This document shows, in pieces, positions 1-64,000 of a DNA stretch of 64,000 bases (positions within the stretch are counted from its first letter, which is position 1; each line of letters begins with the position of its first letter). Source of the stretch: Candidatus Peregrinibacteria bacterium (GTDB lineage Bacteria > Patescibacteriota > Gracilibacteria > UBA1369). A program made the translations under genes and the position numbers. The notes under the pieces were generated by a model. That model was not told the DNA's origin, did no database searches, and saw only the letters and a program-made list of their open reading frames with translations. Where the stretch lies: positions 448,001 to 512,000 of the forward strand of contig OY970195.1 of assembly GCA_963708185.1 (NCBI GenBank), read 5' to 3'.

Positions 1-368
1 CTTCCGAAGGCCGGGAGTTTTTCATCACCTTCGATGACATGAAACGTGATCGGCTTTCGTCTCTGCTGCGTTTGAGGTTTTCATCGTACAGTCTTCAGGG
101 TAAACCGCACTTTTTAAAAGAACTTGAGGGGGCGGCCCTGGTACGTGAAGTTCACACCTACGGCGAACAGGTCGAAATCTCTTCAAGAGAAAAAGCTGTG
201 TCGCAACACATCGGGTTGGGCCGCCGCATGATGAAGAAAGCCGAGGAGATTGCACTCAAAAACGGCTATAAGAAAATCGCCGTCATCAGCGGGATCGGCG
301 TTCGTGAATATTATCGTAAGCTGGGCTACGAGTTGGAAGGGACGTACATGATGAAAAAGCTCGCTTAG
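1..368 (+). CDS. elp3: Elp3-family radical SAM/acetyltransferase (tRNA U34 modification), C-terminal part; 5' truncated by window
   Basis: Frame open from position 3; motifs LLRLR, ALVREVHTYG, QHIGLGRRMM, IAVISGIGVREYYRKLGY typical of the Elp3 KAT domain. Confidence 0.9.
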   Translation, partial: SEGREFFITFDDMKRDRLSSLLRLRFSSYSLQGKPHFLKELEGAALVREVHTYGEQVEISSREKAVSQHIGLGRRMMKKAEEIALKNGYKKIAVISGIGVREYYRKLGYELEGTYMMKKLA

Positions 369-3300
369 GGAGCCTGGACCAGGGGATGGTCGATCTTCGG
401 AGGTTCGATGTCGGTGTCGTGGATCTGGTCGCCCATGATATCTTTGATTTCCGGTGTTATTTCAACGGAAGCCACAGGCTGCATGATGAGTGCATAACCC
501 ATCGCTCCCAATGCGCCTCCCATGGCGAGCTTATTTACCCAGTGCCCGCTTTTTGAAATGTCACGCAAGGCCTCCAGATCCTCAATTTCGTTTCCGGCTT
601 TTTTGAGTGCCTGGCCCATCTCCATACTTTTTCCGGTTTCACTTGCTTCTTGCATGATTGCTTTGGCTGCCTTAAGTCTCATAAAAGTGCCCGCCATCGT
701 CGATGCATCGCATAGCCCGGAGCCAACTCCGAACGCTGCTCTCAATGTACGGTCGGTTTTGTCGAGTTTTCTTCCTGTGACCATCTCTTCGCCGGTAAAG
801 GCGGAATAAAAGTTGGAATATGTGGAAATGAAGGGCACCGTGTCGACGACGGACTGGCCAAGAGCATTGGAAAGCGCTTTACTGAACTCTTCACTTGCGT
901 TCCGGTCTTTAAAGTTTATAGCTGTTCCCAAAGCGATAAAACCACCGTAAAGTAACAACTTTCCCCTTGTAATGTTGGTGACGCTTTTCAGAATTCCTTC
1001 TTTTTCGCTCTGTTTATTCAATACTTTGTAGAACAGTTGCTGCATCTGATTTTTTTCCTGTTTGGCTATTTGTTCGATTTCTGGTGTTGCGGCGCCCTTG
1101 CCTTTCATCGCTTTTCTGAGCTTCCATTCTGTCGTAAATTTTTGGGCAAGGCTTTTGTATGTCGTAAAGTCTCCGAGATCGATTCTGATTTTTTCTTTCA
1201 TGAGATCGTTGTATTCTCTTGCTATTCCCTTGATGTCTTTCCCCTCCTTTGCCAGTTTTTCCATTTCAGCCATTTTGTCGGCCATTTGTAGATTTATCTG
1301 CTTTCTGTGGGCGTCAATGGTGTTCTGAAGGGTATCCATCTGGTCAAGATACGTTTTGGTCAATACGCCCTTTTCTCCTTCCGGACCGAATTTGTTTGTG
1401 AAGACAGCTTTGCGTTCAGCCATCTCATAGACAAGATAGTTTCCCTGAAGTTCCACACGTTCTTTTATAAATGCCCGCATGGTCGATTGGTTTTCCTTGA
1501 TGATCTCTTCGGCTTTTGTAATCTCCGGACCGGTGGAAATTCTCTTGGATTTCAGCTCTGCGATTTTTGCTTCCTGTTCGGCGATGGTTTTTCGATAACC
1601 ATGAATTTGCTGGTCTTTTTCGAGAAGCGCCACTTTGGCTTTGTTATGTTCGATCTCTCTCGTAATCTCTTCAGTAGACTTTATTTTTGGTTGTTTTTCA
1701 GCAATTTCCAGGCTTTTCTTGGCGCGCGTAAGTTCCTCTTCGTTATTTTTGATATCCTGATCGACTTCGGAAGGTGTGGCGTTGGTTTTGAATTCCCGTC
1801 CGATCAGTCCGCTCTCGGGAGAAATGCCTTTTGCTTTATTGATGAGTTCAGTCGCTGTTTTTATCGGCGCTTTGAGGTACTTGGAGACAATGTATTTGCC
1901 GTACTCTTTTTTCCATTCGGGTAACAATAACCAACCAATGGCTTTGGGAGCGTGCGTCGCGGACAAAAGTTCCAATTCGGTCCAGCCCCGACGTTTCATG
2001 ATTTGATCTCTCAGGTCGTTGTATTCGTCGCCAAGCGCTACGTTTGTCTTAAATACCCTATCCGCTTTTTCGGCAATGCTTTCAGTACTTTCTTTATTTG
2101 CAATGCTGTTGTTCAGATCTTTCAGTGCATTCTTCCATTCCCGGTAAAGTTCGGTGATTTTTTTGGTATCAATGTTCAGTTTTTTCGCTTCGCTGATAAT
2201 ACTGAGGACACTTTTTTCGTTCATTAATTTTTGCAGGTCCAGCTTGAGCTCCTTGCCCATTTCCTGTTGTTCCGGAGGAAGTTTACTGATGGCGTCGTCA
2301 ATCGACGCTACTTCAGGAGCTGGAGGTTCGGTGCTTACCGCTTCTCCGCTGAGGTTTTTCAGAACATCGTCGACGGTGGTGGTTGGGTTGACGAAATGAC
2401 TGATTTCTTCCTGATGTGCTTCAAAATATTTGCGGATTATCTCTTCCTGCTCCGCTGTTGAAGCGCTTCCCACGATAAGATTTAAGCCAGGAATCTGGCC
2501 GAGTACGCCGGCAATTGCTGATTTTCCTTCAGCAATAGTTGACATGAAATCGCTGTATTTGATGTTGCCGATACCCTTCAGGGTTTCTGGATCAACGGTT
2601 CCCCCCATCTCTTGACTGATTTTTTCCGCCATGTGCCGGTGAATTTCAAAATTTTCGTCCGGTCCGGCGAAAAGAACCTTGAACGCTTCGACGAACTCTC
2701 CATGAGAAAGATGAATGAGAAACTGGCTCAAACGGTTGCCGGTGATGTTGATGCCAAGCTTGTCCTTCAGCCATTTACTGACATCCTCATTACCGATCAA
2801 TCTTCCCAGGACAAAAATGCCGGCGCTGATGCCAAGACCCCATTTGAGTCTTTTTCCCCATTTGTCTCCGAGGATTTTGTCGATGAACCCTTCTTTTTTT
2901 TCTCCGTTTCCCTGCTCTTCATCTTCATCGGACGAAGTGAACCATTTGAAGATTTTATAGACACCGTACGCGCCTGCGGCCGCGATTCCGGCCGTGAGGA
3001 TAGGATGCTCTTTGGCAAAACCGGTTATTTTTTCCCAGAAGGTCGTTGGTTCTTTTTCCACTGTGGCTCCGGGGTATTTCCCGGGCTGTTGAGTCGGTGC
3101 GCTTAACGCTTCTTTGGTTTTATGGGCGCTTTCGTAAATTTCATGACCGCGTTCTACCAGTCTGCTCCAACGTTCTTTCAATACGGCGTATATTTTGGAG
3201 TCGGGTTTCGATGCGATTTCCTGGAGTTTCTTGAGTGAAATTTTTTCCGCCGGGTTCAATTTTTCCAGCGTAGCTCTTCCAATATTTTTCAAGCTTTCGA

Positions 3301-3658
3301 TGTTTTTCAGCGCTTCTTTCGTCGTCCCGCTCTCAAAAAGCATTGCCAAAAGCGTTGTTCCGGTTACGGTCTGTAAAAGGTCGAAAGACTCCTTTTGTTC
3401 CTTACTTTCCAGTCCTTCTTCCACGTTCAGCCTGTCGATCTTGGAAGGCGTATCTTTATCCGGATTTACCTCCATCTGGAGGACTTCGCGTTTGATTTCC
3501 GAAGTCTCCTTGGTGGCCTCTTTTTTGACATCGGTTTTTTCAGCTGCGATTTCCGGAGCTTTTTCCGGCATCTTTACTTCACCGAGTTTGAGGACGTCGG
3601 GAGTGTTTTCAGACTGTCCATTTGGATTTTCTTCCGGTTTTTGTTTATCACCTGCCAT
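365..3658 (-). CDS. Large hypothetical membrane/coiled-coil protein with pre-toxin TG-like domain near the C-terminus
   Basis: 1097 aa ORF; acidic N-terminus, hydrophobic segments (ILTAGIAAAGAYGV, WGLGISAGIFVLG), long coiled coil, DTVPFIS...AFTGEEMVTGRKLDKTDR resembling PT-TG. Confidence 0.65.
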   Translation of the reverse strand: MAGDKQKPEENPNGQSENTPDVLKLGEVKMPEKAPEIAAEKTDVKKEATKETSEIKREVLQMEVNPDKDTPSKIDRLNVEEGLESKEQKESFDLLQTVTGTTLLAMLFESGTTKEALKNIESLKNIGRATLEKLNPAEKISLKKLQEIASKPDSKIYAVLKERWSRLVERGHEIYESAHKTKEALSAPTQQPGKYPGATVEKEPTTFWEKITGFAKEHPILTAGIAAAGAYGVYKIFKWFTSSDEDEEQGNGEKKEGFIDKILGDKWGKRLKWGLGISAGIFVLGRLIGNEDVSKWLKDKLGINITGNRLSQFLIHLSHGEFVEAFKVLFAGPDENFEIHRHMAEKISQEMGGTVDPETLKGIGNIKYSDFMSTIAEGKSAIAGVLGQIPGLNLIVGSASTAEQEEIIRKYFEAHQEEISHFVNPTTTVDDVLKNLSGEAVSTEPPAPEVASIDDAISKLPPEQQEMGKELKLDLQKLMNEKSVLSIISEAKKLNIDTKKITELYREWKNALKDLNNSIANKESTESIAEKADRVFKTNVALGDEYNDLRDQIMKRRGWTELELLSATHAPKAIGWLLLPEWKKEYGKYIVSKYLKAPIKTATELINKAKGISPESGLIGREFKTNATPSEVDQDIKNNEEELTRAKKSLEIAEKQPKIKSTEEITREIEHNKAKVALLEKDQQIHGYRKTIAEQEAKIAELKSKRISTGPEITKAEEIIKENQSTMRAFIKERVELQGNYLVYEMAERKAVFTNKFGPEGEKGVLTKTYLDQMDTLQNTIDAHRKQINLQMADKMAEMEKLAKEGKDIKGIAREYNDLMKEKIRIDLGDFTTYKSLAQKFTTEWKLRKAMKGKGAATPEIEQIAKQEKNQMQQLFYKVLNKQSEKEGILKSVTNITRGKLLLYGGFIALGTAINFKDRNASEEFSKALSNALGQSVVDTVPFISTYSNFYSAFTGEEMVTGRKLDKTDRTLRAAFGVGSGLCDASTMAGTFMRLKAAKAIMQEASETGKSMEMGQALKKAGNEIEDLEALRDISKSGHWVNKLAMGGALGAMGYALIMQPVASVEITPEIKDIMGDQIHDTDIEPPKIDHPLVQAP

Positions 3659-3730
3659 GGTTGTTCTTCGAAAATAATTCCTATTATTATACCCTAAATC
3701 GGTTGTTTTGAGTAGGCCTTTCTGGAGTTT

Positions 3731-5009
3731 TTAGATTTTTACGGTCAGCAGTTCGTCCCATTGGGTGGTGTAGTTCGGCGAGCGTTTTTCCTGACGATAA
3801 CGCCATTCCTGCCGTATTCCGTTGCTTCCGTATTTTAAGGTGTCCGTGCCCCAGCGCCAGTTGAGCCGGTCCATGACCGCCATCAATGACTCTTTTCGTT
3901 CATATTCCCGTAAAGGAGTGAAGAGCTTCCAGCTGCTGGTGGCGTTTGGGCGTTATCCCCGTCAGGATGACGCCGGCCTTCTTGTAGTTGTAGCCGTCTT
4001 TATAGATTTTTTTGAGGCATTCCCGGGCTGTTGCCATACATTCCGGCGTTGAAGCCGTGGGGTAGGGAAGTTCCCGTCCTCCGCTTTGCCGGTATATGGA
4101 CCCTTCCTGGTAATGGCCGGTACTGACGTAGACCTGTATGTATGAGGCCACACAGCCCTGTTCGCGCAGTTTTTCGGTGGCGCGACTGACGAACGTTGAA
4201 ACGGCTTCTTTGAGAGCTTCAAAGGTGGTGACAGGATGACGGAACGAACGGGATGTGATAATGCTTTTTTGGGCTTCGGGTTCTTCCTGCATCTCAATTT
4301 TTGGAATTCCACGAAGTTCCAGGACAGTGCGTAATCCGTTGACGGAGAGGTGTTTTTTGACCCAAACATCGTCGCTGTTTTTGAGCTGAAGCACATTGCA
4401 AATGCCGTACTGGCGCAGCAGTTTTCCCGTCCGGTAGCCGATGCCCCAGATCTCTTCAACGTCAAGTTTTTGCAATATTTCATCGGCGTGGGGGTGTCCG
4501 GTGATGTTGAAAACACCCTTTTGCAAAGGGTCTTTTTTGGCGATTTTGTTGGCGATCTTGGCTAGGGTTTTGGTCGGTCCTATGCCGATGGAAATCGGGA
4601 TTCCCGTCCATTTCCAGACCGTGCTCCGGACGGTGCGGGCGTACGATGCTATATCGTTTGTCGGCATATTGGTGAAGTCCATGAATGCTTCATCAACGGA
4701 GTAAATTTCGAGATCCGTGGTGAACGTTTCCAGGATGTTCATGACCCTCGCCGAAAAGTCGCCGTACAGGGCGAAATTGGAGGAAAATACCGCGATATTG
4801 TGTTTTTTAACGAGTTTTTCGCATTCAAAATACGCTTGGGCCATGCCGATGCCGATCGTTTTGGCTTCGTTTGATCTTGCAATGACGCATCCGTCGTTGT
4901 TGGAAAGAACGATGATGGGTCTTTTGCGTAATTTTGGCTGAAACACCCGCTCACAGGACGCATAGAAATTGTTGCAGTCGGCCAGCCCGAAGAGCTTCAC
5001 GTGGTTCAT
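3731..5009 (-). CDS. umuC: Y-family DNA polymerase V subunit UmuC, with an apparent one-base insertion at ~3927-3930
   Basis: DCNNFYASCE, VLSNNDGCVIARS and YSVDEAF motifs; start overlaps umuD stop (ATGA). The C-terminal LMAVMDRLNWRWG...RSPNYTTQWDELL (DUF4113-like) lies in another frame ending TAA at 3731. Confidence 0.9.
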
Positions 5010-5434
5010 GCGCGGGTCGAGTGAATGATGTAGGTGACGACTCCCCATATTTCAAATTCCATGTCCGGCGTCATGGCCATTGGTCTATAACGGGGATTTT
5101 CAGGCATGAGCCAGATGTTTTTTCCGTTTTTCTTGAGACGTTTGACCGTAAACTCTCCGTCGATGAGGGCAATGACGATCTTATTATTGGTGCTTTCGAC
5201 GGAACGGTCGACGATAAGAATGTCTCCGGAACGGATGCCGGCATTGATCATGGAATCCCCCTGGACGCGCACGAAGAATGTTGCTGCCGGGTGTTCGACA
5301 AGGTGACTGTTCAGATCCAGGTTTTTTTCAAGAAAGTCGTCGGCAGGTGACGGAAAACCCGCTGAAACCGGCGTGGCGAAGAGCTTGATGGCGGTCTGTT
5401 TTTCCGGGGGGCGGTTTTTGAAAAATTCCAACAT
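5006..5434 (-). CDS. umuD: UmuD (S24 peptidase) subunit of DNA polymerase V
   Basis: VSAGFPSPA cleavage site, GDSM catalytic Ser, FTVKRL catalytic Lys. Confidence 0.95.
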   Translation of the reverse strand: MLEFFKNRPPEKQTAIKLFATPVSAGFPSPADDFLEKNLDLNSHLVEHPAATFFVRVQGDSMINAGIRSGDILIVDRSVESTNNKIVIALIDGEFTVKRLKKNGKNIWLMPENPRYRPMAMTPDMEFEIWGVVTYIIHSTRA

Positions 5435-5447
5435 CGGCAGTGAAGTA

Positions 5448-5490
5448 AGTGCTCATGGGTGAGTATATGCTCACCCATGAGCACTGTGAA
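5448..5490 (-). promoter_or_regulatory. umuDC promoter (TTCACA-N17-TATACT) overlapped by a perfect 16-bp inverted repeat made of two TGCTCA-N4-TGAGYA boxes
   Basis: AGTGCTCATGGGTGAG (5448-5463) TATATG CTCACCCATGAGCACT (5470-5485); -35 at 5485-5490 and -10 at 5462-5467 on the minus strand. Confidence 0.75.
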
Positions 5491-5542
5491 GAATATTGGC
5501 TTTGTGCTATAATAAAAAGATTGTTTAATCATTTTACAGGCC

Positions 5543-7180
5543 ATGTCTCAACCGGGTGAAACCCCCAAACCGTTAGAAGCTTCTCTTACAAGAGAGGTCG
5601 TGCATCGCCACGCACTTGAATTCAAGCCCTCGTTTGCGTTTCTGCAAAAACAAAAAGAGATCCAGTCCATAGCCATCAACCGCGAATTGGAGGAGCATAA
5701 ACTGAAGCTGGAGGAGGGAAGCGATCTTCTTTCCCTCAGGGTCCAGGCTGCGACGATCGGTTCGGAAAAAGACGTGAACCAGCAACTGGATGATGAAAGC
5801 TGTTGTTTGAACGATGAGGAGAAAAAGGCTTATTGCGAGACCGTTGATCAGTGCGTGGATGAACAGGGGACCACCGAGGATGATAAAGAGGCTCTTCGAA
5901 GAACGATGACGGAGGTCATCTTCAAACCCCGGGTCTTTCTTGCACACTATAAACACTGGCGGAAAAATTGGGATTCAGATCCAAAACTCCAGGAAAAATA
6001 TCCTGATTTCCAGGATTACGTTTTTGAACGGGCGAGAGCTTTTATCAATGCGCGCCGCAATGAAATCATTGCCTCACGCTTAAGGAAATTCCAGAAGGAT
6101 TCCATGCCAAAGACTCCGACGGCCGATCAGGGAAAAGAACAACTGAAGGATATCGATCGCAAGGTGATGAGTTTTATCAGGAAGCATGAAGATGAGTTGC
6201 TCGAATATAACGATTTGGACATCAAAGACCCTAAAAGGCAGGCGCTTTCCCAGAAATTTCTTGCTGAATCAGGTTTACAGGGGGCGAAAGCCGCAGAGGC
6301 GCGGAAGCTTTTTGAAGATATCATCGGGGACATCGAAGTGGCGTTTCTGGCTCAAAGAAAATTGGTCTCAAGTTATCAGGATATGGGAGGCCTTGCCCAG
6401 GACGCCATTGATCATAACGAAGATATCGATCAAGAAAAATGGAACAAGATGCTTCAAGACGATCTTCAGAAAGATCCATATTTTAAAGAGGCCCTGGAAC
6501 AGCAACAGGCTTTTGTCTATCAAGCAAGTGCGGATGCCGCTCTCGCGACGATGCCGTTGGACTCTCCGGAATCCGTAGCCATGCAGGCAGGCGGTTTACG
6601 CATCATGGGCTATGATCCCGCAACGGACACCTACACCGTTCGCTATCCGGACAGTACACTTGAAACGAAAATGAAAATTATTCCACGTCCGGGTTCAAAG
6701 ACCTTTGATGATGCCGAGTTCGTTTTTTATGATAAATATGCCGATAAAGCCAAAGGCAACGAGGTGCATTTTAAACGCGATAACTTGCGGAGCGGCTGCA
6801 ACCAGATGTTTCTTGATTACCTCATGAACGACTGGATCAGACAAAACAGCATGAGTCCGGATTTCAACGTCAATGATATCCTTACCGATGATACGATGTC
6901 ACGTATGGCGGAAAGACTTTTTGACAGAAGTCTCAACGATATCGTGCTGACGAAAAACATGCGTTTTATTTTCAGCAGATTTCTGGAGGTCATGATGAAA
7001 GGAGACAACTCATCGACGAAGTACGGTGATCTCGGTTCTTTTGAAGCTCGGGTAAAAAAGATGGATACGGTTATGATGAATCCATCCTATGCGAAAAAAC
7101 TTTACAAGGAGTTTGAAAAAATCGGATCGGTGGCTTTTACGGTTTCTACTTTGTTGGAGCACATCGATTATAAGGAGTAG
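5543..7180 (+). CDS. Hypothetical protein (545 aa, charged, largely helical)
   Basis: Long ORF divergent from umuD; extended -10 TGcTATAAT at 5505-5513; no motif recognised. Confidence 0.8.
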   Translation: MSQPGETPKPLEASLTREVVHRHALEFKPSFAFLQKQKEIQSIAINRELEEHKLKLEEGSDLLSLRVQAATIGSEKDVNQQLDDESCCLNDEEKKAYCETVDQCVDEQGTTEDDKEALRRTMTEVIFKPRVFLAHYKHWRKNWDSDPKLQEKYPDFQDYVFERARAFINARRNEIIASRLRKFQKDSMPKTPTADQGKEQLKDIDRKVMSFIRKHEDELLEYNDLDIKDPKRQALSQKFLAESGLQGAKAAEARKLFEDIIGDIEVAFLAQRKLVSSYQDMGGLAQDAIDHNEDIDQEKWNKMLQDDLQKDPYFKEALEQQQAFVYQASADAALATMPLDSPESVAMQAGGLRIMGYDPATDTYTVRYPDSTLETKMKIIPRPGSKTFDDAEFVFYDKYADKAKGNEVHFKRDNLRSGCNQMFLDYLMNDWIRQNSMSPDFNVNDILTDDTMSRMAERLFDRSLNDIVLTKNMRFIFSRFLEVMMKGDNSSTKYGDLGSFEARVKKMDTVMMNPSYAKKLYKEFEKIGSVAFTVSTLLEHIDYKE

Positions 7181-7197
7181 TTCACTTCGAGCATAGG

Positions 7198-7240
7198 AAA
7201 AAGCGCCCCTGAAGTCCTATGAAGGAAGCAGCGAGGCGCC
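7198..7240 (-). terminator. Structured intrinsic terminator of cassette 1
   Basis: Minus strand GGCGCCTC-gctgct-TCCT-tcat-AGGA-cttca-GGGGCGCT followed by a T run. Confidence 0.65.
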
Positions 7241-7298
7241 GAGTTGGTGGTTATTCAATGAAGTGAAGAAAAGTGGAGATAAGAAAGCTCGGCGGGGA

Positions 7299-8050
7299 TC
7301 AGTACTGGAGCAGGAATTCCGCTCCGTTCGGGCAGGAAGACGAGAGGTTGATGTTGGGGTTGGAACCGCAAGAGATTGCGGTGTACCCAACGCTGAAGAG
7401 TTCTCCCTCCATCTGCGAGTGATCGGGAGCGGGCCCGGACTGAACGTCGGGGCGCACTTTTTCGAACACGAGACGGGGTAGGAACCGAGCGAGCTTGCCT
7501 GGGATGCGTTGTTGTTGGGAGGGTCACCGACCCATACCATCACGACGCTTCCCGCGATGGGGTGGGTGTAGAACGGTTGGGTACCGTCCTGACACGTCGA
7601 GTCGTCGGGCGACGACTCCATGTTGTAAGTCGTCCCCAACTTGTTGAGGATGACCTTGTAGCACGAGTTCGTGCACTTGAAGGTGACCGCGTTGGGCTGC
7701 GGCGGGTCGTTGCAGAGAGGGGGAGCTCCACCGGAACCACCCGTACCGCCCATACCGCCAGAGCCGCCCATGCCGCCACCGCCGGTGGAGCTGGTTGCTC
7801 CGCCCATGCCGCCAGAACCGCCCTGGCCGCCTGAAGAGCTCGTCGAGCCCCCCATGCCGCCGGAGCCGCCCTGACTGGAACTGCTGGTGGTCTTGCCACC
7901 TCCAGTATCAGAGGTGGACATTCCTCCGGAACCACCTCCGCCTTGGTTGCAGATGTCCGGACAGGTGCCGTAGGAATCCAGGACGCATGCCTGGAGGACG
8001 AAGATCCCCATGCAGGGGAGCGACGTCATCAGTAAACTTTTCAGATGCAT
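7299..8050 (-). CDS. Gly-rich lipoprotein with 8-Cys C-terminal domain (copy 1), one-base deletion at ~7434-7436
   Basis: SD GGGAGG, start MHLKSLL, lipobox LQAC, GGSGGMGG linker. After restoring one G it ends ...SCGSNPNINLSSSCPNGAEFLLQY*, matching copy 2. Confidence 0.8.
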
Positions 8051-8094
8051 ATGACCTCCCGGGAGAAGAAAGTGCCTCCCTTGGAAATTTCGTA

Positions 8095-8216
8095 ACTTCA
8101 TTGATGTCAAACACCAGTCTTTTTGTTTGTAAACCGTCAGAAACTCCTTTAGGTGTTTGCGGTTCACAAAAGCAAAAAGAGCGTTTAATTATGGTGTAAA
8201 AGTGATAAAAAGTCAA
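8095..8216 (-). promoter_or_regulatory. Promoter (TTGACT-N17-CATAAT) and structured 5' leader of cassette 1
   Basis: -35 at 8211-8216, -10 at 8188-8193; long hairpin 8118-8180; segment 8095-8116 complementary to 3'UTR 7245-7264. Confidence 0.75.
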
Positions 8217-8224
8217 TACATAGG

Positions 8225-8265
8225 AAAAAGCGCCCAGAAGTCCTGGTAAGGAAGCAGCGGGCGCC
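8225..8265 (-). terminator. Structured intrinsic terminator of cassette 2
   Basis: Minus strand GGCGCCC-gctgct-TCCT-tacc-AGGA-cttct-GGGCGCT followed by a T run. Confidence 0.65.
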
Positions 8266-8319
8266 GGGTTGATGGTTGTACAATGAAGTAGAGCTAAGGA
8301 AGTTCGTCCGGCGCGAGAC

Positions 8320-9094
8320 CTAGTACTGGAGCAGGAAATCCGCTCCATGGGTGCAGGAAGGTGCCGAGAGGTTGATGTTGGGATTGGAACCGCACCCGAT
8401 GGTGTTGTATCCGGACGTGAAGAGTTCCGCTTCCATCTGCGAGTGATCGGGAGCGGGCCCCGGATTGAACGTCGGGGCGCACTTGACCGAACACGAGAGA
8501 GGGAACGAACCCTGGGAAACCGCCTGGATATTGTTGTTGTTCGCGGGGTCGTTGACCCACGCCATGACAACACTCCCGACGTTGGGGTGGGTGTAGAACG
8601 GTTGGGTACCGTCCTGGCACGTCGAGTCGTCGGGTGACGACTCCGCGTTGTTGGTCGTCCCCAACTTGTTGAGGATGACCTTGTAGCACGAGTTCGTGCA
8701 CTTGAAAGTGACCGCGTTGGGCTGCGGCGGGTCGTTGCAGAGGGGGAGCTCCACCGGAGCCGCCCATGCCGCCTGCACCACCCTGACCACTTGAACCGCC
8801 CATGCCGCCGGAACCCGCAGTTCCACCGGTGCCCGTTGCACCAGCTTCACCGCCCGCTCCAGCAGAGCCGCCTTGGCCGCCCATGCCGCCGAAACCCGCA
8901 GTTCCACCGGTGCCCGTTGCACCAGCTTCGCCACCGGTTCCTGCAGAGCCGCCTTGGCCGTCGCTTCCGGCCTGACCGCTCGAACCGCCGGAACCTCCGG
9001 GGCCGAACAGCGGGTCCGAATTCAGACCGCATCCCCCCGAGTAGAGGGCGGCGGCCAGGATCATCGGACAATACATGAATACCGTGAGACGCAT
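8320..9094 (-). CDS. Gly-rich lipoprotein with 8-Cys C-terminal domain (copy 2), frameshift at ~8739-8746
   Basis: SD AAGGAGG, start MRLTVF, lipobox-like SGGC, Gly linker; the Cys domain CNDPPQPN...DFLLQY* is in another frame, and copy 1 has one more CT at this site. Confidence 0.8.
8799..8960. repeat. Two 81-bp tandem repeats encoding a 27-aa Gly-rich unit
   Basis: GQGGSAG(T/A)GGEAGATGTGGTAG(F/S)GGMG twice; units start at 8799 and 8880. Confidence 0.9.
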
Positions 9095-9151
9095 CAGTTT
9101 ACTCCTCCTTTTATAGGTTATGTCCTTCTAAATGTTGAGGACAGTTTCGTT

Positions 9152-9273
9152 TACTTCATTGATTTCAAACATCAGTCTTTTCGTTTGTAGGCCGTCAAAA
9201 CTCCTGTCTATATTTGCGGCTCACAAAAGCAAAAAGAGCAGTTTATTATTATACAAAATTGCAATTAAGTCAA
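9152..9273 (-). promoter_or_regulatory. Promoter (TTGACT-N17-AATAAT) and structured 5' leader of cassette 2
   Basis: -35 at 9268-9273, -10 at 9245-9250; hairpin 9176-9237; segment 9152-9174 complementary to 3'UTR 8270-8290. Confidence 0.75.
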
Positions 9274-9399
9274 TAGCTCCAATTTTTATTTTGTTTGAAG
9301 GTAAAGAAGAAGAAAGTGGAATGAAGTTAGAATGCAAAAAATATTCATGAAAAGAGAGGAGGGGGACAGTCTAAAGGTATTTGGTCCTCTATCTTTTAT

Positions 9400-9423
9400 T
9401 TTGCACAATATATCTTGTGCAAA
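9400..9423. promoter_or_regulatory. Palindromic putative operator TTTGCACAA-tatatc-TTGTGCAAA
   Basis: Perfect 9-bp arms in an AT-rich intergenic region. Confidence 0.4.
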
Positions 9424-9579
9424 TATTAAACTTATTCTTGCTTCAAAAAGTGGGTTTTTTTCAGGTTTATCGTTGATATGTGGCTTCTCGACTGGCTTTA
9501 CTAAAAACTTTCGATTTTAGCCGTTTTAATATCTTTTTTGGGTTTTGATACCTTTGAATAAATTTTTCGAAATGTGTTT

Positions 9580-11907
9580 TTAGCGTTTGAAACGATTTTT
9601 ACCGATTTCGATAATTTTTTCGAGCAGTTGTCTCGGACTGAGAGGTTTTGGTAAAGATGCCGCTTGCTGGAAGAAAGTCGTTGAAGGCGTGAGTGCCGGT
9701 AAGGTATTTGCTTCTATAATGATCAATTCACCGGTTTTACGGTTCATAAAACAGTCCATACGGGTATAACCCTCGATATCCAAGGCGTCGGCAACCTTTT
9801 TTAATCGTTGTCTGACTTTTTTCAAGACCGTGCGACTCACGAATTTTTCTGGAGGAGGGACAAGATTGATGCCGGTACCGCCCATGAATTTTTCTTCAAG
9901 ACTGAGCGTTTCGCCCTTGGCGATGGTCTGGCTTGGAGAAAGGACGGTCAATTTGCCTTTCGGACCGAGAAAACCGACGGTCATTTCGATCAATCCGCTG
10001 CGGTTTTCCCAATGAATGGTAAGATTTTCGAGTGTTACTTTGTCACAGACAATAAAGTTTTCGATGAGTATTTCATTGAGTTTTTTTTCTGGAAGATCGA
10101 TTTGTCCGTGGAACGGATGAATTGCCCGTTCCGGAATGCAGGGGTTGCCGCTGCGAAAATATTGAATAGCTTTTTTGAACTCGTTTTCGTTGTTGATGCG
10201 GATAACCCCGGCGGAACAACCGTCACCTCTCGGTTTCAAGATAATTGACTTGTTGAATTTTAATTCTTTGAGTTTTTTCCAGGTTTTCTGCGGATTTTCG
10301 TCGATAGGCATCAAATATTTTTTTGCGATACCGACTCCAGGAATTTTGGCTTGTTCAATCCTCTGCCCCGTGGCGAATTTATCCATACAGAGCATGGAGC
10401 AGCCCGTACCGGGACCGTTATAGGGAAGGCGGAGGCGGTCGAGAAGATTTTGCATGGTGCCGTTTTCCCCCGCTCCCCCATGCAGCCCGAGAAACAGAAA
10501 TTTGTAATCTTTTGAAATAGATTCAATGGATGTCTGACGCGGAATAAAAATGGGCTCCTTCACGTTTTTTTTGTCGATGACGAGTCCGGCAAGAATGTGG
10601 TCGGCCTCTTTTTCGAGCCTTTCGAAATAATTGGAGTTCTTGAACAGTTTGATCTTTTCTTCGATCTCTTCGACGGTGTGTTGAAGACACAGAAATTGCG
10701 GTATATAAAAGATTTTTTGATCGAACGTCAGAAAAAGAGGCACCGGACTGTATTTTTTACTTAACTTGAGTTTCATCCAGACATTGGTTCCACTCATCAC
10801 AGAAACCTGCCGTTCTGCGGTGTTTCCTCCGAAAATTACCGGAATTTCTTCTTTTTTTTCATCGTCAGGTCCGGATTTTCCGACAGTTTTATTGATGATG
10901 TAGTCGAGCAGCTGGCGATGACTTAATCCCAATAATGCGGCCTGCTGGAAAAGGAAACTGTTCTGCTCCATACCGCTGATGGCGTTGATGTCGCTGAACC
11001 AGATCGATCCGTCATCGAGCACCCAGCCGTCAAGACGGCCGAAATCGTTCATGCCCAGGCATTTGAAGGCGTGAGCCGCCTGTACGCGGATTTTTTCGGT
11101 GGTTTTCTCGTCAAAGCGCGCAGGGGTGTGATATCGGGTTTCAGCAGTTGGAAGATATTTCTTGCGATAGTCGAAAAATCTGTCTTTCTTCAGTTCGATT
11201 TCCGTCGGCATCAATGCCACTGCGTCTCCTCCGGCATTTTCCAGCACAATAATAGTGAATTCCCTGCCGCTGACTTCAGGCTCAATGATGGCTTTATCTT
11301 CGTGTTTAAAAACCTCAACCAGTTTGTCTTTCAGTTCTTTGGGGTCACGGATGTACTGTACTCCGATACTCGAGCCGCCATGGAGTGGTTTTGCAACCCA
11401 TTTGCCTTTCGGAAGTTTCGGTAATTTCGCCCCTTTTTTTATTACATAGTCCTTTAGGGTGAAGAATCCGTGTTTCTTGAGGATTTCCTGGCAACGGTGT
11501 TTGTCCGACGTGTTCATGCAGGCTCTCGGACTCGAGCCGAGATAAGGAACCTCCATTTTTTCGAGCAGCGTTTGGAGCTGTCCGTCCTCTCCGAATGCTC
11601 CATGGATTGCCGGAAAAACAAGGTCGATTTTCTTAAGAAGTTTTCGCAGCTGCGCTGTAGTCAGCATCCTTTTGCTTTTTTTCAGCTTGTAATCAAAATC
11701 AAGAGGCGTGTTGGAGTAAATTTCCGTGGATTTTATCTGAAAAAACCTCAGTTTGGGATTGACGTATACAATGGTGAGTTCGTAGTTGTCCGGATCAAGA
11801 TTATCAAAGAGCGAACGCGCGGAGTTCAATGAAATTCCGCGTTCAGCCGAAGGTCCGCCGCAGATGATAGCAATTTTTTTCCTTTTTCGAGATTTTTTTT
11901 GAGGCAT
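9580..11907 (-). CDS. ddl: Tandem-domain D-alanine--D-alanine ligase
   Basis: Two Ddl units: GGPSAERGISLNSA/HGAFGEDG/GSSIGV and GGNTAERQVSVMSG/LHGGAGENG/EANTLPALT. Confidence 0.88.
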   Translation of the reverse strand: MPQKKSRKRKKIAIICGGPSAERGISLNSARSLFDNLDPDNYELTIVYVNPKLRFFQIKSTEIYSNTPLDFDYKLKKSKRMLTTAQLRKLLKKIDLVFPAIHGAFGEDGQLQTLLEKMEVPYLGSSPRACMNTSDKHRCQEILKKHGFFTLKDYVIKKGAKLPKLPKGKWVAKPLHGGSSIGVQYIRDPKELKDKLVEVFKHEDKAIIEPEVSGREFTIIVLENAGGDAVALMPTEIELKKDRFFDYRKKYLPTAETRYHTPARFDEKTTEKIRVQAAHAFKCLGMNDFGRLDGWVLDDGSIWFSDINAISGMEQNSFLFQQAALLGLSHRQLLDYIINKTVGKSGPDDEKKEEIPVIFGGNTAERQVSVMSGTNVWMKLKLSKKYSPVPLFLTFDQKIFYIPQFLCLQHTVEEIEEKIKLFKNSNYFERLEKEADHILAGLVIDKKNVKEPIFIPRQTSIESISKDYKFLFLGLHGGAGENGTMQNLLDRLRLPYNGPGTGCSMLCMDKFATGQRIEQAKIPGVGIAKKYLMPIDENPQKTWKKLKELKFNKSIILKPRGDGCSAGVIRINNENEFKKAIQYFRSGNPCIPERAIHPFHGQIDLPEKKLNEILIENFIVCDKVTLENLTIHWENRSGLIEMTVGFLGPKGKLTVLSPSQTIAKGETLSLEEKFMGGTGINLVPPPEKFVSRTVLKKVRQRLKKVADALDIEGYTRMDCFMNRKTGELIIIEANTLPALTPSTTFFQQAASLPKPLSPRQLLEKIIEIGKNRFKR

Positions 11908-11932
11908 ATTAGCTCTTATTCTAGTGAAAAGG

Positions 11933-13971
11933 TTAGTCTTTGACAAATACCTCCTGGAGTTCGTCGATTTTCGCTTTGAGCGTGGGATACGAAACAAGTT
12001 CGGGATCTTTTTCGATGACGTTCTGCGCGGCCTGTCGGGCGAGGCTGATCGTAAAGGAGTCGCTCAGCGACGCCATTTTGAGATCGGGTATGCCGCTTTG
12101 CCTGACTCCGTAAATTTCCCCGGGGCCGCGGATCTGGAGGTCGATTTCGGCCAGTTTGAATCCGCTGGAAAAATCCACCATGGCGCGGAGTCGTTTTGTC
12201 GCCTCTTCCCCGGATTTTTTCATGAAGAGAAAACAGTAGGACTGATGTTCTCCTCTTCCGACGCGTCCCCTGAACTGATGGAGCTGCGAAAGGCCGAATC
12301 TTTCGGCGGCTTCGATGACCATGATGCTGGCGTTGGGGACGTCTATGCCGACTTCGATAACCGAGGTGGATACCAGGATGTGTATCTTGTTCTGTGAAAA
12401 GAGCGTCATAGTTTCTTCTTTGTCTTTCGGTTTCATTTTTCCGTGCAGGAGCCCGACTTTGAGTTCGGGAAAAATGTGCTCCTGAAGATATTCGTATTCC
12501 TGGATGGCGGACTTTACTTCGAGAACGTCGGATTCGTCAATCAACGGGCAGATGATGAAAGCCTGTCTTCCCTTCTTGACCTGTTCTTTGATCCATTTGT
12601 AACCGTCGAGGCGTTTTTTTTCGGGAACGATGCGCGTCTGGATCTGCTGACGTCCTTTGGGCATTTCATCGATGACGGAAAGGTCCTGGTCGCCATAGAC
12701 GGTCATGGCGAGCGTCCGAGGAATTGGCGTGGCCGAAAGACTTAGTAAATGCGGGCTTCCCTGGGACTTGAGGATGTCGCGTTGTTTCACCCCGAAGCGG
12801 TGTTGTTCATCGATGACGGCCAGGCCGAGTTTTTTGAAGCCGATGGTTTCCTGGATGAGCGCGTGCGTTCCGATGACGATATCGATTGTCCCGTTTTTCA
12901 GCTGAAGTGTGATGTCGTCTTTGATGCTTTGCGGAGTGCTTCCGGCGATGAACTGGATATTGAGACCGAACGGCTGGAGCATCTTGTAGACGGTGTGGTA
13001 GTGCTGTTTGGAAAGGATTTCGGTCGGAGCCATGAGTGCAGTTTGATAGCCGTTTTTTACGGCATCGAGCATGGCCGCAGCGGCCACGACGGTTTTTCCG
13101 GAGCCTACGTCACCCTGGAGGAGCCGCGACATGGGGTATGGTTTGTTGAGGTCGGTAAAAATTTCTTCGATGGCACGGAGCTGGGCTCCGGTCAGTTCAA
13201 AAGGAAGTTGCTTGAAGAATTTTTCAACCTCGGGAAGGCGCGGTAACGGTTTTTGTTCATGGACGGCCACGTTCTGCCAGCGCCATTTTTTCTGGAGCGC
13301 CTTGACCTGGAGCAGGAACAATTCGTCGAAACTGAGGCGTTTTTTGGCTTCTTCCAGGGTTTGTTCGTCCGTGGGAAAGTGGACTTCAGCGACGGCCTGC
13401 TGATAGTTCATCAATTTGTATTCCTTGATGATTTCAGGAGGCATGTAGTCCTTGAAATGTTTGACCCAGTCCTTGATGAGCGGCTGGATTTTTTCGCGCA
13501 GCCACTTGGAACTCAGGCCTGCGGTTTCGTGATAGACCGGAACGATGCGGCCCACGTGTGTCTGCTCTTTTTTTTGTTCTTCGAACGAGGGCTCTGGAGC
13601 GTCATTTTCCCCAGGTTGAATTTTGCTTTTCCGGAGAGGATGATCTCCTGGCCGTTCTTGAGGACGCGTTTGAGGTAGGGCTGGTTGAACCAGATGACTT
13701 CGACCGAACCGGTGTCGTCGCTCAAAAGCGCTTTGGTCAGATGTTTGCCGTTCTTGGTCCTTTTGTGGAAAATGTTGCTGAGCGTTCCGATAACGTTGTT
13801 GATTTCATCTGTTTTGAGATCGCTGATGTTGGTGTAGGCGCTTTTGTCGACGTAGGTCCGCGGAAAATACAGGACGAGATCGCGTACGGTCTTGATCCCC
13901 AGTTCCTGGAGTTTCACCGCGTGTTCCTTGTTGGTGCGGAGGACTTGTTGTAGAGGAGATTTGAGGCTCAT
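11933..13971 (-). CDS. recG: ATP-dependent DNA helicase RecG, split by an apparent one-base deletion at ~13568-13591
   Basis: N-terminal wedge (DLVLYFPRTY, WFNQPY) in ORF 13513-13971; QGDVGSGKT, DEQHRFGV, SATPIPRT, QFRGRVGRG in ORF 11933-13555. Confidence 0.93.
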
Positions 13972-14014
13972 ATTTTCAGGTAACGGGTTTTTTGTTTGTC
14001 TTGATACCTGAATG

Positions 14015-15241
14015 TCAGTTGCTTTTTACTCTGAGAAATTTGCGCTTCCCGGCCTGAACGGTTCGTTCTTTTTCCAGTGAAATCATGGCGTTGATGTCTT
14101 CGATTTTTTCTCCATCAACCTTCACTCCCCCTCCCAGAATGAGACGTTTTGCTTCGCTTTTTGAAGGCAGAAGCGGTGTTAAGGATCCGTATTGATCGCA
14201 AAGTATATTCAGGATGGAGATCTCTTTTCTGTCTTCGGCAGGATACTCAACGAGAGGAATGTCGTCGGGGATTTCTTTGTTGGAGACCGTTTTTACGAAA
14301 TACCCTTCCGCGGCTTTGGCTGATTTGGCATCGTAATATTCGGTGACGATCTGGCGGGCCAGTTCCATTTTGAGGTTGCGCGGATTTTCTCCTGCCTTGA
14401 GCGCTTTTTTGACTTCGTCGATTTTTTCGTCGGGAACGCCCGTGGCGAGTTCAAAGTAGTTGACGATGATGTCGTCGGGGATGGACATGACTTTGCCGTA
14501 CATGTCGTTGGGAGGTTCGTTGACCCCGATGTAGTTGCCGGTGGTCTTGCCCATTTTGATTTTGCCGTCGGTTCCTACGAGGATCGGAACGGTCATGATA
14601 TCCTGGGGCCTCTGTCCATGGGCTTTCTGAAGCACTCGTCCGGCGAGGAGGTTAAAGGTCTGTTCCGTAGCGCCGAGTTCGACATCCGCTTTCAAAGCGA
14701 CGGAATCGTAACCCTGCATGAGCGGATAGAAAAATTCGTGGAGGGAGATCGGTGCGTTTTTTTTGATGCGTTCCTGGAACATGTCGCGTTCGAGCATCTG
14801 GGCGACGGTAAAATTGCTGGCCAGTTTGATGACATCGGTGAAGGTCAGTGGACTGAGCCATTCAGCGTTCCAACGCACTTCAAGTTTGTCGACGTCGAGG
14901 AAAGTTTTGACCTGTTTGAGGTAGTGTTTGGCGTTTTTTTCAAGATCCTCCTGCGTGCGCATGGTGCGGGTTTCGCTTTTTCCGGTGGGGTCGCCGATCT
15001 GTCCGGTGAAGTTCCCGAAGAGCAACTGGATGTTGTGGCCGAGCTCCTGGAACTCTTTGAGTTTTCGGACAACGACCATGTGTCCAAGGTGGAGGTCACT
15101 TCCGGTCGGATCGATACCGAATTTGATGTTCAGTTTTTTCCCTGACAAAAGTTTTTTTTCAAGATCAGGTCTGACCTGCACTTCAACGGTGCCGCGGTTG
15201 AGGAGTCGGTTGATTTGCTGGAGATCGGGTTTCTGGGGCAT
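14015..15241 (-). CDS. tyrS: Tyrosyl-tRNA synthetase
   Basis: GIDPTGSDLHLGH, YPLMQGYD, KMGKT (KMSKS variant), C-terminal S4 domain. Confidence 0.97.
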   Translation of the reverse strand: MPQKPDLQQINRLLNRGTVEVQVRPDLEKKLLSGKKLNIKFGIDPTGSDLHLGHMVVVRKLKEFQELGHNIQLLFGNFTGQIGDPTGKSETRTMRTQEDLEKNAKHYLKQVKTFLDVDKLEVRWNAEWLSPLTFTDVIKLASNFTVAQMLERDMFQERIKKNAPISLHEFFYPLMQGYDSVALKADVELGATEQTFNLLAGRVLQKAHGQRPQDIMTVPILVGTDGKIKMGKTTGNYIGVNEPPNDMYGKVMSIPDDIIVNYFELATGVPDEKIDEVKKALKAGENPRNLKMELARQIVTEYYDAKSAKAAEGYFVKTVSNKEIPDDIPLVEYPAEDRKEISILNILCDQYGSLTPLLPSKSEAKRLILGGGVKVDGEKIEDINAMISLEKERTVQAGKRKFLRVKSN

Positions 15242-15315
15242 GAGTAAACATTAAGAACGCAATTATCATAAGCAAAAAAAGCCTTTTTTACAATGTTATC
15301 CTTTGGCTTGCGGCA

Positions 15316-15924
15316 TCAGGCCCGAGGTTCAATGAGCGAGGCGAAATATTGGTGAAGCCTGGAGTCTTTTCGCAGTTCGGGATGAAAAGTCGCCGCGAGG
15401 ATGTTTTCCTGTTGAACAAGGATGATTTTTTTGTCATGTCGGGCGAGGATTTTAACTTCCCGGCCGGTTTTTTGGATAACCGGAGCGCGGATAAACGCAG
15501 CGTGCAGTGCTTTTATATGGAGTTCGGGAATGTCGACGTCGGTTGAGAAACTGTCGATCTGCCTTCCGTAGGCGTTCCTTTGCACCGTGATGTCGATGAG
15601 TCCGAGGTGCGGCGGAATAATGTTGCCGATGATTTGTTTTGCCAGGACGATGGCTCCGGCACATGTTCCAAAGACGGGAAAACCGTCAGCCGCGAGTTTC
15701 TTCAGCCTGGCACCTGTTCCGCTTTGTTCAAGAAAAAAGCCGATGGTCGTACTTTCGCCGCCGGGGATGATCAGCCCGTCACATTGCTCCAGATCATCAA
15801 CGGACCTGACTTCAACGGCGTCGTGGCCCAATCCTGCAATAATGTTTTTGTGTTCAAGAACATCGCCCTGGAAAGCCAGGATACCGATAGTTTTGACTCG
15901 GCGGTGTTTGGAGTGGGATTTCAT
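15316..15924 (-). CDS. pdxT: PLP synthase glutaminase subunit
   Basis: ILAFQGDV, IPGGESTT, GTCAG, RNAYGRQ, FHPEL. Confidence 0.96.
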   Translation of the reverse strand: MKSHSKHRRVKTIGILAFQGDVLEHKNIIAGLGHDAVEVRSVDDLEQCDGLIIPGGESTTIGFFLEQSGTGARLKKLAADGFPVFGTCAGAIVLAKQIIGNIIPPHLGLIDITVQRNAYGRQIDSFSTDVDIPELHIKALHAAFIRAPVIQKTGREVKILARHDKKIILVQQENILAATFHPELRKDSRLHQYFASLIEPRA

Positions 15925-15939
15925 GGCGGTAGTGGCCTT

Positions 15940-16863
15940 TTAGAGGTTTTTCCCTCTCTCCTGGAGACGCGTTTCAACTTGGTGCGTCTGAATTCCGAAC
16001 ATCGGTTCTTGGAGATCTTCCGAGACTTCGGCCAGTTTTTTGGGGTTGTTGTAATTCATGGTGGCCAGAACGATGGCGCGCGCCCGTTTTGCAGGATTTT
16101 TCGATTTAAAGATTCCGGATCCTACAAAAATTCCCTCGGCACCGATTTGCATGAGCAAAGCTGCGTCGGCGGGTGTGGCGATGCCGCCTGCAGCGAAATT
16201 GACCACGGGGAGTTTTCCGTGCGTTTTTACCTTTTCGAGTAATTTCAGTTCAATACGTTCGTCGCTGGCGTATTTCTTGAGCTGTGCAGTGTTCATTTTC
16301 TTGAGACCGTCAATTTCCTTGAGAATTTGCCTCATGTGGCGTACCGCTTCGATAACATCTCCTGTTCCGGCTTCGCCTTTTGTCCTGATCATGGCGGCTC
16401 CTTCCTGGAGACGACGCAGGGCTTCGCCCAAACCCGTCGCTCCGCATACAAAAGGAACGGCAAATCCGGTTTTATCAACGTGTCTGGTGTCGGCAGGTGT
16501 CAGGACCTCACTTTCATCAATAAAATCTATTTTAAGGGCTTCCAGGATCTGCGCTTCGACAGCGTGACCGATACGGACCTTGGCCATGACGGGGATCGAT
16601 ACTGCAGCCTGGATTTCTTTGATAAGCTTCGGATCGCTCATTCTGGCAACCCCTCCCTGTGCTCGGATGTCGGCGGGAACGCGTTCCAAAGCCATGACGG
16701 CCACGGCTCCGGCATTTTCGGCGATTTTGGCCTGTTCGGCGTTGGTGACGTCCATAATGACGCCTCCCTTGAGCATCTGTGCCAGGTTGGATTTTACGGA
16801 AAATGTCCCCTTGGCGTCATTTTTCGTGTTTTTCTTTTTTGAGACTGATGATTTTCTCGTCAT
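15940..16863 (-). CDS. pdxS: PLP synthase lyase subunit
   Basis: [43 protein letters not shown]. Confidence 0.97.
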
Positions 16864-16954
16864 AAGAAGAGGTAAAAGCTTGAGCAGATTAACAAATAGC
16901 TCCTTGATTTTCAATGGATGTTATGGCATATTTTGCACTCTTTTCATTTTTGCC

Positions 16955-17479
16955 ATGGCTACCAAAAAGAAACTCGGTGGACTCGAGCCTCGGGAGTATG
17001 AGGGGCTCAAAAACGACATGATGGAAAAAAGGGGCAAGCTTGCTCCTTATGAGCGTCCGATTATTCCTTTGAAGATTGCCTGTCATGCGCACGATTTTTT
17101 ACGAAAGATCGGCGCGGAAGTCACGATGGACAGTGAGTATCGGGTCAATTCAATCTCTTCGAGGTTTCCGGACGGAAACGAGATACAGATTCTGGGAGGC
17201 ACCAATGAGCAGAAAATCGTTTTTTCCTTTCACGCCAATATTCCAAAATTTGTGGTGAACGATGAGGTCATCAAATCGATGAAAGCCTTGATGCGTATAA
17301 TGGCTTTTTTCGTGAAAGCGGGATATCTTGATATCGATCGTTCAGGCGGTGATCATGCAACCGACGTGGTGACGATGCGAAAGCTGTGCGATACTTCAGA
17401 TGCTCTCACGGTTACCACGGAGTTGAGGAGGATAGCCGGAAAACTTGGGTATATTACAACGAGAAGAAAGCAAAAATAG
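16955..17479 (+). CDS. Hypothetical protein
   Basis: ORF from MATKKKL fills the gap between pdxS and rluA; no motif recognised. Confidence 0.65.
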   Translation: MATKKKLGGLEPREYEGLKNDMMEKRGKLAPYERPIIPLKIACHAHDFLRKIGAEVTMDSEYRVNSISSRFPDGNEIQILGGTNEQKIVFSFHANIPKFVVNDEVIKSMKALMRIMAFFVKAGYLDIDRSGGDHATDVVTMRKLCDTSDALTVTTELRRIAGKLGYITTRRKQK

Positions 17480-17501
17480 ACATCATTTGAATTCAATTTT
17501 C

Positions 17502-18500
17502 ATGAAAACTTCTGGCATTACGGTTGAAGAACAGTATGCCGGCGTGCGCCTGGATAAAGTGTTAACCCACTATTTTTCCGAGCACACCCGCAGTTATTTC
17601 CAGCACCTTCTGGAAAGCGGTTCGGTGAAAGTAAACGGGAAAAGCGTCAAAGCGAGCTATACCGTCAAAAGCGGCGATAAGGTTGAGGTTTCCTTCCCCA
17701 CCCCGAAAGAGCTTCTTGTAGAGCCGAAAAACATTCCTTTGGACATCGTTTACGAGGATCCGAATATTCTTGTCATCAATAAACCGGCCGGGCTGGTGGT
17801 TCATCCCGGCACCCACGGTTCGCATAGCGACGATTCTCTGGTCAACGCGATTCTGTACCATTGCAAAACCCTGAAGGATACCTCCAAAGGTTCATTGAGC
17901 GGCATTAACGGCGTTGTGAGACCCGGCATCGTCCACCGGCTCGACAAAGATACCTCGGGGCTGCTGGTCGTGGCGAAGAACGATGCAGCCCAGCAGTTCA
18001 TGATGGAACAGTTCCAGGAGAAAACGGTGCAAAAGGTTTATTACGCTCTCGTGGTCGGACATCTCGAACCTGAGCAAGGCACTATCGATGCTCCGATCGG
18101 CCGCAGTCTTCATGACCGTAAAAAAATGGCCGTGGTCCAGGGGAAGACTTCAAAAGAGGCCGTGACGAAATATGAGGTTGTGCGTTACTACGGCGACTAC
18201 AGTTACGTAAAAGTTCATCTTCTTACCGGAAGGACCCATCAGATCCGCGTGCATTTCGCCGCGATCGGGTTTCCTCTTGTGGGTGACAGAACGTACGGCA
18301 GGGCCAAGACAAACCACAGTTTTGAAAAACATTACGGTCTGCAGCGGCAGTTTTTGCATGCGACCGAGCTTTCTTTCATGATCCCTCCTGCTGGTCGAAA
18401 CAAACGTTCAAAAAAGGGAGAGTTTGAATCTCCTCTCCCTTTGGATTTGCAACGTGTCCTGGACGGTTTGAGCCGTGAAGCCTCAACCGTTAACCGTTAA
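17502..18500 (+). CDS. rluD: RluA/RluD-family 23S rRNA pseudouridine synthase
   Basis: N-terminal S4 (RLDK), NKPAGLVVHP, HRLDKDTSG, TGRTHQIRVH. Confidence 0.92.
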   Translation: MKTSGITVEEQYAGVRLDKVLTHYFSEHTRSYFQHLLESGSVKVNGKSVKASYTVKSGDKVEVSFPTPKELLVEPKNIPLDIVYEDPNILVINKPAGLVVHPGTHGSHSDDSLVNAILYHCKTLKDTSKGSLSGINGVVRPGIVHRLDKDTSGLLVVAKNDAAQQFMMEQFQEKTVQKVYYALVVGHLEPEQGTIDAPIGRSLHDRKKMAVVQGKTSKEAVTKYEVVRYYGDYSYVKVHLLTGRTHQIRVHFAAIGFPLVGDRTYGRAKTNHSFEKHYGLQRQFLHATELSFMIPPAGRNKRSKKGEFESPLPLDLQRVLDGLSREASTVNR

Positions 18501-18804
18501 TGGCCGTAATTTCCAGTTGTGTGTAGTTTTGTCGATGGCCCTGGGTTTTCTTGAAGCGTTTCTTTGGCGTGAATTTGAAAACGCGGATCTTTTCGCCCTT
18601 GAAATGTTTGACCACTTTTGCCTCCACGGTCGCGCCTTTCAGGTAAGGCATGCCGATTTCAACTTCTTTGTCGTCTTTCGAGACCAAAAGGACTTTATTG
18701 AATTTTACCGGTTTTCCGGCTTCCGTTTCCAGAAGTTCAACGTCGATTTTGGCATTTGGGGCGACCTTGTACTGTCGTCCTCCGATTTCTACAACTGCAA
18801 ACAT
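18490..18804 (-). CDS. rplU: 50S ribosomal protein L21
   Basis: MFAVVEIGGRQYKV...GHRQNYT. Confidence 0.97.
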   Translation of the reverse strand: MFAVVEIGGRQYKVAPNAKIDVELLETEAGKPVKFNKVLLVSKDDKEVEIGMPYLKGATVEAKVVKHFKGEKIRVFKFTPKKRFKKTQGHRQNYTQLEITAING

Positions 18805-18861
18805 AGGTTTTTTGATAAAAATTGCTCTGATAAATTACTGAAGTTTGACCCAAAAATCAAG

Positions 18862-19311
18862 CTATTCTTTTGATTTATTCCCTGTTTCTTGAGAAATTCC
18901 TGCAGAATGGACCGTCGGAGGAGGGATGGTCGGCACCTGTCGACGTGAACGGATCAGCATTTCATTGACGGTACGACGGCAATCGCGAAGGGCTTCCTGA
19001 TTTGCTGGTGAGTCGATTGATTGCTCGTTGGCCGTAATTTGTCTTTGCAGGGCGGAAATGATTTCAACCCTTCGGGCCGGCAGGGTTTCGGCCGCCTGTT
19101 CAAATACCCGGTCAAGGTCGCTGAAATCAAGACTCAATGGCTGATTTGTACGATTGTCCCCATTCGGACCTGAAGTTTTTTTTATATATTTGTCCAGATC
19201 CGGGTTCCTTATCGTGGGTTTGGTGAAGACGTCTGAAGCTTTTACAGTTGAAGGAGCGCTTTCTTCTCGGAATTCCTCGATGTCGAATCCTGAGTTTCTT
19301 CTGTTGTTCAT
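18862..19311 (-). CDS. Hypothetical protein
   Basis: ORF from MNNRRNSG; TTGACT...TACTAT promoter-like sequence upstream (~19345-19372). Confidence 0.6.
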   Translation of the reverse strand: MNNRRNSGFDIEEFREESAPSTVKASDVFTKPTIRNPDLDKYIKKTSGPNGDNRTNQPLSLDFSDLDRVFEQAAETLPARRVEIISALQRQITANEQSIDSPANQEALRDCRRTVNEMLIRSRRQVPTIPPPTVHSAGISQETGNKSKE

Positions 19312-19486
19312 GTCCGATATGTAAAGTTTATAGAATGCGCGCAAATAGTAATTTTTTCACCATGAAAGTCAAGAGTTGGCTGGATAAGGAATATTTCCGC
19401 AATTAAGGAGGATATGCACGCAGCTTTGGACGAGCCGCTTGCCAGTCTTGATGAATTTGAAGAGAAACACTGATTTCGTTGTTGTT

Positions 19487-20065
19487 TCAGTTGTAGGTAT
19501 TCATGGCGTCTTCAATTCCTTGATTCAGCCATGTTTTGGCTGCGGCTGCCGCTTTTTTGAGGACACGAGGAAGTTCTTTCTTTTCTTCCTTGTTGAATGG
19601 TTTTAAAACCGCGTTTTTCATATCCATTTTCATCTGGAGTACCAGATCGTTGTTTGCATTTTTTAGTCCTATTCTTATCCGCGGGAAATTTTCACCGAGA
19701 TGCTGGACCATGGATTTCATGCCGTTATGCGTCCCGGGACCGCCGTTGGCACGGATCCTCAATGTTCCAAAGGGGATGTCGAAATCATCGAAAATGCAGA
19801 GAATGTCTTCAGGTATCACTTTATAATATTTGGCGAGCAGTTGAACAGATTCGCCCGAGAGGTTCATGAAGGTGAGAGGTTTAACCAGCAAGAGTTTTTC
19901 ATTTTCAAATGCGGAAACGCTTAGGAGAGTTTTGAATTTTTTTTCTTCCTTGAAAGCTTCACCGTCGAGTTCTTTCCTGAGTTCGTCCAGGACCATCCAG
20001 CCGGCATTGTGTCTGCTGCCTTCGTACTCTTTTCCCGGATTGCCGAGTCCGACGACGATTTTCAT
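19487..20065 (-). CDS. pth: Peptidyl-tRNA hydrolase
   Basis: VGLGNPG, RHNAG, KPLTFMNLSG, HNGMKS. Confidence 0.96.
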   Translation of the reverse strand: MKIVVGLGNPGKEYEGSRHNAGWMVLDELRKELDGEAFKEEKKFKTLLSVSAFENEKLLLVKPLTFMNLSGESVQLLAKYYKVIPEDILCIFDDFDIPFGTLRIRANGGPGTHNGMKSMVQHLGENFPRIRIGLKNANNDLVLQMKMDMKNAVLKPFNKEEKKELPRVLKKAAAAAKTWLNQGIEDAMNTYN

Positions 20066-20340
20066 AAGGGGTGGATAAGTATCTGAAATAAACCAAAGAT
20101 TGCTATCAGCGCCCAAACGACGTTGAGTGCCGCCGGCTGGTAGGCCTTTTTGTTGAGGGAAAGGATGATAATGCCGACTGCTCCCGTGCCGTTGAGTATT
20201 TGGTACCACGGATTGACGACAGATATGACGTTAAAGCTGTTGAGGGCATATGCGGTGATGATGGCAACCGTACCGTACCAGCCAAGTATTTCAATAATGA
20301 TGCTGCGCGATGGGTTTTGTTTTTTCGGAGTCATGGTCAC
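20062..20340 (-). CDS. Small 3-TM membrane protein (CBU_0592-like)
   Basis: GWYG...AYAL...YQILNGTG...AYQPAALNVVWALIA. Confidence 0.7.
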   Translation of the reverse strand: MTMTPKKQNPSRSIIIEILGWYGTVAIITAYALNSFNVISVVNPWYQILNGTGAVGIIILSLNKKAYQPAALNVVWALIAIFGLFQILIHPL

Positions 20341-20358
20341 AGTTTATGAATGCAAGAG

Positions 20359-21819
<1,461 letters not shown>

Positions 21820-21944
21820 TTAAAGCGTATTCTTGGGGTAATTCATCTTCCCATTGGTATCGTCGTTGTATTGTTAAAATTGCCGTTTTTTGTTATAATG
21901 ATAGGAAAAAAAGGGTTTTTTTGAGTGCCAACAGCATCCTCATT

Positions 21945-24185
21945 ATGCAATTCAGACTTAAAAAAGAATTAACCAATGAAATCCTCATTCTTACGAGTGG
22001 TTTTATTTGTTATTTTTTGGTGATTTCGCTCTATGTCGAATCTTTGAGTAATTTTATTTCAGATGTCGGTGTCAATATGCTCCCGATAGTTTTACTGGTG
22101 AGATCGTTGCTGTTTGGCATATTTACGATCATTTTTGTGGGTATATCTTCAAGATTCCGCCAGCAGAGAATTTTTGCGGTTTTGGTTTTGATTTTTGCTC
22201 TTTCTTTTGCCGTTCTCCCTCATCTTGAAAAAGGATCTTGGTTTTTGACGGTTTATTTTTATTTTGTTACTTCGTTGTTTTTTACTTTCTTAGACGTGGG
22301 TCTTATCTTATTCGCTACAAATTTCGTCAATCCTATTCGTGCAAAAACTTTCTTGCCTTTGCTTTCCTCCGTTGCTTCGATCGGTTTGATCGCAGGTTCA
22401 TATTTCAGCGCGAACTTCAATCATCTCAATTCTGAAACCGGATATGGTTATATCCCTGCTACTTTGCTTGTGCTTGTGGCAACCATGATGAGTTCACTGA
22501 GGAAGCCGCACGGGTTGCCATCACCACAAAATATTCAGAAAGTTCATCATGGAAATTTCAAGAAAATGATCGCTCAGAGCCTTGAATACGTCTTCAAAAC
22601 ATCTCTTTTTCGCTATCTCGCCATAGGGACAGTTCTTTTCATCTGCTTGCAGTTTTTTGTAGAATTCAAACAAAACACCGTTTTGATGCAAAGTATTCTT
22701 CCTGAAGATCTGAATACCGTCTTGGGAAAAATTTTCTTTGCGGAAAATATGCTCCGACTAGCAGTTTCAGTTTTTTTCGTAAAAAAAATTCTCTTCCGAT
22801 TTGGAGTTCTCAATACAATGATGTTATTCGCCGTGGTAGTATTACTTTCTGTTGTAAGCGCTTTTTTGCTCGGATGGAACGTCGCCGGAGTTGTTCTGGT
22901 CTACCTCGTTTTTTCAGTTTCCTACGTGACGCTCTATCAGGTCGCTTCGTCGCAATCCGTTGCTTTTTTGCCTGAGCATTTTGTTCAAGGCGTCAGTTAT
23001 ATTTTTAATCAATTGAGTGTAGCTGTTGCTTCGGTCTTGGCTTCGTGCTTTCTTCTTTTATATTCTTATAATCTGGGTCTTGAAAGATACATCAATACCG
23101 GATTTATTACCGTGATCGCAGTTGTCGGCATGGCGTTGATCTTCAAACTTCGCAAGAGCTATCAAGGTAAACTTCAGGAGAACGTTGCTTCAGAAAACGG
23201 TTATCTTCAAAAAAAGGTCATCGCTTTACTTGCCGAAAAGGCTCAGAAAAATAAAGGAGAAAACCTTCTCAGGAAGTTACTGAGTAAGCACGACCTTTCA
23301 AAAGACATGAAAGAAGACGTCATCTACTCGTTAAGTATTATCGGTAATCCTCAGACGGTTGCAGACCTTATCCAGTGTCTCGACGACACGAGTGACAAGG
23401 TGAAGTTCGCGACACTCCGTGCTATCCACCATATGCTTCGTTATCACAGGATTTTAAAAAAATATCCTTTTACCAAACATCAGCTCCTTGAGGCCTACGA
23501 AAACATTTTCATCAGCAATGTTTCGAACTATATCAAGCAAGAAGTCATGAACACCCTCAAGTATTTTGAAATTGAGGACATCATCCAGTTTTTGGAAAAG
23601 AACCTCCGCAATGATGACAATAACGTCGTCATGTATACTCTTGAAACACTTTCGAATTTCAACGACAGAAGCATTGTCCATTATTTGAAACCTTTTCTTG
23701 AAAACCAAAATCCCCATTTGAGAAGTTCAGCGATCGTGGGGATGTGGAAGTTCAGCGATTACCGTCCTCTGCTTCTCCAGAAAATTGGTGAAATATTGAA
23801 GTGCAAAACCCAGGATGACGAAGAGTGTGCAGTGTTTTTGATCGATCATCTTGATCTCTACTGGGAGAAAGATCTTTTGAGGAAGATTGTGGAGAAAAAT
23901 AACGATAAGAGCGCCCTTTATGCTCTTATTACCCTTATTAAACTCGGGGAAACGAATTATATCGAAAAACTTCTTGCTGAGATGAGTGAGCTGGAACGAA
24001 AAAATGAAAAATCGAAACTTGAACTCCTTTTATCAAAATACCGTTCCCTCAATCGCAAAACGAAGAATGCTATTTTGAAAAAGATCGACCGGATGCCTTA
24101 TGAAAGGATTCAGGATTTTTACCAGAGTTTCGCGACATCGCGCTATATTTTCAAGAAAGAACTTGAAGCCCTGGGGCCTGATTGA
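21945..24185 (+). CDS. MFS/NTT (TLC ATP/ADP translocase-like) membrane domain fused to HEAT repeats, paralog 1
   Basis: ~12 hydrophobic segments with P.RAK.FLPL motif, then helical HEAT-like repeats; similar to 44336-46705. Confidence 0.7.
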   Translation: MQFRLKKELTNEILILTSGFICYFLVISLYVESLSNFISDVGVNMLPIVLLVRSLLFGIFTIIFVGISSRFRQQRIFAVLVLIFALSFAVLPHLEKGSWFLTVYFYFVTSLFFTFLDVGLILFATNFVNPIRAKTFLPLLSSVASIGLIAGSYFSANFNHLNSETGYGYIPATLLVLVATMMSSLRKPHGLPSPQNIQKVHHGNFKKMIAQSLEYVFKTSLFRYLAIGTVLFICLQFFVEFKQNTVLMQSILPEDLNTVLGKIFFAENMLRLAVSVFFVKKILFRFGVLNTMMLFAVVVLLSVVSAFLLGWNVAGVVLVYLVFSVSYVTLYQVASSQSVAFLPEHFVQGVSYIFNQLSVAVASVLASCFLLLYSYNLGLERYINTGFITVIAVVGMALIFKLRKSYQGKLQENVASENGYLQKKVIALLAEKAQKNKGENLLRKLLSKHDLSKDMKEDVIYSLSIIGNPQTVADLIQCLDDTSDKVKFATLRAIHHMLRYHRILKKYPFTKHQLLEAYENIFISNVSNYIKQEVMNTLKYFEIEDIIQFLEKNLRNDDNNVVMYTLETLSNFNDRSIVHYLKPFLENQNPHLRSSAIVGMWKFSDYRPLLLQKIGEILKCKTQDDEECAVFLIDHLDLYWEKDLLRKIVEKNNDKSALYALITLIKLGETNYIEKLLAEMSELERKNEKSKLELLLSKYRSLNRKTKNAILKKIDRMPYERIQDFYQSFATSRYIFKKELEALGPD

Positions 24186-24211
24186 TATCATGGTTTTTAC
24201 TTTCAGCTTAG

Positions 24212-24240
24212 TTGACTTGGCTGGGTTTTATGCCTACTAT
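24212..24240 (+). promoter_or_regulatory. Sigma70-type promoter for tRNA-Leu
   Basis: TTGACT-N17-TACTAT. Confidence 0.6.
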
Positions 24241-24291
24241 TCACCGTGCATTTATCAGCTGTTTAAACGTACTTCGATAAGTCTTTTTTTC

Positions 24292-24378
24292 GGGCGAGTG
24301 GCGGAACTGGCAGACGCGCACGACTCAAAATCGTGTATCAGCAATGATGTGAGGGTTCAAGTCCCTCCTCGCCCACCA
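24292..24378 (+). tRNA. tRNA-Leu(CAA)
   Basis: GGGCGAG/CTCGCCC acceptor stem, anticodon loop CT-CAA-AA, long variable arm, GTTCAAGTC, encoded CCA. Confidence 0.97.
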
Positions 24379-24524
24379 TAGAACGTCTTGGTTGACTTTG
24401 AGGAGTTATATGTGTTACTTTGTGGTTGTCCAATAGGTTGTAGTTTTGTGGGGTTATGTGAAGTCACGTCAATAAATTCCTGCAGCGAAGCTTAAAGGAA
24501 TTTATTTTTTAACCTTTTCTTCAT

Positions 24525-24743
24525 ATGAAAGGTACCATCAAAAAACTTACAGATAAGTTTTTTGGATTCATCACTCCTGAAGATGGCGGTAAAGACGTCT
24601 TCTTCCATGGAAACGATGTTGTCGGAGGCAAATTTGACGATTTGCACGAAGGCGACGCCGTGACCTTCGACATGGGTGATTCCCCAAAGGGCCCGAAAGC
24701 CACCAACGTGGCCAAGGCCGGAGACATGGACAACGCTGCTTAA
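24525..24743 (+). CDS. cspA: Cold-shock protein
   Basis: FFGFI (RNP1), DVFFH (RNP2), KGPKATNV; ~100-nt 5'UTR after TTGACT at 24392. Confidence 0.93.
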
Positions 24744-24761
24744 ACAGTTTGTACATCTTCA

Positions 24762-24793
24762 AAAGACCGTTTTCCTTCGGGGAAGCGGTCTTT
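24762..24793 (+). terminator. Intrinsic terminator after csp
   Basis: AAAGACCGTTTTCC-TTCG-GGGAAGCGGTCTTT hairpin. Confidence 0.8.
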
Positions 24794-24833
24794 CTGGTAT
24801 AATGGGTCCAATGTTTCACTAAATCAATTTCTT

Positions 24834-25073
24834 ATGCTTATTCTTATACACAGAGAAGAGTGCCCGTTCTGTCAGAAAGTGCGTCAGTTCATGTCTGACA
24901 ATCATGTGAGTTACGTCAGTCTCGTCAGCCCGAAAGGTTCCCCATCCCGTAAGATTTTGACCCAGCTTGGGGGAAAAGAGCAGGTGCCCTTTCTTGTCGA
25001 TACCGATAAAGGTGAGATGATGTATGAATCGGACGATATCATTGAATACGTAAAGAAGCATTACCTGAAGTAG
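24834..25073 (+). CDS. Glutaredoxin / GST N-terminal-like protein
   Basis: CPFC, QVPFLVD, MYESDDI. Confidence 0.88.
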   Translation: MLILIHREECPFCQKVRQFMSDNHVSYVSLVSPKGSPSRKILTQLGGKEQVPFLVDTDKGEMMYESDDIIEYVKKHYLK

Positions 25074-25157
25074 ATTGACGACGCGGTATCTATGTTTTTC
25101 GTGGAAAAAATGTTATAATACTTTCAGTATGTATTTCTGATTTTTTCTTCATCTCAA

Positions 25158-25868
25158 ATGCCAAAAAAACAAAAAACACAAGGAAAAAAAACACTCATGG
25201 TGAAAGCTGATAAGGTCCTGAAACCCAAAAAACTCAATCTGAAGCAAGAGCTTGAAAAGTGCGACTTCGGCGTGGCCATTTTCGGTTCGGCACGCATCAA
25301 AATGAACCAGAAGGTCTATAAGCAGGTTTTTGATCTTGCGGAAATGATCGGAAGACGCGGGTATGACCTCATCACCGGCGGGGGGCCGGGACTCATGGAG
25401 GCTGCAGCTTCCGGACACGATGAAGGCGATAAATTGCGCCGAGCCGATTTGATCGGCCTGACGATCAAGTTGCCTTTCGAGGAATCAGTGAATCAATATC
25501 TTGAACTCCGTAAAGATTTCACAAGATTTTCGGAACGTCTTGAAAATTTCATGGCTTTGTCCAACGTTCTCGTCGTGACTCCTGGAGGAATCGGAACGAT
25601 GCTGGAACTGTTCTTCAGCTGGCAGCTGCTGCAGGTCCATCATGTCGAATTCAAACCGATCATTTTGATAGGAGGCATGTGGAAGCATCTTATCGCCTGG
25701 ATGAAGCGTTATATGCTTAAGGAAAATCTGGTCAGCAAGGGTGATTTTCGTTTTATTCACATCGTCAAATCACCGAAAGAAGCCATGAGGATTATCGACA
25801 AGTATCACAAAAGTTACGTCAAAGACGGGAAATGCAATTTAAGGTCCTCGAAGCATAAGCCTCGCTGA
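25158..25868 (+). CDS. LOG family nucleotide phosphoribohydrolase
   Basis: IFGSAR, TGGGPGLMEA, PGGIGTMLE. Confidence 0.9.
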   Translation: MPKKQKTQGKKTLMVKADKVLKPKKLNLKQELEKCDFGVAIFGSARIKMNQKVYKQVFDLAEMIGRRGYDLITGGGPGLMEAAASGHDEGDKLRRADLIGLTIKLPFEESVNQYLELRKDFTRFSERLENFMALSNVLVVTPGGIGTMLELFFSWQLLQVHHVEFKPIILIGGMWKHLIAWMKRYMLKENLVSKGDFRFIHIVKSPKEAMRIIDKYHKSYVKDGKCNLRSSKHKPR

Positions 25869-25872
25869 TCGA

Positions 25873-26211
25873 TTATTGCTTGTTGATTAAATCGTCAAAT
25901 TCACTTAAGAGCTTGACCAGTTCTCCGGCTTCATCATACCCGTCGAATTCCCGGATGGCTTTCGTCGAAACCATGCTTCGGGGAGGGAATCCGCCGTTGG
26001 TGTCCAGAACCTCATGGACTCTCGGAACAAAAATAAACTGGAGCCACTGATTGAACGTCATGGTGTCGGAGGCAAAAGCTTCTTTGAATTCGTACTTTTC
26101 CGATGGTAAGGGATCGTCCTGCCACATGTGGATTCTCTTCATCTCATTTTCTATTTTTTCTATTTCTTGTGCGACCTTTTTGCGATCGACCTGTTGCTCA
26201 TTTTGGTCCAT
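25873..26211 (-). CDS. YqcC-family protein
   Basis: WQDDP...AFASDTMTFNQWLQFIFVPR. Confidence 0.8.
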   Translation of the reverse strand: MDQNEQQVDRKKVAQEIEKIENEMKRIHMWQDDPLPSEKYEFKEAFASDTMTFNQWLQFIFVPRVHEVLDTNGGFPPRSMVSTKAIREFDGYDEAGELVKLLSEFDDLINKQ

Positions 26212-26238
26212 TGAAACACGGTTATGATAGTTTTAGGT

Positions 26239-26679
26239 TTAAGCGTCTTTTTTGAAGAGGTTCAGTTTCGCCTCGTCCATGGAGTTATAACATTTTATGA
26301 GCTCTGTGATCCCGACGGCTTGAAGAATGTCCAGGATGGTCGCGGGAGCTCCCAGAATGACAGCTTTCCCACCTTCTTCATTGATTTTTCCGTACCAGTC
26401 GGTCAGATAACCGATCGATTTACTGTTCATGTATTGGAGTTCGGTAAAATCGAAGAGGAGATAAAGGTTTTTCGGGTGCTGGGCGATCACGTCATAGATC
26501 GTTTTGGAGTTTTGATCGATGTTGCTTTCATCAAGCTGCCCGGAAAATTTGATGATTTTGGCGGTCATGTCCGGTTGTGGAGCTTCAAGGTCCTCGATCC
26601 TGATGTTTACGGGCGTTTGCCCCGGCATTGTCTGTTGGGAATTGGGCGGATTATTTGCCATTGGTGGGTTGTCAGCCAT
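26239..26679 (-). CDS. STAS anti-sigma-factor antagonist (RsbV/SpoIIAA-like), copy A
   Basis: GQLDESN, DFTELQYMNSKSIG, ILQAVG. Confidence 0.9.
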   Translation of the reverse strand: MADNPPMANNPPNSQQTMPGQTPVNIRIEDLEAPQPDMTAKIIKFSGQLDESNIDQNSKTIYDVIAQHPKNLYLLFDFTELQYMNSKSIGYLTDWYGKINEEGGKAVILGAPATILDILQAVGITELIKCYNSMDEAKLNLFKKDA

Positions 26680-26759
26680 AATTTTGTTTTTAAAAAACTA
26701 ATATTATTTTATCATGAATTTCGGCCTTTGGCGAGAGGCGGTTGAGGTGAATTTTTCGG

Positions 26760-29060
26760 TCAGCCGAGTGTTTTCTTGATCTTCATGGCCGTTTTTTGTC
26801 CGACTACCTGGGCCAGTTCGTGCATGGTTGCGTTTTTGACCCCTTCGGGAGAACCGAAAGCCTGGAGGAGTTTTATCTTAAGTTCCGTTCCGATGCCGGG
26901 AACGGTGTCCAGAATTGAACTTGTGGTGGCTTTCAACCTGAGGTTTTGATGGTAACTCACGGCAAAACGATGCGCCTCGTTGCGTATGTGCTGGATGAGC
27001 AGGCTGACCGGGTCGGATTTTTCCAGTTGGATGGGGTTGGGATTCTCCGGAAGGTAAATCTCCTCTTCTTTTTTAGCCAATGAGATCATGGGAATGCTGA
27101 GTCCGTATTTTTTCATGGCTTTTTGCGCTGAACTTAACTGTCCTTTTCCTCCGTCGATAATGATGAGGTCTGGAATTTTCTTGAAGGATTTGTCTTCGGC
27201 GTATTTCGTTTTGTCGAAGGCCAGGTAGGTCATTTTTGCAACGGAAGTGAACTCATCAGGGATTTTCCGGATATGCTGAAAACCGGTTTCTTCGAAACGG
27301 GAGACCTGTTTGTCCGGGCAATGGTAATAGATGCGTTTCGCTTTGGTTTTTTCGATGATTTTTTTGACGAGAAAATTCAGGTCTATTTCATCGTCGAGCT
27401 TGATGCGTTCGATGAGGTGTCGTTTCCCGTCGGTTATTTCAACGTGAACAAATCCAATATTTTCTGCGTTTTTTTCGACAGTAAAAAAGTGTTCGTCTGC
27501 TTCAGGTTTTTTTCCGTCTGGGTACTCCCCTGCTTCCCGTATACTTACAAGGTCTTTTTTCGTCGCTTTCTTTATCTTGAAGTCATTCGAAGCCTTCGAT
27601 GACTTGAGGTATTTCAAACGACGGGTAAGCGTTTCTTCCATCGATGCGAAATCGTTCGGAGCCCCGGATTCTTCCTGATGAAGTTTGAATTTACGATAGT
27701 CCTCTTTTTTGGGAAAACCCTTTTCGAAAACGGTCATGGAACTCACGGTTTCGGTGCCTCCGAAATGGGAGATGTCATAGCATTCCAGGCGGTAGGGAAT
27801 CTTGGAAAGATTGAGCAAGTCCCTGAGATCCTGGAGAGCCTGTTCGCGATTGCCCTTTTCGGCACCCTGCCATTTGATCTGACTTTGACGGGCAAAGCTT
27901 CTGGCGTTTTCCAGTGAAAGATCCAAGAGGTGGTTTTTCTTACCGCGTTCGGGGACGATGATGGTCACTTTCTGGCCTTTCATACGGGTGAGCCATTCTT
28001 CAAGCGTTTCTTTATCGTCAATCTTATGCGGGATCAGTACTTCTTTGGGTAAATCCGCGGCTTTTTCATAGTATTGTTCAAGGAAAGCGCTGAGAGCGTC
28101 TGAATCGTCCGCGGCGTTTTGTTCCGGAGCAGCGGAGGCACTCTTGAAGGTGAAATTTTCCTGATCGATGACTTTTCCGTTCCTGAGCTGAAACAGGTTG
28201 AAATAGATTCTGCCGTCCTGTTCAACATAGTTGATGATATCGAGGTCTTTCTGGTGCGGATCACTGATGCGCTGGGGTTCAATGATGTCCTCGACTGCCT
28301 TGAGCTTGTCACGGATGGCGGCGGCGATCTCGAATTTTTTTTCCGCCGCAGCCCGGAGCATCTCGCGTTTGATGTCTTCGATAATGTCTTCGTGTTTCCC
28401 TTCCAGGAATTCGATGACTTTGTTGATTATTTTGCGGTATTCTTCAGGTGAAACGCTTGTGATGCACGGCCCGATGCAGTGCTTGGTGTGGTAGCGGAGA
28501 TTCGCTTCGGTCATGAGCATGGATTTTTTGTTTTCGCCGTATACTCCGTAATCGATCGCCATGGAGCAGTTCCTGAAGGGAAAGACCCGTTTGAGAACCT
28601 TGAGGGTTTTAATGACTTTGTGGGCCGCAGTTTTAGGGCCGATGTACTTGGCTTTGTCTTTTTGAACTTTTCTCACGAGATAGATGCGCGGGTACGGTTC
28701 CTGGACCGTGATTTTGATGTAAATGTAATTTTTGTCGTCTTTCATGAGAACGTTGTATTTCGGCCGTAGTTCTTTGATGAGGTTGGTTTCAAGGAAAAGA
28801 GCCTCAAGTTCGGTTCCCACCTCGATGTATTCGATATCTTCAATCTGTTCCACCATTTTCTGGGTACGGACGGGCTTGTCGCTTTTGTTCTGAAAATAGC
28901 TTGAAACACGGTGTTTAAGATCTTTTGCTTTGCCGACGTAGATAATCTGCCCTTCGGCGTTTTTCATTTTGTATACACCCGGTTTGTGCGGAAGATTCTT
29001 GAGTATGTGCTCAAGATAACGCCGGCGGTCTTCGGGGGTTTTTGATTCGTTCGTGGTCAT
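26760..29060 (-). CDS. uvrC: Excinuclease ABC subunit C with an internal ~140-aa insertion
   Basis: GVY/YVGKAK GIY-YIG, ECYDISH, IIDGGKGQL, RNEAHRFA, HhH. Confidence 0.95.
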   Translation of the reverse strand: MTTNESKTPEDRRRYLEHILKNLPHKPGVYKMKNAEGQIIYVGKAKDLKHRVSSYFQNKSDKPVRTQKMVEQIEDIEYIEVGTELEALFLETNLIKELRPKYNVLMKDDKNYIYIKITVQEPYPRIYLVRKVQKDKAKYIGPKTAAHKVIKTLKVLKRVFPFRNCSMAIDYGVYGENKKSMLMTEANLRYHTKHCIGPCITSVSPEEYRKIINKVIEFLEGKHEDIIEDIKREMLRAAAEKKFEIAAAIRDKLKAVEDIIEPQRISDPHQKDLDIINYVEQDGRIYFNLFQLRNGKVIDQENFTFKSASAAPEQNAADDSDALSAFLEQYYEKAADLPKEVLIPHKIDDKETLEEWLTRMKGQKVTIIVPERGKKNHLLDLSLENARSFARQSQIKWQGAEKGNREQALQDLRDLLNLSKIPYRLECYDISHFGGTETVSSMTVFEKGFPKKEDYRKFKLHQEESGAPNDFASMEETLTRRLKYLKSSKASNDFKIKKATKKDLVSIREAGEYPDGKKPEADEHFFTVEKNAENIGFVHVEITDGKRHLIERIKLDDEIDLNFLVKKIIEKTKAKRIYYHCPDKQVSRFEETGFQHIRKIPDEFTSVAKMTYLAFDKTKYAEDKSFKKIPDLIIIDGGKGQLSSAQKAMKKYGLSIPMISLAKKEEEIYLPENPNPIQLEKSDPVSLLIQHIRNEAHRFAVSYHQNLRLKATTSSILDTVPGIGTELKIKLLQAFGSPEGVKNATMHELAQVVGQKTAMKIKKTLG

Positions 29061-29127
29061 AATTTTTCGTTTGTCTTTGAAAAGTCCGTTCTCTAGTATA
29101 AGCTTTTTTTGATCTTTGTGCACTGCT

Positions 29128-30054
29128 ATGAAGTTCCCACTGCAATCACTCCGTGAACGTTGCCTTGCTACGCTGGCTTACTTTGATCTTTTCGACTATC
29201 CGTTGAAACTGGAAGAGATAGAGAGGTATTTTTTGGGCGAACTGTCTTCAAGGGAAGCACTGGAGCACTTTTTAGCTTCTTCGCGTACTTTTATCCATCA
29301 GCTGGACGGTTATTATTTCTTTCCGGGTCGGGAGCATATCGTCATCACACGGGAGGAGAGAGAAAAGGTTTCGCAACGCTACTGGAAAAAGGTAAGAAGT
29401 TTTTTGCCGTTCATACTTTTGGTTCCTTTTGTCAGGATGGTCGGCGTCTGTAACACCCTTTCCTTCAATAACGCCTCCGCGGAGAGCGATATAGACCTTT
29501 TCATCGTGGCAAAAGCCGGCAGGCTTTTCATCGTGCGCTTTTTTACGGTTCTTTTGTTCGCTTTGTTGGGCGTTCGCCGTCACGGCAATAAAATAGCAGG
29601 CAGATTCTGCCTGAGTTTTTACGTCGACGACAGTGCACTGGATATGTCGAAAATCCAGTCGGGGAGCGGAGACATTTATCTGCCGTTCTGGGTTCTGACG
29701 ATGAAACCGATCTTTGGTCGAGATACCTACAGTGCGTTCGTCAAAGCCAATCTCTGGATCGAAAAATATTTCGGACATCCGCTTTCCTTTGCCGTGGACA
29801 TCAGGAAAGGCAATCCCTTAAGGTTTTTAGGGTGGATCAAGGAGCACTTGCTCAAAGGAAAGCTCGGCGACCGGCTCGAAAACAAGCTGCGGTCGATCCA
29901 GATGAAACGTCACAAACACCATCTGGAAGATCTTCCTTCCGGAGCTTCCATCGTCGTTACCGACCATATGTTGAAGTTCCATAATATTGACCGACGTCAT
30001 GATATTGCGGTGAAGTTCCGTCGGAGGTTGGACGATATCATCGCTTCATCCTAA
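29128..30054 (+). CDS. Nucleotidyltransferase-fold protein (CPR-type conserved hypothetical)
   Basis: TLAYFDLFDYPL; GVCNTLS...SDIDLFIV (DxD). Confidence 0.7.
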   Translation: MKFPLQSLRERCLATLAYFDLFDYPLKLEEIERYFLGELSSREALEHFLASSRTFIHQLDGYYFFPGREHIVITREEREKVSQRYWKKVRSFLPFILLVPFVRMVGVCNTLSFNNASAESDIDLFIVAKAGRLFIVRFFTVLLFALLGVRRHGNKIAGRFCLSFYVDDSALDMSKIQSGSGDIYLPFWVLTMKPIFGRDTYSAFVKANLWIEKYFGHPLSFAVDIRKGNPLRFLGWIKEHLLKGKLGDRLENKLRSIQMKRHKHHLEDLPSGASIVVTDHMLKFHNIDRRHDIAVKFRRRLDDIIASS

Positions 30055-31414
30055 GCCTGTTTTTATAAATCAGGCGTATTCCGGTTCCGTTGAATCCGTA
30101 TTTTTTGCGTATTTCATTTTCGAGATAACGCCGGTAGGAAAAATGTAAAGCTTTCTCGTCATTCACCCAAAAGGTAAAGGTTGGAGGGTTGATCCCGGTC
30201 TGTTCCAGCGAATAAATTTTTGGGGTTGTCAGCGTGACCTTCGGGGGGATGTGTTTATAAGTAATTTCCTTCATGAACCCGTCGAGCTCTTCATTGCCGA
30301 TCTGTTTGAACCTTTCAAGGTAGATTTCACGGGCCAGCTCCATGATTTTTTCAATGTTTTTTCTTTTGAGCGCACTGACAAAAAGCACGGGAACCCATGG
30401 GAGAAAATCAAAACGATGGCGCAGAATTCTTATGAAACGGTTACGGTCGCTTTCGGTGTTTTTCATAAGATCGCATTTATTCACCACGAGCATCAGGCCC
30501 TTTTTGGAGTCCTGGGCGTATGACGAGATGTTAAGGTCCTGTTTGCGGATTCCTCTTTCGTAATCAAGGATTAGGCAGACCACGTCGCTGCGTTCAAGAG
30601 CTTCCAGCGAACGCAGGGCGCTGAGTTTTTCGAGTCCGGGTTCGATTTTGCCGCGACGCCGTAGCCCCGCGGTATCGATAAGGTTGAATTTCTGATCTTT
30701 GTAGATCACTCCGGTGTCGGTCGCGTCGCGGGTTGTCCCCGGAATGTCGGACACGATAAGTTTTTTTTCTCCGAGAATGGCATTCACGAGTGAGGATTTT
30801 CCCGCGTTCGGTCGTCCCAGAAAACAGATGCCGATCTCGTTCTCCTTGCTTTCGGCACGTTCTTTCTGTTTTTTCCAGCCTTCCTTTTTCAATTTGTAAG
30901 TGAGCGTTTCTCTAAGTTCCTCTACACCGGTTTTATGGATAGCGGAAACGGCGAGTGGTTCTCCGAAGCCGAGTTTTTCAAGTTCTTCGAGATTTCCCTT
31001 GAGGCCCTCATGATCGAACTTGTTGGCTACGAAGATGATGTTTTTCCCGGATTTCCGAAGGAGGGTGGCCGCTTCGTAGTCGTTTGAAGTCAGCTCTTCG
31101 CTGACGTCGACGACAAAAATTATCAGATCGGCTTCGTTGACGGCGATGCGGGCCTGGCTCTGGATATCCGCTTCGATGTTTTCCTTTTTCCCGTATTCAA
31201 GGCCGCCGGTATCCACGACGATGGCAGGGATTCCGTCGGCGTTGATCTGATAGTAAATGCGGTCGCGGGTGGTGCCGGCCTGTTGATGGGTCACTGCAAG
31301 ACGTTTGCGAATAATCCTGTTGAAAATACTGGATTTTCCAACGTTGGGGCGCCCGACGATTGCGATGATCGGGACGGTATGGGTCGGGTTTTGTGGGCTT
31401 TTTTTCGTGCTCAT
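30038..31414 (-). CDS. der: Ribosome biogenesis GTPase Der
   Basis: Two G domains (GRPNVGKS, GRPNAGKS), DTGG/DTAG, YRRYLEN. Confidence 0.97.
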   Translation of the reverse strand: MSTKKSPQNPTHTVPIIAIVGRPNVGKSSIFNRIIRKRLAVTHQQAGTTRDRIYYQINADGIPAIVVDTGGLEYGKKENIEADIQSQARIAVNEADLIIFVVDVSEELTSNDYEAATLLRKSGKNIIFVANKFDHEGLKGNLEELEKLGFGEPLAVSAIHKTGVEELRETLTYKLKKEGWKKQKERAESKENEIGICFLGRPNAGKSSLVNAILGEKKLIVSDIPGTTRDATDTGVIYKDQKFNLIDTAGLRRRGKIEPGLEKLSALRSLEALERSDVVCLILDYERGIRKQDLNISSYAQDSKKGLMLVVNKCDLMKNTESDRNRFIRILRHRFDFLPWVPVLFVSALKRKNIEKIMELAREIYLERFKQIGNEELDGFMKEITYKHIPPKVTLTTPKIYSLEQTGINPPTFTFWVNDEKALHFSYRRYLENEIRKKYGFNGTGIRLIYKNRLRMKR

Positions 31415-31458
31415 ACTGCCGTATAGTATAGTTAAAGCTTGTTTCTTCCACAATATTC

Positions 31459-32127
31459 ATGGGATTCGAGGTCCAGAGAGTACATCAACTGTTCCAGGAA
31501 ATAAAGCGGGTTTGCGCCAATGTTCAGAGAAATTCTGAGGATATCACCGTTCTTGCCGCATTAAAATACGCTACCCTTGAACAGGCGAACACGCTGATTT
31601 CAGCAGGGATCAGAGTTGTCGGAGAAAATCGTATTCAGGAAGGACAAAAAAGGTTTCCCAATCTGCTTCCGTGCGAGAGACATTTCATCGGTTCTTTACA
31701 AACGAATAAAGTGAAAAATGCTGTGAAGCTTTTTCAGATGATCGAGTCCGTGGATCGATACGAACTGGCGCTCGCTTTGGAAAAAGAGTGCGATAAGCTG
31801 AATAAGAAAATGCCCGTGCTCCTTGAAGTTAACGTGGCGAAGGACCCAAAAAAACACGGCATCGGTCCCAAGGAAACTTTTCAATTCATCAAAGAGATTT
31901 CCGGATTTTGGCATCTGCAAATCCTCGGCCTGATGACGGTCGTCCCCTATTTTGAAAATCCGGAAGAGTCCCGACCCTATTTTCGCATGATGAAAGGGCT
32001 TTTTGAACTTTGCAGAAGGCAGTTCAAGGGTTTTGAGGTCCTTTCCATGGGGATGAGTCATGATTTCAAGATCGCCATCGAGGAAGGTTCAACCGAAGTG
32101 AGGATCGGCAGGTACTTTTTCGAGTGA
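31459..32127 (+). CDS. yggS: PLP homeostasis protein YggS
   Basis: GENRIQE, HFIGSLQTNK, LSMGMSHDF, GSTEVRIGR. Confidence 0.95.
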   Translation: MGFEVQRVHQLFQEIKRVCANVQRNSEDITVLAALKYATLEQANTLISAGIRVVGENRIQEGQKRFPNLLPCERHFIGSLQTNKVKNAVKLFQMIESVDRYELALALEKECDKLNKKMPVLLEVNVAKDPKKHGIGPKETFQFIKEISGFWHLQILGLMTVVPYFENPEESRPYFRMMKGLFELCRRQFKGFEVLSMGMSHDFKIAIEEGSTEVRIGRYFFE

Positions 32128-32194
32128 TGGTGTGCGCATTAGCTTTGAGATTGTGCCTGTTTCTGTTATGATACAGGTAAATTTATTTTTAAGA

Positions 32195-32665
32195 ATGAAA
32201 AAGTTTTTCCAGCGTTCGGCGGCTGCCATCCTTCTTTTCTTCGGTTTTATCGTGGGTTTTCTTCCGCCAATGGCGGTACAGGCGCAGCAGTTTTCTTTGT
32301 TGCCGCAAGCAGCTCCTGGGACGGATTGTAAGAGCACCATTGATAGTTTTGAAGCTACGCCGGATCAGGCTTCTTACATCAAAGGTGATCGTGACAACAT
32401 TCTTGGCTGCGGGATCCAGACCGGACGTATTTCGCTGTTCATGGTCCCTTATTACATTTCCTATATCATCAATTTCCTCCTGGCGTTGTCGGGGCTCATC
32501 AGTGTTCTCTTCATCGTCATCGGTGGATACCGTTATGTTGTCGGCGGATTGATCGACGAGAAGGAAAAAGGCAAGAATGCCATCAAAAATGCTCTTATGG
32601 GCATGGGTTTGGCCCTGCTGGCCTGGACAATTGTTACCGTTATCATGAGTGCCGTTACCGGCTAA
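32195..32665 (+). CDS. CPR-type pilin (VirB2/TrbC-like)
   Basis: Signal peptide, two Cys, then IVIGGYRY...KGKNAIKNALMG..LALLAW..V. Confidence 0.8.
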   Translation: MKKFFQRSAAAILLFFGFIVGFLPPMAVQAQQFSLLPQAAPGTDCKSTIDSFEATPDQASYIKGDRDNILGCGIQTGRISLFMVPYYISYIINFLLALSGLISVLFIVIGGYRYVVGGLIDEKEKGKNAIKNALMGMGLALLAWTIVTVIMSAVTG

Positions 32666-32669
32666 ATCT

Positions 32670-33857
32670 ATGAAAAAGAAAAATCCACTCCAGAAAATTT
32701 TGAAAGGTACGCAGAAAAGTCTTGCCGATTTTCAAAGTAAAATCAGTCACCTGAAACAGCACCACGAACATAAAATGGAGAAGAAGGTTGCACCTCCGCC
32801 TCCTGCGACCAAGGAGCTCAATAAAGTCGTGTTGGAAGTTTCGGCAGGCACGATCGCGAAATCAACGGCAGTGGTGCTTTTATTGCTTCTGCTTCTGTAT
32901 TTTCTCTACCAGATCAGCGGCATTTTGGTCCTGTTATTCGTTTCTTTCCTGTTAGCCGCCGCCCTTGATCCGATTGTGGATTTTTTACAAAAACGCAAGA
33001 TCCCACGTAGCCTCGGCGTGCTCATCATCTATGTCGTCATTTTTTATGTTCTGGGCGTTTCTTTGTCGAGTCTCGTCCCCCTTATCGCGAAACAGGTTGT
33101 TGATATCGGTAAAGCTGTCGCTGAGTTCGTCCAAAACCTGACTTCCAACACGACACAGATGTCCCCCCTGGCGAAACAGTTTAAGCCTTTGTTTGACCAG
33201 CTCTATCAGGCGATAGACATCAAAACCGCCGCTGAACAGATCCAGTCGGCGCTCCAGGTCGTCGCGGCACAGCTGCTGAACATCTCCTTCGGATTGATGA
33301 ACCTTGTCCTGGTCCTCGTTCTGACTTTTTTCATGACCGTGGAAGAACGTGCGCTCCATGATTTCTTTTTGTCTCTTTTCCCATCCAGATATGGCAATTA
33401 TATTTCGACGAGAATGGAAGCCGTCAAAGAGAAGATAGGTCATTGGCTGCGCGGCCAGCTCCTGCTTTCTTTGGTTGCAGGTGTCCTGACCTATGTCGGG
33501 CTGCTCGTGCTTAACGTGGATTACGCACTCACGCTCGCCGTCATCGCCGGTATTTTGATGGTTATTCCGGTGATGGGTCGTGTTTTTGCCTGGCTTTTTA
33601 CCCTTCCGGTCGTCTTGAACCAGTCTCCCCTGCTTGCGTTGTGGGTTACGATCTACTATTTCATTCTCATGCAGGTTGAAAACAACGTCCTCGTGCCTTA
33701 CATCATGAACAAGGTTGTCGGACTCAGCCCGATCATCGTCATTTTCGCGATGCTTGTCGGATCACAATATTTGGGGATTCTCGGCCTGGTCATTTCGATA
33801 CCCATCGCAACGTCGGTGGCGATTTTCGTGAAGGACTACATGGAGAAATCGAAGTAA
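32670..33857 (+). CDS. AI-2E family transporter
   Basis: LAAALDPIV, WLRGQ, QVENNVLVPYIM, GILGLVISIP. Confidence 0.92.
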   Translation: MKKKNPLQKILKGTQKSLADFQSKISHLKQHHEHKMEKKVAPPPPATKELNKVVLEVSAGTIAKSTAVVLLLLLLLYFLYQISGILVLLFVSFLLAAALDPIVDFLQKRKIPRSLGVLIIYVVIFYVLGVSLSSLVPLIAKQVVDIGKAVAEFVQNLTSNTTQMSPLAKQFKPLFDQLYQAIDIKTAAEQIQSALQVVAAQLLNISFGLMNLVLVLVLTFFMTVEERALHDFFLSLFPSRYGNYISTRMEAVKEKIGHWLRGQLLLSLVAGVLTYVGLLVLNVDYALTLAVIAGILMVIPVMGRVFAWLFTLPVVLNQSPLLALWVTIYYFILMQVENNVLVPYIMNKVVGLSPIIVIFAMLVGSQYLGILGLVISIPIATSVAIFVKDYMEKSK

Positions 33858-33865
33858 AAAACACT

Positions 33866-35050
33866 TCAGGCTTTCATGACGGATTCGAACACCTCAAGCG
33901 TCTCTGAAGCGCACTTTTTCCAGCTGAATTTTTTGAGCTGGTGTTCCATGTTTTGGATCAGCCTGGTTCGAACTTCAGGTTTTTTTATACGTTCAAAAGC
34001 AGAGGCAATTTCCTCAGGAGATTCCGGGTCTACCAGCAAAGCTGCGTCTCCTGCTATTTCGGGCATGGAACTCACATTTGAGGTTATGACCGGCGTTCCG
34101 CATTTCATGGCTTCCAGAATGGGCAGTCCGAAGCCTTCGAAGAAGGACGGGTACAGGAAGGCATCTGCGTGCTTCATGACCGACGCTTTGTCTTCCTCGT
34201 CGATGAATCCCGTGAATACGATGTCGTCATGGTTTTCATGCAAGACTTTCGAGAAAATTTTTGGGTTCTTCGATCCGGCGATGACAAGTCTGGTCGTATC
34301 GCCGTGGTTGTTTTTTTTAAAGATGATGAACGAACGCACGAGATTTTTGATGTTTTTTCGCGGTTCTATCGTGGAAAGGAACAAAAAATAGTTTTCCGGT
34401 AAACCGTATCTTCTTCTGATATGTCGAAAATTATTTTCCACATCGTTTGTACCGAAATTGTCATCGACGGCTTCGTGAATGACGGTTATTTTTTCGGCAT
34501 CGGTTTTGTAGGTGTTTTCGAGATCCTTTTTTGTCGCATCTGAAACCGCAATAATACGGTCACTGGTCGAAATTTCTCTTTTCGGCTTCATAAGTTTGTA
34601 CCAGAGCCTCGTTTTCCATGAGAAAAACTGTTTGTAGTGCTCAAAGGACAGGTCATGAACGACCGTTATCTTTTTTACTATCTTACTCAGTGCACTGGGG
34701 CGCAGGTCGGGCATGAAAAATATATCCAGACGATCTGTTTTCATCGTTGAAGGCTTTTGGGATGGATTTTTGCGGAAGTATTTCGTGATGAGTTTGTCGA
34801 GCCTTGGGCGGTGGAACAACCAAAGCTCCATATTGAGGATTTTGTTGGGGATTTTTGTTTGGATGAGAGAGACGTTTTCTGCTTCAAAATTCGGAATGAT
34901 CGGACGGACATCTTTTGCCGCATTCGCATAAAGAATATAGGTGTTTTTTTTGTCCTTTTTGAAAAGCTCTCGAAGAAGGTGGAGTAGGTAGATTTCGATA
35001 CCGCTGAGTTTTCCTTCCATCAACGGGCGAACATCAATGACAATATTCAT
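33866..35050 (-). CDS. GT4 glycosyltransferase
   Basis: VHDL, EPRKN, EGFGLPILEAM. Confidence 0.92.
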   Translation of the reverse strand: MNIVIDVRPLMEGKLSGIEIYLLHLLRELFKKDKKNTYILYANAAKDVRPIIPNFEAENVSLIQTKIPNKILNMELWLFHRPRLDKLITKYFRKNPSQKPSTMKTDRLDIFFMPDLRPSALSKIVKKITVVHDLSFEHYKQFFSWKTRLWYKLMKPKREISTSDRIIAVSDATKKDLENTYKTDAEKITVIHEAVDDNFGTNDVENNFRHIRRRYGLPENYFLFLSTIEPRKNIKNLVRSFIIFKKNNHGDTTRLVIAGSKNPKIFSKVLHENHDDIVFTGFIDEEDKASVMKHADAFLYPSFFEGFGLPILEAMKCGTPVITSNVSSMPEIAGDAALLVDPESPEEIASAFERIKKPEVRTRLIQNMEHQLKKFSWKKCASETLEVFESVMKA

Positions 35051-35979
35051 GTTTCCACGATAACGAGATCAAATGAGGCTGATAAAAGCGTTTGAATTTT
35101 TTCCAGATCGTCGACCGCGGTTTTTCCGAGTCTGCAAATGACGACGTGGTGATCCTTGTCGTTGATTTTCAGGCTGTCCTTAGGAAAATCAACCAGGTGA
35201 AAAGTTTTACTTTTCATCATCTTTTCCAGTTTTCCGGTGAGATGGGTTAACCCGGGTCCGGCGGTGATGAGTTGAACGCTTTTACCGGGTATTTTGTGCA
35301 GATAGGCCACGAGAAAACTGAGCGACCGGTCTTTTGGTCGAAGATTTTTCAGAGTTTCGATGGCATTTTTTTTGAGGATTTCTGACGCCTGCTGGGGTGA
35401 GGATATTTTACGAAAAAGATACTCATATCCGTAGAGCGCGAACGAAGCCAGGACCAGACCGGCGAGGACGCCAATAATTCCGAAAAGAAGAAGTGACAAC
35501 GGTTTTTCTTTGGTGCTTGCTTCGAGAACGGCGGTCTGGAAATGATCGTTCGTCATCAAATCGTATGACGATATTTCGTTGTTCAGCTGATCTTTGATGA
35601 CCGCACCGATTTTATCGGCCTCAGACTTTGTGGACGTTGAATAGGTCACAACTACGTTGGTTTTTTCCTGTTTACGGGCGCTTATATCCGTTATCGATGC
35701 AGCGGAAGCATTTATTCGATCAATAAACTGGGGATTTTTAAACCATCCCATGACGGTTTCGCTGAACTGGTCCGCTGCCTGAACGCTTTCGTAAATTCCT
35801 GACTGAGCGTTTTCCAAAGGTTGCTGGCTGCTTCCTATACTCAGGAAAACCGTGGTTTCAAACGGTTTATTGTTTTTCCATTGAACAAGAACGATTGCGC
35901 TCAGCGTGACCACGGCGGTGATGACAAGGCATGGTGCCCAGCGTCGTCTGACAAGAGCGAGATAATCTAGAAAATTCAT
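35047..35979 (-). CDS. Wzz/YveK-like chain-length determinant
   Basis: MNFLDYLALVRRRW plus TM, periplasmic domain, second TM (GVLAGLVL). Confidence 0.7.
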   Translation of the reverse strand: MNFLDYLALVRRRWAPCLVITAVVTLSAIVLVQWKNNKPFETTVFLSIGSSQQPLENAQSGIYESVQAADQFSETVMGWFKNPQFIDRINASAASITDISARKQEKTNVVVTYSTSTKSEADKIGAVIKDQLNNEISSYDLMTNDHFQTAVLEASTKEKPLSLLLFGIIGVLAGLVLASFALYGYEYLFRKISSPQQASEILKKNAIETLKNLRPKDRSLSFLVAYLHKIPGKSVQLITAGPGLTHLTGKLEKMMKSKTFHLVDFPKDSLKINDKDHHVVICRLGKTAVDDLEKIQTLLSASFDLVIVET

Positions 35980-35993
35980 AGTTGTTGTAAAAA

Positions 35994-37118
35994 TTATTTC
36001 ATTCCCATTTCTTTTTGCCAGGTTTCCCATTTTTTCTCAAGAAAATCAAGGATTTTTGCGTTAAAAACCCGACGGTCGAACTTTTCGGCGTGATCGCGGA
36101 TGGATTCGTGCCTGAATTTCAGAGTTTCGAATTTTTCGACGGCTCCCCGGAGCGAAAGAGGGTTTTGTTCGTCAAAATATATTCCGGTTTTTTTGTCGAC
36201 GACCGTTTCAAGCGCTCCGCCTTTATTATAGGCGATAACAGGACAACCAGAAGCCATCGCTTCGAGAGGCGTGATGCCAAAATCTTCAACCTGGGGAAAA
36301 ATCAACGCACGTGCGTCCGAATAGAGTTCCCGGAGTGTCTCGTCATCAACCCGTCCCATGAATTGGATGTTCGGCCCGGCGGTTTGAGCGAGTTTTTTAT
36401 AAGCGATTCCGGTTCCGACAATCTTCAGGGGGAGACCGAGCTTATTAAAGGCATCGATAATAAGGTCGAATTTTTTATAAGGAGTCAGTCTTCCCACGGC
36501 GAGATAGAAGTTCTGCCGTCTGGTTTTTACCTTATAGCCCTGTGTGTCGACGAAAGGATAGATCACGCTCGACGTTCTACGGTAGTATTTGAATATTCTA
36601 TTCTGAACATGTTGGGAATTGGCAATGAAGTAGTCTACCCTGTCCGCGCTCAGGCGGTCCCACATCCTGATGTTATGCATAAAAAGGGGCGCAAGTTTTT
36701 TTATGAGCGGATGGATTTCGTATTCTCGAATGTAAGCAAGGCTGTTTTCCCAGGCGTAACGCATCGGTGAATGGCAGTAACAAACGTGGAGTGTCTCAGG
36801 TTTTGTGATGATCCCTTTGGCGCACGAGTGAGAACTTGAAATGACAATATCGTAAGCGTTGAGATCAAACCTTTCGAAAACCGAAGGCATCAGGCCAAGG
36901 TACATCTGATGTTTGGTTTTTGCCCAGGGCATATGCTGCAGGTAAGAGGTGTGGATGACAGCATGTTCAAACCCCTCCATTTTTTCAGGATTGTAGATCG
37001 AGGTGTAGATCGGCGCTTTCGGAAAAAGCTGATGAAGCGCCAAAATCACTTTTTCCGCACCGCCCATGTTGGTGAGCCAGTCACAGACTATCGCGATTTT
37101 GAGATGTTTCAGCGACAT
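35994..37118 (-). CDS. GT4 glycosyltransferase
   Basis: DWLTNMGGAE, YCHSPMRYAW, EDFGITPLEAM. Confidence 0.92.
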   Translation of the reverse strand: MSLKHLKIAIVCDWLTNMGGAEKVILALHQLFPKAPIYTSIYNPEKMEGFEHAVIHTSYLQHMPWAKTKHQMYLGLMPSVFERFDLNAYDIVISSSHSCAKGIITKPETLHVCYCHSPMRYAWENSLAYIREYEIHPLIKKLAPLFMHNIRMWDRLSADRVDYFIANSQHVQNRIFKYYRRTSSVIYPFVDTQGYKVKTRRQNFYLAVGRLTPYKKFDLIIDAFNKLGLPLKIVGTGIAYKKLAQTAGPNIQFMGRVDDETLRELYSDARALIFPQVEDFGITPLEAMASGCPVIAYNKGGALETVVDKKTGIYFDEQNPLSLRGAVEKFETLKFRHESIRDHAEKFDRRVFNAKILDFLEKKWETWQKEMGMK

Positions 37119-37186
37119 GAAAAAATTAGCATTTTGATATGCTCACATGATAGGGATTTTTCTTTCTGCCGTAAAGGGAAGCTGGG

Positions 37187-38338
37187 TTACGGTTCGTCGG
37201 GGTGCAACGTGATCGAGGTATTTTGATCCGCTGCTTTTTTACCATGCACTTTATTCTTTTCCTTTACCAGTTTGGCGATGCTTTCATTGGTTTCTTTTTC
37301 GGGAAAAAGTTTTTTGAGAATTTTTACGTAGATATTTTTTTGATCCATCTTGTCGACAGCCTGTGCCTTAAAGAGCTGGATGATTTTGTTGTCAGGATCA
37401 CGCTGAAGAAGACGTTCACAGATGTGAAGGACGTCAACGTAGCGTTTGTCCTTGAACCACATTCCTACAAGTTCTATCACGACCTCTTCGTCGGTTTTTG
37501 CCATCGTTGAAGCGCGCTGTTCGTCGATGTCCGTGACCATAATGAGATGGCCGGCTCTCCTTTTAAGGAGATGTCTGAGTACGAGATAACCAATGACTAC
37601 AAAGGGAACGACAACCAGAATTTCGTTGAATTGAAGGAGGAAGTCGAACGTAGCATGGAGAGTCATGGCGATAAAGAGACCTTTGAGGATCATCTGTTCC
37701 TTGAAAGCCTGGCTTCTGGGCATGCCGGTTATTTTGCTCAGGAAGTTCGTAAGATAAAGTTTTTTACCGATCCACCGGGATTCTTCTCGGATATTGAGCG
37801 AGAATTTCCCGATTCCGTAGTAGTAACCGAAGAAACCCGAGAAAATGAGATGGGCGCAGGTCGTAAAGATGGAGCGGAAAGTGTAGGCGATGAAGAGCTG
37901 CTGAAACCCGAGGTTTGTCCATATGCTGTAAATGTAGAAGATATTTTCGGCGAAAGAAAATCCCAAGGCGGAGACCAGGCTGAACTGAATGGAGTCATTG
38001 ATCGTTTCGATCAAGAGGAAGTGTCGGTCTGCAAATCTTATAAAGGACTGTTTGACGATCTCTTCCGTAATGCCGACGGCGATAAAAAGGATCAGGAATC
38101 CTGTGTTTTGATCGTTTATCTTTGCCTGAAGAAAGTTAACGATATCAAACTGGGGGAAAAGGTTGAGGAAATACTGGAGGGCAAAGATGAGGCCTACTGA
38201 AAAAATTCCTCCAAGGAATATGAGTATTTGCAGTCCCTTTTTTTTGGTTTTTTTAAAAAGAAAGCTTAACCAAATAAGCGCTGGTATGAATGCCAGTAAA
38301 GCAGAGAGAGCGTAGTACGTCAGCGTTCCTCCTGGCAT
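37187..38338 (-). CDS. prsW: PrsW-family intramembrane protease with C-terminal TPR-like extension
   Basis: EEIVK, GFSFAEN, AHLIFSG, LHATFD motifs. Confidence 0.88.
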   Translation of the reverse strand: MPGGTLTYYALSALLAFIPALIWLSFLFKKTKKKGLQILIFLGGIFSVGLIFALQYFLNLFPQFDIVNFLQAKINDQNTGFLILFIAVGITEEIVKQSFIRFADRHFLLIETINDSIQFSLVSALGFSFAENIFYIYSIWTNLGFQQLFIAYTFRSIFTTCAHLIFSGFFGYYYGIGKFSLNIREESRWIGKKLYLTNFLSKITGMPRSQAFKEQMILKGLFIAMTLHATFDFLLQFNEILVVVPFVVIGYLVLRHLLKRRAGHLIMVTDIDEQRASTMAKTDEEVVIELVGMWFKDKRYVDVLHICERLLQRDPDNKIIQLFKAQAVDKMDQKNIYVKILKKLFPEKETNESIAKLVKEKNKVHGKKAADQNTSITLHPDEP

Positions 38339-38356
38339 CGGCAAGTTCAAAATGGA

Positions 38357-38785
38357 TTAAGCAGCGGGGGGGGTGGAAGTTGGGGTCGGTGCAGGTGCTG
38401 CTCCAGGGGCATCCTGTCGCAGCAAAGCGAACTTGGCTTCGTCGAGGGTGTTATAGCAGTTGATGAGCTGGGTCAAACCAACAACCTGAAGAATATCGAG
38501 GATGTTACTTCGGGCCTTGGCAATGACGATTTTTCCGTGGCCTTCTGTGACTTTTCCGTACCAATCGGTCAGGTATCCGATGGATTTGCTGTTCATGTAT
38601 TCCAGTTCTTCGAAATCCATCAGCAAATAAAGATTCTGCGGATTCTGTTCGATCAGGGCGTAGATAATTTTGGCTTTTTCGTCGACATTGCTTTCGTCAA
38701 GCTGCCCCTGGAATTTTACGATTTTCGCTACCTGTCCCTGTGTTGTGGCAGGAATATCTTCGATGGTTATGTTTACTTGAGTCAT
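38357..38785 (-). CDS. STAS anti-sigma-factor antagonist, copy B
   Basis: GQLDESN, YMNSKSIGYLTDWYGK; close paralog of 26239-26679. Confidence 0.9.
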   Translation of the reverse strand: MTQVNITIEDIPATTQGQVAKIVKFQGQLDESNVDEKAKIIYALIEQNPQNLYLLMDFEELEYMNSKSIGYLTDWYGKVTEGHGKIVIAKARSNILDILQVVGLTQLINCYNTLDEAKFALLRQDAPGAAPAPTPTSTPPAA

Positions 38786-38814
38786 AGCAGGAAATTTAAT
38801 TATTTATTTTTAAT

Positions 38815-39345
38815 TTAGTTTAACACAAGATGAGTCGGACTTTCTAGATATTGTGTCATTTCTTTAAGTTTCGGGTCATTGAGGAATTTTTTGATTCTTA
38901 CCTCGATGCCGCCTTCGGGAATGTCTTTGAATTCCAGTTCATCCGTCCATTCGGCAACGATCTTGGAAAGACCTCTTCCTCTGATACCAGTATGAACGTA
39001 GTTGGGGTTACGGCGTTCATCAATGATTTTTTTCAGTTCGTCGGCTTTCATTTTGTTTTTGCCGGTTCCGGTATCCCTGACGTAAATTTCAATGCTGTCA
39101 TGGGGATAGCTTATGAACGTAATGGTTATGTCCTGTCCAGGCGCGGATCCGTGCTCGATGGCGTTGTTGCAAAGCTCGTCAACGATTGACTGGAAACGGA
39201 ACGCCCACTGTTCGGAAAATTCCGTCATGTTGCGGATCAATCCAAGCGTAAAGTTACGGATTCCCGACATAAAATACGCGTTGGTCGGTAATGTAATCGT
39301 AATTTTTACCGGTTTGGTTTCCAGTGATTGTGGGTTGTTTTCCAT
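38815..39345 (-). CDS. RsbW/SpoIIAB-like anti-sigma factor Ser kinase
   Basis: GHKL boxes DELCNNAIEHG, DTGTG, GRGL. Confidence 0.88.
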   Translation of the reverse strand: MENNPQSLETKPVKITITLPTNAYFMSGIRNFTLGLIRNMTEFSEQWAFRFQSIVDELCNNAIEHGSAPGQDITITFISYPHDSIEIYVRDTGTGKNKMKADELKKIIDERRNPNYVHTGIRGRGLSKIVAEWTDELEFKDIPEGGIEVRIKKFLNDPKLKEMTQYLESPTHLVLN

Positions 39346-39607
39346 AATGTCCAACACAAATTTATCTGAATATTGTATCAATTTTTCCTTAATTTGTCAA
39401 AACAGGGTCCTTTTTTACGGTTTTCTTCTCTTTCATTGATTTTAAGCTAAAATTCCTTGCATTCCAAATGCTTTTCCATTAAAGTTGGCCTGTTATTTTT
39501 ATTTATATTTGTCTTTTGATTGCGTCATCCTGTCGTAATTCTTGAAGGACTAACAAGGGCTATGAACTAAGCGCAAGATGATAAAGGCAAATTAACCCCA
39601 AGGATTT

Positions 39608-40318
39608 ATGGCTCAAACTACGTCCAAAGTCGATACCAAGGTCGACGTTAAAGAAATGCTTGAAGCTGCTGTGCACTTCGGGCATAAAACCCAGAAATGG
39701 AATCCAAAAATGAAGAAATTCATTTTTACGTCAAAGAACGGGATCCATATTTTTGACTTGGAAAAAACGAAGGTTTGCCTCGAAAAGGCACTTGATTTCA
39801 TTTCCAAGACAGCTTCCAGCGGTAAGAAGATACTTTTTGTAAGTACCAAGCCTCAATCCGCACATCTTGTTATAGAGGCGGCAGAAGCCTGCAACATGCC
39901 TTACGTTATTCATAAATGGATGGGTGGGCTCTTGACGAATTTCAATACCATCAAGCAACGTATCAGATACCTTAAGAACCTCAAGGATCAGGAAAAAGCG
40001 GGCGATTTTGAGAAATATACGAAGAAAGAAGCATCGGAATTGAGAAAAACCATTGAAAAGCTGGAATCTGCTCTCGGTGGCGTACGTGATCTCGATTCCC
40101 TTCCTGACGTTGTGTTCGTCGTGGACGCTTTGAGGGATAGAATTGCCGTAAATGAAGCCAATAAGATGAAAATCCCAGTTGTTGGAATCGTTGACTCGAA
40201 TGCTGATCCAGACGGCGTTGACTATGCTATTCCCGGAAATGACGATGCTGTTAAGTCCCTCAGTTATTTGATTCAAAAGGTGAAATATGGTATATTAGAT
40301 GGGAAAGGTATACGTTAA
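39608..40318 (+). CDS. rpsB: 30S ribosomal protein S2
   Basis: VHFGH, WNPKM, WMGGLLTNF, IPGNDDA. Confidence 0.98.
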   Translation: MAQTTSKVDTKVDVKEMLEAAVHFGHKTQKWNPKMKKFIFTSKNGIHIFDLEKTKVCLEKALDFISKTASSGKKILFVSTKPQSAHLVIEAAEACNMPYVIHKWMGGLLTNFNTIKQRIRYLKNLKDQEKAGDFEKYTKKEASELRKTIEKLESALGGVRDLDSLPDVVFVVDALRDRIAVNEANKMKIPVVGIVDSNADPDGVDYAIPGNDDAVKSLSYLIQKVKYGILDGKGIR

Positions 40319-40344
40319 TCTGTAATATTTAGCTTTACCTCGCA

Positions 40345-41178
40345 ATGGCTGATACTGTCCCTTCACCACAGCAGCCGGCCCCAGAAAGCCAAAATAAAGC
40401 TCCTGTACCGGCTCAAAACCAGCCCCAGCCTTCAGCTGAAAAACCTGCTCCATCAATGACGGAGCAAGCCGGTCAACAGACTCAACAGGCTATGAATCAG
40501 GCCCAACAGACCGTTGGACAGGTTCAGCAGACCGGAAAGCAGATCACGCAGGGGGCGCAGCAGGTTATGGGACAGGCTCAACAGGTCACGAATCAAGCAG
40601 GACAGGTTTTGGGACAAGCTGCTCAATTGTTAACTGCTAAGCCATCGGAACCTCAACCTCCTGTCACCCAGGACGAAAAGATTTGGGCGGCATTATCTTA
40701 TGTCCCCATGGTCGCACTCGTGGCTTTTCTTCTCAAGCCGAAGAGTGCATATGTGAAACTCCATGGTAAGCAGGGATTGCTGATTTTTTTGATTTTCTTC
40801 TTTTCGATTTTCCTTTACATTATACTTCCGCCGCTTGGTCCTCTGCTTGGAGGACTCGTGCAGCTCGCCATGTTCGTGATTGGAATATTCTCGATTTATC
40901 AGGCTATCTCGGGAAACTGGTGGAAAATTCCCGTGTTAGGTCAGATTTCAGATATGCTTCCTGTTGATATGTTCACAAACGTCGCAACCCAGGCGATTAC
41001 CGGCCAGGAAACTCCCGCTACCGGGGAATCGAATGATCCTGGAGCAACAGAGGCGGAACAACAGTCTGCGCCACAAGAAAAAGCAGCTGATACAACCCCT
41101 CCTCCTGCACCTGATCAAAATCCTTCACAACCACCGGCAGAACCCCCTCCTCAGAACAATCCTCCTGTCCAGCAATAA
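40345..41178 (+). CDS. DUF4870-like 3-TM protein with Q/P-rich tails
   Basis: EKIWAALSY...VKLHGKQG...AISGNWWKIP core. Confidence 0.75.
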   Translation: MADTVPSPQQPAPESQNKAPVPAQNQPQPSAEKPAPSMTEQAGQQTQQAMNQAQQTVGQVQQTGKQITQGAQQVMGQAQQVTNQAGQVLGQAAQLLTAKPSEPQPPVTQDEKIWAALSYVPMVALVAFLLKPKSAYVKLHGKQGLLIFLIFFFSIFLYIILPPLGPLLGGLVQLAMFVIGIFSIYQAISGNWWKIPVLGQISDMLPVDMFTNVATQAITGQETPATGESNDPGATEAEQQSAPQEKAADTTPPPAPDQNPSQPPAEPPPQNNPPVQQ

Positions 41179-41227
41179 TAACTTTACGTTCTATCTTCTC
41201 TATTTATCTCTCTAATCTCTTTTTGTT

Positions 41228-41815
41228 ATGGCTGTATCACTTGATCAAATTAAAGAACTCCGTGAAATGACGGGGGTTTCCATGATGGGATGCAAAAAAG
41301 CTTTGGAAGAAACCAAAGGTGATTTGCAGAAGGCTGTTGAATATTTACGCAAAAAAGGCGAAATGAAAGCTGCTGAACGCAGTGATCGTTCAACAAACCA
41401 GGGTGTTGTTTCTTCTTATATCCACGGGAACGGCCGCCTCGGGGTTTTGATCCAATTGGGATGCGAAACAGATTTTGTCTCCAAAAACGATGATTTCAAG
41501 AATCTTGCTTATGAACTAGCAATGCACATCGCTGCGATGAATCCCCTAACGATCAGTTCGGATGAGGTTTCTCATGAACTTGTGGAAAAAGAACGTGAGA
41601 TCTGGCGTGAACAGCTGAAACAAGAGGGGAAAAACGATAAGATGATCGAGAATATTCTCACGGGGAAAGAAAAAAAGTTCCGTGAAGAAAATGCTCTTTT
41701 AAAGCAGGCATTTGTTAAAAATCCCGAACTCACCGTCGAGCAGGTCCTGACCGATGCGGTAACGAGAATGGGTGAAAACATCAAAATCGTGCGATTCAGC
41801 AGGTTTTCCGTTTAG
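41228..41815 (+). CDS. tsf: Elongation factor Ts (short form)
   Basis: IKELREMTG..MMGCKKAL, CETDFV. Confidence 0.97.
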   Translation: MAVSLDQIKELREMTGVSMMGCKKALEETKGDLQKAVEYLRKKGEMKAAERSDRSTNQGVVSSYIHGNGRLGVLIQLGCETDFVSKNDDFKNLAYELAMHIAAMNPLTISSDEVSHELVEKEREIWREQLKQEGKNDKMIENILTGKEKKFREENALLKQAFVKNPELTVEQVLTDAVTRMGENIKIVRFSRFSV

Positions 41816-41885
41816 ATTTTGAGAACCCAGAAAGTGGACAATCTTTGAATATGAGCTAAGATTGTCCTGCTTTTGTATCTATGCT

Positions 41886-43091
41886 ATGAAAAATTTTTCA
41901 ACGATTGAGGATGCGGTGCACGACTTGAAATCGGGAAAGATGATTATCGTCGTGGATGATGAGGAACGTGAAAACGAAGGCGATCTTGTCATGGCTGCTG
42001 AGGCAGTTACACCGCAACACATCAATTTCATGGCGAAGGAAGGCCGCGGGCTTATCTGCGTTCCAATGTCGGGAGATACTGCCAAAAGACTTGACCTTCA
42101 CCCGATGGTCAAAAAAAATACTGAAGCCCACCGAACAAATTTTACTGTTTCCGTTGACGTAAAGAAAGGTACGACCACCGGGATATCCGCTTCGGACAGA
42201 GCTAAGACTATTGCCGCACTCGGGAATCCAGGTTCGAAAGCCACAGATTTTCAAAAGCCCGGTCACATGTTCCCTTTGATTGCCCGAAACGGTGGTGTGC
42301 TTGTGCGTGCTGGCCATACTGAGGCGACCGTAGATTTGGTTTCCCTCGCAGGTTTTTCTCCCGTGGGCGTCGTATGTGAAATCGCAAAAGAGGATGGTGA
42401 AATGGCAAGACTTCCTTATCTTTTGAAGTTCGCCAAGAAGCACCATTTGAAGATCATCACCATCCAGGACCTTATTCATTACCGAAGTAAGAGCGAGTGT
42501 TTGGTGTCACGAAAGGCTGAATCCGATTTACCCACTGTGTATGGCGATTTTCGCTGTCTTGTTTTTACCAATACTGTTGATGATAAGGAACACGTTGTCC
42601 TTATGAAAGGTACTGTGTCTTCAAGAAAACCCACTCTTGTAAGAGTCCATTCCGAATGTCTTACAGGTGAGGTCTTTCATTCGTTACGGTGCGACTGTGG
42701 TCCGCAGCTGGATGCAGCCCTGAAGGCGATCCAGAAGAACGGGTCGGGGGTTCTCGTTTACATGCGACAGGAGGGACGAGGCATCGGACTTATCAATAAG
42801 ATCAAGGCTTATGCACTGCAAGATAAAGGTTTAGATACCGTTGAGGCCAATAAAAAGCTTGGATTTAAGGCTGATCTTCGAGAATATGGGATTGGAGCTC
42901 AGATCCTTCGCAATCTCGGGGTCAAAAAAATGAGACTTTTAACGAACAATCCCAAAAAAATCATCGGGCTGGAAGGTTATGACATTCAATTGGTTGAACG
43001 TGTTCCGATAGAGATGACTCCAAACCGGGTGAACAAGAAATACCTTTCGGTAAAAAAGAAAAAGATGGGCCATTATCTCAAATATGTCTAA
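41886..43091 (+). CDS. ribBA: Bifunctional DHBP synthase / GTP cyclohydrolase II
   Basis: [36 protein letters not shown]. Confidence 0.97.
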
Positions 43092-44169
43092 ATTTCAACA
43101 TCACGACGAATTTTTTATGCAAAAGGCTCTTGATCTGGCTCGCAAAGGAGCTGGAAAAGTAGCTCCAAACCCTATGGTGGGTGCGGTTTTGGTAAAAAAA
43201 GGTAGGATTATCGCTCAGGGTTTTCATAAAAAATTCGGGGCGCCTCACGCTGAAGTTGATTGTTTGCAAAAGGTGACAAAAAAGCAAATACATGGGGCGA
43301 CTTTGTATGTAACACTGGAACCTTGTTGCTTTTATGGAAAGACTCCGCCTTGTACAAATTTTTTGACCTCAAAAGGCTTAGATCATTTGGTAGTAGCTAT
43401 GCGCGACCCTAATCCTAAGGTTTCCGGAAAAGGTATTCGGCAATTAAAGAGAGCTGGTGTCGAGGTGCGCGTAGGGGTTTTGAACCATGATGCAAAACTC
43501 CTCAATAAGATTTTTGAAAAGAATATAAAATCACAAATGCCATATTTGTCCATTAAGCTTGGCATGAGTTTGGATGGAAAGATTGCTCCTTCAAGTGGCA
43601 AGACGGGGTATATTACCAGTCTACAGTCTCGACAAGATGTTCACCGGCGCAGAGCTCAAGTTGATGCGGTTTTGACGACCTCATCAACGGTTTTGGCAGA
43701 CGATCCTCATCTCGGCGTAAGACTTGCGAAAGGGAAAGATCCTTTAAGGGTCGTCATTGACAGTCATTTGGTCACCTTGCCGTCGCATAAGGTTTATCGC
43801 AATAGGAACGTCGTTGTTGCAGTTTCTTTGGCTGCTTCTTCCGTTAAAATTAAACGTTTTAGGAAAAAAGGTATAGAAATGCTGTTTTATAAAGGGTCAA
43901 AAGTTCCTCTCAAACAATTGTTGAAAGATCTTTATGCTAAAGGCGTATGTAACATTATGACTGAAGCCGGTGCGAATCTGGTCTCAAGTTTACTTCATGA
44001 GGGTTTGGGTGATGAGCTCTTGCTTTATATCGCTCCAAAAATCCTTTTTGATGGCTTAAACTGGGCAGGAGAGTTGAGAACCAGAACTACCTACAGGGGA
44101 ATTTCACTTCAAAACGTCCGTTATCAAAAATTTGACGATGATATCCTGGTTCAGGGGAGTTTGATTTAA
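43084..44169 (+). CDS. ribD: Riboflavin biosynthesis deaminase/reductase
   Basis: [15 protein letters not shown]...TPPC, SLDGK. Confidence 0.95.
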
Positions 44170-44263
44170 GATTAAAGTTTCTAGAAGCGGTTGTTCATTT
44201 TTTTAAACGACTGCAAACGCTTTTCTTTTGCTTGCTGCAGAGGATTTTTAGATGCCTGTTCTA

Positions 44264-44292
44264 TTGACTATTTAATCATTTTATTTTATAAT
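44264..44292 (+). promoter_or_regulatory. Near-consensus sigma70 promoter for the transporter-STAS-PP2C operon
   Basis: TTGACT-N17-TATAAT. Confidence 0.75.
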
Positions 44293-44335
44293 TATTATAA
44301 ATATCGTGTGTTGAAAAATAAACAAAAAAGACATT

Positions 44336-46705
44336 ATGAAATACATCGAAAGAGTTTTCAATATTGCCGATCATGAAGCCCCCAGGACCTTCTATGCATG
44401 GTCGCTCCTCTTTTTGCACAGAATGGGCTTAATTATCGGGACAACCACGCTGACGGCTATGTTCGTGACCCAGTTCGGCATTAACCTGCTTCCGTTGATG
44501 ATCCTGTTCCAAGCTTCTCTGACGATAGCGGGAATGTTTGCCTTTTCATTCTTAAATGAACACTTCATTTCGAAACAGCTCATTCCGGTTTGTGCTTTCG
44601 TTACAGGTCTTCTGCTTTTTGTCTCCACGTTTTTTGTTGATCAGCCTTATGTGTTCTTTGCTCTGCTTTTGGGTGTTACCGGTATATTTCTGCCCCAACT
44701 TACGATTTTTTTGGCAAACTATATCGAAGATTTTTTCACGCCGCTTGAATGCGAACGTACTTTTCCTGTCATTGAATCCGCCCAGACCATTGGAGGCATT
44801 TTCGCCGGCTTGCTCATCACGACTTTGGGACAATACATCGGAAGTTACAAGTTTTTCTATCTTTGGATTCTTTTTCTCTTTCTGGTGGTTTCCGTCATAT
44901 TTTTTCTCGAACCTTTTTCGAGCGAACATCAGTATTTCTTCAAACAACAGGAGCGGATCAAGAAAGATTTCCGTTCGCGCGTAAAAAAAATCAAACAGAA
45001 TATCCGTGAAATACGGCTGGTTCCCTTTCTGCAGGGTATGCTCATCATCTTTCTGTTGCATTGGGTGGTGGCGAACGTGCTTGAGTTCCAGTATACGAAA
45101 CTCATTGATGAATCCGTCGGGGCTACGGCGTCAGTATTTTTACACGAAGAAAGCCTGGCTCATGGGCTGGGTTCTTTTCAGATCCTTTTCCACGGTTCGG
45201 CGCTTATTGTTCAGCTTCTAGTCGCCAGCAGGATTCTGAGAAAACTGGGTACCGTGGGAAGTTTTCTCTTGCACAGCCTGGTAACCTTCTTCAGCTCAGT
45301 TTCTTTACTCCTCGGGTTCGGATACTTCAGCGTCATTCTTGCTAAAAATAATTTTGAACTCAGCGGGATCGTCCATAAGAATGCCTACGAAGCTTCGTAC
45401 TACGCGCTTCACCATGGTACCCAGCGACATGTAAGAGAATTTTTCGAGGCTTTTGTTTATCCAGCCGGGACTATTTTTGGAACACTCGTCATTTTCGGAG
45501 TCCAGTTTTTCTTTCTTCCGGAACATACGTACCTTGCCATGGAGGTCATTCTGATCGCCTTGACCATTGGAATGATCATTTTTGCCTTACGGCTACAGCG
45601 TTCTTATACACAACTTTCCAAGGACAATCTTTTGAAATCTGAACATAAAACCGCCAAGTTTCATGCCATAGAAATTTTGTCGCAGAAGGGCCATCAAAAT
45701 CATCTTCCGGCCTTGATCCAGGCTTTAAAAAACCCGCGTGAATCCGTAGACGTAAAAGTGAAAATTCTGGAAATCCTGCATAAATTATCCGATCCAAAAG
45801 CGATCCCTGTGATTATCGAATTTCTCCATTCCAAAGATGAAGATCTCGTTTATGCCTCGGTTATCGCACTCGGAGGATTTACGAAACTCGGAGACAACAT
45901 TTTTGAACAGGGTTTTTCGAGGTATCGAGCCATCCATGAACTTCGTGAGCTTTTTACCCGAACCTCGAGTGAAAAAATCAGGGAATCCATCATACGAACC
46001 CTTGCGACGCTGCGTTACGAAAAAATAGTCCCATTTTTGCTTCAGGAAATGCATGGGACTTCCAGTAAATTCCACATCGCATGCATCCAGGTGTGTTCGA
46101 TGTTTCATGATCCGGCGTTGGCGGATTATCTTCTTCCTTCGTTACGGGCACATTCCCCTTTCGTCCGAGCTCAGACGGTTCTCGCCCTATGGCAATTTCA
46201 CGGCTATCACCACAAGCTTCAGTCGGTCATGAATGAGCTTTTCCATTCAACAAAAAGGGAGAATTTTTTGGCCTATTGTTCGGTTATAGGTGATTTGAAC
46301 CTTAAAGTAGATCCTCAAAAACTTATTGCTCGGTATAATACTGCGGATCCGGAATTGAAAATGACCCTTGGATTTGCACTTTTTAAACTCGGTCACCGCG
46401 AAGTTGTGGAGGATCTTGTTCATTTACTTTTCAGCAGAAATTCATTAGTCTTGGATAAGGCGAAAGAGCTTTTCAGGACGTTGAAGCAGGAACAAAAGCG
46501 ATTCATTCAAAATATCGTCCAGCGTGAAATTTCACAACGCCTACAGCCGATTTTTACGGCAGGTGACGCTTCCAATCTTTCAGAAGAAGCGCATCAGATG
46601 CTGGAACGCTGCGCGGACGCTTACAGGGCTTTGGATCTCCGCCTCGAAGCTGAAGCCATTCATTCGACCTTCGAAACTTCCGCAACTCCTCTGCACGCTT
46701 TCTAA
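44336..46705 (+). CDS. MFS/NTT-like membrane domain fused to HEAT repeats, paralog 2
   Basis: ~12 TM with FTP.EC.RTFP.I...TIGGIFAG motif, then HEAT repeats. Confidence 0.72.
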   Translation: MKYIERVFNIADHEAPRTFYAWSLLFLHRMGLIIGTTTLTAMFVTQFGINLLPLMILFQASLTIAGMFAFSFLNEHFISKQLIPVCAFVTGLLLFVSTFFVDQPYVFFALLLGVTGIFLPQLTIFLANYIEDFFTPLECERTFPVIESAQTIGGIFAGLLITTLGQYIGSYKFFYLWILFLFLVVSVIFFLEPFSSEHQYFFKQQERIKKDFRSRVKKIKQNIREIRLVPFLQGMLIIFLLHWVVANVLEFQYTKLIDESVGATASVFLHEESLAHGLGSFQILFHGSALIVQLLVASRILRKLGTVGSFLLHSLVTFFSSVSLLLGFGYFSVILAKNNFELSGIVHKNAYEASYYALHHGTQRHVREFFEAFVYPAGTIFGTLVIFGVQFFFLPEHTYLAMEVILIALTIGMIIFALRLQRSYTQLSKDNLLKSEHKTAKFHAIEILSQKGHQNHLPALIQALKNPRESVDVKVKILEILHKLSDPKAIPVIIEFLHSKDEDLVYASVIALGGFTKLGDNIFEQGFSRYRAIHELRELFTRTSSEKIRESIIRTLATLRYEKIVPFLLQEMHGTSSKFHIACIQVCSMFHDPALADYLLPSLRAHSPFVRAQTVLALWQFHGYHHKLQSVMNELFHSTKRENFLAYCSVIGDLNLKVDPQKLIARYNTADPELKMTLGFALFKLGHREVVEDLVHLLFSRNSLVLDKAKELFRTLKQEQKRFIQNIVQREISQRLQPIFTAGDASNLSEEAHQMLERCADAYRALDLRLEAEAIHSTFETSATPLHAF

Positions 46706-46717
46706 ATATTTTCTATC

Positions 46718-47086
46718 ATGAACGATAACACTCCAATTCTCACACTCAATACCTTACCTCCGGATAAGCAAAAATCTTACCAGGTGTTTGAACTGAACGG
46801 TGACATGGACAAACAGGGACTTACGCTTGTCCGACAGAAGCTGGAAGAAACTGCACAAAATTTTCCTTATCAATACTTCATTTTTGATTTTTCGAACCTG
46901 AATTTCATCAACAGTGAAAGCATCGGCTTTTTGATGACTTTGCATTCTCACCTTGTTAAAATGAAAAAGAAACTCGTGGTCACTTCCGCTAAATCGCATG
47001 TCAAAGACGTTCTTTCAGTCATAGGGATTCTTAACGTCATCGATTACCATGATTCACTTGAAGCTTTTCTTAAGACCATTGCGTAA
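46718..47086 (+). CDS. STAS anti-sigma-factor antagonist, copy C
   Basis: GDMD, DFSNLNFINSESIG. Confidence 0.88.
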   Translation: MNDNTPILTLNTLPPDKQKSYQVFELNGDMDKQGLTLVRQKLEETAQNFPYQYFIFDFSNLNFINSESIGFLMTLHSHLVKMKKKLVVTSAKSHVKDVLSVIGILNVIDYHDSLEAFLKTIA

Positions 47087-47094
47087 ATATAACC

Positions 47095-48315
47095 ATGAAG
47101 TTATTTAAAAAAAGTTTGTTAGGCAGGGTATTCGTAAATTTCTTTCTCTTTGCGATTCTTATCACCGTGGCGGTTTTCTATTTTTATTCCTCAGACCAGA
47201 AAACGATAAGTCTTGGTGTGTTTATCGGGTCTTTGATCGTTTTTCTGCTTTATTTTCTCCTGGTTTATCTCTATGAAATCGTCCGTCCTTTCGAGTTCAT
47301 TCTGAAACAGATCAAGAATCTTTTGACCGGGAGGAAATATAAAAGGGTTTATACCAACAGGATCGACGAAATAGGAACCATCGCCCACTTTTTCAACGAA
47401 GTCACGAGGAATCTCGAAAAAATCTCGGGGCAGCTTAAAGAAGGCCGGCGCATGCTTGGTGAACTTGAAGTCGCCGCACAGATCCAGAAAGACATTTTGC
47501 CGGTTTCAGCACCGAACGTTCCGAATCTCGACATAATCGCCAAAACCAGACCGGCCGTTGAACTCGGCGGAGATAATTTCGATTTTATTACGGTGAAAGA
47601 CAATACCTACATCTACATCGGAGACGTTACGGGTCACGGCGTTCCGGCTGCCCTGGTCATGACGATCGTTCATACGCTTATTCATACCTTTGTTGAGATT
47701 TATGACAATGCCTTTGACGTCGTATACCAGACGAACCGGCGTTTAAAATCCCAAATCAAATCGACGATGTTCATGACGATGATGATGCTTCGGTGGAATC
47801 GTGAAACCCAAAAAATGACCTATGTCGGTGCCGGGCATGAACATCTTATCGTTTATCGCGCATCGAAAGGTCAGTGTGACGACAGGATGTCTGGTGGTAT
47901 AGCGCTCGGTATGATCGCCGACAACAGTAAGATCATCAAAGAGCTCGATCTGCCAATGGAAAAAGATGACGTGGTGGTTCTTTATTCAGACGGTATCGTC
48001 GAAGCCCGCAATATGGCTGGGGAAATGTATGGCCTTGATCGTCTGAAGAAAGCTATTGAAATCTATGCTCCTCAGTATGGTTCTGAAGGCATCGTATACC
48101 ACATTGCGCGCGATTTTTCGCGCTTTGTGCAGCAGCATGTCCAGGAAGACGATATCACGCTCATGGCCATCCGTTATATGGGCCCGAACGTCGAAACGGT
48201 AGCAGTTCCTCAACAGCCGAATCTCACTGCCTGGACGGAAGAGGAAAAAGAGGTTGAAAAAAAAGATCAAAAACCGCAAAAGACCAAGAAGCCAAAAGAT
48301 AACGTGTCGATTTAA
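47095..48315 (+). CDS. SpoIIE/RsbU-like PP2C phosphatase with 2 TM and HAMP
   Basis: DEIG..A..FN HAMP; GGDNFD, GDVTGHG, YSDG, DDITL. Confidence 0.92.
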   Translation: MKLFKKSLLGRVFVNFFLFAILITVAVFYFYSSDQKTISLGVFIGSLIVFLLYFLLVYLYEIVRPFEFILKQIKNLLTGRKYKRVYTNRIDEIGTIAHFFNEVTRNLEKISGQLKEGRRMLGELEVAAQIQKDILPVSAPNVPNLDIIAKTRPAVELGGDNFDFITVKDNTYIYIGDVTGHGVPAALVMTIVHTLIHTFVEIYDNAFDVVYQTNRRLKSQIKSTMFMTMMMLRWNRETQKMTYVGAGHEHLIVYRASKGQCDDRMSGGIALGMIADNSKIIKELDLPMEKDDVVVLYSDGIVEARNMAGEMYGLDRLKKAIEIYAPQYGSEGIVYHIARDFSRFVQQHVQEDDITLMAIRYMGPNVETVAVPQQPNLTAWTEEEKEVEKKDQKPQKTKKPKDNVSI

Positions 48316-48323
48316 GTTTTTTG

Positions 48324-49343
48324 ATGAAAGCCAAAGATTTTTCATTCAATCTTCCGGAAGAGCTTATCGCCCAGAATCCGACTTCCCCGCGAGATGCCTG
48401 CAGACTGATGGTTTTGGACAGGTCCTTTCATTCAATGTCCAACCGTCATTTTTACGATCTTCCCAAGTTCTTGAAACGCGGTGATGTTTTGGTCATGAAC
48501 AATTCACGGGTTCTTCCGGCCAGAATGTTTTTTGAGGGTCACGGGAAGAAAGCTGAACTTTTCCTGTTGAGAAAATTGAATGATGCCGTGTGGCTTGCCA
48601 TCGGGAAACCGGGGAAGATTCTGCAGCCTGGAAATTTTTTTTCCATCGCTGTGGATTTTTCTTTTGAAGTTTTGGAAATTTTACCTGACGGACAAAGGAA
48701 GATCCGTTTTTTTCAACCAGCCGATCAAATTGAAAGCCTCATTGAAAAACATGGGCATACTCCCCTTCCTCCATACATCAAACGTTCTGAATCTTCGCCT
48801 GACGACTATCAAACCGTCTATGCTCGGGAATCAGGCAGCGTGGCCGCACCGACGGCAGGACTGCATTTTACCGACGAACTTTTAAAGACCATCAAAGATA
48901 TGGGCGTTGAAATCGTTTTCGTCACGCTCCATGTGGGACTCGGTACTTTTCAACCGTTAAAAACCGACGAAGTGGAGAGCCATATGATGCACAGTGAAAT
49001 CTTCGAACTTTCATCGGAATCGTCAGATGTTCTGCAAAAAGCACGTAATGAACAAAGGAGAATTATCGCTGTCGGAACCACGTCGGTCCGTGTACTTGAA
49101 AGTTCTTTTGATCAGGTGAAAGGGTTTACGCCCCAAACGGGTGATACTTCGATCTATATCTACCCCGGATATACCTGGAAATGCGTTGACGGCCTTTTGA
49201 CGAATTTTCACCTCCCCCAAAGTACGTTGCTCCTGCTGACCTGCTCGTTCGGGGGTACGGGTTTTGTCTTGAACGCCTACCAAAAGGCGGTAGAAGAACG
49301 ATACCGTTTTTACAGCTTCGGAGACGCCATGCTTATTTTGTAA
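48324..49343 (+). CDS. queA: SAM:tRNA ribosyltransferase-isomerase
   Basis: YQTVYA, AAPTAGLHF, TNFHLP, YSFGDAM. Confidence 0.97.
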   Translation: MKAKDFSFNLPEELIAQNPTSPRDACRLMVLDRSFHSMSNRHFYDLPKFLKRGDVLVMNNSRVLPARMFFEGHGKKAELFLLRKLNDAVWLAIGKPGKILQPGNFFSIAVDFSFEVLEILPDGQRKIRFFQPADQIESLIEKHGHTPLPPYIKRSESSPDDYQTVYARESGSVAAPTAGLHFTDELLKTIKDMGVEIVFVTLHVGLGTFQPLKTDEVESHMMHSEIFELSSESSDVLQKARNEQRRIIAVGTTSVRVLESSFDQVKGFTPQTGDTSIYIYPGYTWKCVDGLLTNFHLPQSTLLLLTCSFGGTGFVLNAYQKAVEERYRFYSFGDAMLIL

Positions 49344-51708
49344 GCCACTTTGGCAACACTTTTGCCTGCTGGATCCCGGGAATCTTTCTGATGCGCTCGA
49401 GATCGTGGAGGTTGAATTTTCCCATGTAGAGGTCTTCCACTTTTCCGCCTTCTGCGACGAATCGTTCGACGTCCCTTTCTCCGGAAAAATAGATGTAATC
49501 TTTCGTAAAAGCTCCAGCCAAAGAAGTGTCGTTCAATCCGCGCTTCAGTTTCAAACAGATTTTGAAGGCCTTCGTCTGGGAAAGTCCGTAGTTCATTAAT
49601 TTCAGGAAAAGATCTGCAAAAGACAACTGGAAGGCCAGCTCCGTTGCCTTAACCAGTGAAGCCTTATAAACACGGTCTGCTTCTTTTTCAAGCCCCTGCG
49701 TTTTGACGTTATAGAGAGCCAGCCCTTCCTGGGTGGACAAATATTCCGAAAACCCGCGGTTAAAGAGTTTGTAGGGCTGATGTTTTCCGTTCTCCGCCGT
49801 CAGGATATGCGTCTCTATTTCATGAACGACAAGACTTTTGACTCTCGATGATGAAAATTTAGCGGATTTTTTGACGAACAGCTGGTTGTTTTTTCCGGCG
49901 ACGCAGTTGGTGACGAGATTGTCTTTCAATACGACTTTCCACTGATCTAGATGGTAATCCTGGAACACCTGCATGAAAATTTTCCTGGCCGCTGCGGCGT
50001 CGACATCCTCCTTTTCTTCTTCGAACGTTTTTTTTATCTTCAGGGTTTCCTCGGCCAAGGAAAGATGCTCTTTGTTAGGTTTTCCGAAAAGCTCCACTGA
50101 ATTCAGCGTAAACGACTGCTGCCCGCGTGACAGGTGAAGGTCGATCTTTTTCTGGATCTCTTTGCTTTTTTTGAAGAAAAGAATTCCCAGGGAAGTGTCG
50201 TCGAAAATAATGCTGGACAGTTGTTTTTTGAGATCGTCGGGATCGTAGCGAAGTTCAGGATACGTGAACTGGGGGTTGTATGAGAAATCCTGAAAAAACT
50301 TTTTGGTTTCCTCTTCCAGATTTATGGGTCTCAGGTAGTACAAGAGTTTTATCTTATTGTCGATGCTGATGAGCTGGTCATCGATGGCGTGGTAATCGAT
50401 ACTTTTTGTAATTTTCTGGACTGTTTTTTTTGTTTTGCGTTTTTTTGACGGATCGATAAGAAAGTTCTCGCCAAGATCACGCTGCCCGATGATAATCTTG
50501 TAATTTTCGTCGGTAATTTTTTCCACGTCGAAGATACTCTGGATTCTTTTTCCGGCGATGGACAGCTTGAGCTTGAGCGTGGATTTTTCGTCATCGTATA
50601 CCTCGTGGTCTTCAAGAAGGCCGTTCTCGTTGGCGAAATCCTCGTCGACGACACTCCTCTCCCTGCTGGTATCGAGAAACGCCATTGCTTTTTTTGTCTG
50701 ATCTTTCATGATAACTTCCACGTTCTCTTCCACGCTGACGATTTTTTTCTCAATCGGTTCAGATGAATTTTTTTCAGCGGTTTTCCCGAACATTTCTTTG
50801 GCGATGCGGATGCCTTTACTTACCGTCCTGATCTTGAGTCCCTTGATACGTTCAAGTCGTTTGCGCAGAGGCGCAAGGTTGGCTATTTGTACACTGAGTC
50901 CTGCTCTGGCATTAATCTCGAGGAGAATGGGCCCGTGTGCCTTATCAACCGCGATGTCGGCGGCAAGATATCCCAGATTGGTGGCGACTTGCGCCTGGCA
51001 GGCGATATTGAGCATTTTGTCCCAGTCAGGAATTTTCACTCCACGTACTTTGCCGACTTTCGGTATTTCAGTAATGATGCGGTTGTGGTAAATGGCGTTG
51101 GTCGTCACTCCCCTGGCGATATCGATGCCGACGCCTATGGCTCCCTGGTGAAGATTGGCTTTCCCCCGGGACTCTTCGGTCGGCAGACGGAGCATGGCCA
51201 TGACCGGAATAAGGTTGTGGACAATGATGCGGATGTCGGGCAGGCCTTTGTATGAGAGAGCTCCGAGGGTTTCGTCAGGAATGATGAGCTGTTCGAAAAA
51301 AGCTTTATCGTTAAGGTTGGTCACGGAAAAGCGTCCGTCGAGAATGTCCTGAATGTGTTTCTGGATCCTTTTCAAAGTATATTTTTCCTTGTCGATGGTG
51401 ATCCAGTACTTGTCCTGCTTTTCAATGATCGGAATAATGCCCTCACCGCCGTATCCAAGATTCGGCTTGATAACAAAGCTTTCCGGCAATTGTTCAAAAT
51501 CAAACTTCCAGAGGTTTTCGATGCTGTCGATGACGCCGTAAAGTTTAGGAACCGGAATCCCGCGTGCCGAAAGAAAAGCTTTTGTTTTCAGTTTGTCGTC
51601 GGCGATAAGAACCGATTTATCGGCATTATACGGTTTGATATACAAAAGGTTGCGCGCGTTGATGCCGAGCACACCTGGGTTTTTGAAATATTTGAGGAAA
51701 AATGACAT
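49333..51708 (-). CDS. Fusion of alpha-L-glutamate ligase-like ATP-grasp, retropepsin-like domain and DUF1704 (QEGLA/MATCAP-like) metallocarboxypeptidase
   Basis: GINARN, DDKLKTK, AMLRLPT..S.GKANLHQGA, LEINAR; FLDTSR...IIGQRDL..FLIDP; HEIETH, QEGLA, KDYIY. Confidence 0.85.
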   Translation of the reverse strand: MSFFLKYFKNPGVLGINARNLLYIKPYNADKSVLIADDKLKTKAFLSARGIPVPKLYGVIDSIENLWKFDFEQLPESFVIKPNLGYGGEGIIPIIEKQDKYWITIDKEKYTLKRIQKHIQDILDGRFSVTNLNDKAFFEQLIIPDETLGALSYKGLPDIRIIVHNLIPVMAMLRLPTEESRGKANLHQGAIGVGIDIARGVTTNAIYHNRIITEIPKVGKVRGVKIPDWDKMLNIACQAQVATNLGYLAADIAVDKAHGPILLEINARAGLSVQIANLAPLRKRLERIKGLKIRTVSKGIRIAKEMFGKTAEKNSSEPIEKKIVSVEENVEVIMKDQTKKAMAFLDTSRERSVVDEDFANENGLLEDHEVYDDEKSTLKLKLSIAGKRIQSIFDVEKITDENYKIIIGQRDLGENFLIDPSKKRKTKKTVQKITKSIDYHAIDDQLISIDNKIKLLYYLRPINLEEETKKFFQDFSYNPQFTYPELRYDPDDLKKQLSSIIFDDTSLGILFFKKSKEIQKKIDLHLSRGQQSFTLNSVELFGKPNKEHLSLAEETLKIKKTFEEEKEDVDAAAARKIFMQVFQDYHLDQWKVVLKDNLVTNCVAGKNNQLFVKKSAKFSSSRVKSLVVHEIETHILTAENGKHQPYKLFNRGFSEYLSTQEGLALYNVKTQGLEKEADRVYKASLVKATELAFQLSFADLFLKLMNYGLSQTKAFKICLKLKRGLNDTSLAGAFTKDYIYFSGERDVERFVAEGGKVEDLYMGKFNLHDLERIRKIPGIQQAKVLPKWLTK

Positions 51709-53279
51709 TATTCTTCTTCGTTATGGTGGAAGACTTCACGGAAACGAATGAATTCAACCAGGCGAAGGCCGCTCCATCTTCCAAGGGCGATATTGATGAT
51801 AAGAAACAAGAAGATGGCTTCCGGATAATGCCTCATAAAGTTTTTCAGCGTATCCCACTGAAAGTTGAAAAAACCCAAGTCGATCTGGCCGCCAACCGCG
51901 ATGTACGCGACGACGGCGATGATGACCGTTTGCAGGGTAAGCCAAAGGGTTTTCCAGATGCCGGATTCGGACTGGATACTGGTGAATTTTTCAGTGATGC
52001 TGCCAAGGATAAGCATAGGAAAGATGGCCAAAGAGAAGAACTGACTGTCGAAAAGCTTGAAAATGGTTCCCAAAATCAACAATGCGAAGAGCGACAGGGT
52101 GATCATGATCATAACCACGGCAAGCTTTGGCATAAAGAGAAGATGCGCTTTTTTCAAAATGAATCTCGTCGTCATGCCAACGATCAAAGCCGTTACCAGG
52201 GTGAGCAGTCCGAACTTCAATCCGAGAATAAGAAAAGTCAGGCACATGATCAACGGCGTATACATACCGAAGGTGTTCATGCCGACGATCTGGCGCATGA
52301 TGACGATGATCGTGGCGATAATCGGCAACATCAGGATGAGCACGATGGTGTTGTCGGGGATTCCGCTTTCAACAAGAAAGTTCACGAAATACGTCATGAA
52401 ATTCCAGATACTTAGTCTCCTTGAAGCCTCATCGAAAAATTTAAATTCGTATCCCCCCTGTTGCAGTTCTTTGATCACCGTGTTTTCCTCGCTCGAAACG
52501 ATGACATAGAGCCCCGCTTCCTTTGCAATAATGATCTGTTTGGGGTTAAAGCCCTGGAACGGGGGAGTAAAAACGACTTTATCGATGTCGTTGTCGATGA
52601 TGTAAAGGTTTTTATCGTTAAGTATCTTGGCCTTGGTGTCCTGATTTTCCTTGATGAAGCGGTTGAGGGTATTTATGCCCACGTTATCGTTCGTCCAGAG
52701 AATGATTTCATCGCTTCGATTGAGAGCTTCAGGGTTTTCGTCCATGGATTTCGTGAGGGCCTCTTCGGAAATAAATTCAGAAGCACTGTCGAAGCTTTCC
52801 AGGACATTAAGCTCCACACCCTCGTTCTGGGCAACATTTTTAAGATTTTCGATCTGGTCTTTTTTATCGGTCTGATCCGTCAGCATCAAAATGGACTTCT
52901 TGTAGATGAAAATGTCCGTTTCGGTCTTAAAATCCTGATTTTCACTCGAAATATCCAAGTTGACGTGGAAGGTTCCGGTATCTTTATAGGTGTGCGTCAA
53001 ATTCACCCCTTCCTTTTTTGTACCGTCACCAAAATCCCAGTGGTACACCGCTTTGGCGGGATCACCGGGTAAAATGCTCTTTGAGGCGTCAAAAACGACG
53101 TTTTTTTCGACTTCCGCTGACGAATTGACGTCGATTTCGGCCTGGTAAGCTTGATTTTTATCAGAAATGTTTTGGGATAACCCTAGGACAGGGGTCACTG
53201 CCCAAAGAAGCAATGCCAATATTGCGGTATATTTTATGCCTTTTTTGTGCTGTTTCTCGTGCATTTTACGATTTTTCAT
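51708..53279 (-). CDS. PKD-domain protein with C-terminal 7TM domain of the inactive-transglutaminase-associated type
   Basis: Signal peptide, FDAS/WDFGDG PKD, LPIIA...RQIVG..TFG.Y.P, ALGRWSGLRL.EF.RF; TAATG overlap with the ligase. Confidence 0.85.
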   Translation of the reverse strand: MKNRKMHEKQHKKGIKYTAILALLLWAVTPVLGLSQNISDKNQAYQAEIDVNSSAEVEKNVVFDASKSILPGDPAKAVYHWDFGDGTKKEGVNLTHTYKDTGTFHVNLDISSENQDFKTETDIFIYKKSILMLTDQTDKKDQIENLKNVAQNEGVELNVLESFDSASEFISEEALTKSMDENPEALNRSDEIILWTNDNVGINTLNRFIKENQDTKAKILNDKNLYIIDNDIDKVVFTPPFQGFNPKQIIIAKEAGLYVIVSSEENTVIKELQQGGYEFKFFDEASRRLSIWNFMTYFVNFLVESGIPDNTIVLILMLPIIATIIVIMRQIVGMNTFGMYTPLIMCLTFLILGLKFGLLTLVTALIVGMTTRFILKKAHLLFMPKLAVVMIMITLSLFALLILGTIFKLFDSQFFSLAIFPMLILGSITEKFTSIQSESGIWKTLWLTLQTVIIAVVAYIAVGGQIDLGFFNFQWDTLKNFMRHYPEAIFLFLIINIALGRWSGLRLVEFIRFREVFHHNEEE

Positions 53280-53410
53280 AGCTCTTCGCTGTGACTCTAC
53301 GTATATTAGCTTTTTTGAGAATAGTAGCAAGGGGTAAACATTTTGCTGCTGGGCTTTTCAAAAGTGCCTTTTTTTGGTATAATTATTAGATAAAAATAAA
53401 CATCAAACCT

Positions 53411-55615
53411 ATGAATACAACACAAAAAAACATTTTGGCGGTTATCTCTCTCTTGGCGCTTTCATTTTCACAACCGGTGTTCGCAGCACCACAAGCAGTT
53501 GAGGGCTATGGTTCTGATACAATCGCCGGATATGAAACTTTGTTAAAATCCAGTACGGTTTCGGCATGGCAGGACGTTACTTTCCATGTTGCCAAACCGG
53601 ACGGAACCGTTGTAAGTCTCAACGCGAACAGCGGAGCGAACGGCGTGGCGAAAGCAACTTTGTCTGATTATCACACGACGACAGCCGGCCAATATAAGGT
53701 CGGGGCGTCTTTGGGAAGCAACAATAACGTTTCGAGCGGTTCAGTCCATAATTTTACCATTCTCCCGGATAAAGTTTCTGCTGACCAATCGACTGTTGCC
53801 ATTGATAAAACCGTCATACAGCCCGGTTCTCAGGATTTTGCCAAACTTACCGTCCAGCTGACCGACAAGTATCATAATCCCGTGTCGAATCATCTTGTTC
53901 AGGTTTTTTCAACAAGGACTCAAGATAAAATATCGACGGTCTCCACGAACGGGATGACCGATGCCAAAGGAAATATTGCTTTCAACCTCAGCTCTTCGGA
54001 CAAAGGGGTTTCAGAATATTCTGTTCTCGATTCCACCTCGGGGGTGATGCTTTCCCACAAGATCGACGTGGCTTATGTGGCCGGATCTGATCTTATGGCA
54101 GATGCTGGAGGAGAGTTCCCTTTCTTCATTGATACCGCAAACGCAGCGGCCGGGACTCTTCATCATTTTGAAATTTCAGGTCTTCCCGACGGTATTCAAC
54201 CGAATCAAAGCGTCAATTTTACCGTTACGGCCCAGGATGACACCAATCAGACGGTTCAGAACTATACCGGTACCGTTCATTTTTCAGCACAGGGTTCAAA
54301 CAGCGCCAATGTCACGCTCCCAGAAGATTATACTTTTAAAGCTGAAGACCTTGGGACCCATCAGTTCAGCCTTGGGCTCAGTTTCAGCTCAGCCGGTGAT
54401 TACACCATTGTGGCAACGGATTTATCCAATACCCTTATTCAGGGGACCAAAGACGTCACGATCGGCGGAGGCGGATCAACTCAACAGTCATCGAACGCAA
54501 ATATCACCGTTGATTCCCCGGTAGCAGGAACTTACAGTCAGAAGACTCAGACCATCAGCGGAAAGGCCCAGTCGGGAGATACGGTGAAGATTTACGACAA
54601 CCAGCAGGAGATCGGAAGCGTCCAGGCAAGCGGTGACGGAACGTATTCCTACCAGTCCTCTCCCCTGAGTGACGGTCAGCACAGCATTTATGCCGTCATG
54701 TATGATAATACTCAGACCGCACAGGGGACATCGAATACCGTAGAGTTCAGTATTGATACGACTCCGCCGACCGCGGATGAAATTGTTCTCGATCCGAGTT
54801 CGGGGATCACGCCCGGGACTCCGATCAACGTCTCTGTCACCAGTGAGCAGAACCTTTCACAGGCGGCGATTGTTTTCAATGGCGATATCGTAACGCTTAA
54901 TCCAAGTCTCGATGATCCGAGTACCTACATTGCCACCATTCAGGCTCCTGATACTCCGGGCGTCTATCCGATTGATGTCTTGATCGTCGACCAGCTTGGT
55001 AACGAAGGCTCTTATAAAGGGAAAGCCCAGGTTACCGTTGAAGGTGCCGCTCCGACCGAACAGCAAAGCCAACAGACCCAGGTGGCCACGCAGGAGCAGA
55101 CGCAGCAGCCAACCCAGGAGGTCGCTCCTCCCCCGGCCAACACGGCTCCTTCCAAAGTTTCCGGCCTCTTGACCTATGCCGGTGATAAGAAGATCACTCT
55201 GGTTTGGGACGCCGCTTCGGACAGTGAAACCTATGTCCAGCATTATCGTATTTATTACGGCACCGATCCTCGCAATCTTGATCTTTACGTGGACACGAAA
55301 GATGCGAGCACGACCTGGTACGTCCCGAATCTTGAAAACGGCAAGGAGTATTATTTTGCTGTCAGCGCGTTTGATACCGAAGGCATGGAAAGCTCCGGTT
55401 TGAGTGAAGTTGTGAGCGGCATCCCGTTTACAACTGAAGTTGCTTCACTCGGTCAGGTTTCAGGGCCTTTGCAGCCAGCGACTCACCCGGCTGCTGGAGA
55501 ACTCGTGACTCCGCCGACAACGACCAAGAGCGGGCCTGAACTGCTTTGGGTCCTTGCAGGAAGCGGTTTGTTCGGAGGAGCTCTCAAAAAGCTGCGCCGA
55601 AAGAAGAAAAAATAA
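53411..55615 (+). CDS. Surface protein with Ig-like (Big) domains, FN3 and C-terminal sorting signal
   Basis: Signal peptide AFA-like, D.Y.NPV invasin-type repeat, IDTTPP, FN3 (LVW...YRIYYG...LENGKEYYFAVSA), TKSGPE+TM+KKLRRKKKK. Confidence 0.85.
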   Translation: MNTTQKNILAVISLLALSFSQPVFAAPQAVEGYGSDTIAGYETLLKSSTVSAWQDVTFHVAKPDGTVVSLNANSGANGVAKATLSDYHTTTAGQYKVGASLGSNNNVSSGSVHNFTILPDKVSADQSTVAIDKTVIQPGSQDFAKLTVQLTDKYHNPVSNHLVQVFSTRTQDKISTVSTNGMTDAKGNIAFNLSSSDKGVSEYSVLDSTSGVMLSHKIDVAYVAGSDLMADAGGEFPFFIDTANAAAGTLHHFEISGLPDGIQPNQSVNFTVTAQDDTNQTVQNYTGTVHFSAQGSNSANVTLPEDYTFKAEDLGTHQFSLGLSFSSAGDYTIVATDLSNTLIQGTKDVTIGGGGSTQQSSNANITVDSPVAGTYSQKTQTISGKAQSGDTVKIYDNQQEIGSVQASGDGTYSYQSSPLSDGQHSIYAVMYDNTQTAQGTSNTVEFSIDTTPPTADEIVLDPSSGITPGTPINVSVTSEQNLSQAAIVFNGDIVTLNPSLDDPSTYIATIQAPDTPGVYPIDVLIVDQLGNEGSYKGKAQVTVEGAAPTEQQSQQTQVATQEQTQQPTQEVAPPPANTAPSKVSGLLTYAGDKKITLVWDAASDSETYVQHYRIYYGTDPRNLDLYVDTKDASTTWYVPNLENGKEYYFAVSAFDTEGMESSGLSEVVSGIPFTTEVASLGQVSGPLQPATHPAAGELVTPPTTTKSGPELLWVLAGSGLFGGALKKLRRKKKK

Positions 55616-55721
55616 ACGCCGGTTTTCTTTCCTGAACCCAGGGATCCGGGGACTTCCTCAGATTATTTTAGATTTTTCGAAGACTCCTGTTATAATCCTG
55701 GTGTTGTCTTTACGAGTTTTT

Positions 55722-55988
55722 ATGGTGACTCTTTATATCGGAGCGTTCGTCAAAATCTTTTTTAATCTGCTGAGTTTTCTTATTATCGTCCGGGTCCTGC
55801 TTTCCTGGTTTCCGAGACGTCCGCACAATGCCCTCTTTGATTTTATTTTTGACGTCACCCGCCCGGTGTTGAACCTGGCAAAGAGAGTCATTCCGCCGAT
55901 CGGCATGATCGATCTTTCCCCCATTGTTGCCCTGATTGCCCTGGATATTTTACAGACCATCATTTTAGCCCTTTTAAACGTCGGTTGA
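55722..55988 (+). CDS. yggT: YggT family membrane protein
   Basis: RVLLSWF, T.P.L, PPIGMIDLSPIVA. Confidence 0.92.
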   Translation: MVTLYIGAFVKIFFNLLSFLIIVRVLLSWFPRRPHNALFDFIFDVTRPVLNLAKRVIPPIGMIDLSPIVALIALDILQTIILALLNVG

Positions 55989-55992
55989 ATTT

Positions 55993-57381
55993 ATGCACAT
56001 TTACAATACTCTTAACGCACAAAAGGAACCGTTGCAGCCGATAAATGGCAAAAAAGTTGGCATGTACCTCTGCGGTCCGACCGTCTATGATTTCGCCCAT
56101 TTGGGGCACGGTCGTTCTGCGGTATCTTTTGACATCATCCGACGGTATCTCATCTTCAAAGGTTACGACGTAACTTTCGTTTCCAATTACACGGACATTG
56201 ACGATAAAATGATCAACCGTGCTGAGATGATGAAGATCAGCGTCAAGGAACTCTCTGAAAAGATCATCCCCGAGTATGAAAAAGACTACGGCGCATTGGG
56301 GATCTTGGTTCCTGATGTTTTACCCCGGGCAACCGATCACGTAGAACAGATGATAGAAATGATCGGATTGCTGGAGAAAAAAGGTGCGACTTACGTCCTC
56401 GATGACGGTGTTTACTTTGATATTTCTAAATTTCCTGAATACGGCAAACTGTCGAAGCAGGACCTTGACGCCCTCAAAAGCGGCGTGAGAGTTGAAGTCA
56501 AAGCCTCAAAGAGGCATCCTCAGGATTTTGTCCTCTGGAAATTTTCCAAACCCGGAGAACCCGAATGGCAAAGTCCGTGGGGGAAAGGCCGCCCCGGCTG
56601 GCACATTGAATGCAGCGCCATGAGCAGAAGATACCTCGGTGATACCTTCGAAATTCACGGAGGAGGTTCGGATCTCATTTTTCCGCATCATGAATGTGAA
56701 ATCGCGCAGAGCGAATGCGCTCTTGAAAAACCTTTCGCAAGGTACTGGCTGCATAACGGATTCATTCAAATCAACAATGAAAAAATGTCCAAGTCTCTCG
56801 GCAATTTCTTTTTGCTGAGGGATGTTTTCGTTAAATATCCGCCGCAAGCTGTAAGGTATTTGTTTCTGCAGACCCATTACCGTTCGCCGATCGAGTTTAC
56901 TGACGAACTTTTGTCCCAGGCAAAAAACAGCCTGGCTCGTCTGCAGGATTTCATGAAGAGACTCGAAAATTATGTCCCCGCGGTTCAGAACGCAAAACAG
57001 AACGATTTTGAGGATGAGATCCTAGACTGCCAAAAGCGTTTTGAAGACGCCATGAACGATGACTTCGAAACTCCACAGGCGTTAGCAGCCGTTTTTGATC
57101 TCGTCAAAGAGGTGAATCGCAGAATCGACAGCAAAACTCTGACGAGAATTTCACAGGAATCGGCCATGACGTTCCTGATGCGCATTGACGCCATACTGGG
57201 AATCCTCGTTTCGACGCAAAGTGAAAAAATAGATACGGAAATAACTTCGTTGATCGAACAGCGTGAAAGTGCACGCAAAAACAAAGACTGGAAAACTTCG
57301 GACGAGATTCGCGATGAACTTTTGAAACGTGGCATACAGCTTGAAGACACGCCGCAGGGCACGGTCTGGAAAAAGCTCTAA
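55993..57381 (+). CDS. cysS: Cysteinyl-tRNA synthetase
   Basis: CGPTVY, HLGH, PGWHIECSAM, KMSKS. Confidence 0.98.
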   Translation: MHIYNTLNAQKEPLQPINGKKVGMYLCGPTVYDFAHLGHGRSAVSFDIIRRYLIFKGYDVTFVSNYTDIDDKMINRAEMMKISVKELSEKIIPEYEKDYGALGILVPDVLPRATDHVEQMIEMIGLLEKKGATYVLDDGVYFDISKFPEYGKLSKQDLDALKSGVRVEVKASKRHPQDFVLWKFSKPGEPEWQSPWGKGRPGWHIECSAMSRRYLGDTFEIHGGGSDLIFPHHECEIAQSECALEKPFARYWLHNGFIQINNEKMSKSLGNFFLLRDVFVKYPPQAVRYLFLQTHYRSPIEFTDELLSQAKNSLARLQDFMKRLENYVPAVQNAKQNDFEDEILDCQKRFEDAMNDDFETPQALAAVFDLVKEVNRRIDSKTLTRISQESAMTFLMRIDAILGILVSTQSEKIDTEITSLIEQRESARKNKDWKTSDEIRDELLKRGIQLEDTPQGTVWKKL

Positions 57382-57400
57382 ATGAGTTGGTGCTCGATTC

Positions 57401-58762
57401 CTATCGGTTCCGGGTCAACGATTCGGCAATCTTGTAAACGTCCCCCGCCCCCATGGTGATGATAACGTCGTAGTGGTTGTCTTTTTGAATAGTGTTTGCA
57501 GTGTTTTGAAGACCCTGCCCATTTTTTACGCGTTTGTGGTGTTTGGATATTTCCCTTACAAGCTTGTCGACGTTGATTTTTTTGATGTCGCTTTCCGAGT
57601 CCCTGACTCCATAAATGTTTGGGATGATGATTTCCGAGGCGTCTTGAAAAGCTTCAGCGAAATTTTTCAGCAACTTGTGGGTTCTGCTGAATTGATGTGG
57701 TTGGAAAACGCAAAGTATCTTTGCTTTTTTTCCGAACCTTTCTCGCGCAGCTTTTAACGTGGCTTTGATTTCCGTCGGGTGATGACCATAATCATCGAGA
57801 ACGATGGCTTTCCCGCAATATCCTACTGTTTCAAAACGACGGGACGATCCCTGGTAAGCTTTGAGCGCTTTCAGGCACAACGATATGGAGATTTTATGCT
57901 CTCCGGCCAGGGCGAGAACCGCAAGGGCGTTCATGAGATTGTGTTCTCCCGGAATGCTCAGTTTCAGCTCGGCTATCTTTTTGTTGCGGTGGTAAACGCT
58001 GTTTTTCTTCAAACGATAGTCGGAATCCTTTGCGTTTCCGAACCAGACGATTTTTGCTTTCCGGTAATTCTTGAGAATGCTCCTGATGTTTTTATCGTCG
58101 GCGTTGGCGATGACCATCCCGTCTTTGGGCAGTTTATGGACGAACTGGAGAAAAGCCTTCTTGTAATCGGCGAGATTTTTATAGTAATCGAGATGATCGG
58201 CTTCGACATTGGTGATGATGATCGTTTGCGGCCAGTAGTTGAGAAATCCCCGGCGGTATTCGCAGGATTCTATAATGAGGTCGGGGCCGTGTCCGTTGTG
58301 TGCGTTATGATGGTTCAATTCCTTGATGGAGGCCCCGACAATGACCGAAGGATCCTTGCCGGCTTTCATGAATACAGCGGCCCCCATCGCCGTAGTGGTG
58401 GTTTTCCCATGGGTCCCGCAGATGCAGATAGCGGATCTCGTACGGGTCAAAAGCCCCACGGCCTCAGGATACGAATATTCAGGAATGTGCCGTTTTTTTG
58501 CGGCGATCCTTTCCGGATTTTCCTCAGGAACCGCTGGGGAATAAATCACCAGCTGCGTTTTGGGAGGGATATTCGAAGCTTTTTGTCCGACCGAAATTTT
58601 TATCCTCTCTTTTTGAAGATTCCGTACGGCCGGGTTCATCTGTATATCTGAACCGCTGATGATTTTTTTCCGCGTTTTCAAAATCCTGGCCAGACCGCTC
58701 ATGCCGCTTCCGCCGATTCCAATGAAATGAATGTGTCTGGTGTTTTTCAGTTCGTCGTTCAT
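57401..58762 (-). CDS. murC: UDP-N-acetylmuramate--L-alanine ligase
   Basis: GIGGSGMSGLA, GTHGKTTTT, DHLDYY, DDYGHHPTE. Confidence 0.96.
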   Translation of the reverse strand: MNDELKNTRHIHFIGIGGSGMSGLARILKTRKKIISGSDIQMNPAVRNLQKERIKISVGQKASNIPPKTQLVIYSPAVPEENPERIAAKKRHIPEYSYPEAVGLLTRTRSAICICGTHGKTTTTAMGAAVFMKAGKDPSVIVGASIKELNHHNAHNGHGPDLIIESCEYRRGFLNYWPQTIIITNVEADHLDYYKNLADYKKAFLQFVHKLPKDGMVIANADDKNIRSILKNYRKAKIVWFGNAKDSDYRLKKNSVYHRNKKIAELKLSIPGEHNLMNALAVLALAGEHKISISLCLKALKAYQGSSRRFETVGYCGKAIVLDDYGHHPTEIKATLKAARERFGKKAKILCVFQPHQFSRTHKLLKNFAEAFQDASEIIIPNIYGVRDSESDIKKINVDKLVREISKHHKRVKNGQGLQNTANTIQKDNHYDVIITMGAGDVYKIAESLTRNR

Positions 58763-58861
58763 AGCCTCATCAGTCTAATACGCTTCACATCGGGTTCAAA
58801 GAAAAAATTGCGATTCCACCTTAAAAAGGGTATATTTCCCCTGCTTTAAGCTGATATCATC

Positions 58862-59278
58862 ATGGCTTTCCAGTTCAATCATACCTCGAATTTCACCAAA
58901 ATGATTATTATTATCGAATTTTTGGTTGTTTCCTATCTGCTTTATACGCTCACCAAATCGGTTTACCAGAGTTACCAGATCGATCAGCACATTACCCAAT
59001 TCAAGCAGGAGAACGATCAGATCGCCCAGCAGAACAAACAAAAAGAGGCCGATTACAGTTATTACAGTTCAGACGCCTATATCGAGAAGATTGCCAAACA
59101 AAACCTCGGCCTGGTGAACCCCGGAGAACAGGTCATCGTGATCCCAAATACTCCCGATAATCAGGTGCAGACAGCCGACACAACCCAGAATCAGTCTTCG
59201 GATGTCAGCATCCAGGCTCTGAGTAATCCCCAAAAATGGTGGAAATTTTTCTTTGACATTCGCCAGGAGACAAAGTAA
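58862..59278 (+). CDS. Septum formation initiator (FtsB/DivIC family)
   Basis: TM, coiled coil, YIEKIAKQNLGLVNPGE. Confidence 0.85.
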   Translation: MAFQFNHTSNFTKMIIIIEFLVVSYLLYTLTKSVYQSYQIDQHITQFKQENDQIAQQNKQKEADYSYYSSDAYIEKIAKQNLGLVNPGEQVIVIPNTPDNQVQTADTTQNQSSDVSIQALSNPQKWWKFFFDIRQETK

Positions 59279-59333
59279 ATTTCTTGTGCTTCTGGCAAGT
59301 TCGTTGTTTAAGGTATGAACGGTTGAAGTATGA

Positions 59334-59408
59334 CGCGGGGTAGAGCAGAGGCAGCTCGTCGGGCTCATAACCCGGAGGTCGGTGGTTCGAATCCACCCCC
59401 CGCAACCA
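59334..59408 (+). tRNA. Initiator tRNA-fMet(CAT)
   Basis: C1:A72 mismatch, GGG/CCC anticodon stem, CAT anticodon, CCA. Confidence 0.95.
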
Positions 59409-59421
59409 AATTTTTGTTTAT

Positions 59422-59498
59422 GGCTGGGTAGCTCAGCTGGTTAGAGCGTGGGACTCATAAGCCCAAGGTCGGCAGTTCGATCCTGCCCCCAGCTACCA
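59422..59498 (+). tRNA. tRNA with CAT anticodon, probably elongator Met (Ile2 not excluded)
   Basis: GGCTGGG/CCCAGCT acceptor stem, CTCATAA loop, GTTCGATCC, CCA. Confidence 0.9.
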
Positions 59499-59505
59499 TT
59501 CATGT

Positions 59506-60114
59506 ATGGAACATAAAATACATTTCAGCACGTTTTCCAACGCAGAGGATTCTGTTTATGAACGGTTGCGGGATTTCAGGGACCGTTTTTGGAAACCTGT
59601 GTGCGTTTTTCTGACACATCTCGGCGTGAAGCCGGACCATTTGAGTTACCTCAACCTGGTCATGGTTTTCGGTTTCGTTTATTTTTTGATCGACATTCCG
59701 CTTATTTCTTTTTTCGCTTTGTTGACGAGCGTTATCCTTGACAGTATCGACGGCAGTCTCGCCAGACATCAAAAAGTATCGAGCGATAAAGGTTCCTTGC
59801 TTGATATCGGCATGGATCATTTTGTGCTGATGGCGGTGATTCTGACGCTAATCTACACCAAGGCGATGGACGGCTTCTGGGGCGCGGCGTACGCCATAAA
59901 CTACCTCGTGATGATCATGCACGTGCTTTCGATGCGTGCTTTGAGGCTGCACGTTTTTCCCGTCGTACGGAGTAAATATTATCTGTACCTCGTATGGGCG
60001 CTTTTTCTTTTCACCGGCCTGAACTATCTTGACGTTTTCCTGGTGTTTTTCTCGATTTACATGTTTCTGACCAATCTTTTTTTGTTCCGCACTTTTCGAT
60101 GCTCCTTATCGTAG
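59506..60114 (+). CDS. CDP-alcohol phosphatidyltransferase
   Basis: DSIDGSLAR...GSLLD...D signature. Confidence 0.9.
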   Translation: MEHKIHFSTFSNAEDSVYERLRDFRDRFWKPVCVFLTHLGVKPDHLSYLNLVMVFGFVYFLIDIPLISFFALLTSVILDSIDGSLARHQKVSSDKGSLLDIGMDHFVLMAVILTLIYTKAMDGFWGAAYAINYLVMIMHVLSMRALRLHVFPVVRSKYYLYLVWALFLFTGLNYLDVFLVFFSIYMFLTNLFLFRTFRCSLS

Positions 60115-60653
60115 CACAGGCGCTGTTTTTTTTCCTTCCGGCTTACATGGCCAACATGTTTCCGGTGGTTTTCGGAAAAGTGAAGAAACTGGAACATTTC
60201 AAAAAACCGATCGATCACGGGAAGAAATTCGGCAAAAAATCTTTATTCGGGGAACATAAAACCTATTTTGGATTTTTGATAGGAGTCAGCGGTGCCTTGT
60301 TGACGGGCCTTCTTCAAAGCGCCATCTATTCTTATTTTCCGGATAGCCGCATGTTGTTTCTAGAACCTTACCCTCTGTCTTTTGCCCTTCAGCTGGGTTT
60401 TCTCCTTGGCTTTGGTTCTCTTTTGGGGGATCTCATCAAAAGTTTCTTCAAAAGAAGACTCGGAATTGCGAGTGGCGCACCTTTTTTTCCTTTTGATCAA
60501 CTGGATTTTGTTGCAGGAGGCCTGCTGCTTGCCGCGCCGCTTTTCCTTCCTTCCTGGGAGTATATCCTTACGCTTGTTTTGTTCACTCCCCTGCTTCATT
60601 TTTTGAGTAACGTCCTTGGCTATTCTCTCGGTCTTAAAAAAGTCTGGTGGTAA
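60099..60653 (+). CDS. carS: CDP-archaeol synthase-like (CarS/DUF46) CTP transferase
   Basis: PAYMANMFPV, PID.G, G.HKT, GDLIKSFFKRRLG, DQLDF. Confidence 0.82.
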   Translation: MLLIVAQALFFFLPAYMANMFPVVFGKVKKLEHFKKPIDHGKKFGKKSLFGEHKTYFGFLIGVSGALLTGLLQSAIYSYFPDSRMLFLEPYPLSFALQLGFLLGFGSLLGDLIKSFFKRRLGIASGAPFFPFDQLDFVAGGLLLAAPLFLPSWEYILTLVLFTPLLHFLSNVLGYSLGLKKVWW

Positions 60654-60662
60654 AGGGGTCTT

Positions 60663-61832
60663 CTACGCGCCAACAAGCTTTTTGACGTAGTTCTGAAGCG
60701 GGACATATGAACTTTTATACGGCAGCAGGATATACTGACCGACGCTGTTATAGGTTGAGTACAGATAGTTCTGATTACTGATGACGTTTCCGCTGTTTAT
60801 CTGGAACGTCCGGTACTGTGAATAATAGTTCAGGGCGTCGAGCAGACTGACGTCCGTTTTGATCCCGTCTTTCACACTGTTATACATTTCCGTGAGTTTG
60901 GTGATGTCGTCCTTGAGATCTAGTTCCTCTGCTTTTTGTTTCAGCGCCGTTATGATTTGCTGCTGGCGAGCGCTCCGGTCAAAATCCGTCGTGGACTTAC
61001 GGCTCCTGGCGTACTTGAGCGCGCGCTGTCCGTCCATGTGCTGGTATCCCTGTTTAAAACTTACCGTGGCGTACGTTGAGTTCGGTCCTGGATAGAGGGC
61101 GTCGGTTATGCCTTTGGGGACATTAATATCAACACCCCCAACCGCGTCGACGACGGCGACGAACGAGGACATGTCGACGATGAGATATTTATCCGGCATG
61201 ATTCCGGTAACGGCGTTGATGACGTTTTCAAGTTCGCCGATGCCGTATTTCTCGTAGTATTCGTTGATTTTCCGTCCATTATAGTAAAGGTCGCGCGGAA
61301 TGCTCAGAAGGGTCACTTTTTTAGCAACGGTATTGATGCTCGCGAGCATGATGGTGTCGGTCAGCCCCATATTCTCGCCCAAAACGAGGACATTGAGAAA
61401 TCCGGGAAGTTTTCCTGAGTTGGGAATATTTTGCGCGATGAGAGAGTTTTTTTGCTGCAGCGATTCGATGGTCTGATCTTTCTTGTCGATAAGATTGCGC
61501 AGATTGCTGTTGGCGACGGCGAGATCCTGCTGGATTTGTTTCTGTTTTGCGGTATCGATATCCACTTCGTTGAGCTTCTGGCTTAGATCACCGAGCTGGG
61601 AAGTGGTGTTCTGGATGTTGTCTTTTTCCGAAACGAAATACTGATACATTTTTTCATTTTGATCTTTCACCTGCCCGACCTCATCGATGAGCACGCTGAT
61701 TTTCAGATCCTTCTGCAAAAGTTCCTGCTGGTTTTTCTTGTAGACCACGGCAAAGCCGGTGACAAGCACCAACAGCGCGATGAGGACGGCCGAAATGGCC
61801 AGTTTGAATTGTTGTTCCGGTGTTTTTTTCAT
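60663..61832 (-). CDS. LCP family glycopolymer transferase with N-terminal coiled coil
   Basis: TDTIML, SIPRDL, ALKYARSR, DFDRSARQQ. Confidence 0.92.
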   Translation of the reverse strand: MKKTPEQQFKLAISAVLIALLVLVTGFAVVYKKNQQELLQKDLKISVLIDEVGQVKDQNEKMYQYFVSEKDNIQNTTSQLGDLSQKLNEVDIDTAKQKQIQQDLAVANSNLRNLIDKKDQTIESLQQKNSLIAQNIPNSGKLPGFLNVLVLGENMGLTDTIMLASINTVAKKVTLLSIPRDLYYNGRKINEYYEKYGIGELENVINAVTGIMPDKYLIVDMSSFVAVVDAVGGVDINVPKGITDALYPGPNSTYATVSFKQGYQHMDGQRALKYARSRKSTTDFDRSARQQQIITALKQKAEELDLKDDITKLTEMYNSVKDGIKTDVSLLDALNYYSQYRTFQINSGNVISNQNYLYSTYNSVGQYILLPYKSSYVPLQNYVKKLVGA

Positions 61833-61834
61833 AA

Positions 61835-64000
61835 CTAACTCAGATCAATACCGATGCGTGCTGCGATTTCCTGGTCAACAAACTCTTTCTTGCGACCGTA
61901 TTTCATGCGTGAGTACTGGGTGACGATCTCACCGATCTTCTTGTTGGCGCTGGAAAGATCGTAGATGGTTTCCATCGAAAATGGTCTCGAAGTAGTGTTG
62001 TTGATGTTCAGCTTGATGTAGGCCTTGTAGTTTGCTATTCCCAAGACGTCCTGTTCAGTTAACGAAGGGGCGTATTCTTTTGCCATGTATTCCGCGTCAT
62101 CGGCGCCGACCTTGAAAGACATCATGGTACCGACGTTACCGAAGACGGCGTCGCGGATCGAAGTGTCGTTCTTCTTTTCGAGCTGCTTGATGTACTGATG
62201 CGCCATGATCAAAGCGAGGTGGTATTTTCTGGCCTCGGAAAGAATCGAGCAGAATGAGTCCGTCGCGAAGTTCTGGAATTCATCAACGTAGAGGTAAAAA
62301 TCCGTACGTTTGTCTTCTGACACGTCGACACGGCTCATGGCCGCCATCTGGATGCGCGCGACCATGACGAGACCCAGAAGCTGGGTATTGAGATCACCGA
62401 TCTTACCTTTGGAAAGATTAATGAGCAGAATCTTTTTTGAATCCATGCAGTCACGGAAATTGAACGCGGACTTGGTCTGTCCGATCACGTTGCGCATGAT
62501 CGAGTTGGTAATGAAAGGACCGAATTTCGCGGAAAAATAAGGAATCATTTCCTGTCGTTCACGTTCACCTGTATGTGCATACTCATGCTCCCAAAACGAA
62601 CGGACGACGGGATTTTTCACCTTGCTCACTTTGTATTTCATGAACTCGTCATCCACGAAGATGCGCGGAACGTCGATGAGCGTCGCTCCTTCTTCTTCAT
62701 CCTCCATGAGAGTCAGACAACCGTTACGGAAATAATGCTGAATACGGGGACCGAAAATCTCGTCACCGAAAATCTTGATGAAGATTTCCGTTGCCTGGCT
62801 GGACGCCAGATCCTGCTGTTCTGGTGTTTTCGCTTCAAGAATATTCAACCCCATCGGTCGTTCCGTATCAGCAGGGTTGAACAAAATGACATCTTTGGCG
62901 CGTTCTTTCGGCACGAACTGGACAAGTTCTTCAACAAGATCTCCGTGCGGGTCGACGACGCAGAGACCGTCGCCGTTCTGAATGTCCTGACGAGCCATCC
63001 AACTGAGGAAAGCGGATTTACCCGAACCAGATTTTCCGATGCAGTACTGATGCCTCGTACGGTCGTTACGGAGGATATGGACTTCTCGTTTGAGACCACG
63101 ATAGACATTGAATCCAAGCAAAACGCCCGTCGAAGGAAGATCCACGGGAGCCGGAAGAACCTTGTACTGAAGCCATTTGATGTTCGGAGCAGGATTGTAG
63201 CGGCTGCTCGGGAAGTGGAAAAAAGACGCGAGTTCTTCCGGAACCATGACGGATTTCTTTTCCCCGAAAATCAGGAATCTCGTATCGAGCAGGCGATGAT
63301 TGAAGTTGAACTTCATGATCATGTTGTTGATGAAGTCCAGAAAGATGATGCGTCTGGTTTGAAACCAGTTCATGTAGTTGTCGCGAAAAAGGTTCAGGGC
63401 AAGAGCCACGTCGTTGGTCAAACTCTGTGCTTTTTGCCTGGATTTCGCTGACCCCATGATGCGGATGACTGTGTCGAATCCTACCTGTCCCGCTTTTTCA
63501 CCCATCTTTTTTGCAACTTCTTCCAATGGTTGAAGCATACGAACGTATCCGCTCATGCCCTGTTCTGGTGTTTTTGTTTTGACCACTTTTTCGTAACCGA
63601 AAAAGAGCCCGACAAAAATACTGTTGAGTGTTCTCAGCCCTGGAATGTCGAGCAGTCCGGGCTTGCCTTTTTTTCCCATAAATATCTGTGAGGCAACACC
63701 TTTGGCGGTTTTGTTCCATTTTTCACTTTTGATCGGCCTGAGTATGATCTGTATCACCGACACTTCCCCTTCTTCGAGTTTTGAAAAGATGTTCGTAAGA
63801 TCGTTGAGCGGATCGTTTTCAATGGTTTTGTATGTTTTGATGGGATACCAAAAAGGATTCTTCTCATAAGCGTAATAACATTTGAGCTTATTGCCCTTCG
63901 GTTGGATTTGATAAGGTTTATCGATCTGGATGTCGGCATTGGTGTAATAGGAAGTGATCTGTTTTTCCATGAGCTCCTGGAAGTATTTGGGAACGACGAC
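61835..64000 (-). CDS. CPR VirD4/VirB4-like (TraG/HerA superfamily) ATPase; 5' truncated by window
   Basis: Walker A GKSGSGKS, DPHGDL, Walker B LYVDEFQNF, SEARKY, AHQY; frame open to the window end. Confidence 0.88.
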   Translation of the reverse strand, partial: VVVPKYFQELMEKQITSYYTNADIQIDKPYQIQPKGNKLKCYYAYEKNPFWYPIKTYKTIENDPLNDLTNIFSKLEEGEVSVIQIILRPIKSEKWNKTAKGVASQIFMGKKGKPGLLDIPGLRTLNSIFVGLFFGYEKVVKTKTPEQGMSGYVRMLQPLEEVAKKMGEKAGQVGFDTVIRIMGSAKSRQKAQSLTNDVALALNLFRDNYMNWFQTRRIIFLDFINNMIMKFNFNHRLLDTRFLIFGEKKSVMVPEELASFFHFPSSRYNPAPNIKWLQYKVLPAPVDLPSTGVLLGFNVYRGLKREVHILRNDRTRHQYCIGKSGSGKSAFLSWMARQDIQNGDGLCVVDPHGDLVEELVQFVPKERAKDVILFNPADTERPMGLNILEAKTPEQQDLASSQATEIFIKIFGDEIFGPRIQHYFRNGCLTLMEDEEEGATLIDVPRIFVDDEFMKYKVSKVKNPVVRSFWEHEYAHTGERERQEMIPYFSAKFGPFITNSIMRNVIGQTKSAFNFRDCMDSKKILLINLSKGKIGDLNTQLLGLVMVARIQMAAMSRVDVSEDKRTDFYLYVDEFQNFATDSFCSILSEARKYHLALIMAHQYIKQLEKKNDTSIRDAVFGNVGTMMSFKVGADDAEYMAKEYAPSLTEQDVLGIANYKAYIKLNINNTTSRPFSMETIYDLSSANKKIGEIVTQYSRMKYGRKKEFVDQEIAARIGIDLS

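What the first reader, a model, noticed from the sequence alone, without database searches (positions are those of the whole stretch)
7245..9174. mRNA cassettes closed by a covarying leader-trailer helix (5'UTR pairs with 3'UTR)
Seen: on the minus strand, cassette 1 leader TGGTG-t-TTG-aca-TCAATGAAGT (8116-8095) is complementary to its trailer ACTTCATTGA-a-TAA-c-CACCA (7264-7245). Cassette 2 leader TGATG-t-TTG-aaat-CAATGAAGTA (9174-9152) is complementary to its trailer TACTTCATTG-ta-CAA-c-CATCA (8290-8270). TGGTG/CACCA versus TGATG/CATCA is a compensatory change ~850 nt apart. Established: long-range leader-trailer stems with a TTTGA(C/A)A-like segment are a hallmark of pre-rRNA processing (RNase III), not of ordinary mRNAs. 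Inference: these protein-coding transcripts fold into a closed, end-protected RNA that may be processed, circularised or packaged. This may define an undescribed class of CPR mRNA cassettes. Caveat: only two copies and few covarying pairs.
Basis: partly seen in the sequence, partly recalled or inferred. Interest (0 to 1): 0.88.

Follow-up and report, generated by a model that had tools for sequence, protein, structure and literature searches.

The report
Lipoprotein mRNAs closed by a 5'UTR-3'UTR helix
Two neighbouring surface-lipoprotein genes of a small-genome (candidate phyla radiation) bacterium each seem to make an mRNA whose leader pairs with its own tail just before the terminator, and relatives keep this pairing with different sequences, which is rare for bacterial mRNAs but still untested by experiment.

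Summary
On the minus strand, two tandem cassettes each have their own sigma-70-like promoter and terminator. Leader segments 8116-8095 and 9174-9152 are complementary to trailer segments 7264-7245 and 8290-8270.

Within this genome alone the match is not exceptional. An exact complement of 10 nt or more between gene flanks occurs in 19 of 1041 ORFs.

The weight comes from comparison. Eight more testable cassettes of the same lipoprotein family, in three same-genus genomes, share one architecture:
- a 52-66-nt 5' hairpin;
- then a leader arm;
- a trailer arm ending 0-3 nt before the terminator stem;
- 21-30 predicted pairs between the arms, with different arm sequences in different lineages.

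Landmark-restricted cognate pairs beat composition-matched shuffles in 9 of 10 cassettes (0-12 of 500). They also beat every one of 20000 permutations of partners. Full-length mRNA folds contain the helix in 10 of 10.

Best reading (about 0.65): an RNA-level closing helix of the icaR/hbs kind, probably controlling mRNA stability or processing.

Not supported: circularisation, packaging, or a link to rRNA processing. Less restricted tests lose significance, and no RNA data exist. Verdict: new variant of a known kind, interest about 0.6.

The parts
9245..9273 (-). Cassette 2 promoter-like site (-35/-10)
   Evidence: TTGACT, 17-nt spacer, AATAAT; 10 of 12 matches.
9175..9240 (-). Cassette 2 5'-terminal leader hairpin. 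The start depends on a predicted, unmapped transcription start.
   Evidence: -19.7 kcal/mol, z -2.99, 4 of 200 shuffles fold as well; self-contained in the full-length fold, with 0 pairs to the outside.
9138..9175 (-). Cassette 2 leader arm.
   Evidence: 28 predicted pairs with the trailer arm in the core duplex; 18 core-to-core pairs in the full-length minimum-free-energy fold.
8320..9094 (-). Cassette 2 coding region: lipoprotein signal, Gly-rich linker and a ~140-aa Cys-containing C-domain. It is interrupted by a frameshift near 8745-8739. The C-domain frame is 8757-8323 and the stop is 8322-8320.
   Evidence: two overlapping ORFs (9094-8294 and 8934-8320). A 2-nt gap relative to cassette 1 in a CT repeat.
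8269..8310 (-). Cassette 2 trailer arm. Positions 8302-8296 pair with the Shine-Dalgarno region in the predicted fold.
8225..8265 (-). Cassette 2 intrinsic terminator hairpin plus U-run
   Evidence: -17.3 kcal/mol, z -2.75. The inner hairpin is also found.
8188..8216 (-). Cassette 1 promoter-like site
   Evidence: TTGACT, 17-nt spacer, CATAAT; 10 of 12 matches.
8117..8181 (-). Cassette 1 5'-terminal leader hairpin (predicted transcription start)
   Evidence: -23.1 kcal/mol, z -5.60, 0 of 200 shuffles fold as well; self-contained.
8077..8117 (-). Cassette 1 leader arm.
   Evidence: 27 predicted pairs in the core duplex; 21 core-to-core pairs in the full-length fold.
7299..8050 (-). Cassette 1 coding region of the same family. 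It is interrupted by a 1-nt frameshift at the G-run 7436-7434. The conserved stop is 7301-7299. The shifted frame runs on to a stop at 7219-7217, through the trailer arm.
7244..7278 (-). Cassette 1 trailer arm.
7197..7240 (-). Cassette 1 intrinsic terminator hairpin plus U-run
   Evidence: -18.5 kcal/mol, z -1.83.

Best explanation
Each cassette is a monocistronic transcription unit whose mRNA folds into a 'panhandle'. A 52-66-nt hairpin sits at the predicted 5' end. It is followed at once by a leader arm that pairs with a trailer arm in the 3'UTR. There are 21-30 pairs, interrupted by small loops. The trailer arm ends 0-3 nt before the terminator hairpin. The three helices would meet at one junction and enclose the ribosome-binding site and the whole coding region in one large loop.

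Shown here, in silico: the complementarity, its conserved position, its maintenance with different sequences across lineages, and its presence in full-length folds.

Inferred: that it forms in the cell and that it acts on mRNA fate. I commit to stabilisation as the most likely role. The genome encodes RNase Y, RNase J and RNase III but no detectable Hfq, which is a Bacillus-like decay machinery. A 5' hairpin would block 5'-end-dependent attack. The closing helix would hide cleavage sites in the 5'UTR, as the 5'/3'UTR pairing of B. subtilis hbs does against RNase Y. The next most likely role is that the helix is an RNase III substrate that processes or destabilises the mRNA, as in S. aureus icaR. 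In the G000/G003 subfamily the predicted pairing also reaches the ribosome-binding region, so translation may be affected there as well.
For: Anatomy in the window: promoters, terminators, arms.

Same architecture in relatives. The protein's C-domain is found in 6 of 61 genomes searched, essentially one genus. A syntenic 4-cassette array lies in G003. There is an array in G002 and cassettes in G004.

Core duplexes of the 10 testable cassettes have 21-30 pairs at -17.4 to -32.4 kcal/mol. The trailer arm ends 0-3 nt from the terminator stem.

Landmark-restricted test:
- Shuffles pairing as well as the cognate: 0, 2, 3, 81, 5, 3, 1, 2, 12 and 0 of 500. The 81 is the multiply frameshifted G003_B.
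- Mean cognate energy is -24.8 against -15.2 for non-cognate pairs.
- 0 of 20000 permutations of partners reach the diagonal sum.
- The cognate is best in its row in 6 of 10 cassettes and best in its column in 7 of 10.

The arms differ between lineages while staying complementary. At one aligned helix position the pair is U-A in G002 c2/c3 and C-G in G002 c4. At another it is G-C in G002 c4 and A-U in its G004 counterpart. The third helix segment of those two has unrelated sequences in each. The single G004 cassette uses yet another ~30-pair duplex.

Full-length folds of 902-1042 nt have 15-29 core-to-core pairs in the minimum-free-energy structure in 10 of 10. The ensemble expectation is 15-28 pairs. 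With shuffled trailer cores the count is 0-17, mean 4.55, over 20 shuffles, and it is below the native value in all 10 cassettes.

The 5' hairpin is self-contained in 10 of 10. z is -1.7 to -5.6, with 0-13 of 200 shuffles folding as well.

Last-in-array and single cassettes keep a trailer matched to their own leader. The region upstream of the promoter is not complementary beyond chance in first or single cassettes: 81, 101, 116, 25 and 198 of 200.

Enzymes: RNase III, RNase Y and RNase J are present. No Hfq was found in this 99% complete genome.

Precedent: icaR, hbs and RNAIII/hld 5'UTR-3'UTR interactions (PMC7821165, passages read).
Against: No transcript data. Transcription starts and 3' ends are predictions, and the 5' hairpin boundaries were taken from the folds themselves.

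Significance depends on restricting the search to landmarks that I chose after seeing the pairings: a short conserved leader motif and the terminator stem start. Less restricted tests are weak:
- Permissive local complement alignment is no better than shuffles: 3 to 79 of 100.
- Cofold interaction energy gives z -0.9 to -3.5 and 0-18 of 100. The cognate is best in its row in only 4 of 11.
- A window-grid search of 110 nt of leader against the whole pre-terminator 3'UTR reaches 1 of 100 or fewer in only 4 of 10 cassettes, and 10-94 of 100 in the other 6.

Genome-wide, the two window cassettes are not outliers.

Sense and antisense duplex energies show no consistent asymmetry. Sense is better in 6 and antisense in 4, including both window cassettes. 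Wobble pairs therefore do not show that the sense RNA is the paired molecule.

The cassettes are paralogues and orthologues from one genus, perhaps five independent lineages.

Both window genes are frameshifted, so they may be pseudogenes.

Shine-Dalgarno pairing with the 3'UTR is inconsistent: mean probability 0.21-0.61 in 5 cassettes and about 0 in the other 5.
Confidence: 0.65

Rival explanations
1. [quoted passage not shown] It pairs in trans with the leader of its own and sister cassettes. This would give autoregulation or cross-regulation, as OppZ and CarZ do in Vibrio cholerae.
For: The trailer arm sits 0-3 nt in front of the terminator hairpin. That is the usual seed-plus-terminator layout of 3'UTR-derived sRNAs (PMC7398697 and PMC9438474, seen as search listing and abstract only). 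The two window cassettes share a nearly identical long arm, so cross-pairing is possible: non-cognate energies are -14.3 and -18.6 against -23.1 and -22.3 for the cognates.
Against: No Hfq was found in this 99% complete genome. Cognate specificity and a 21-30-pair duplex fit an intramolecular helix more simply than a seed interaction. No RNA data exist to show a processed species (one search listed no run).
Confidence: 0.1
2. The arms are DNA-level inverted repeats flanking the coding region. They would be sites of site-specific or homologous inversion that flips the gene relative to its fixed promoter, giving phase variation of a surface lipoprotein.
For: The arms are inverted repeats by definition. 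There is no sense/antisense asymmetry in pairing energy. The genes encode surface lipoproteins in tandem arrays with frameshifted copies, which is the typical setting of phase variation. Two tyrosine and two large serine recombinases are encoded in the genome. Recombinase-driven switching of lipoprotein families is known in Mycoplasma (PMC5634654, abstract in a search listing).
Against: The repeats are imperfect and bipartite, with conserved asymmetric internal loops. Their sequences differ between cassettes of one genome, so there is no common recombinase site. All 11 assembled cassettes lie in the promoter-sense orientation. The recombinase genes are more than 260 kb from the array. The arms lie inside the transcription unit, next to a conserved 5' hairpin and the terminator, which a DNA site would not need.
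Confidence: 0.09
3. The true partners are neighbours. The trailer of the upstream cassette would pair with the leader of the next cassette across the promoter (~110-190 nt). That would be either an invertible promoter or a hairpin in read-through transcripts that RNase III cuts to separate the mRNAs.
For: In arrays the upstream trailer is also complementary to the next leader: G003_B 4 of 200 and G002_c3 1 of 200. Short complementary stretches lie upstream of the first promoters, at window 9292-9309 (repeat I6) and as a 9-mer upstream of the G003_D promoter.
Against: For first or single cassettes the region upstream of the promoter is not complementary beyond chance: 81, 101, 116, 25 and 198 of 200. 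Last and single cassettes keep a trailer that matches their own leader best. Examples are G004_29 at -31.6 against -7.7, G002_c4 at -32.4 against -21.2 and G003_A at -23.5 against -17.0.
Confidence: 0.04
4. There is no function. The complementarity arose once by chance or by a rearrangement in the ancestral cassette and is decaying passively. The 5' hairpin and terminator are ordinary mRNA features.
For: Comparable exact complements occur in 19 of 1041 ORF flanks of this genome. Unrestricted tests are not significant. All cassettes descend from one family.
Against: The arms have diverged to unrelated sequences in different lineages yet remain complementary at the same landmarks. That requires changes on both sides. 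0 of 20000 partner permutations reach the cognate sum. The most degenerate pairings belong to the multiply broken copies G003_B and G003_D.
Confidence: 0.12

Closest known systems
B. subtilis hbs mRNA 5'/3'-UTR interaction (Braun, Durand and Condon 2017, as described in review PMC7821165, passages read)
   Same: The 5'UTR pairs with the 3'UTR of the same mRNA. The organism has an RNase Y/RNase J type decay machinery. A protective role is proposed.
   Different: The hbs interaction is 14 nt. The review says functional 3'UTRs such as that of hbs are not conserved among orthologues of close relatives. Here the duplex has 21-30 pairs, abuts a 5' hairpin and the terminator, and is kept across paralogues and orthologues with different sequences. 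No experiment exists here.
[quoted passage not shown]
   Same: The 3'UTR pairs with the 5'UTR of its own mRNA and creates a double-stranded RNase III substrate. In the G000/G003 subfamily the predicted pairing reaches the ribosome-binding region. RNase III is encoded.
   Different: In icaR the key element is an anti-Shine-Dalgarno UCCCC motif. Here the conserved core helix lies upstream of the Shine-Dalgarno sequence, and Shine-Dalgarno pairing is absent in 5 of 10 cassettes.
Pre-rRNA leader-spacer processing stems cut by RNase III (textbook knowledge, recalled)
   Same: A long-range helix formed by sequences flanking a ~1-kb functional RNA, of a length suitable for RNase III.
   Different: This helix encloses a protein-coding mRNA with its own promoter and terminator. 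Rfam finds no rRNA or other family here. No sequence relation to rRNA operons was tested or seen.
Autoregulatory 3'UTR-derived sRNAs OppZ and CarZ (PMC7398697, listing and abstract)
   Same: A pairing segment directly upstream of the terminator of the regulated gene's own transcript.
   Different: Those act in trans with Hfq and RNase E. No Hfq was found here, and the pairing is long and cognate-specific.
Phase-variable lipoprotein families switched by DNA inversion. Mycoplasma Vpma/Xer1 is from PMC5634654 (abstract in listing). Invertible promoters such as fimS and the M. penetrans mpl genes are recalled.
   Same: Tandem surface-lipoprotein genes in a small genome, flanked by inverted repeats, with frameshifted copies.
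   Different: The repeats flank the coding region, not the promoter. They are imperfect and differ from cassette to cassette. No adjacent recombinase was found and no inverted copy was seen.

Membership tests
mRNAs with a 5'UTR-3'UTR interaction (icaR/hbs kind) | Complementary segments in the 5'UTR and the 3'UTR of one transcription unit | tested here: met
   The arms lie between the predicted promoter and start codon, and between the stop codon and terminator.
mRNAs with a 5'UTR-3'UTR interaction (icaR/hbs kind) | Both segments are present on the same RNA molecule (mapped 5' and 3' ends) | not testable with these tools
   No sequencing run was listed. Promoters and terminators are consensus and fold predictions only.
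mRNAs with a 5'UTR-3'UTR interaction (icaR/hbs kind) | The interaction changes mRNA stability, cleavage or translation | not testable with these tools
   This needs reporter, half-life or cleavage assays.
mRNAs with a 5'UTR-3'UTR interaction (icaR/hbs kind) | The pairing is thermodynamically plausible in the full-length RNA | tested here: met
   15-29 core-to-core pairs in the minimum-free-energy fold in 10 of 10; 0-17 (mean 4.55) with shuffled trailer cores.
RNase III processing stem (pre-rRNA-like) | About two turns of double-stranded RNA formed by flanking sequences | tested here: met
   21-30 predicted pairs interrupted by small loops.
RNase III processing stem (pre-rRNA-like) | RNase III is encoded by the organism | tested here: met
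   TIGR02191 at 252.1 bits, above the cut-off.
RNase III processing stem (pre-rRNA-like) | Cleavage within the stem | not testable with these tools
   No RNA ends are available.
Invertible DNA segment (inverton or shufflon-like) | A common recombinase-site consensus shared by the inverted repeats of one genome | tested here: not met
   The arm sequences differ between cassettes of G002 and of G003. Only a short motif is shared.
Invertible DNA segment (inverton or shufflon-like) | Both orientations are observed | tested here: inconclusive
   0 of 11 assembled cassettes are inverted. Reads could not be examined.
Invertible DNA segment (inverton or shufflon-like) | A dedicated recombinase next to the locus | tested here: not met
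   The recombinase-family matches lie at 722, 1024, 1380 and 1414 kb. The array is at 455-457 kb.
3'UTR-derived autoregulatory sRNA (OppZ kind) | A pairing seed directly upstream of the terminator | tested here: met
   0-3 nt from the terminator stem.
3'UTR-derived autoregulatory sRNA (OppZ kind) | An Hfq-type chaperone and a processed stable 3' fragment | tested here: not met
   No Hfq match in the 99% complete genome. The processed fragment itself is not testable.
Rfam families | A match to any curated RNA family | tested here: not met
   only two chance-level matches (E 4.9 and 5.6) in 6500-10000.

The most novel reading that the evidence does not exclude
These are dedicated 'panhandle' mRNAs in which the 5' hairpin, the closing helix and the terminator form one junction that works as a quality switch. 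When translation stops at the proper stop codon, the helix stays closed and the mRNA is long-lived, or is matured by RNase III into an end-paired form. When a slipped repeat shifts the frame, ribosomes run into the trailer arm, open the helix and expose the mRNA to RNase Y/J. This happens in cassette 1, where the shifted frame ends at 7219-7217. Phase-variable frameshifts would then be coupled to rapid mRNA removal. The same design may be widespread in 3'UTRs of candidate phyla radiation bacteria, but it is invisible to local-structure searches.
Probability: 0.1. Interest if true: 0.85.

Novelty: new variant of a known kind. Interest (0 to 1): 0.6.

Why it matters
Only a handful of bacterial mRNAs are known to pair their 5'UTR with their 3'UTR. 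Review PMC7821165 (passages read) stresses that such functional 3'UTRs are usually not conserved even among close relatives. If this reading is right, a whole gene family keeps such a helix while its sequence drifts. That would give comparative evidence that end-to-end closure of an mRNA can be under selection in bacteria.

It would also give a defined and easily mutated model: two arms, a 5' hairpin and a terminator. With it one could test how RNase Y, J and III read mRNA architecture in an uncultivated, small-genome lineage.

It also shows that local-window RNA searches miss this kind of element. If it is a DNA-level repeat instead, it would be an unusual way of switching surface lipoproteins. 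Either way it concerns how these episymbiont-like bacteria control abundant surface proteins.

Tried and rejected
1. Rfam scan of 6500-10000: nothing credible.

2. More copies in the same genome. BLAST of the leader and a degenerate 12-nt leader motif found only the two known cassettes. 6 other motif hits looked like chance.

3. Protein identity. No Pfam family. The only database relative among longer proteins is the window's own product. An AlphaFold model (pLDDT 83) has no PDB fold match at E 0.001 or better.

4. More loci. One metagenome contig, whose trailer is off the contig. One genome-contig hit, which is G003 itself, titled as a Candidatus Gracilibacteria MAG.

5. Statistics that did not discriminate:
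- Full-length RNAduplex of whole leader against whole trailer gives long spurious duplexes.
- Permissive Smith-Waterman complement score.
- Cofold interaction energy, which was only weakly discriminating.
- Automated terminator picking from folds was unusable, so I set terminator starts by eye.
- Window-grid test.

6. Genome-wide control: the window cassettes are not outliers.

7. Wobble-pair strand asymmetry: none.

8. Promoter-flanking (inverton-like) pairing: rejected for first and single cassettes.

9. Whole-cassette MAFFT alignment A4 put the arms of different subfamilies in different columns. I therefore did not run the count of structure pairs or build a covariance model. A long-range helix across a variable ~800-nt coding region cannot be modelled with these tools.

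10. A leader peptide or a second promoter at the TTGACA-like motif: considered by eye and rejected. There is no conserved ORF and no -10 box at the right spacing.

11. Genetic code 25: considered because of the Gracilibacteria label. It was rejected by inspection, because homologues end at the same residue with TAG or TGA and long table-11 ORFs surround the locus.

12. Sequencing runs: none was listed. No RNA holder was listed.

14. Rows dropped before the counts. G003_D was dropped because it has lost its stop codon, is frameshifted and has no recognisable terminator landmark. L025 was dropped because its trailer is not on the contig. Short-leader paralogues (L030-L033) were tested separately, and 1 of 4 reached 0 of 100.

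15. No supplementary files were consulted.


Full report
WHAT IS THERE

On the minus strand between a 545-aa ORF (5543-7180, plus strand) and an 805-aa ORF (9580-11997) lie two tandem cassettes that are 81% identical.

Each cassette has the following parts:
- A sigma-70-like promoter at 9273-9245 or 8216-8188, each 10 of 12 matches.
- A leader of about 130-150 nt.
- A G+C-rich coding region. Window GC is 0.575-0.581 at 7001-9000 against 0.39-0.53 elsewhere.
- A short 3'UTR.
- A terminator hairpin with a U-run.

The product has a lipoprotein-type signal ending in Cys, a Gly-rich low-complexity linker and a ~140-residue Cys-containing C-domain. There is no Pfam match. Both copies are interrupted by a frameshift. 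The genome is a single 1.44-Mb contig, and the window is C1:448001-512000. A same-genus genome is titled a Candidatus Gracilibacteria MAG.

CHECK OF THE OBSERVATION

The 9-mer of the long arm occurs 5 times in the window, 4 of them at these sites, where 0.76 is expected. In full-length minimum-free-energy folds the pairs are 8116-8095 with 7245-7264 and 9174-9152 with 8270-8290. The G-C/A-U difference is at 8114/7247 versus 9172/8272.

Inside this genome alone the feature is not remarkable:
- 19 of 1041 ORFs have an exact complement of 10 nt or more between their flanks.
- By raw duplex energy the two cassettes rank 587 and 814 of 1041.
- The leader has only these two copies in the genome.

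RELATIVES

The C-domain was found in 6 of 61 genomes searched. These are G000, three of the four other genomes of its genus, and two marginal hits elsewhere.
- G003 carries a syntenic array of four cassettes. A and C are intact. B and D are broken, and D has also lost its stop codon.
- G002 has an array of one plain gene followed by three cassettes.
- G004 has a cassette behind a plain gene, plus a solitary cassette.
- One metagenome contig holds a leader but not the trailer.
- A second, short-leader subfamily and a three-gene operon lack the long leader.

This gives 10 cassettes in which leader and trailer can both be read. G003_D and L025 were left out.

ARCHITECTURE

In all 10 cassettes the first 52-72 nt after the predicted start are self-contained, with 0 pairs to the rest of the RNA. 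Within that stretch a 52-66-nt hairpin folds at -17.7 to -23.5 kcal/mol, z -1.7 to -5.6, and 0-13 of 200 shuffles fold as well.

The leader arm follows directly after this domain. The trailer arm ends 0-3 nt before the terminator stem. The arms form 21-30 predicted pairs with small internal loops, at -17.4 to -32.4 kcal/mol.

The arms are different sequences in different lineages. G000/G003, G002 c2/c3, the pair G002 c4 and G004_28c2, and G004_29 each use their own helix. Between close relatives there are changes on both sides that keep pairs. Examples are U-A to C-G and G-C to A-U within one helix of the G002/G004 group, and an entirely different third helix segment in the two orthologous last-in-array cassettes.

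TESTS

Landmark-restricted test. I cut a 46-nt leader core around a short conserved motif and a trailer core of up to 46 nt ending at the terminator stem.
- Shuffles pairing as well as the cognate: 0, 2, 3, 81, 5, 3, 1, 2, 12 and 0 of 500. The 81 belongs to the broken copy B.
- The cognate mean is -24.8 against -15.2 kcal/mol for non-cognate pairs.
- 0 of 20000 permutations of partners reach the cognate sum.

Full-length transcripts of 902-1042 nt fold with 15-29 core-to-core pairs in 10 of 10. With shuffled trailer cores the count is 0-17, mean 4.55, over 20 shuffles.

RESULTS AGAINST THIS READING

Results against my reading are as follows:
- A permissive complement alignment does not separate native from shuffled trailers.
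- Cofold interaction energies give only z -0.9 to -3.5, and the cognate partner is best in 4 of 11 rows.
- A wider window-grid search is significant (1 of 100 or fewer) in 4 of 10 only.
- Sense and antisense energies show no consistent asymmetry.
- The landmarks were chosen after I had seen the pairings.
- The cassettes are related to each other.

WHICH PARTNERS, AND RNA OR DNA?

In arrays the upstream trailer lies only 110-190 nt from the next leader, across the promoter. I therefore tested an inverton-like or read-through hairpin. For first or single cassettes the region upstream of the promoter is not complementary beyond chance (81, 101, 116, 25 and 198 of 200). Last and single cassettes keep a trailer that fits their own leader far better. 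The cognate, long-range pairing is therefore the conserved one.

Four points speak for RNA over DNA:
- The arms lie inside the predicted transcript.
- They abut two other RNA hairpins.
- They are imperfect, with conserved asymmetric loops.
- They lack a common site sequence.

In addition, no cassette is assembled inverted (0 of 11), and recombinase genes lie more than 260 kb away. Without reads a DNA inversion cannot be excluded.

MECHANISM

The genome encodes RNase III, RNase Y with a second weaker copy and RNase J. Hfq was not found.

My best reading is as follows. The 5' hairpin, the closing helix and the terminator lock both mRNA ends together and shield the 5'UTR. This would stabilise the message of an abundant surface protein, in the way the hbs 5'/3'UTR pairing protects against RNase Y. 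The alternative within the same RNA model is an RNase III site that matures or destabilises the mRNA, as in icaR (PMC7821165, passages read).

Predicted pairing of the ribosome-binding region with the 3'UTR is seen in about half of the cassettes only. These functional steps are inference.

COMPARISON AND NOVELTY

5'UTR-3'UTR interactions in bacterial mRNAs are a known kind (icaR, hbs, RNAIII/hld). What differs here is the length of the duplex, its junction with a 5' hairpin and the terminator, and its maintenance with changing sequence across a gene family in a candidate phyla radiation lineage.

My searches for such a conserved, covarying case and for Gracilibacteria lipoprotein switching listed nothing of the kind. 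That is not proof that none is in print. I rate it a new variant of a known kind. Circularisation, packaging and a relation to rRNA processing remain without support.

VERDICT

- Observation: confirmed.
- Interpretation: partly supported.
- Best explanation: RNA-level closing helix, confidence about 0.65.
- Interest: about 0.6.

Noticed in passing
window 7434-7436 and 8739-8745 (minus strand); L023 cassettes B and D: Both window cassettes are frameshifted at short repeats: a G-run in cassette 1 and a CT repeat in cassette 2. In G003 two of four cassettes are also broken, and D has lost its stop codon. The cause could be phase variation, pseudogenes or assembly error. In cassette 1 the shifted frame reads through the trailer arm to a stop at 7219-7217. 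In cassette 2 it stops at 8296-8294, just before the arm core.
   Followed up: partly
window 7001-9000: The coding regions are much richer in G+C (0.575-0.581 per kb) than the rest of the window (0.39-0.53). Their leaders and trailers are A+T-rich.
   Followed up: no
window 8323-8757 (minus strand); alignment A3: The ~140-aa C-domain is an orphan. It has no Pfam family. The AlphaFold model is a mostly beta fold with pLDDT 83, and there is no PDB fold match at E 0.001 or better. Four Cys residues and one Trp are invariant in 18 family members. The family was found essentially in one genus.
   Followed up: partly
window 9292-9325 (minus strand); L023 about 6897-6905: Short stretches complementary to the first cassette's leader lie just upstream of its promoter in both G000 and G003. 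They may be relics of lost cassettes. They are not beyond chance in the shuffle test (81 and 101 of 200).
   Followed up: yes
L032 (G003:C5), short-leader paralogue: One of four short-leader paralogues also shows 5'/3' flank complementarity beyond shuffles (0 of 100). The other three do not (23, 95 and 12 of 100).
   Followed up: no
G000:C1:177.5-180.2 kb (L024): Three more distant paralogues (29-34% identical to the cassette 2 C-domain in alignment A3) stand head to tail with 9-35-nt gaps and no individual leaders or terminators. The cassette design is therefore not a property of the whole protein family.
   Followed up: partly
G000:C1:253084-254586 and 1196606-1198114: There are two RNase Y-like genes, at 605.8 bits (above the cut-off) and 419.4 bits (below it).
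   Followed up: no
window 5543-7180 and 9580-11997; L023: The array sits at the same place in G000 and G003, between the same two flanking genes. It has 2 cassettes in G000 and 4 in G003, where an extra 314-aa gene also lies between the array and the 805-aa gene's homologue.
   Followed up: partly

What the first reader, a model, noticed from the sequence alone, without database searches (positions are those of the whole stretch)
49333..53279. Candidate single-polypeptide writer/eraser: ATP-grasp ligase fused to a MATCAP-like carboxypeptidase, coupled to a 7TM protein
Seen: a 791-aa protein with an intact ATP-grasp ligase (KPNLGYGGEG, LEINAR), a retropepsin-like middle domain, and a DUF1704 domain with HExxxH (HEIETH) plus QEGLA. 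It is translationally coupled (TAATG) to a PKD-7TM gene. Established: RimK-related ligase, 7TM and pepsin-like genes form known operons of separate genes. DUF1704 is the catalytic family of the tubulin-tail carboxypeptidase MATCAP, whose counterpart TTL is an ATP-grasp ligase. Inference: a bacterial cycle adding and removing C-terminal residues (probably Glu), analogous to tubulin tail editing, or synthesising and trimming a surface peptide polymer through the 7TM partner.
Basis: partly seen in the sequence, partly recalled or inferred. Interest (0 to 1): 0.8.

Follow-up and report, generated by a model that had tools for sequence, protein, structure and literature searches.

The report
Fused bacterial peptide-tail ligase and MATCAP-like trimmer
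A small uncultured bacterium carries a conserved gene pair: a membrane protein, and one enzyme that joins a peptide ligase to a bacterial relative of the human tubulin-trimming enzyme MATCAP, so adding and removing tail residues may be paired in bacteria too.

Summary
ORF 49333..51708(-) encodes a 791-aa protein with three domains. They are an RloC/RimK-type ATP-grasp ligase, a RimB/RloA-type retropepsin fold (VIA-align Z 12.4-12.7), and a MATCAP/DUF1704 Zn-carboxypeptidase (HEIETH, QEGLA). It overlaps (TAATG) an upstream PKD-7TM (RloB-like) gene.

The fusion is not an artefact:
- All 121 listed homologues are full-length fusions.
- 63 of the best 150 representatives at 50% identity are at least 740 aa.
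- The 7TM gene lies directly upstream in 74 of 75 loci that have upstream DNA.

Two findings are new here.
- The retropepsin DTG motif is kept in 76 of 77 ATP-grasp-retropepsin proteins without a fused MATCAP, but in only 6 of 19 triple fusions. This suggests MATCAP took over as the peptidase.
- The 7TM partner ends in -EE in 73 of 74 loci. In a phylum sample it does so in 0 of 57 genomes without MATCAP.

These associations rest on only about three independent lineages and are not statistically demonstrable.

Best reading: a membrane-associated ligase/carboxypeptidase pair acts on an acidic C-terminal tail, possibly the 7TM protein's own tail. This is a new variant of the rlo/rim systems. Function is untested.

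The parts
51708..53279 (-). Gene for the RloB-like membrane protein. It is 523 aa from the ATG at 53279; the open frame reaches a TTG at 53330.
   Evidence: A homologue lies directly upstream of the fusion in 74 of 80 loci.
53175..53231 (-). N-terminal hydrophobic segment (signal peptide or anchor), preceded by a K/R-rich N-terminus
   Evidence: hydropathy script; topology is inferred
52935..53144 (-). PKD domain (extracytoplasmic, inferred)
   Evidence: Pfam PKD_4 at 9.2e-14 and PKD at 1.4e-10
52356..52913 (-). About 186-aa extracytoplasmic region with no assigned family. It sits where RloB carries an inactive transglutaminase.
   Evidence: no Pfam hit at E<=10; the Atlas gave nothing
51732..52343 (-). 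7TM_transglut transmembrane domain
   Evidence: PF14402 at 1.3e-25; NF052267 RloB at 2.3e-18, far below its cut-off
51711..51746 (-). Conserved C-terminal tail RFREVFHHNEEE ending in -EE(E), predicted cytoplasmic
   Evidence: -EE end in 73 of 74 partner proteins. It is kept in 16 of 17 loci with a gap of 50 nt or more; its codons vary synonymously, GAA 109 and GAG 35.
51706..51710 (-). TAATG stop/start overlap of the two genes
49333..51708 (-). Gene for the 791-aa three-domain enzyme (ATP-grasp, retropepsin-like, MATCAP-like)
50842..51654 (-). ATP-grasp ligase domain (aa 19-289), holding KPNLGYGGEG (51439..51468) and LEINAR (50905..50922)
   Evidence: PF14397 at 2.6e-64. Foldseek matches ArgX 3vpb and RimK 5zct at about E 4e-7. 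Invariant residues.
50452..50745 (-). RimB/RloA-type retropepsin fold (aa 322-419). The triplet at the catalytic position is DTS (50665..50673).
   Evidence: D[TS]G is present in only 13 of 67 fusions.
49381..50298 (-). MATCAP/DUF1704 metallocarboxypeptidase domain (aa 471-776), holding HEIETH (49807..49824) and QEGLA (49717..49731)
   Evidence: PF08014 at 9.5e-53. PDB 7z5g by sequence and by fold. Motifs present in 67 of 67.

Best explanation
This is a conserved two-gene operon of Peregrinibacteria-type (Patescibacteria) bacteria. It is a compacted, modified form of the rlo/rim type of system.

Gene 1 encodes an RloB-like membrane protein. It has an N-terminal anchor, an outside PKD domain plus an unassigned domain, seven TM helices, and a cytoplasmic tail that ends in -EE.

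Gene 2 encodes a cytoplasmic enzyme with three domains:
(i) an RloC/RimK-type ATP-grasp ligase, the writer, which adds amino acids (most likely Glu) to a C-terminal carboxylate;
(ii) a RimB/RloA-type retropepsin domain whose catalytic DTG has decayed, so it now probably only binds acidic peptide or dimerises;
(iii) an intact MATCAP-type Zn carboxypeptidase, the eraser, which removes C-terminal residues and has taken over the job of the retropepsin.

The enzyme works at the membrane partner. The partner's invariant -EE C-terminus is the most likely acceptor or docking site.

Shown: the gene order, the domains, the motifs and their conservation. Inferred: the activities, the substrate, the added residue and the topology.
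For: Domains and motifs.

Catalytic residues. The ligase and MATCAP residues are invariant in 67 of 67 fusions, whereas D346 is D in only 40 of 67 and D[TS]G is present in only 13 of 67.

Gene pair. The 7TM gene lies directly upstream on the same strand in 74 of 80 loci. Five of the six misses have less than 150 nt of upstream DNA. In the phylum sample an ATP-grasp ORF follows the 7TM gene in 122 of 128 loci, and 103 of those ORFs carry the retropepsin domain.

Eraser replacement. DTG is kept in 49 of 49 ATP-grasp-retropepsin proteins of genomes without MATCAP, in 27 of 28 where MATCAP is a separate gene, and in 6 of 19 triple fusions.

Tail. The partner ends in -EE in 73 of 74 loci. This is independent of the distance to the next start codon and shows synonymous codon change. 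In the phylum sample -EE occurs in 17 of 24 genomes with a fused MATCAP, 2 of 47 with an unfused MATCAP, and 0 of 57 without MATCAP. Legionella RloB ends ...AKARS.

Biochemistry of relatives, from passages read. RimK adds Glu to the RpsF C-terminus and makes poly-alpha-Glu; RimB removes Glu and binds RimK; RloA has a positively charged channel and cleaves RimB substrates; loss of rloB or rloC suppresses the rloA1-3 triple-mutant defects (PMC11957051). MATCAP/TMCP enzymes use HExxxH plus an EEG ligand, remove C-terminal Tyr and Glu, and shorten poly-Glu (PMC10499314).

Independent ATP-grasp/DUF1704 pairing. A QEGLA gene lies next to a 'glutathione synthase' gene in Sinorhizobium pMl3. The pair RS17025/RS17020 in Photobacterium is induced 27-fold and 38-fold at low salinity (PMC10308900 passage).

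RpsF. The genome's own RpsF ends ...NPDINF, not -EE, so a RimK-style S6 target is unlikely.
Against: No biochemical data exist for RloC or for any bacterial DUF1704 protein in the papers I could search.

Triple fusions in another lineage (G051, G076, G100, G122, G142, plus G024 and G379) have partners without -EE. So the -EE tail cannot be the universal substrate.

The links among the -EE tail, DTG loss and MATCAP fusion rest on few events. Fourteen of the 15 fused -EE rows fall in one clade. Only 3 independent pairs lie on supported branches, with sign-test p about 0.5.

In Pseudomonas the RloA proteases are periplasmic. That points to an exported product rather than a cytoplasmic tail.

The protein scores below the NCBIfam equivalog cut-offs for TIGR02291, TIGR02421 and RloB.

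The C-in topology comes only from a hydropathy script and the family name.

One locus (L111) has the fusion with no 7TM gene within 6 kb. In G273 and G314 the two genes are not adjacent.
Confidence: 0.55

Rival explanations
1. Free peptide polymer or osmolyte buffer. The ligase polymerises free glutamate (as RimK makes poly-alpha-Glu) or another peptide. The MATCAP domain depolymerises or trims it. The 7TM protein senses envelope or osmotic state, or exports the polymer. The -EE tail is at most a primer or anchor.
For: RimK makes poly-alpha-Glu, and RimB is proposed to modulate Glu/poly-Glu levels. The rlo mutants have hypo-osmotic phenotypes. The RloA proteases are secreted, and their loss is suppressed by loss of rloB or rloC, as if an exported product accumulates (PMC11957051 passages). 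RimK, a QEGLA protein and the adjacent 'GshB' are induced 52-, 27- and 38-fold at low salinity in Photobacterium. Fused enzymes whose partners lack -EE exist.
Against: In Patescibacteria both peptidase domains are fused to an ATP-dependent, hence cytoplasmic, enzyme. The genome has no separate PF05618 protease. The strict amino-acid-level conservation of -EE across partners only 31-45% identical is not explained by this model. No transporter-like feature of the 7TM family was tested.
Confidence: 0.25
2. Sequential maturation rather than antagonism. The MATCAP domain first trims a precursor to expose the right C-terminal residue. The ligase then extends or cross-links it, as in a biosynthetic pathway for a modified peptide.
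For: Partners in the other fused lineage end in ...KHDKSA or ...KHGKSS, which could need trimming. ATP-grasp and peptidase pairs occur in peptide-natural-product clusters (search listing only).
Against: No precursor-peptide gene is conserved in the neighbourhood; the conserved neighbours are housekeeping synteny. MATCAP replacing a retropepsin whose relatives reverse RimK fits an eraser better.
Confidence: 0.08
3. The fusion joins functionally unrelated or regulatory domains. For example, the MATCAP domain may act on unrelated cytoplasmic proteins, or may be a non-catalytic sensor.
For: No direct functional data exist. The AF2 inter-domain arrangement is uncertain (pTM 0.50).
Against: The metal-binding and catalytic motifs are invariant in 67 of 67. 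Split forms keep the MATCAP gene directly after the ATP-grasp-retropepsin gene (L011 and L028; nine same-strand cases). ATP-grasp/DUF1704 neighbourhoods recur in Proteobacteria. DTG decay tracks the fusion.
Confidence: 0.05
4. Assembly or annotation artefact, or a sporadic fusion.
For: None found.
Against: The window lies in a single 1.437-Mb contig of a 99%-complete genome. Hundreds of independent assemblies carry the same open frame.
Confidence: 0.01

Closest known systems
rloABC operon of Pseudomonas (RloA secreted retropepsin, RloB 7TM with inactive transglutaminase, RloC ATP-grasp); PMC11957051
   Same: A 7TM_transglut-family membrane gene is followed directly by a TIGR02291/PF14397-type ATP-grasp gene. 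A RimB/RloA-type retropepsin fold belongs to the system.
   Different: Here the retropepsin is fused to the ligase, has no signal peptide, and has lost DTG (it reads DTS). The membrane protein carries PKD plus an unassigned domain instead of the inactive transglutaminase, and ends in -EE where Legionella RloB ends ...AKARS. A MATCAP domain is added. The scores are far below the RloB cut-off (66 vs 900 bits) and below the TIGR02291 cut-off (286 vs 314 bits).
RimK/RimB (RimABK) modification of ribosomal protein S6
   Same: An ATP-grasp Glu ligase is physically associated with a retropepsin that reverses it on a C-terminal Glu tail (passages). RimK is a top structural match of the ligase domain.
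   Different: There is no 7TM partner in Rim. The TIGR00768 score is 47 against a cut-off of 143. The genome's RpsF does not end in -EE. The likely eraser here is a metallopeptidase.
MATCAP/TMCP1-2 (KIAA0895L, KIAA0895) with TTL/TTLL in eukaryotes
   Same: Same Pfam family and fold. HExxxH plus the E of EEG/QEG. The aligned motifs are HEIETH/HEIGTH, QEGLA/EEGLA and KRG..DTS..G.F.KD. Those enzymes act on -EEY and -EE tails and on poly-Glu chains, opposite ATP-grasp ligases (the fold of TTL is recalled).
   Different: This one is bacterial and covalently fused to its presumed counter-enzyme. There is no tubulin. The candidate tail belongs to a membrane protein. Identity to MATCAP is about 23%.
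[quoted passage not shown]
   Same: A DUF1704 peptidase is encoded beside an ATP-grasp ligase (Sinorhizobium L114; Photobacterium).
   Different: The genes are separate, the ATP-grasp belongs to a different clade (annotated glutathione synthase), and no 7TM gene is seen there. The TIGR02421 cut-off is not reached (198 vs 339 bits).
ATP-grasp-retropepsin two-domain proteins of other Patescibacteria (about 430-520 aa)
   Same: Same 7TM-then-ligase operon and same first two domains (103 of 128 loci).
   Different: They lack MATCAP and keep DTGA (76 of 77). Their partners have basic, non-EE tails (0 of 57 end in -EE in genomes without MATCAP).

Membership tests
MATCAP / DUF1704 (Pfam PF08014) | Profile match above the gathering score | tested here: met
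   179.9 bits against a cut-off of 27, aa 471-776
MATCAP / DUF1704 (Pfam PF08014) | HExxxH motif plus a third metal ligand Glu in the EEG-type motif | tested here: met
   HEIETH and QEGLA align to HEIGTH and EEGLA of 7z5g. H629, E630, H634 and E661 are present in 67 of 67. The motif definition comes from PMC10499314 passages.
MATCAP / DUF1704 (Pfam PF08014) | MATCAP fold | tested here: met
   Foldseek 7z5g_A at E 5.7e-12, TM (target) 0.66
MATCAP / DUF1704 (Pfam PF08014) | Carboxypeptidase activity on C-terminal Tyr or Glu | not testable with these tools
   needs an enzyme assay
NCBIfam TIGR02421 (QEGLA motif protein, hypothetical equivalog) | Score above the curated cut-off | tested here: not met
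   198.5 vs 338.65 bits: a relative, not an equivalog
RloC-type ligase (NCBIfam TIGR02291; Pfam ATPgrasp_ST PF14397) | Profile match above the cut-off | tested here: inconclusive
   PF14397 is met (217.5 vs 31.4 bits). TIGR02291 is just missed (285.9 vs 314.2 bits).
RloC-type ligase (NCBIfam TIGR02291; Pfam ATPgrasp_ST PF14397) | Conserved ATP-grasp nucleotide- and Mg-binding residues | tested here: met
   K81, D251, E264 and N266 are present in 67 of 67. Their assignment as ligand residues is recalled.
RimK family (TIGR00768) | Score above the cut-off; S6 with a Glu-Glu C-terminus as target | tested here: not met
   47.2 vs 143.4 bits. The genome's RpsF ends ...NPDINF.
RimB/RloA retropepsins (Pfam PF05618 / DUF785) | Sequence profile match | tested here: not met
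   No PF05618 row was listed at E<=10 in the domain-alone Pfam scan; only Asp_protease_2 appeared, at E 0.12.
RimB/RloA retropepsins (Pfam PF05618 / DUF785) | Retropepsin fold closest to DUF785/RloA | tested here: met
   2pma at Z 12.7 (rmsd 2.2, 100 aligned). 9g59 at Z 12.4 (rmsd 2.5, 101 aligned). 9g58 at E 5.4e-5.
RimB/RloA retropepsins (Pfam PF05618 / DUF785) | Catalytic D-T/S-G triplet | tested here: not met
   DTS in this protein. D[TS]G in 13 of 67 fusions, against 76 of 77 in two-domain relatives.
RloB (NCBIfam NF052267; Pfam 7TM_transglut PF14402) | 7TM domain profile match | tested here: met
   PF14402 at 90.7 vs 25 bits
RloB (NCBIfam NF052267; Pfam 7TM_transglut PF14402) | Periplasmic inactive transglutaminase domain; full-length RloB score | tested here: not met
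   NF052267 at 66 vs 900 bits, with only the 7TM part aligned. The outside region has no Pfam family.

The most novel reading that the evidence does not exclude
The genetically encoded -EE C-terminus of the 7TM protein is reversibly extended and trimmed by its own operon partner. That would be a prokaryotic 'tail code' on a membrane receptor or conduit, mechanistically parallel to tubulin tyrosination/glutamylation by TTL/TTLL and MATCAP. It would also make bacterial ATP-grasp/DUF1704 modules the likely evolutionary source of the eukaryotic MATCAP eraser.
Probability: 0.25. Interest if true: 0.85.

Novelty: new variant of a known kind. Interest (0 to 1): 0.62.

Why it matters
MATCAP/TMCP enzymes are known as erasers of the tubulin code. 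A bacterial family in which the same catalytic domain is covalently joined to a RimK/RloC-type ATP-grasp ligase suggests that the ligase/MATCAP pairing is not confined to eukaryotes.

The rlo system is genetically important in Pseudomonas for osmotic tolerance, antibiotic tolerance and biofilm, but it is biochemically unexplained. This compact form offers a simpler handle on it: one soluble polypeptide carries both the writer and the eraser.

The comparative pattern (DTG decay after MATCAP fusion, a conserved -EE tail on the partner) yields a concrete candidate substrate or ligand that can be tested with peptides.

If the reading is wrong, the system is still a widespread, unexplained envelope-associated module of Patescibacteria.

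Tried and rejected
Shine-Dalgarno artefact for the -EE tail. I considered whether the terminal Glu codons are conserved as a ribosome-binding site for the overlapping downstream gene. I rejected this. -EE is kept in 16 of 17 loci with a gap of 50 nt or more; the one exception, L107, is a frameshifted gene whose real end is ...HAEE. The codons are GAA 109 and GAG 35. The upstream regions of the distant starts that the script printed (12 of the 17 loci with a gap of 50 nt or more) show no purine-rich motif.

Complex prediction. I submitted the fusion (aa 20-791) with the 7TM part (aa 305-523 of the 523-aa form). The verdict was 'no answer' with score 0.00 in both runs, and the controls were not folded. 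This is neither support nor evidence against.

Sequence searches for the middle domain. The PDB phmmer and profile searches gave only MATCAP and weak chance-level rows. Pfam on the domain alone gave nothing significant. Only the fold search resolved it.

Outside region of the 7TM protein (aa 140-325). No Pfam family and no usable Atlas hit.

PADLOC. No defence family for either protein.

Promoter and terminator scan of 49000-53700. The counts are at shuffle level and nothing usable lies on the minus strand.

Sequencing runs. None was listed for 49300-53450, and no RNA holder was listed.

Co-evolution statistics. independent_pairs found only 3 independent pairs on supported branches, p about 0.5. 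The FastTree tree has long-branch warnings.

Literature.
- 'DUF1704' gave 1 irrelevant paper.
- 'QEGLA/TIGR02421/TIGR02291/7TM_transglut/ATPgrasp_ST/PF08014' gave only the Photobacterium table and malaria gene-ID noise.
- 'MATCAP' with 'bacterial/ATP-grasp' and with 'prokaryot/homolog/KIAA0895' gave no paper on bacterial fusions.
- Iyer et al. 2009 (PMC3268129), which may describe these neighbourhoods, is not held. What I say of it is recalled.
- PMC11957791 was seen only as a search listing.
- Supplementary files were not consulted. The supplements of PMC11957051 and PMC10499314 may hold phylogenetic distributions that bear on novelty.

The 561-aa gene inserted between the pair in L071 has no family.


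Full report
WHAT IS THERE

On the minus strand, ORF 51708..53330 (first ATG at 53279) and ORF 49333..51708 form a pair. The stop of the first and the start of the second overlap as TAATG. Plus-strand housekeeping genes flank the pair. QueA converges on its 3' end. A Big/fn3 surface protein is transcribed divergently, followed by CysS, and a MurC-like Mur ligase gene lies beyond on the minus strand. So the pair is a two-gene unit. The window lies in a single 1.437-Mb contig of a 99%-complete genome. Its closest relatives, 77-79% identical, are records titled Candidatus Peregrinibacteria or Peribacteria.

THE 791-AA PROTEIN

Pfam finds ATPgrasp_ST at aa 19-289 (2.6e-64) and MATCAP/DUF1704 at aa 471-776 (9.5e-53). 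NCBIfam finds the RloC-type TIGR02291 model (3.3e-85) and the QEGLA model TIGR02421 (1.9e-58), both under their equivalog cut-offs.

The MATCAP relation is direct. Human MATCAP 7z5g is hit at E 3.9e-14 with the whole protein, 7.5e-20 with a family profile and 2.6e-15 with the domain alone. The aligned motifs are HEIETH/HEIGTH, QEGLA/EEGLA and KRGLNDTSLAGAFTKDYIY/KRGQTDTSLPGCFSKDQVY.

The AF2 model built on 48 sequences has pLDDT 82.5 and pTM 0.50, so the inter-domain geometry is unsure. It matches MATCAP (Foldseek E 5.7e-12) and ArgX/RimK/LysX ligases at E 4e-7 to 7e-6.

The stretch between the two domains (aa 322-419) is all-beta. Modelled alone from 38 sequences (pLDDT 91.7), its best matches are the DUF785 protein Lpg0085 (Z 12.7) and P. 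aeruginosa RloA2 (Z 12.4). These stand above Ddi1 and the retroviral proteases at Z 8-10. Foldseek agrees.

THE PARTNER

The partner has a K/R-rich N-terminus, one hydrophobic segment and a PKD domain. Then come about 186 residues with no family and a 7TM_transglut domain at aa 330-533. The NCBIfam RloB model aligns only to the 7TM part (66 vs 900 bits). With a large outside domain followed by seven helices, the C-terminus should be cytoplasmic. This is inferred, not shown.

CENSUS

- All 121 rows listed by the search for homologous proteins (query included, 771-813 aa) carry both Pfam families. In all, 1344 proteins reached E<=1e-10 among the 8000 candidates scored.
- Against 1.84 billion 50%-identity representatives there are 2254 hits at E<=1e-10. 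Of the best 150, 63 are at least 740 aa.
- In species-representative genomes 485 stretches encode a relative. The best 80 are all fusions from Peregrinibacteria, Peribacteria, Gracilibacteria or Patescibacteria records.
- A partner homologue lies immediately upstream on the same strand in 74 of these 80 loci. Five of the misses have less than 150 nt of upstream DNA. One (L111) truly lacks it within 6 kb.
- Other recurrent neighbours are QueA in 48 loci, SpoIIE in 48, MFS-HEAT in 43 and the Big-domain protein in 38. These look like plain synteny.

WIDER CONTEXT IN THE PHYLUM

In an even sample of 401 Patescibacteria genomes, PF14402 is found in 128 and PF08014 in 74. The two overlap in 70 genomes. 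I fetched all 127 partner loci and scanned them, plus the window, with HMMs built from my own alignments.

An ATP-grasp ORF follows the 7TM gene in 122 of 128 loci. Four of the six misses are cut by contig ends. In 103 loci that ORF also carries the retropepsin domain. So a two-domain ATP-grasp-retropepsin protein of about 430-520 aa is the common form in this phylum, and the triple fusion is a derived form found in 22 adjacent cases.

MATCAP also occurs in other arrangements:
- a separate gene just downstream on the same strand (9 loci, for example G013 and G021, where it directly follows);
- about 5 kb away on the other strand (19 loci, mostly one family);
- elsewhere in the genome (21 genomes).

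TWO PATTERNS NOT IN THE ORIGINAL FINDING

(1) The catalytic D-T-G of the retropepsin domain is kept in 49 of 49 proteins from genomes without MATCAP. It is kept in 27 of 28 where MATCAP is a separate gene, but in only 6 of 19 triple fusions. In the 67 fusions of the genome contigs set, D346 is D in 40 and N in 21, and D[TS]G occurs in 13. The GxRDL...F..D motif of the same domain stays conserved, as do all ligase and MATCAP catalytic residues. The simplest reading is that the metallocarboxypeptidase made the aspartic protease redundant. That means both act on the same kind of substrate, namely the ligase's product.

(2) The partner's last residues are ...RFRE(V/I)(L/M/F)(R/K)(H/Y)x-EE(E) in 73 of 74 loci. 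The exception, L110, ends KTLD. This is selection on the protein. It holds in 16 of 17 loci where the next gene starts 50 nt or more away, and the Glu codons vary (GAA 109, GAG 35).

In the phylum sample -EE ends occur as follows:
- 15 of 22 partners next to a MATCAP fusion, plus G273 and G314, whose fusion lies elsewhere, giving 17 of 24;
- 2 of 47 with an unfused MATCAP (G083 and G207);
- 0 of 57 in genomes without MATCAP.

A Legionella RloB ends ...VLAKARS.

Counting three traits over the 95 loci that have a retropepsin hit (-EE end, DTG lost, MATCAP fused) gives 000 = 75, 111 = 11, 001 = 5, 011 = 2, 110 = 1 and 101 = 1.

CAVEATS ON THESE PATTERNS

On an ATP-grasp-domain tree (FastTree, with long-branch warnings), 14 of the 15 fused -EE rows form one clade. 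G054 (EE, DTS) nests beside the fused, DTG-keeping, non-EE lineage. G083 (EE, NTG, separate MATCAP) lies elsewhere. That makes about three independent co-occurrences. independent_pairs finds only 3 usable pairs, with p about 0.5. The direction is consistent but the association is not demonstrated. The lineage with intact DTG and non-EE partners (G051, G076, G100, G122, G142) shows that the fused enzyme can work without an -EE tail.

HOW IT MOST LIKELY WORKS

The relevant knowledge of relatives comes from passages I read. RimK adds Glu to the C-terminus of S6 and makes poly-alpha-Glu. RimB binds RimK and removes those Glu residues. [quoted passage not shown] The defects of the rloA1-3 triple mutant are suppressed by deleting rloB or rloC (PMC11957051). 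MATCAP/TMCP enzymes remove C-terminal Tyr and Glu and shorten poly-Glu chains (PMC10499314).

I therefore read the 791-aa protein as a writer (ATP-grasp) and an eraser (MATCAP) of an acidic C-terminal extension. The decayed retropepsin domain would be retained as a binding or dimerisation module. The 7TM protein would be the site of action. Its -EE tail resembles the -EE ends that, in those papers, the relatives extend or expose (S6 for RimK/RimB; detyrosinated alpha-tubulin for MATCAP). It is thus the best candidate for the acceptor, or for the ligand of the dead protease domain. An active RimB-like protease would be expected to clip such a tail, which would explain why -EE appears where DTG is lost. 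The genome's own S6 ends ...NPDINF, so S6 is an unlikely target.

The main rival is synthesis and breakdown of a free or exported peptide polymer that acts as an osmotic buffer. This fits the periplasmic RloA proteases, the hypo-osmotic phenotypes, and the strong low-salinity induction of RimK, a QEGLA protein and its ATP-grasp neighbour in Photobacterium (PMC10308900 table). A similar QEGLA plus 'glutathione synthase' pair sits on a Sinorhizobium megaplasmid. So DUF1704 peptidases partner with ATP-grasp ligases of at least two clades.

COMPARISON AND NOVELTY

The system is a member of the MATCAP Pfam family and of the ATPgrasp_ST and 7TM_transglut families. It fails the equivalog cut-offs for RloB, RloC and QEGLA, and it lacks the retropepsin active site. 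So it works like an rlo/rim module but is not an orthologue of one.

Public annotation already labels these proteins 'tyrosine/phenylalanine carboxypeptidase domain-containing protein' or 'alpha-L-glutamate ligase-like protein/TIGR02421 family'. The architecture is therefore visible in databases. I found no paper that discusses it. Iyer et al. 2009 could not be read.

I rate it a new variant of a known kind. It has a testable and moderately surprising link to the eukaryotic tubulin-tail enzymes.

Noticed in passing
window 53411-55615 (+): A 734-aa protein with Big_1, Big_3_5, Big_6, Invasin_D3, fn3 and DUF4998 matches is transcribed divergently from the operon. A homologue is present in 38 of 80 related loci. 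This may be plain synteny or a surface partner.
   Followed up: partly
window 44336-48315 (+): An MFS-HEAT fusion protein (789 aa), a STAS protein and a SpoIIE-type phosphatase lie in a row. This looks like a partner-switching module next to a transporter. It is conserved in 43-48 of 80 loci.
   Followed up: no
L242 (own genome, C1:888372-891641), ORF 1174..1911 (-): Ribosomal protein S6 sits in a 245-aa open frame with a long Lys/Glu-rich C-terminal extension that ends ...NPDINF.
   Followed up: partly
L136, L143, L148 (G122, G076, G051): Genomes of the other triple-fusion lineage carry a second MATCAP-like gene (438-491 aa) on the opposite strand, 2.5-3.6 kb downstream of the operon.
   Followed up: no
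L114 (Sinorhizobium medicae pMl3) 587-8201: The genes run N-formylglutamate amidohydrolase, two group II intron maturase genes, a 627-aa QEGLA protein, then 'glutathione synthase'. The introns appear to have inserted into a Glu-related ATP-grasp/DUF1704 cluster.
   Followed up: no
L071 4265-5950: A 561-aa gene with no family is inserted between the 7TM gene and the fusion in one relative. It overlaps the 7TM stop by 4 nt.
   Followed up: partly
L107 (CP064978.1) 3953-5540: In a genome deposited as complete, the 7TM gene is split into two frames (a frameshift). The second piece still ends ...MKHAEE.
   Followed up: yes
L049 and P0031: Two fusion-bearing contigs are titled Nitrospirota, although their proteins are 54% identical to the query, like the Peregrinibacteria ones. 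This is probably a binning error.
   Followed up: no
L216-L239 (family f26 of the phylum sample): Here the 7TM protein is only about 225 aa with no outside domain, and the ATP-grasp protein is about 500 aa. In 12 of 19 of these genomes the N-terminal half of the retropepsin model, which holds the DTG position, was not matched (labels). A standalone MATCAP gene sits a constant 5.1-5.9 kb away on the other strand.
   Followed up: no
G147, G123, G137, G330 loci: In-frame TGA codons inside matches suggest lineages that read TGA as an amino acid. Their ORF lengths under table 11 are therefore underestimates.
   Followed up: no
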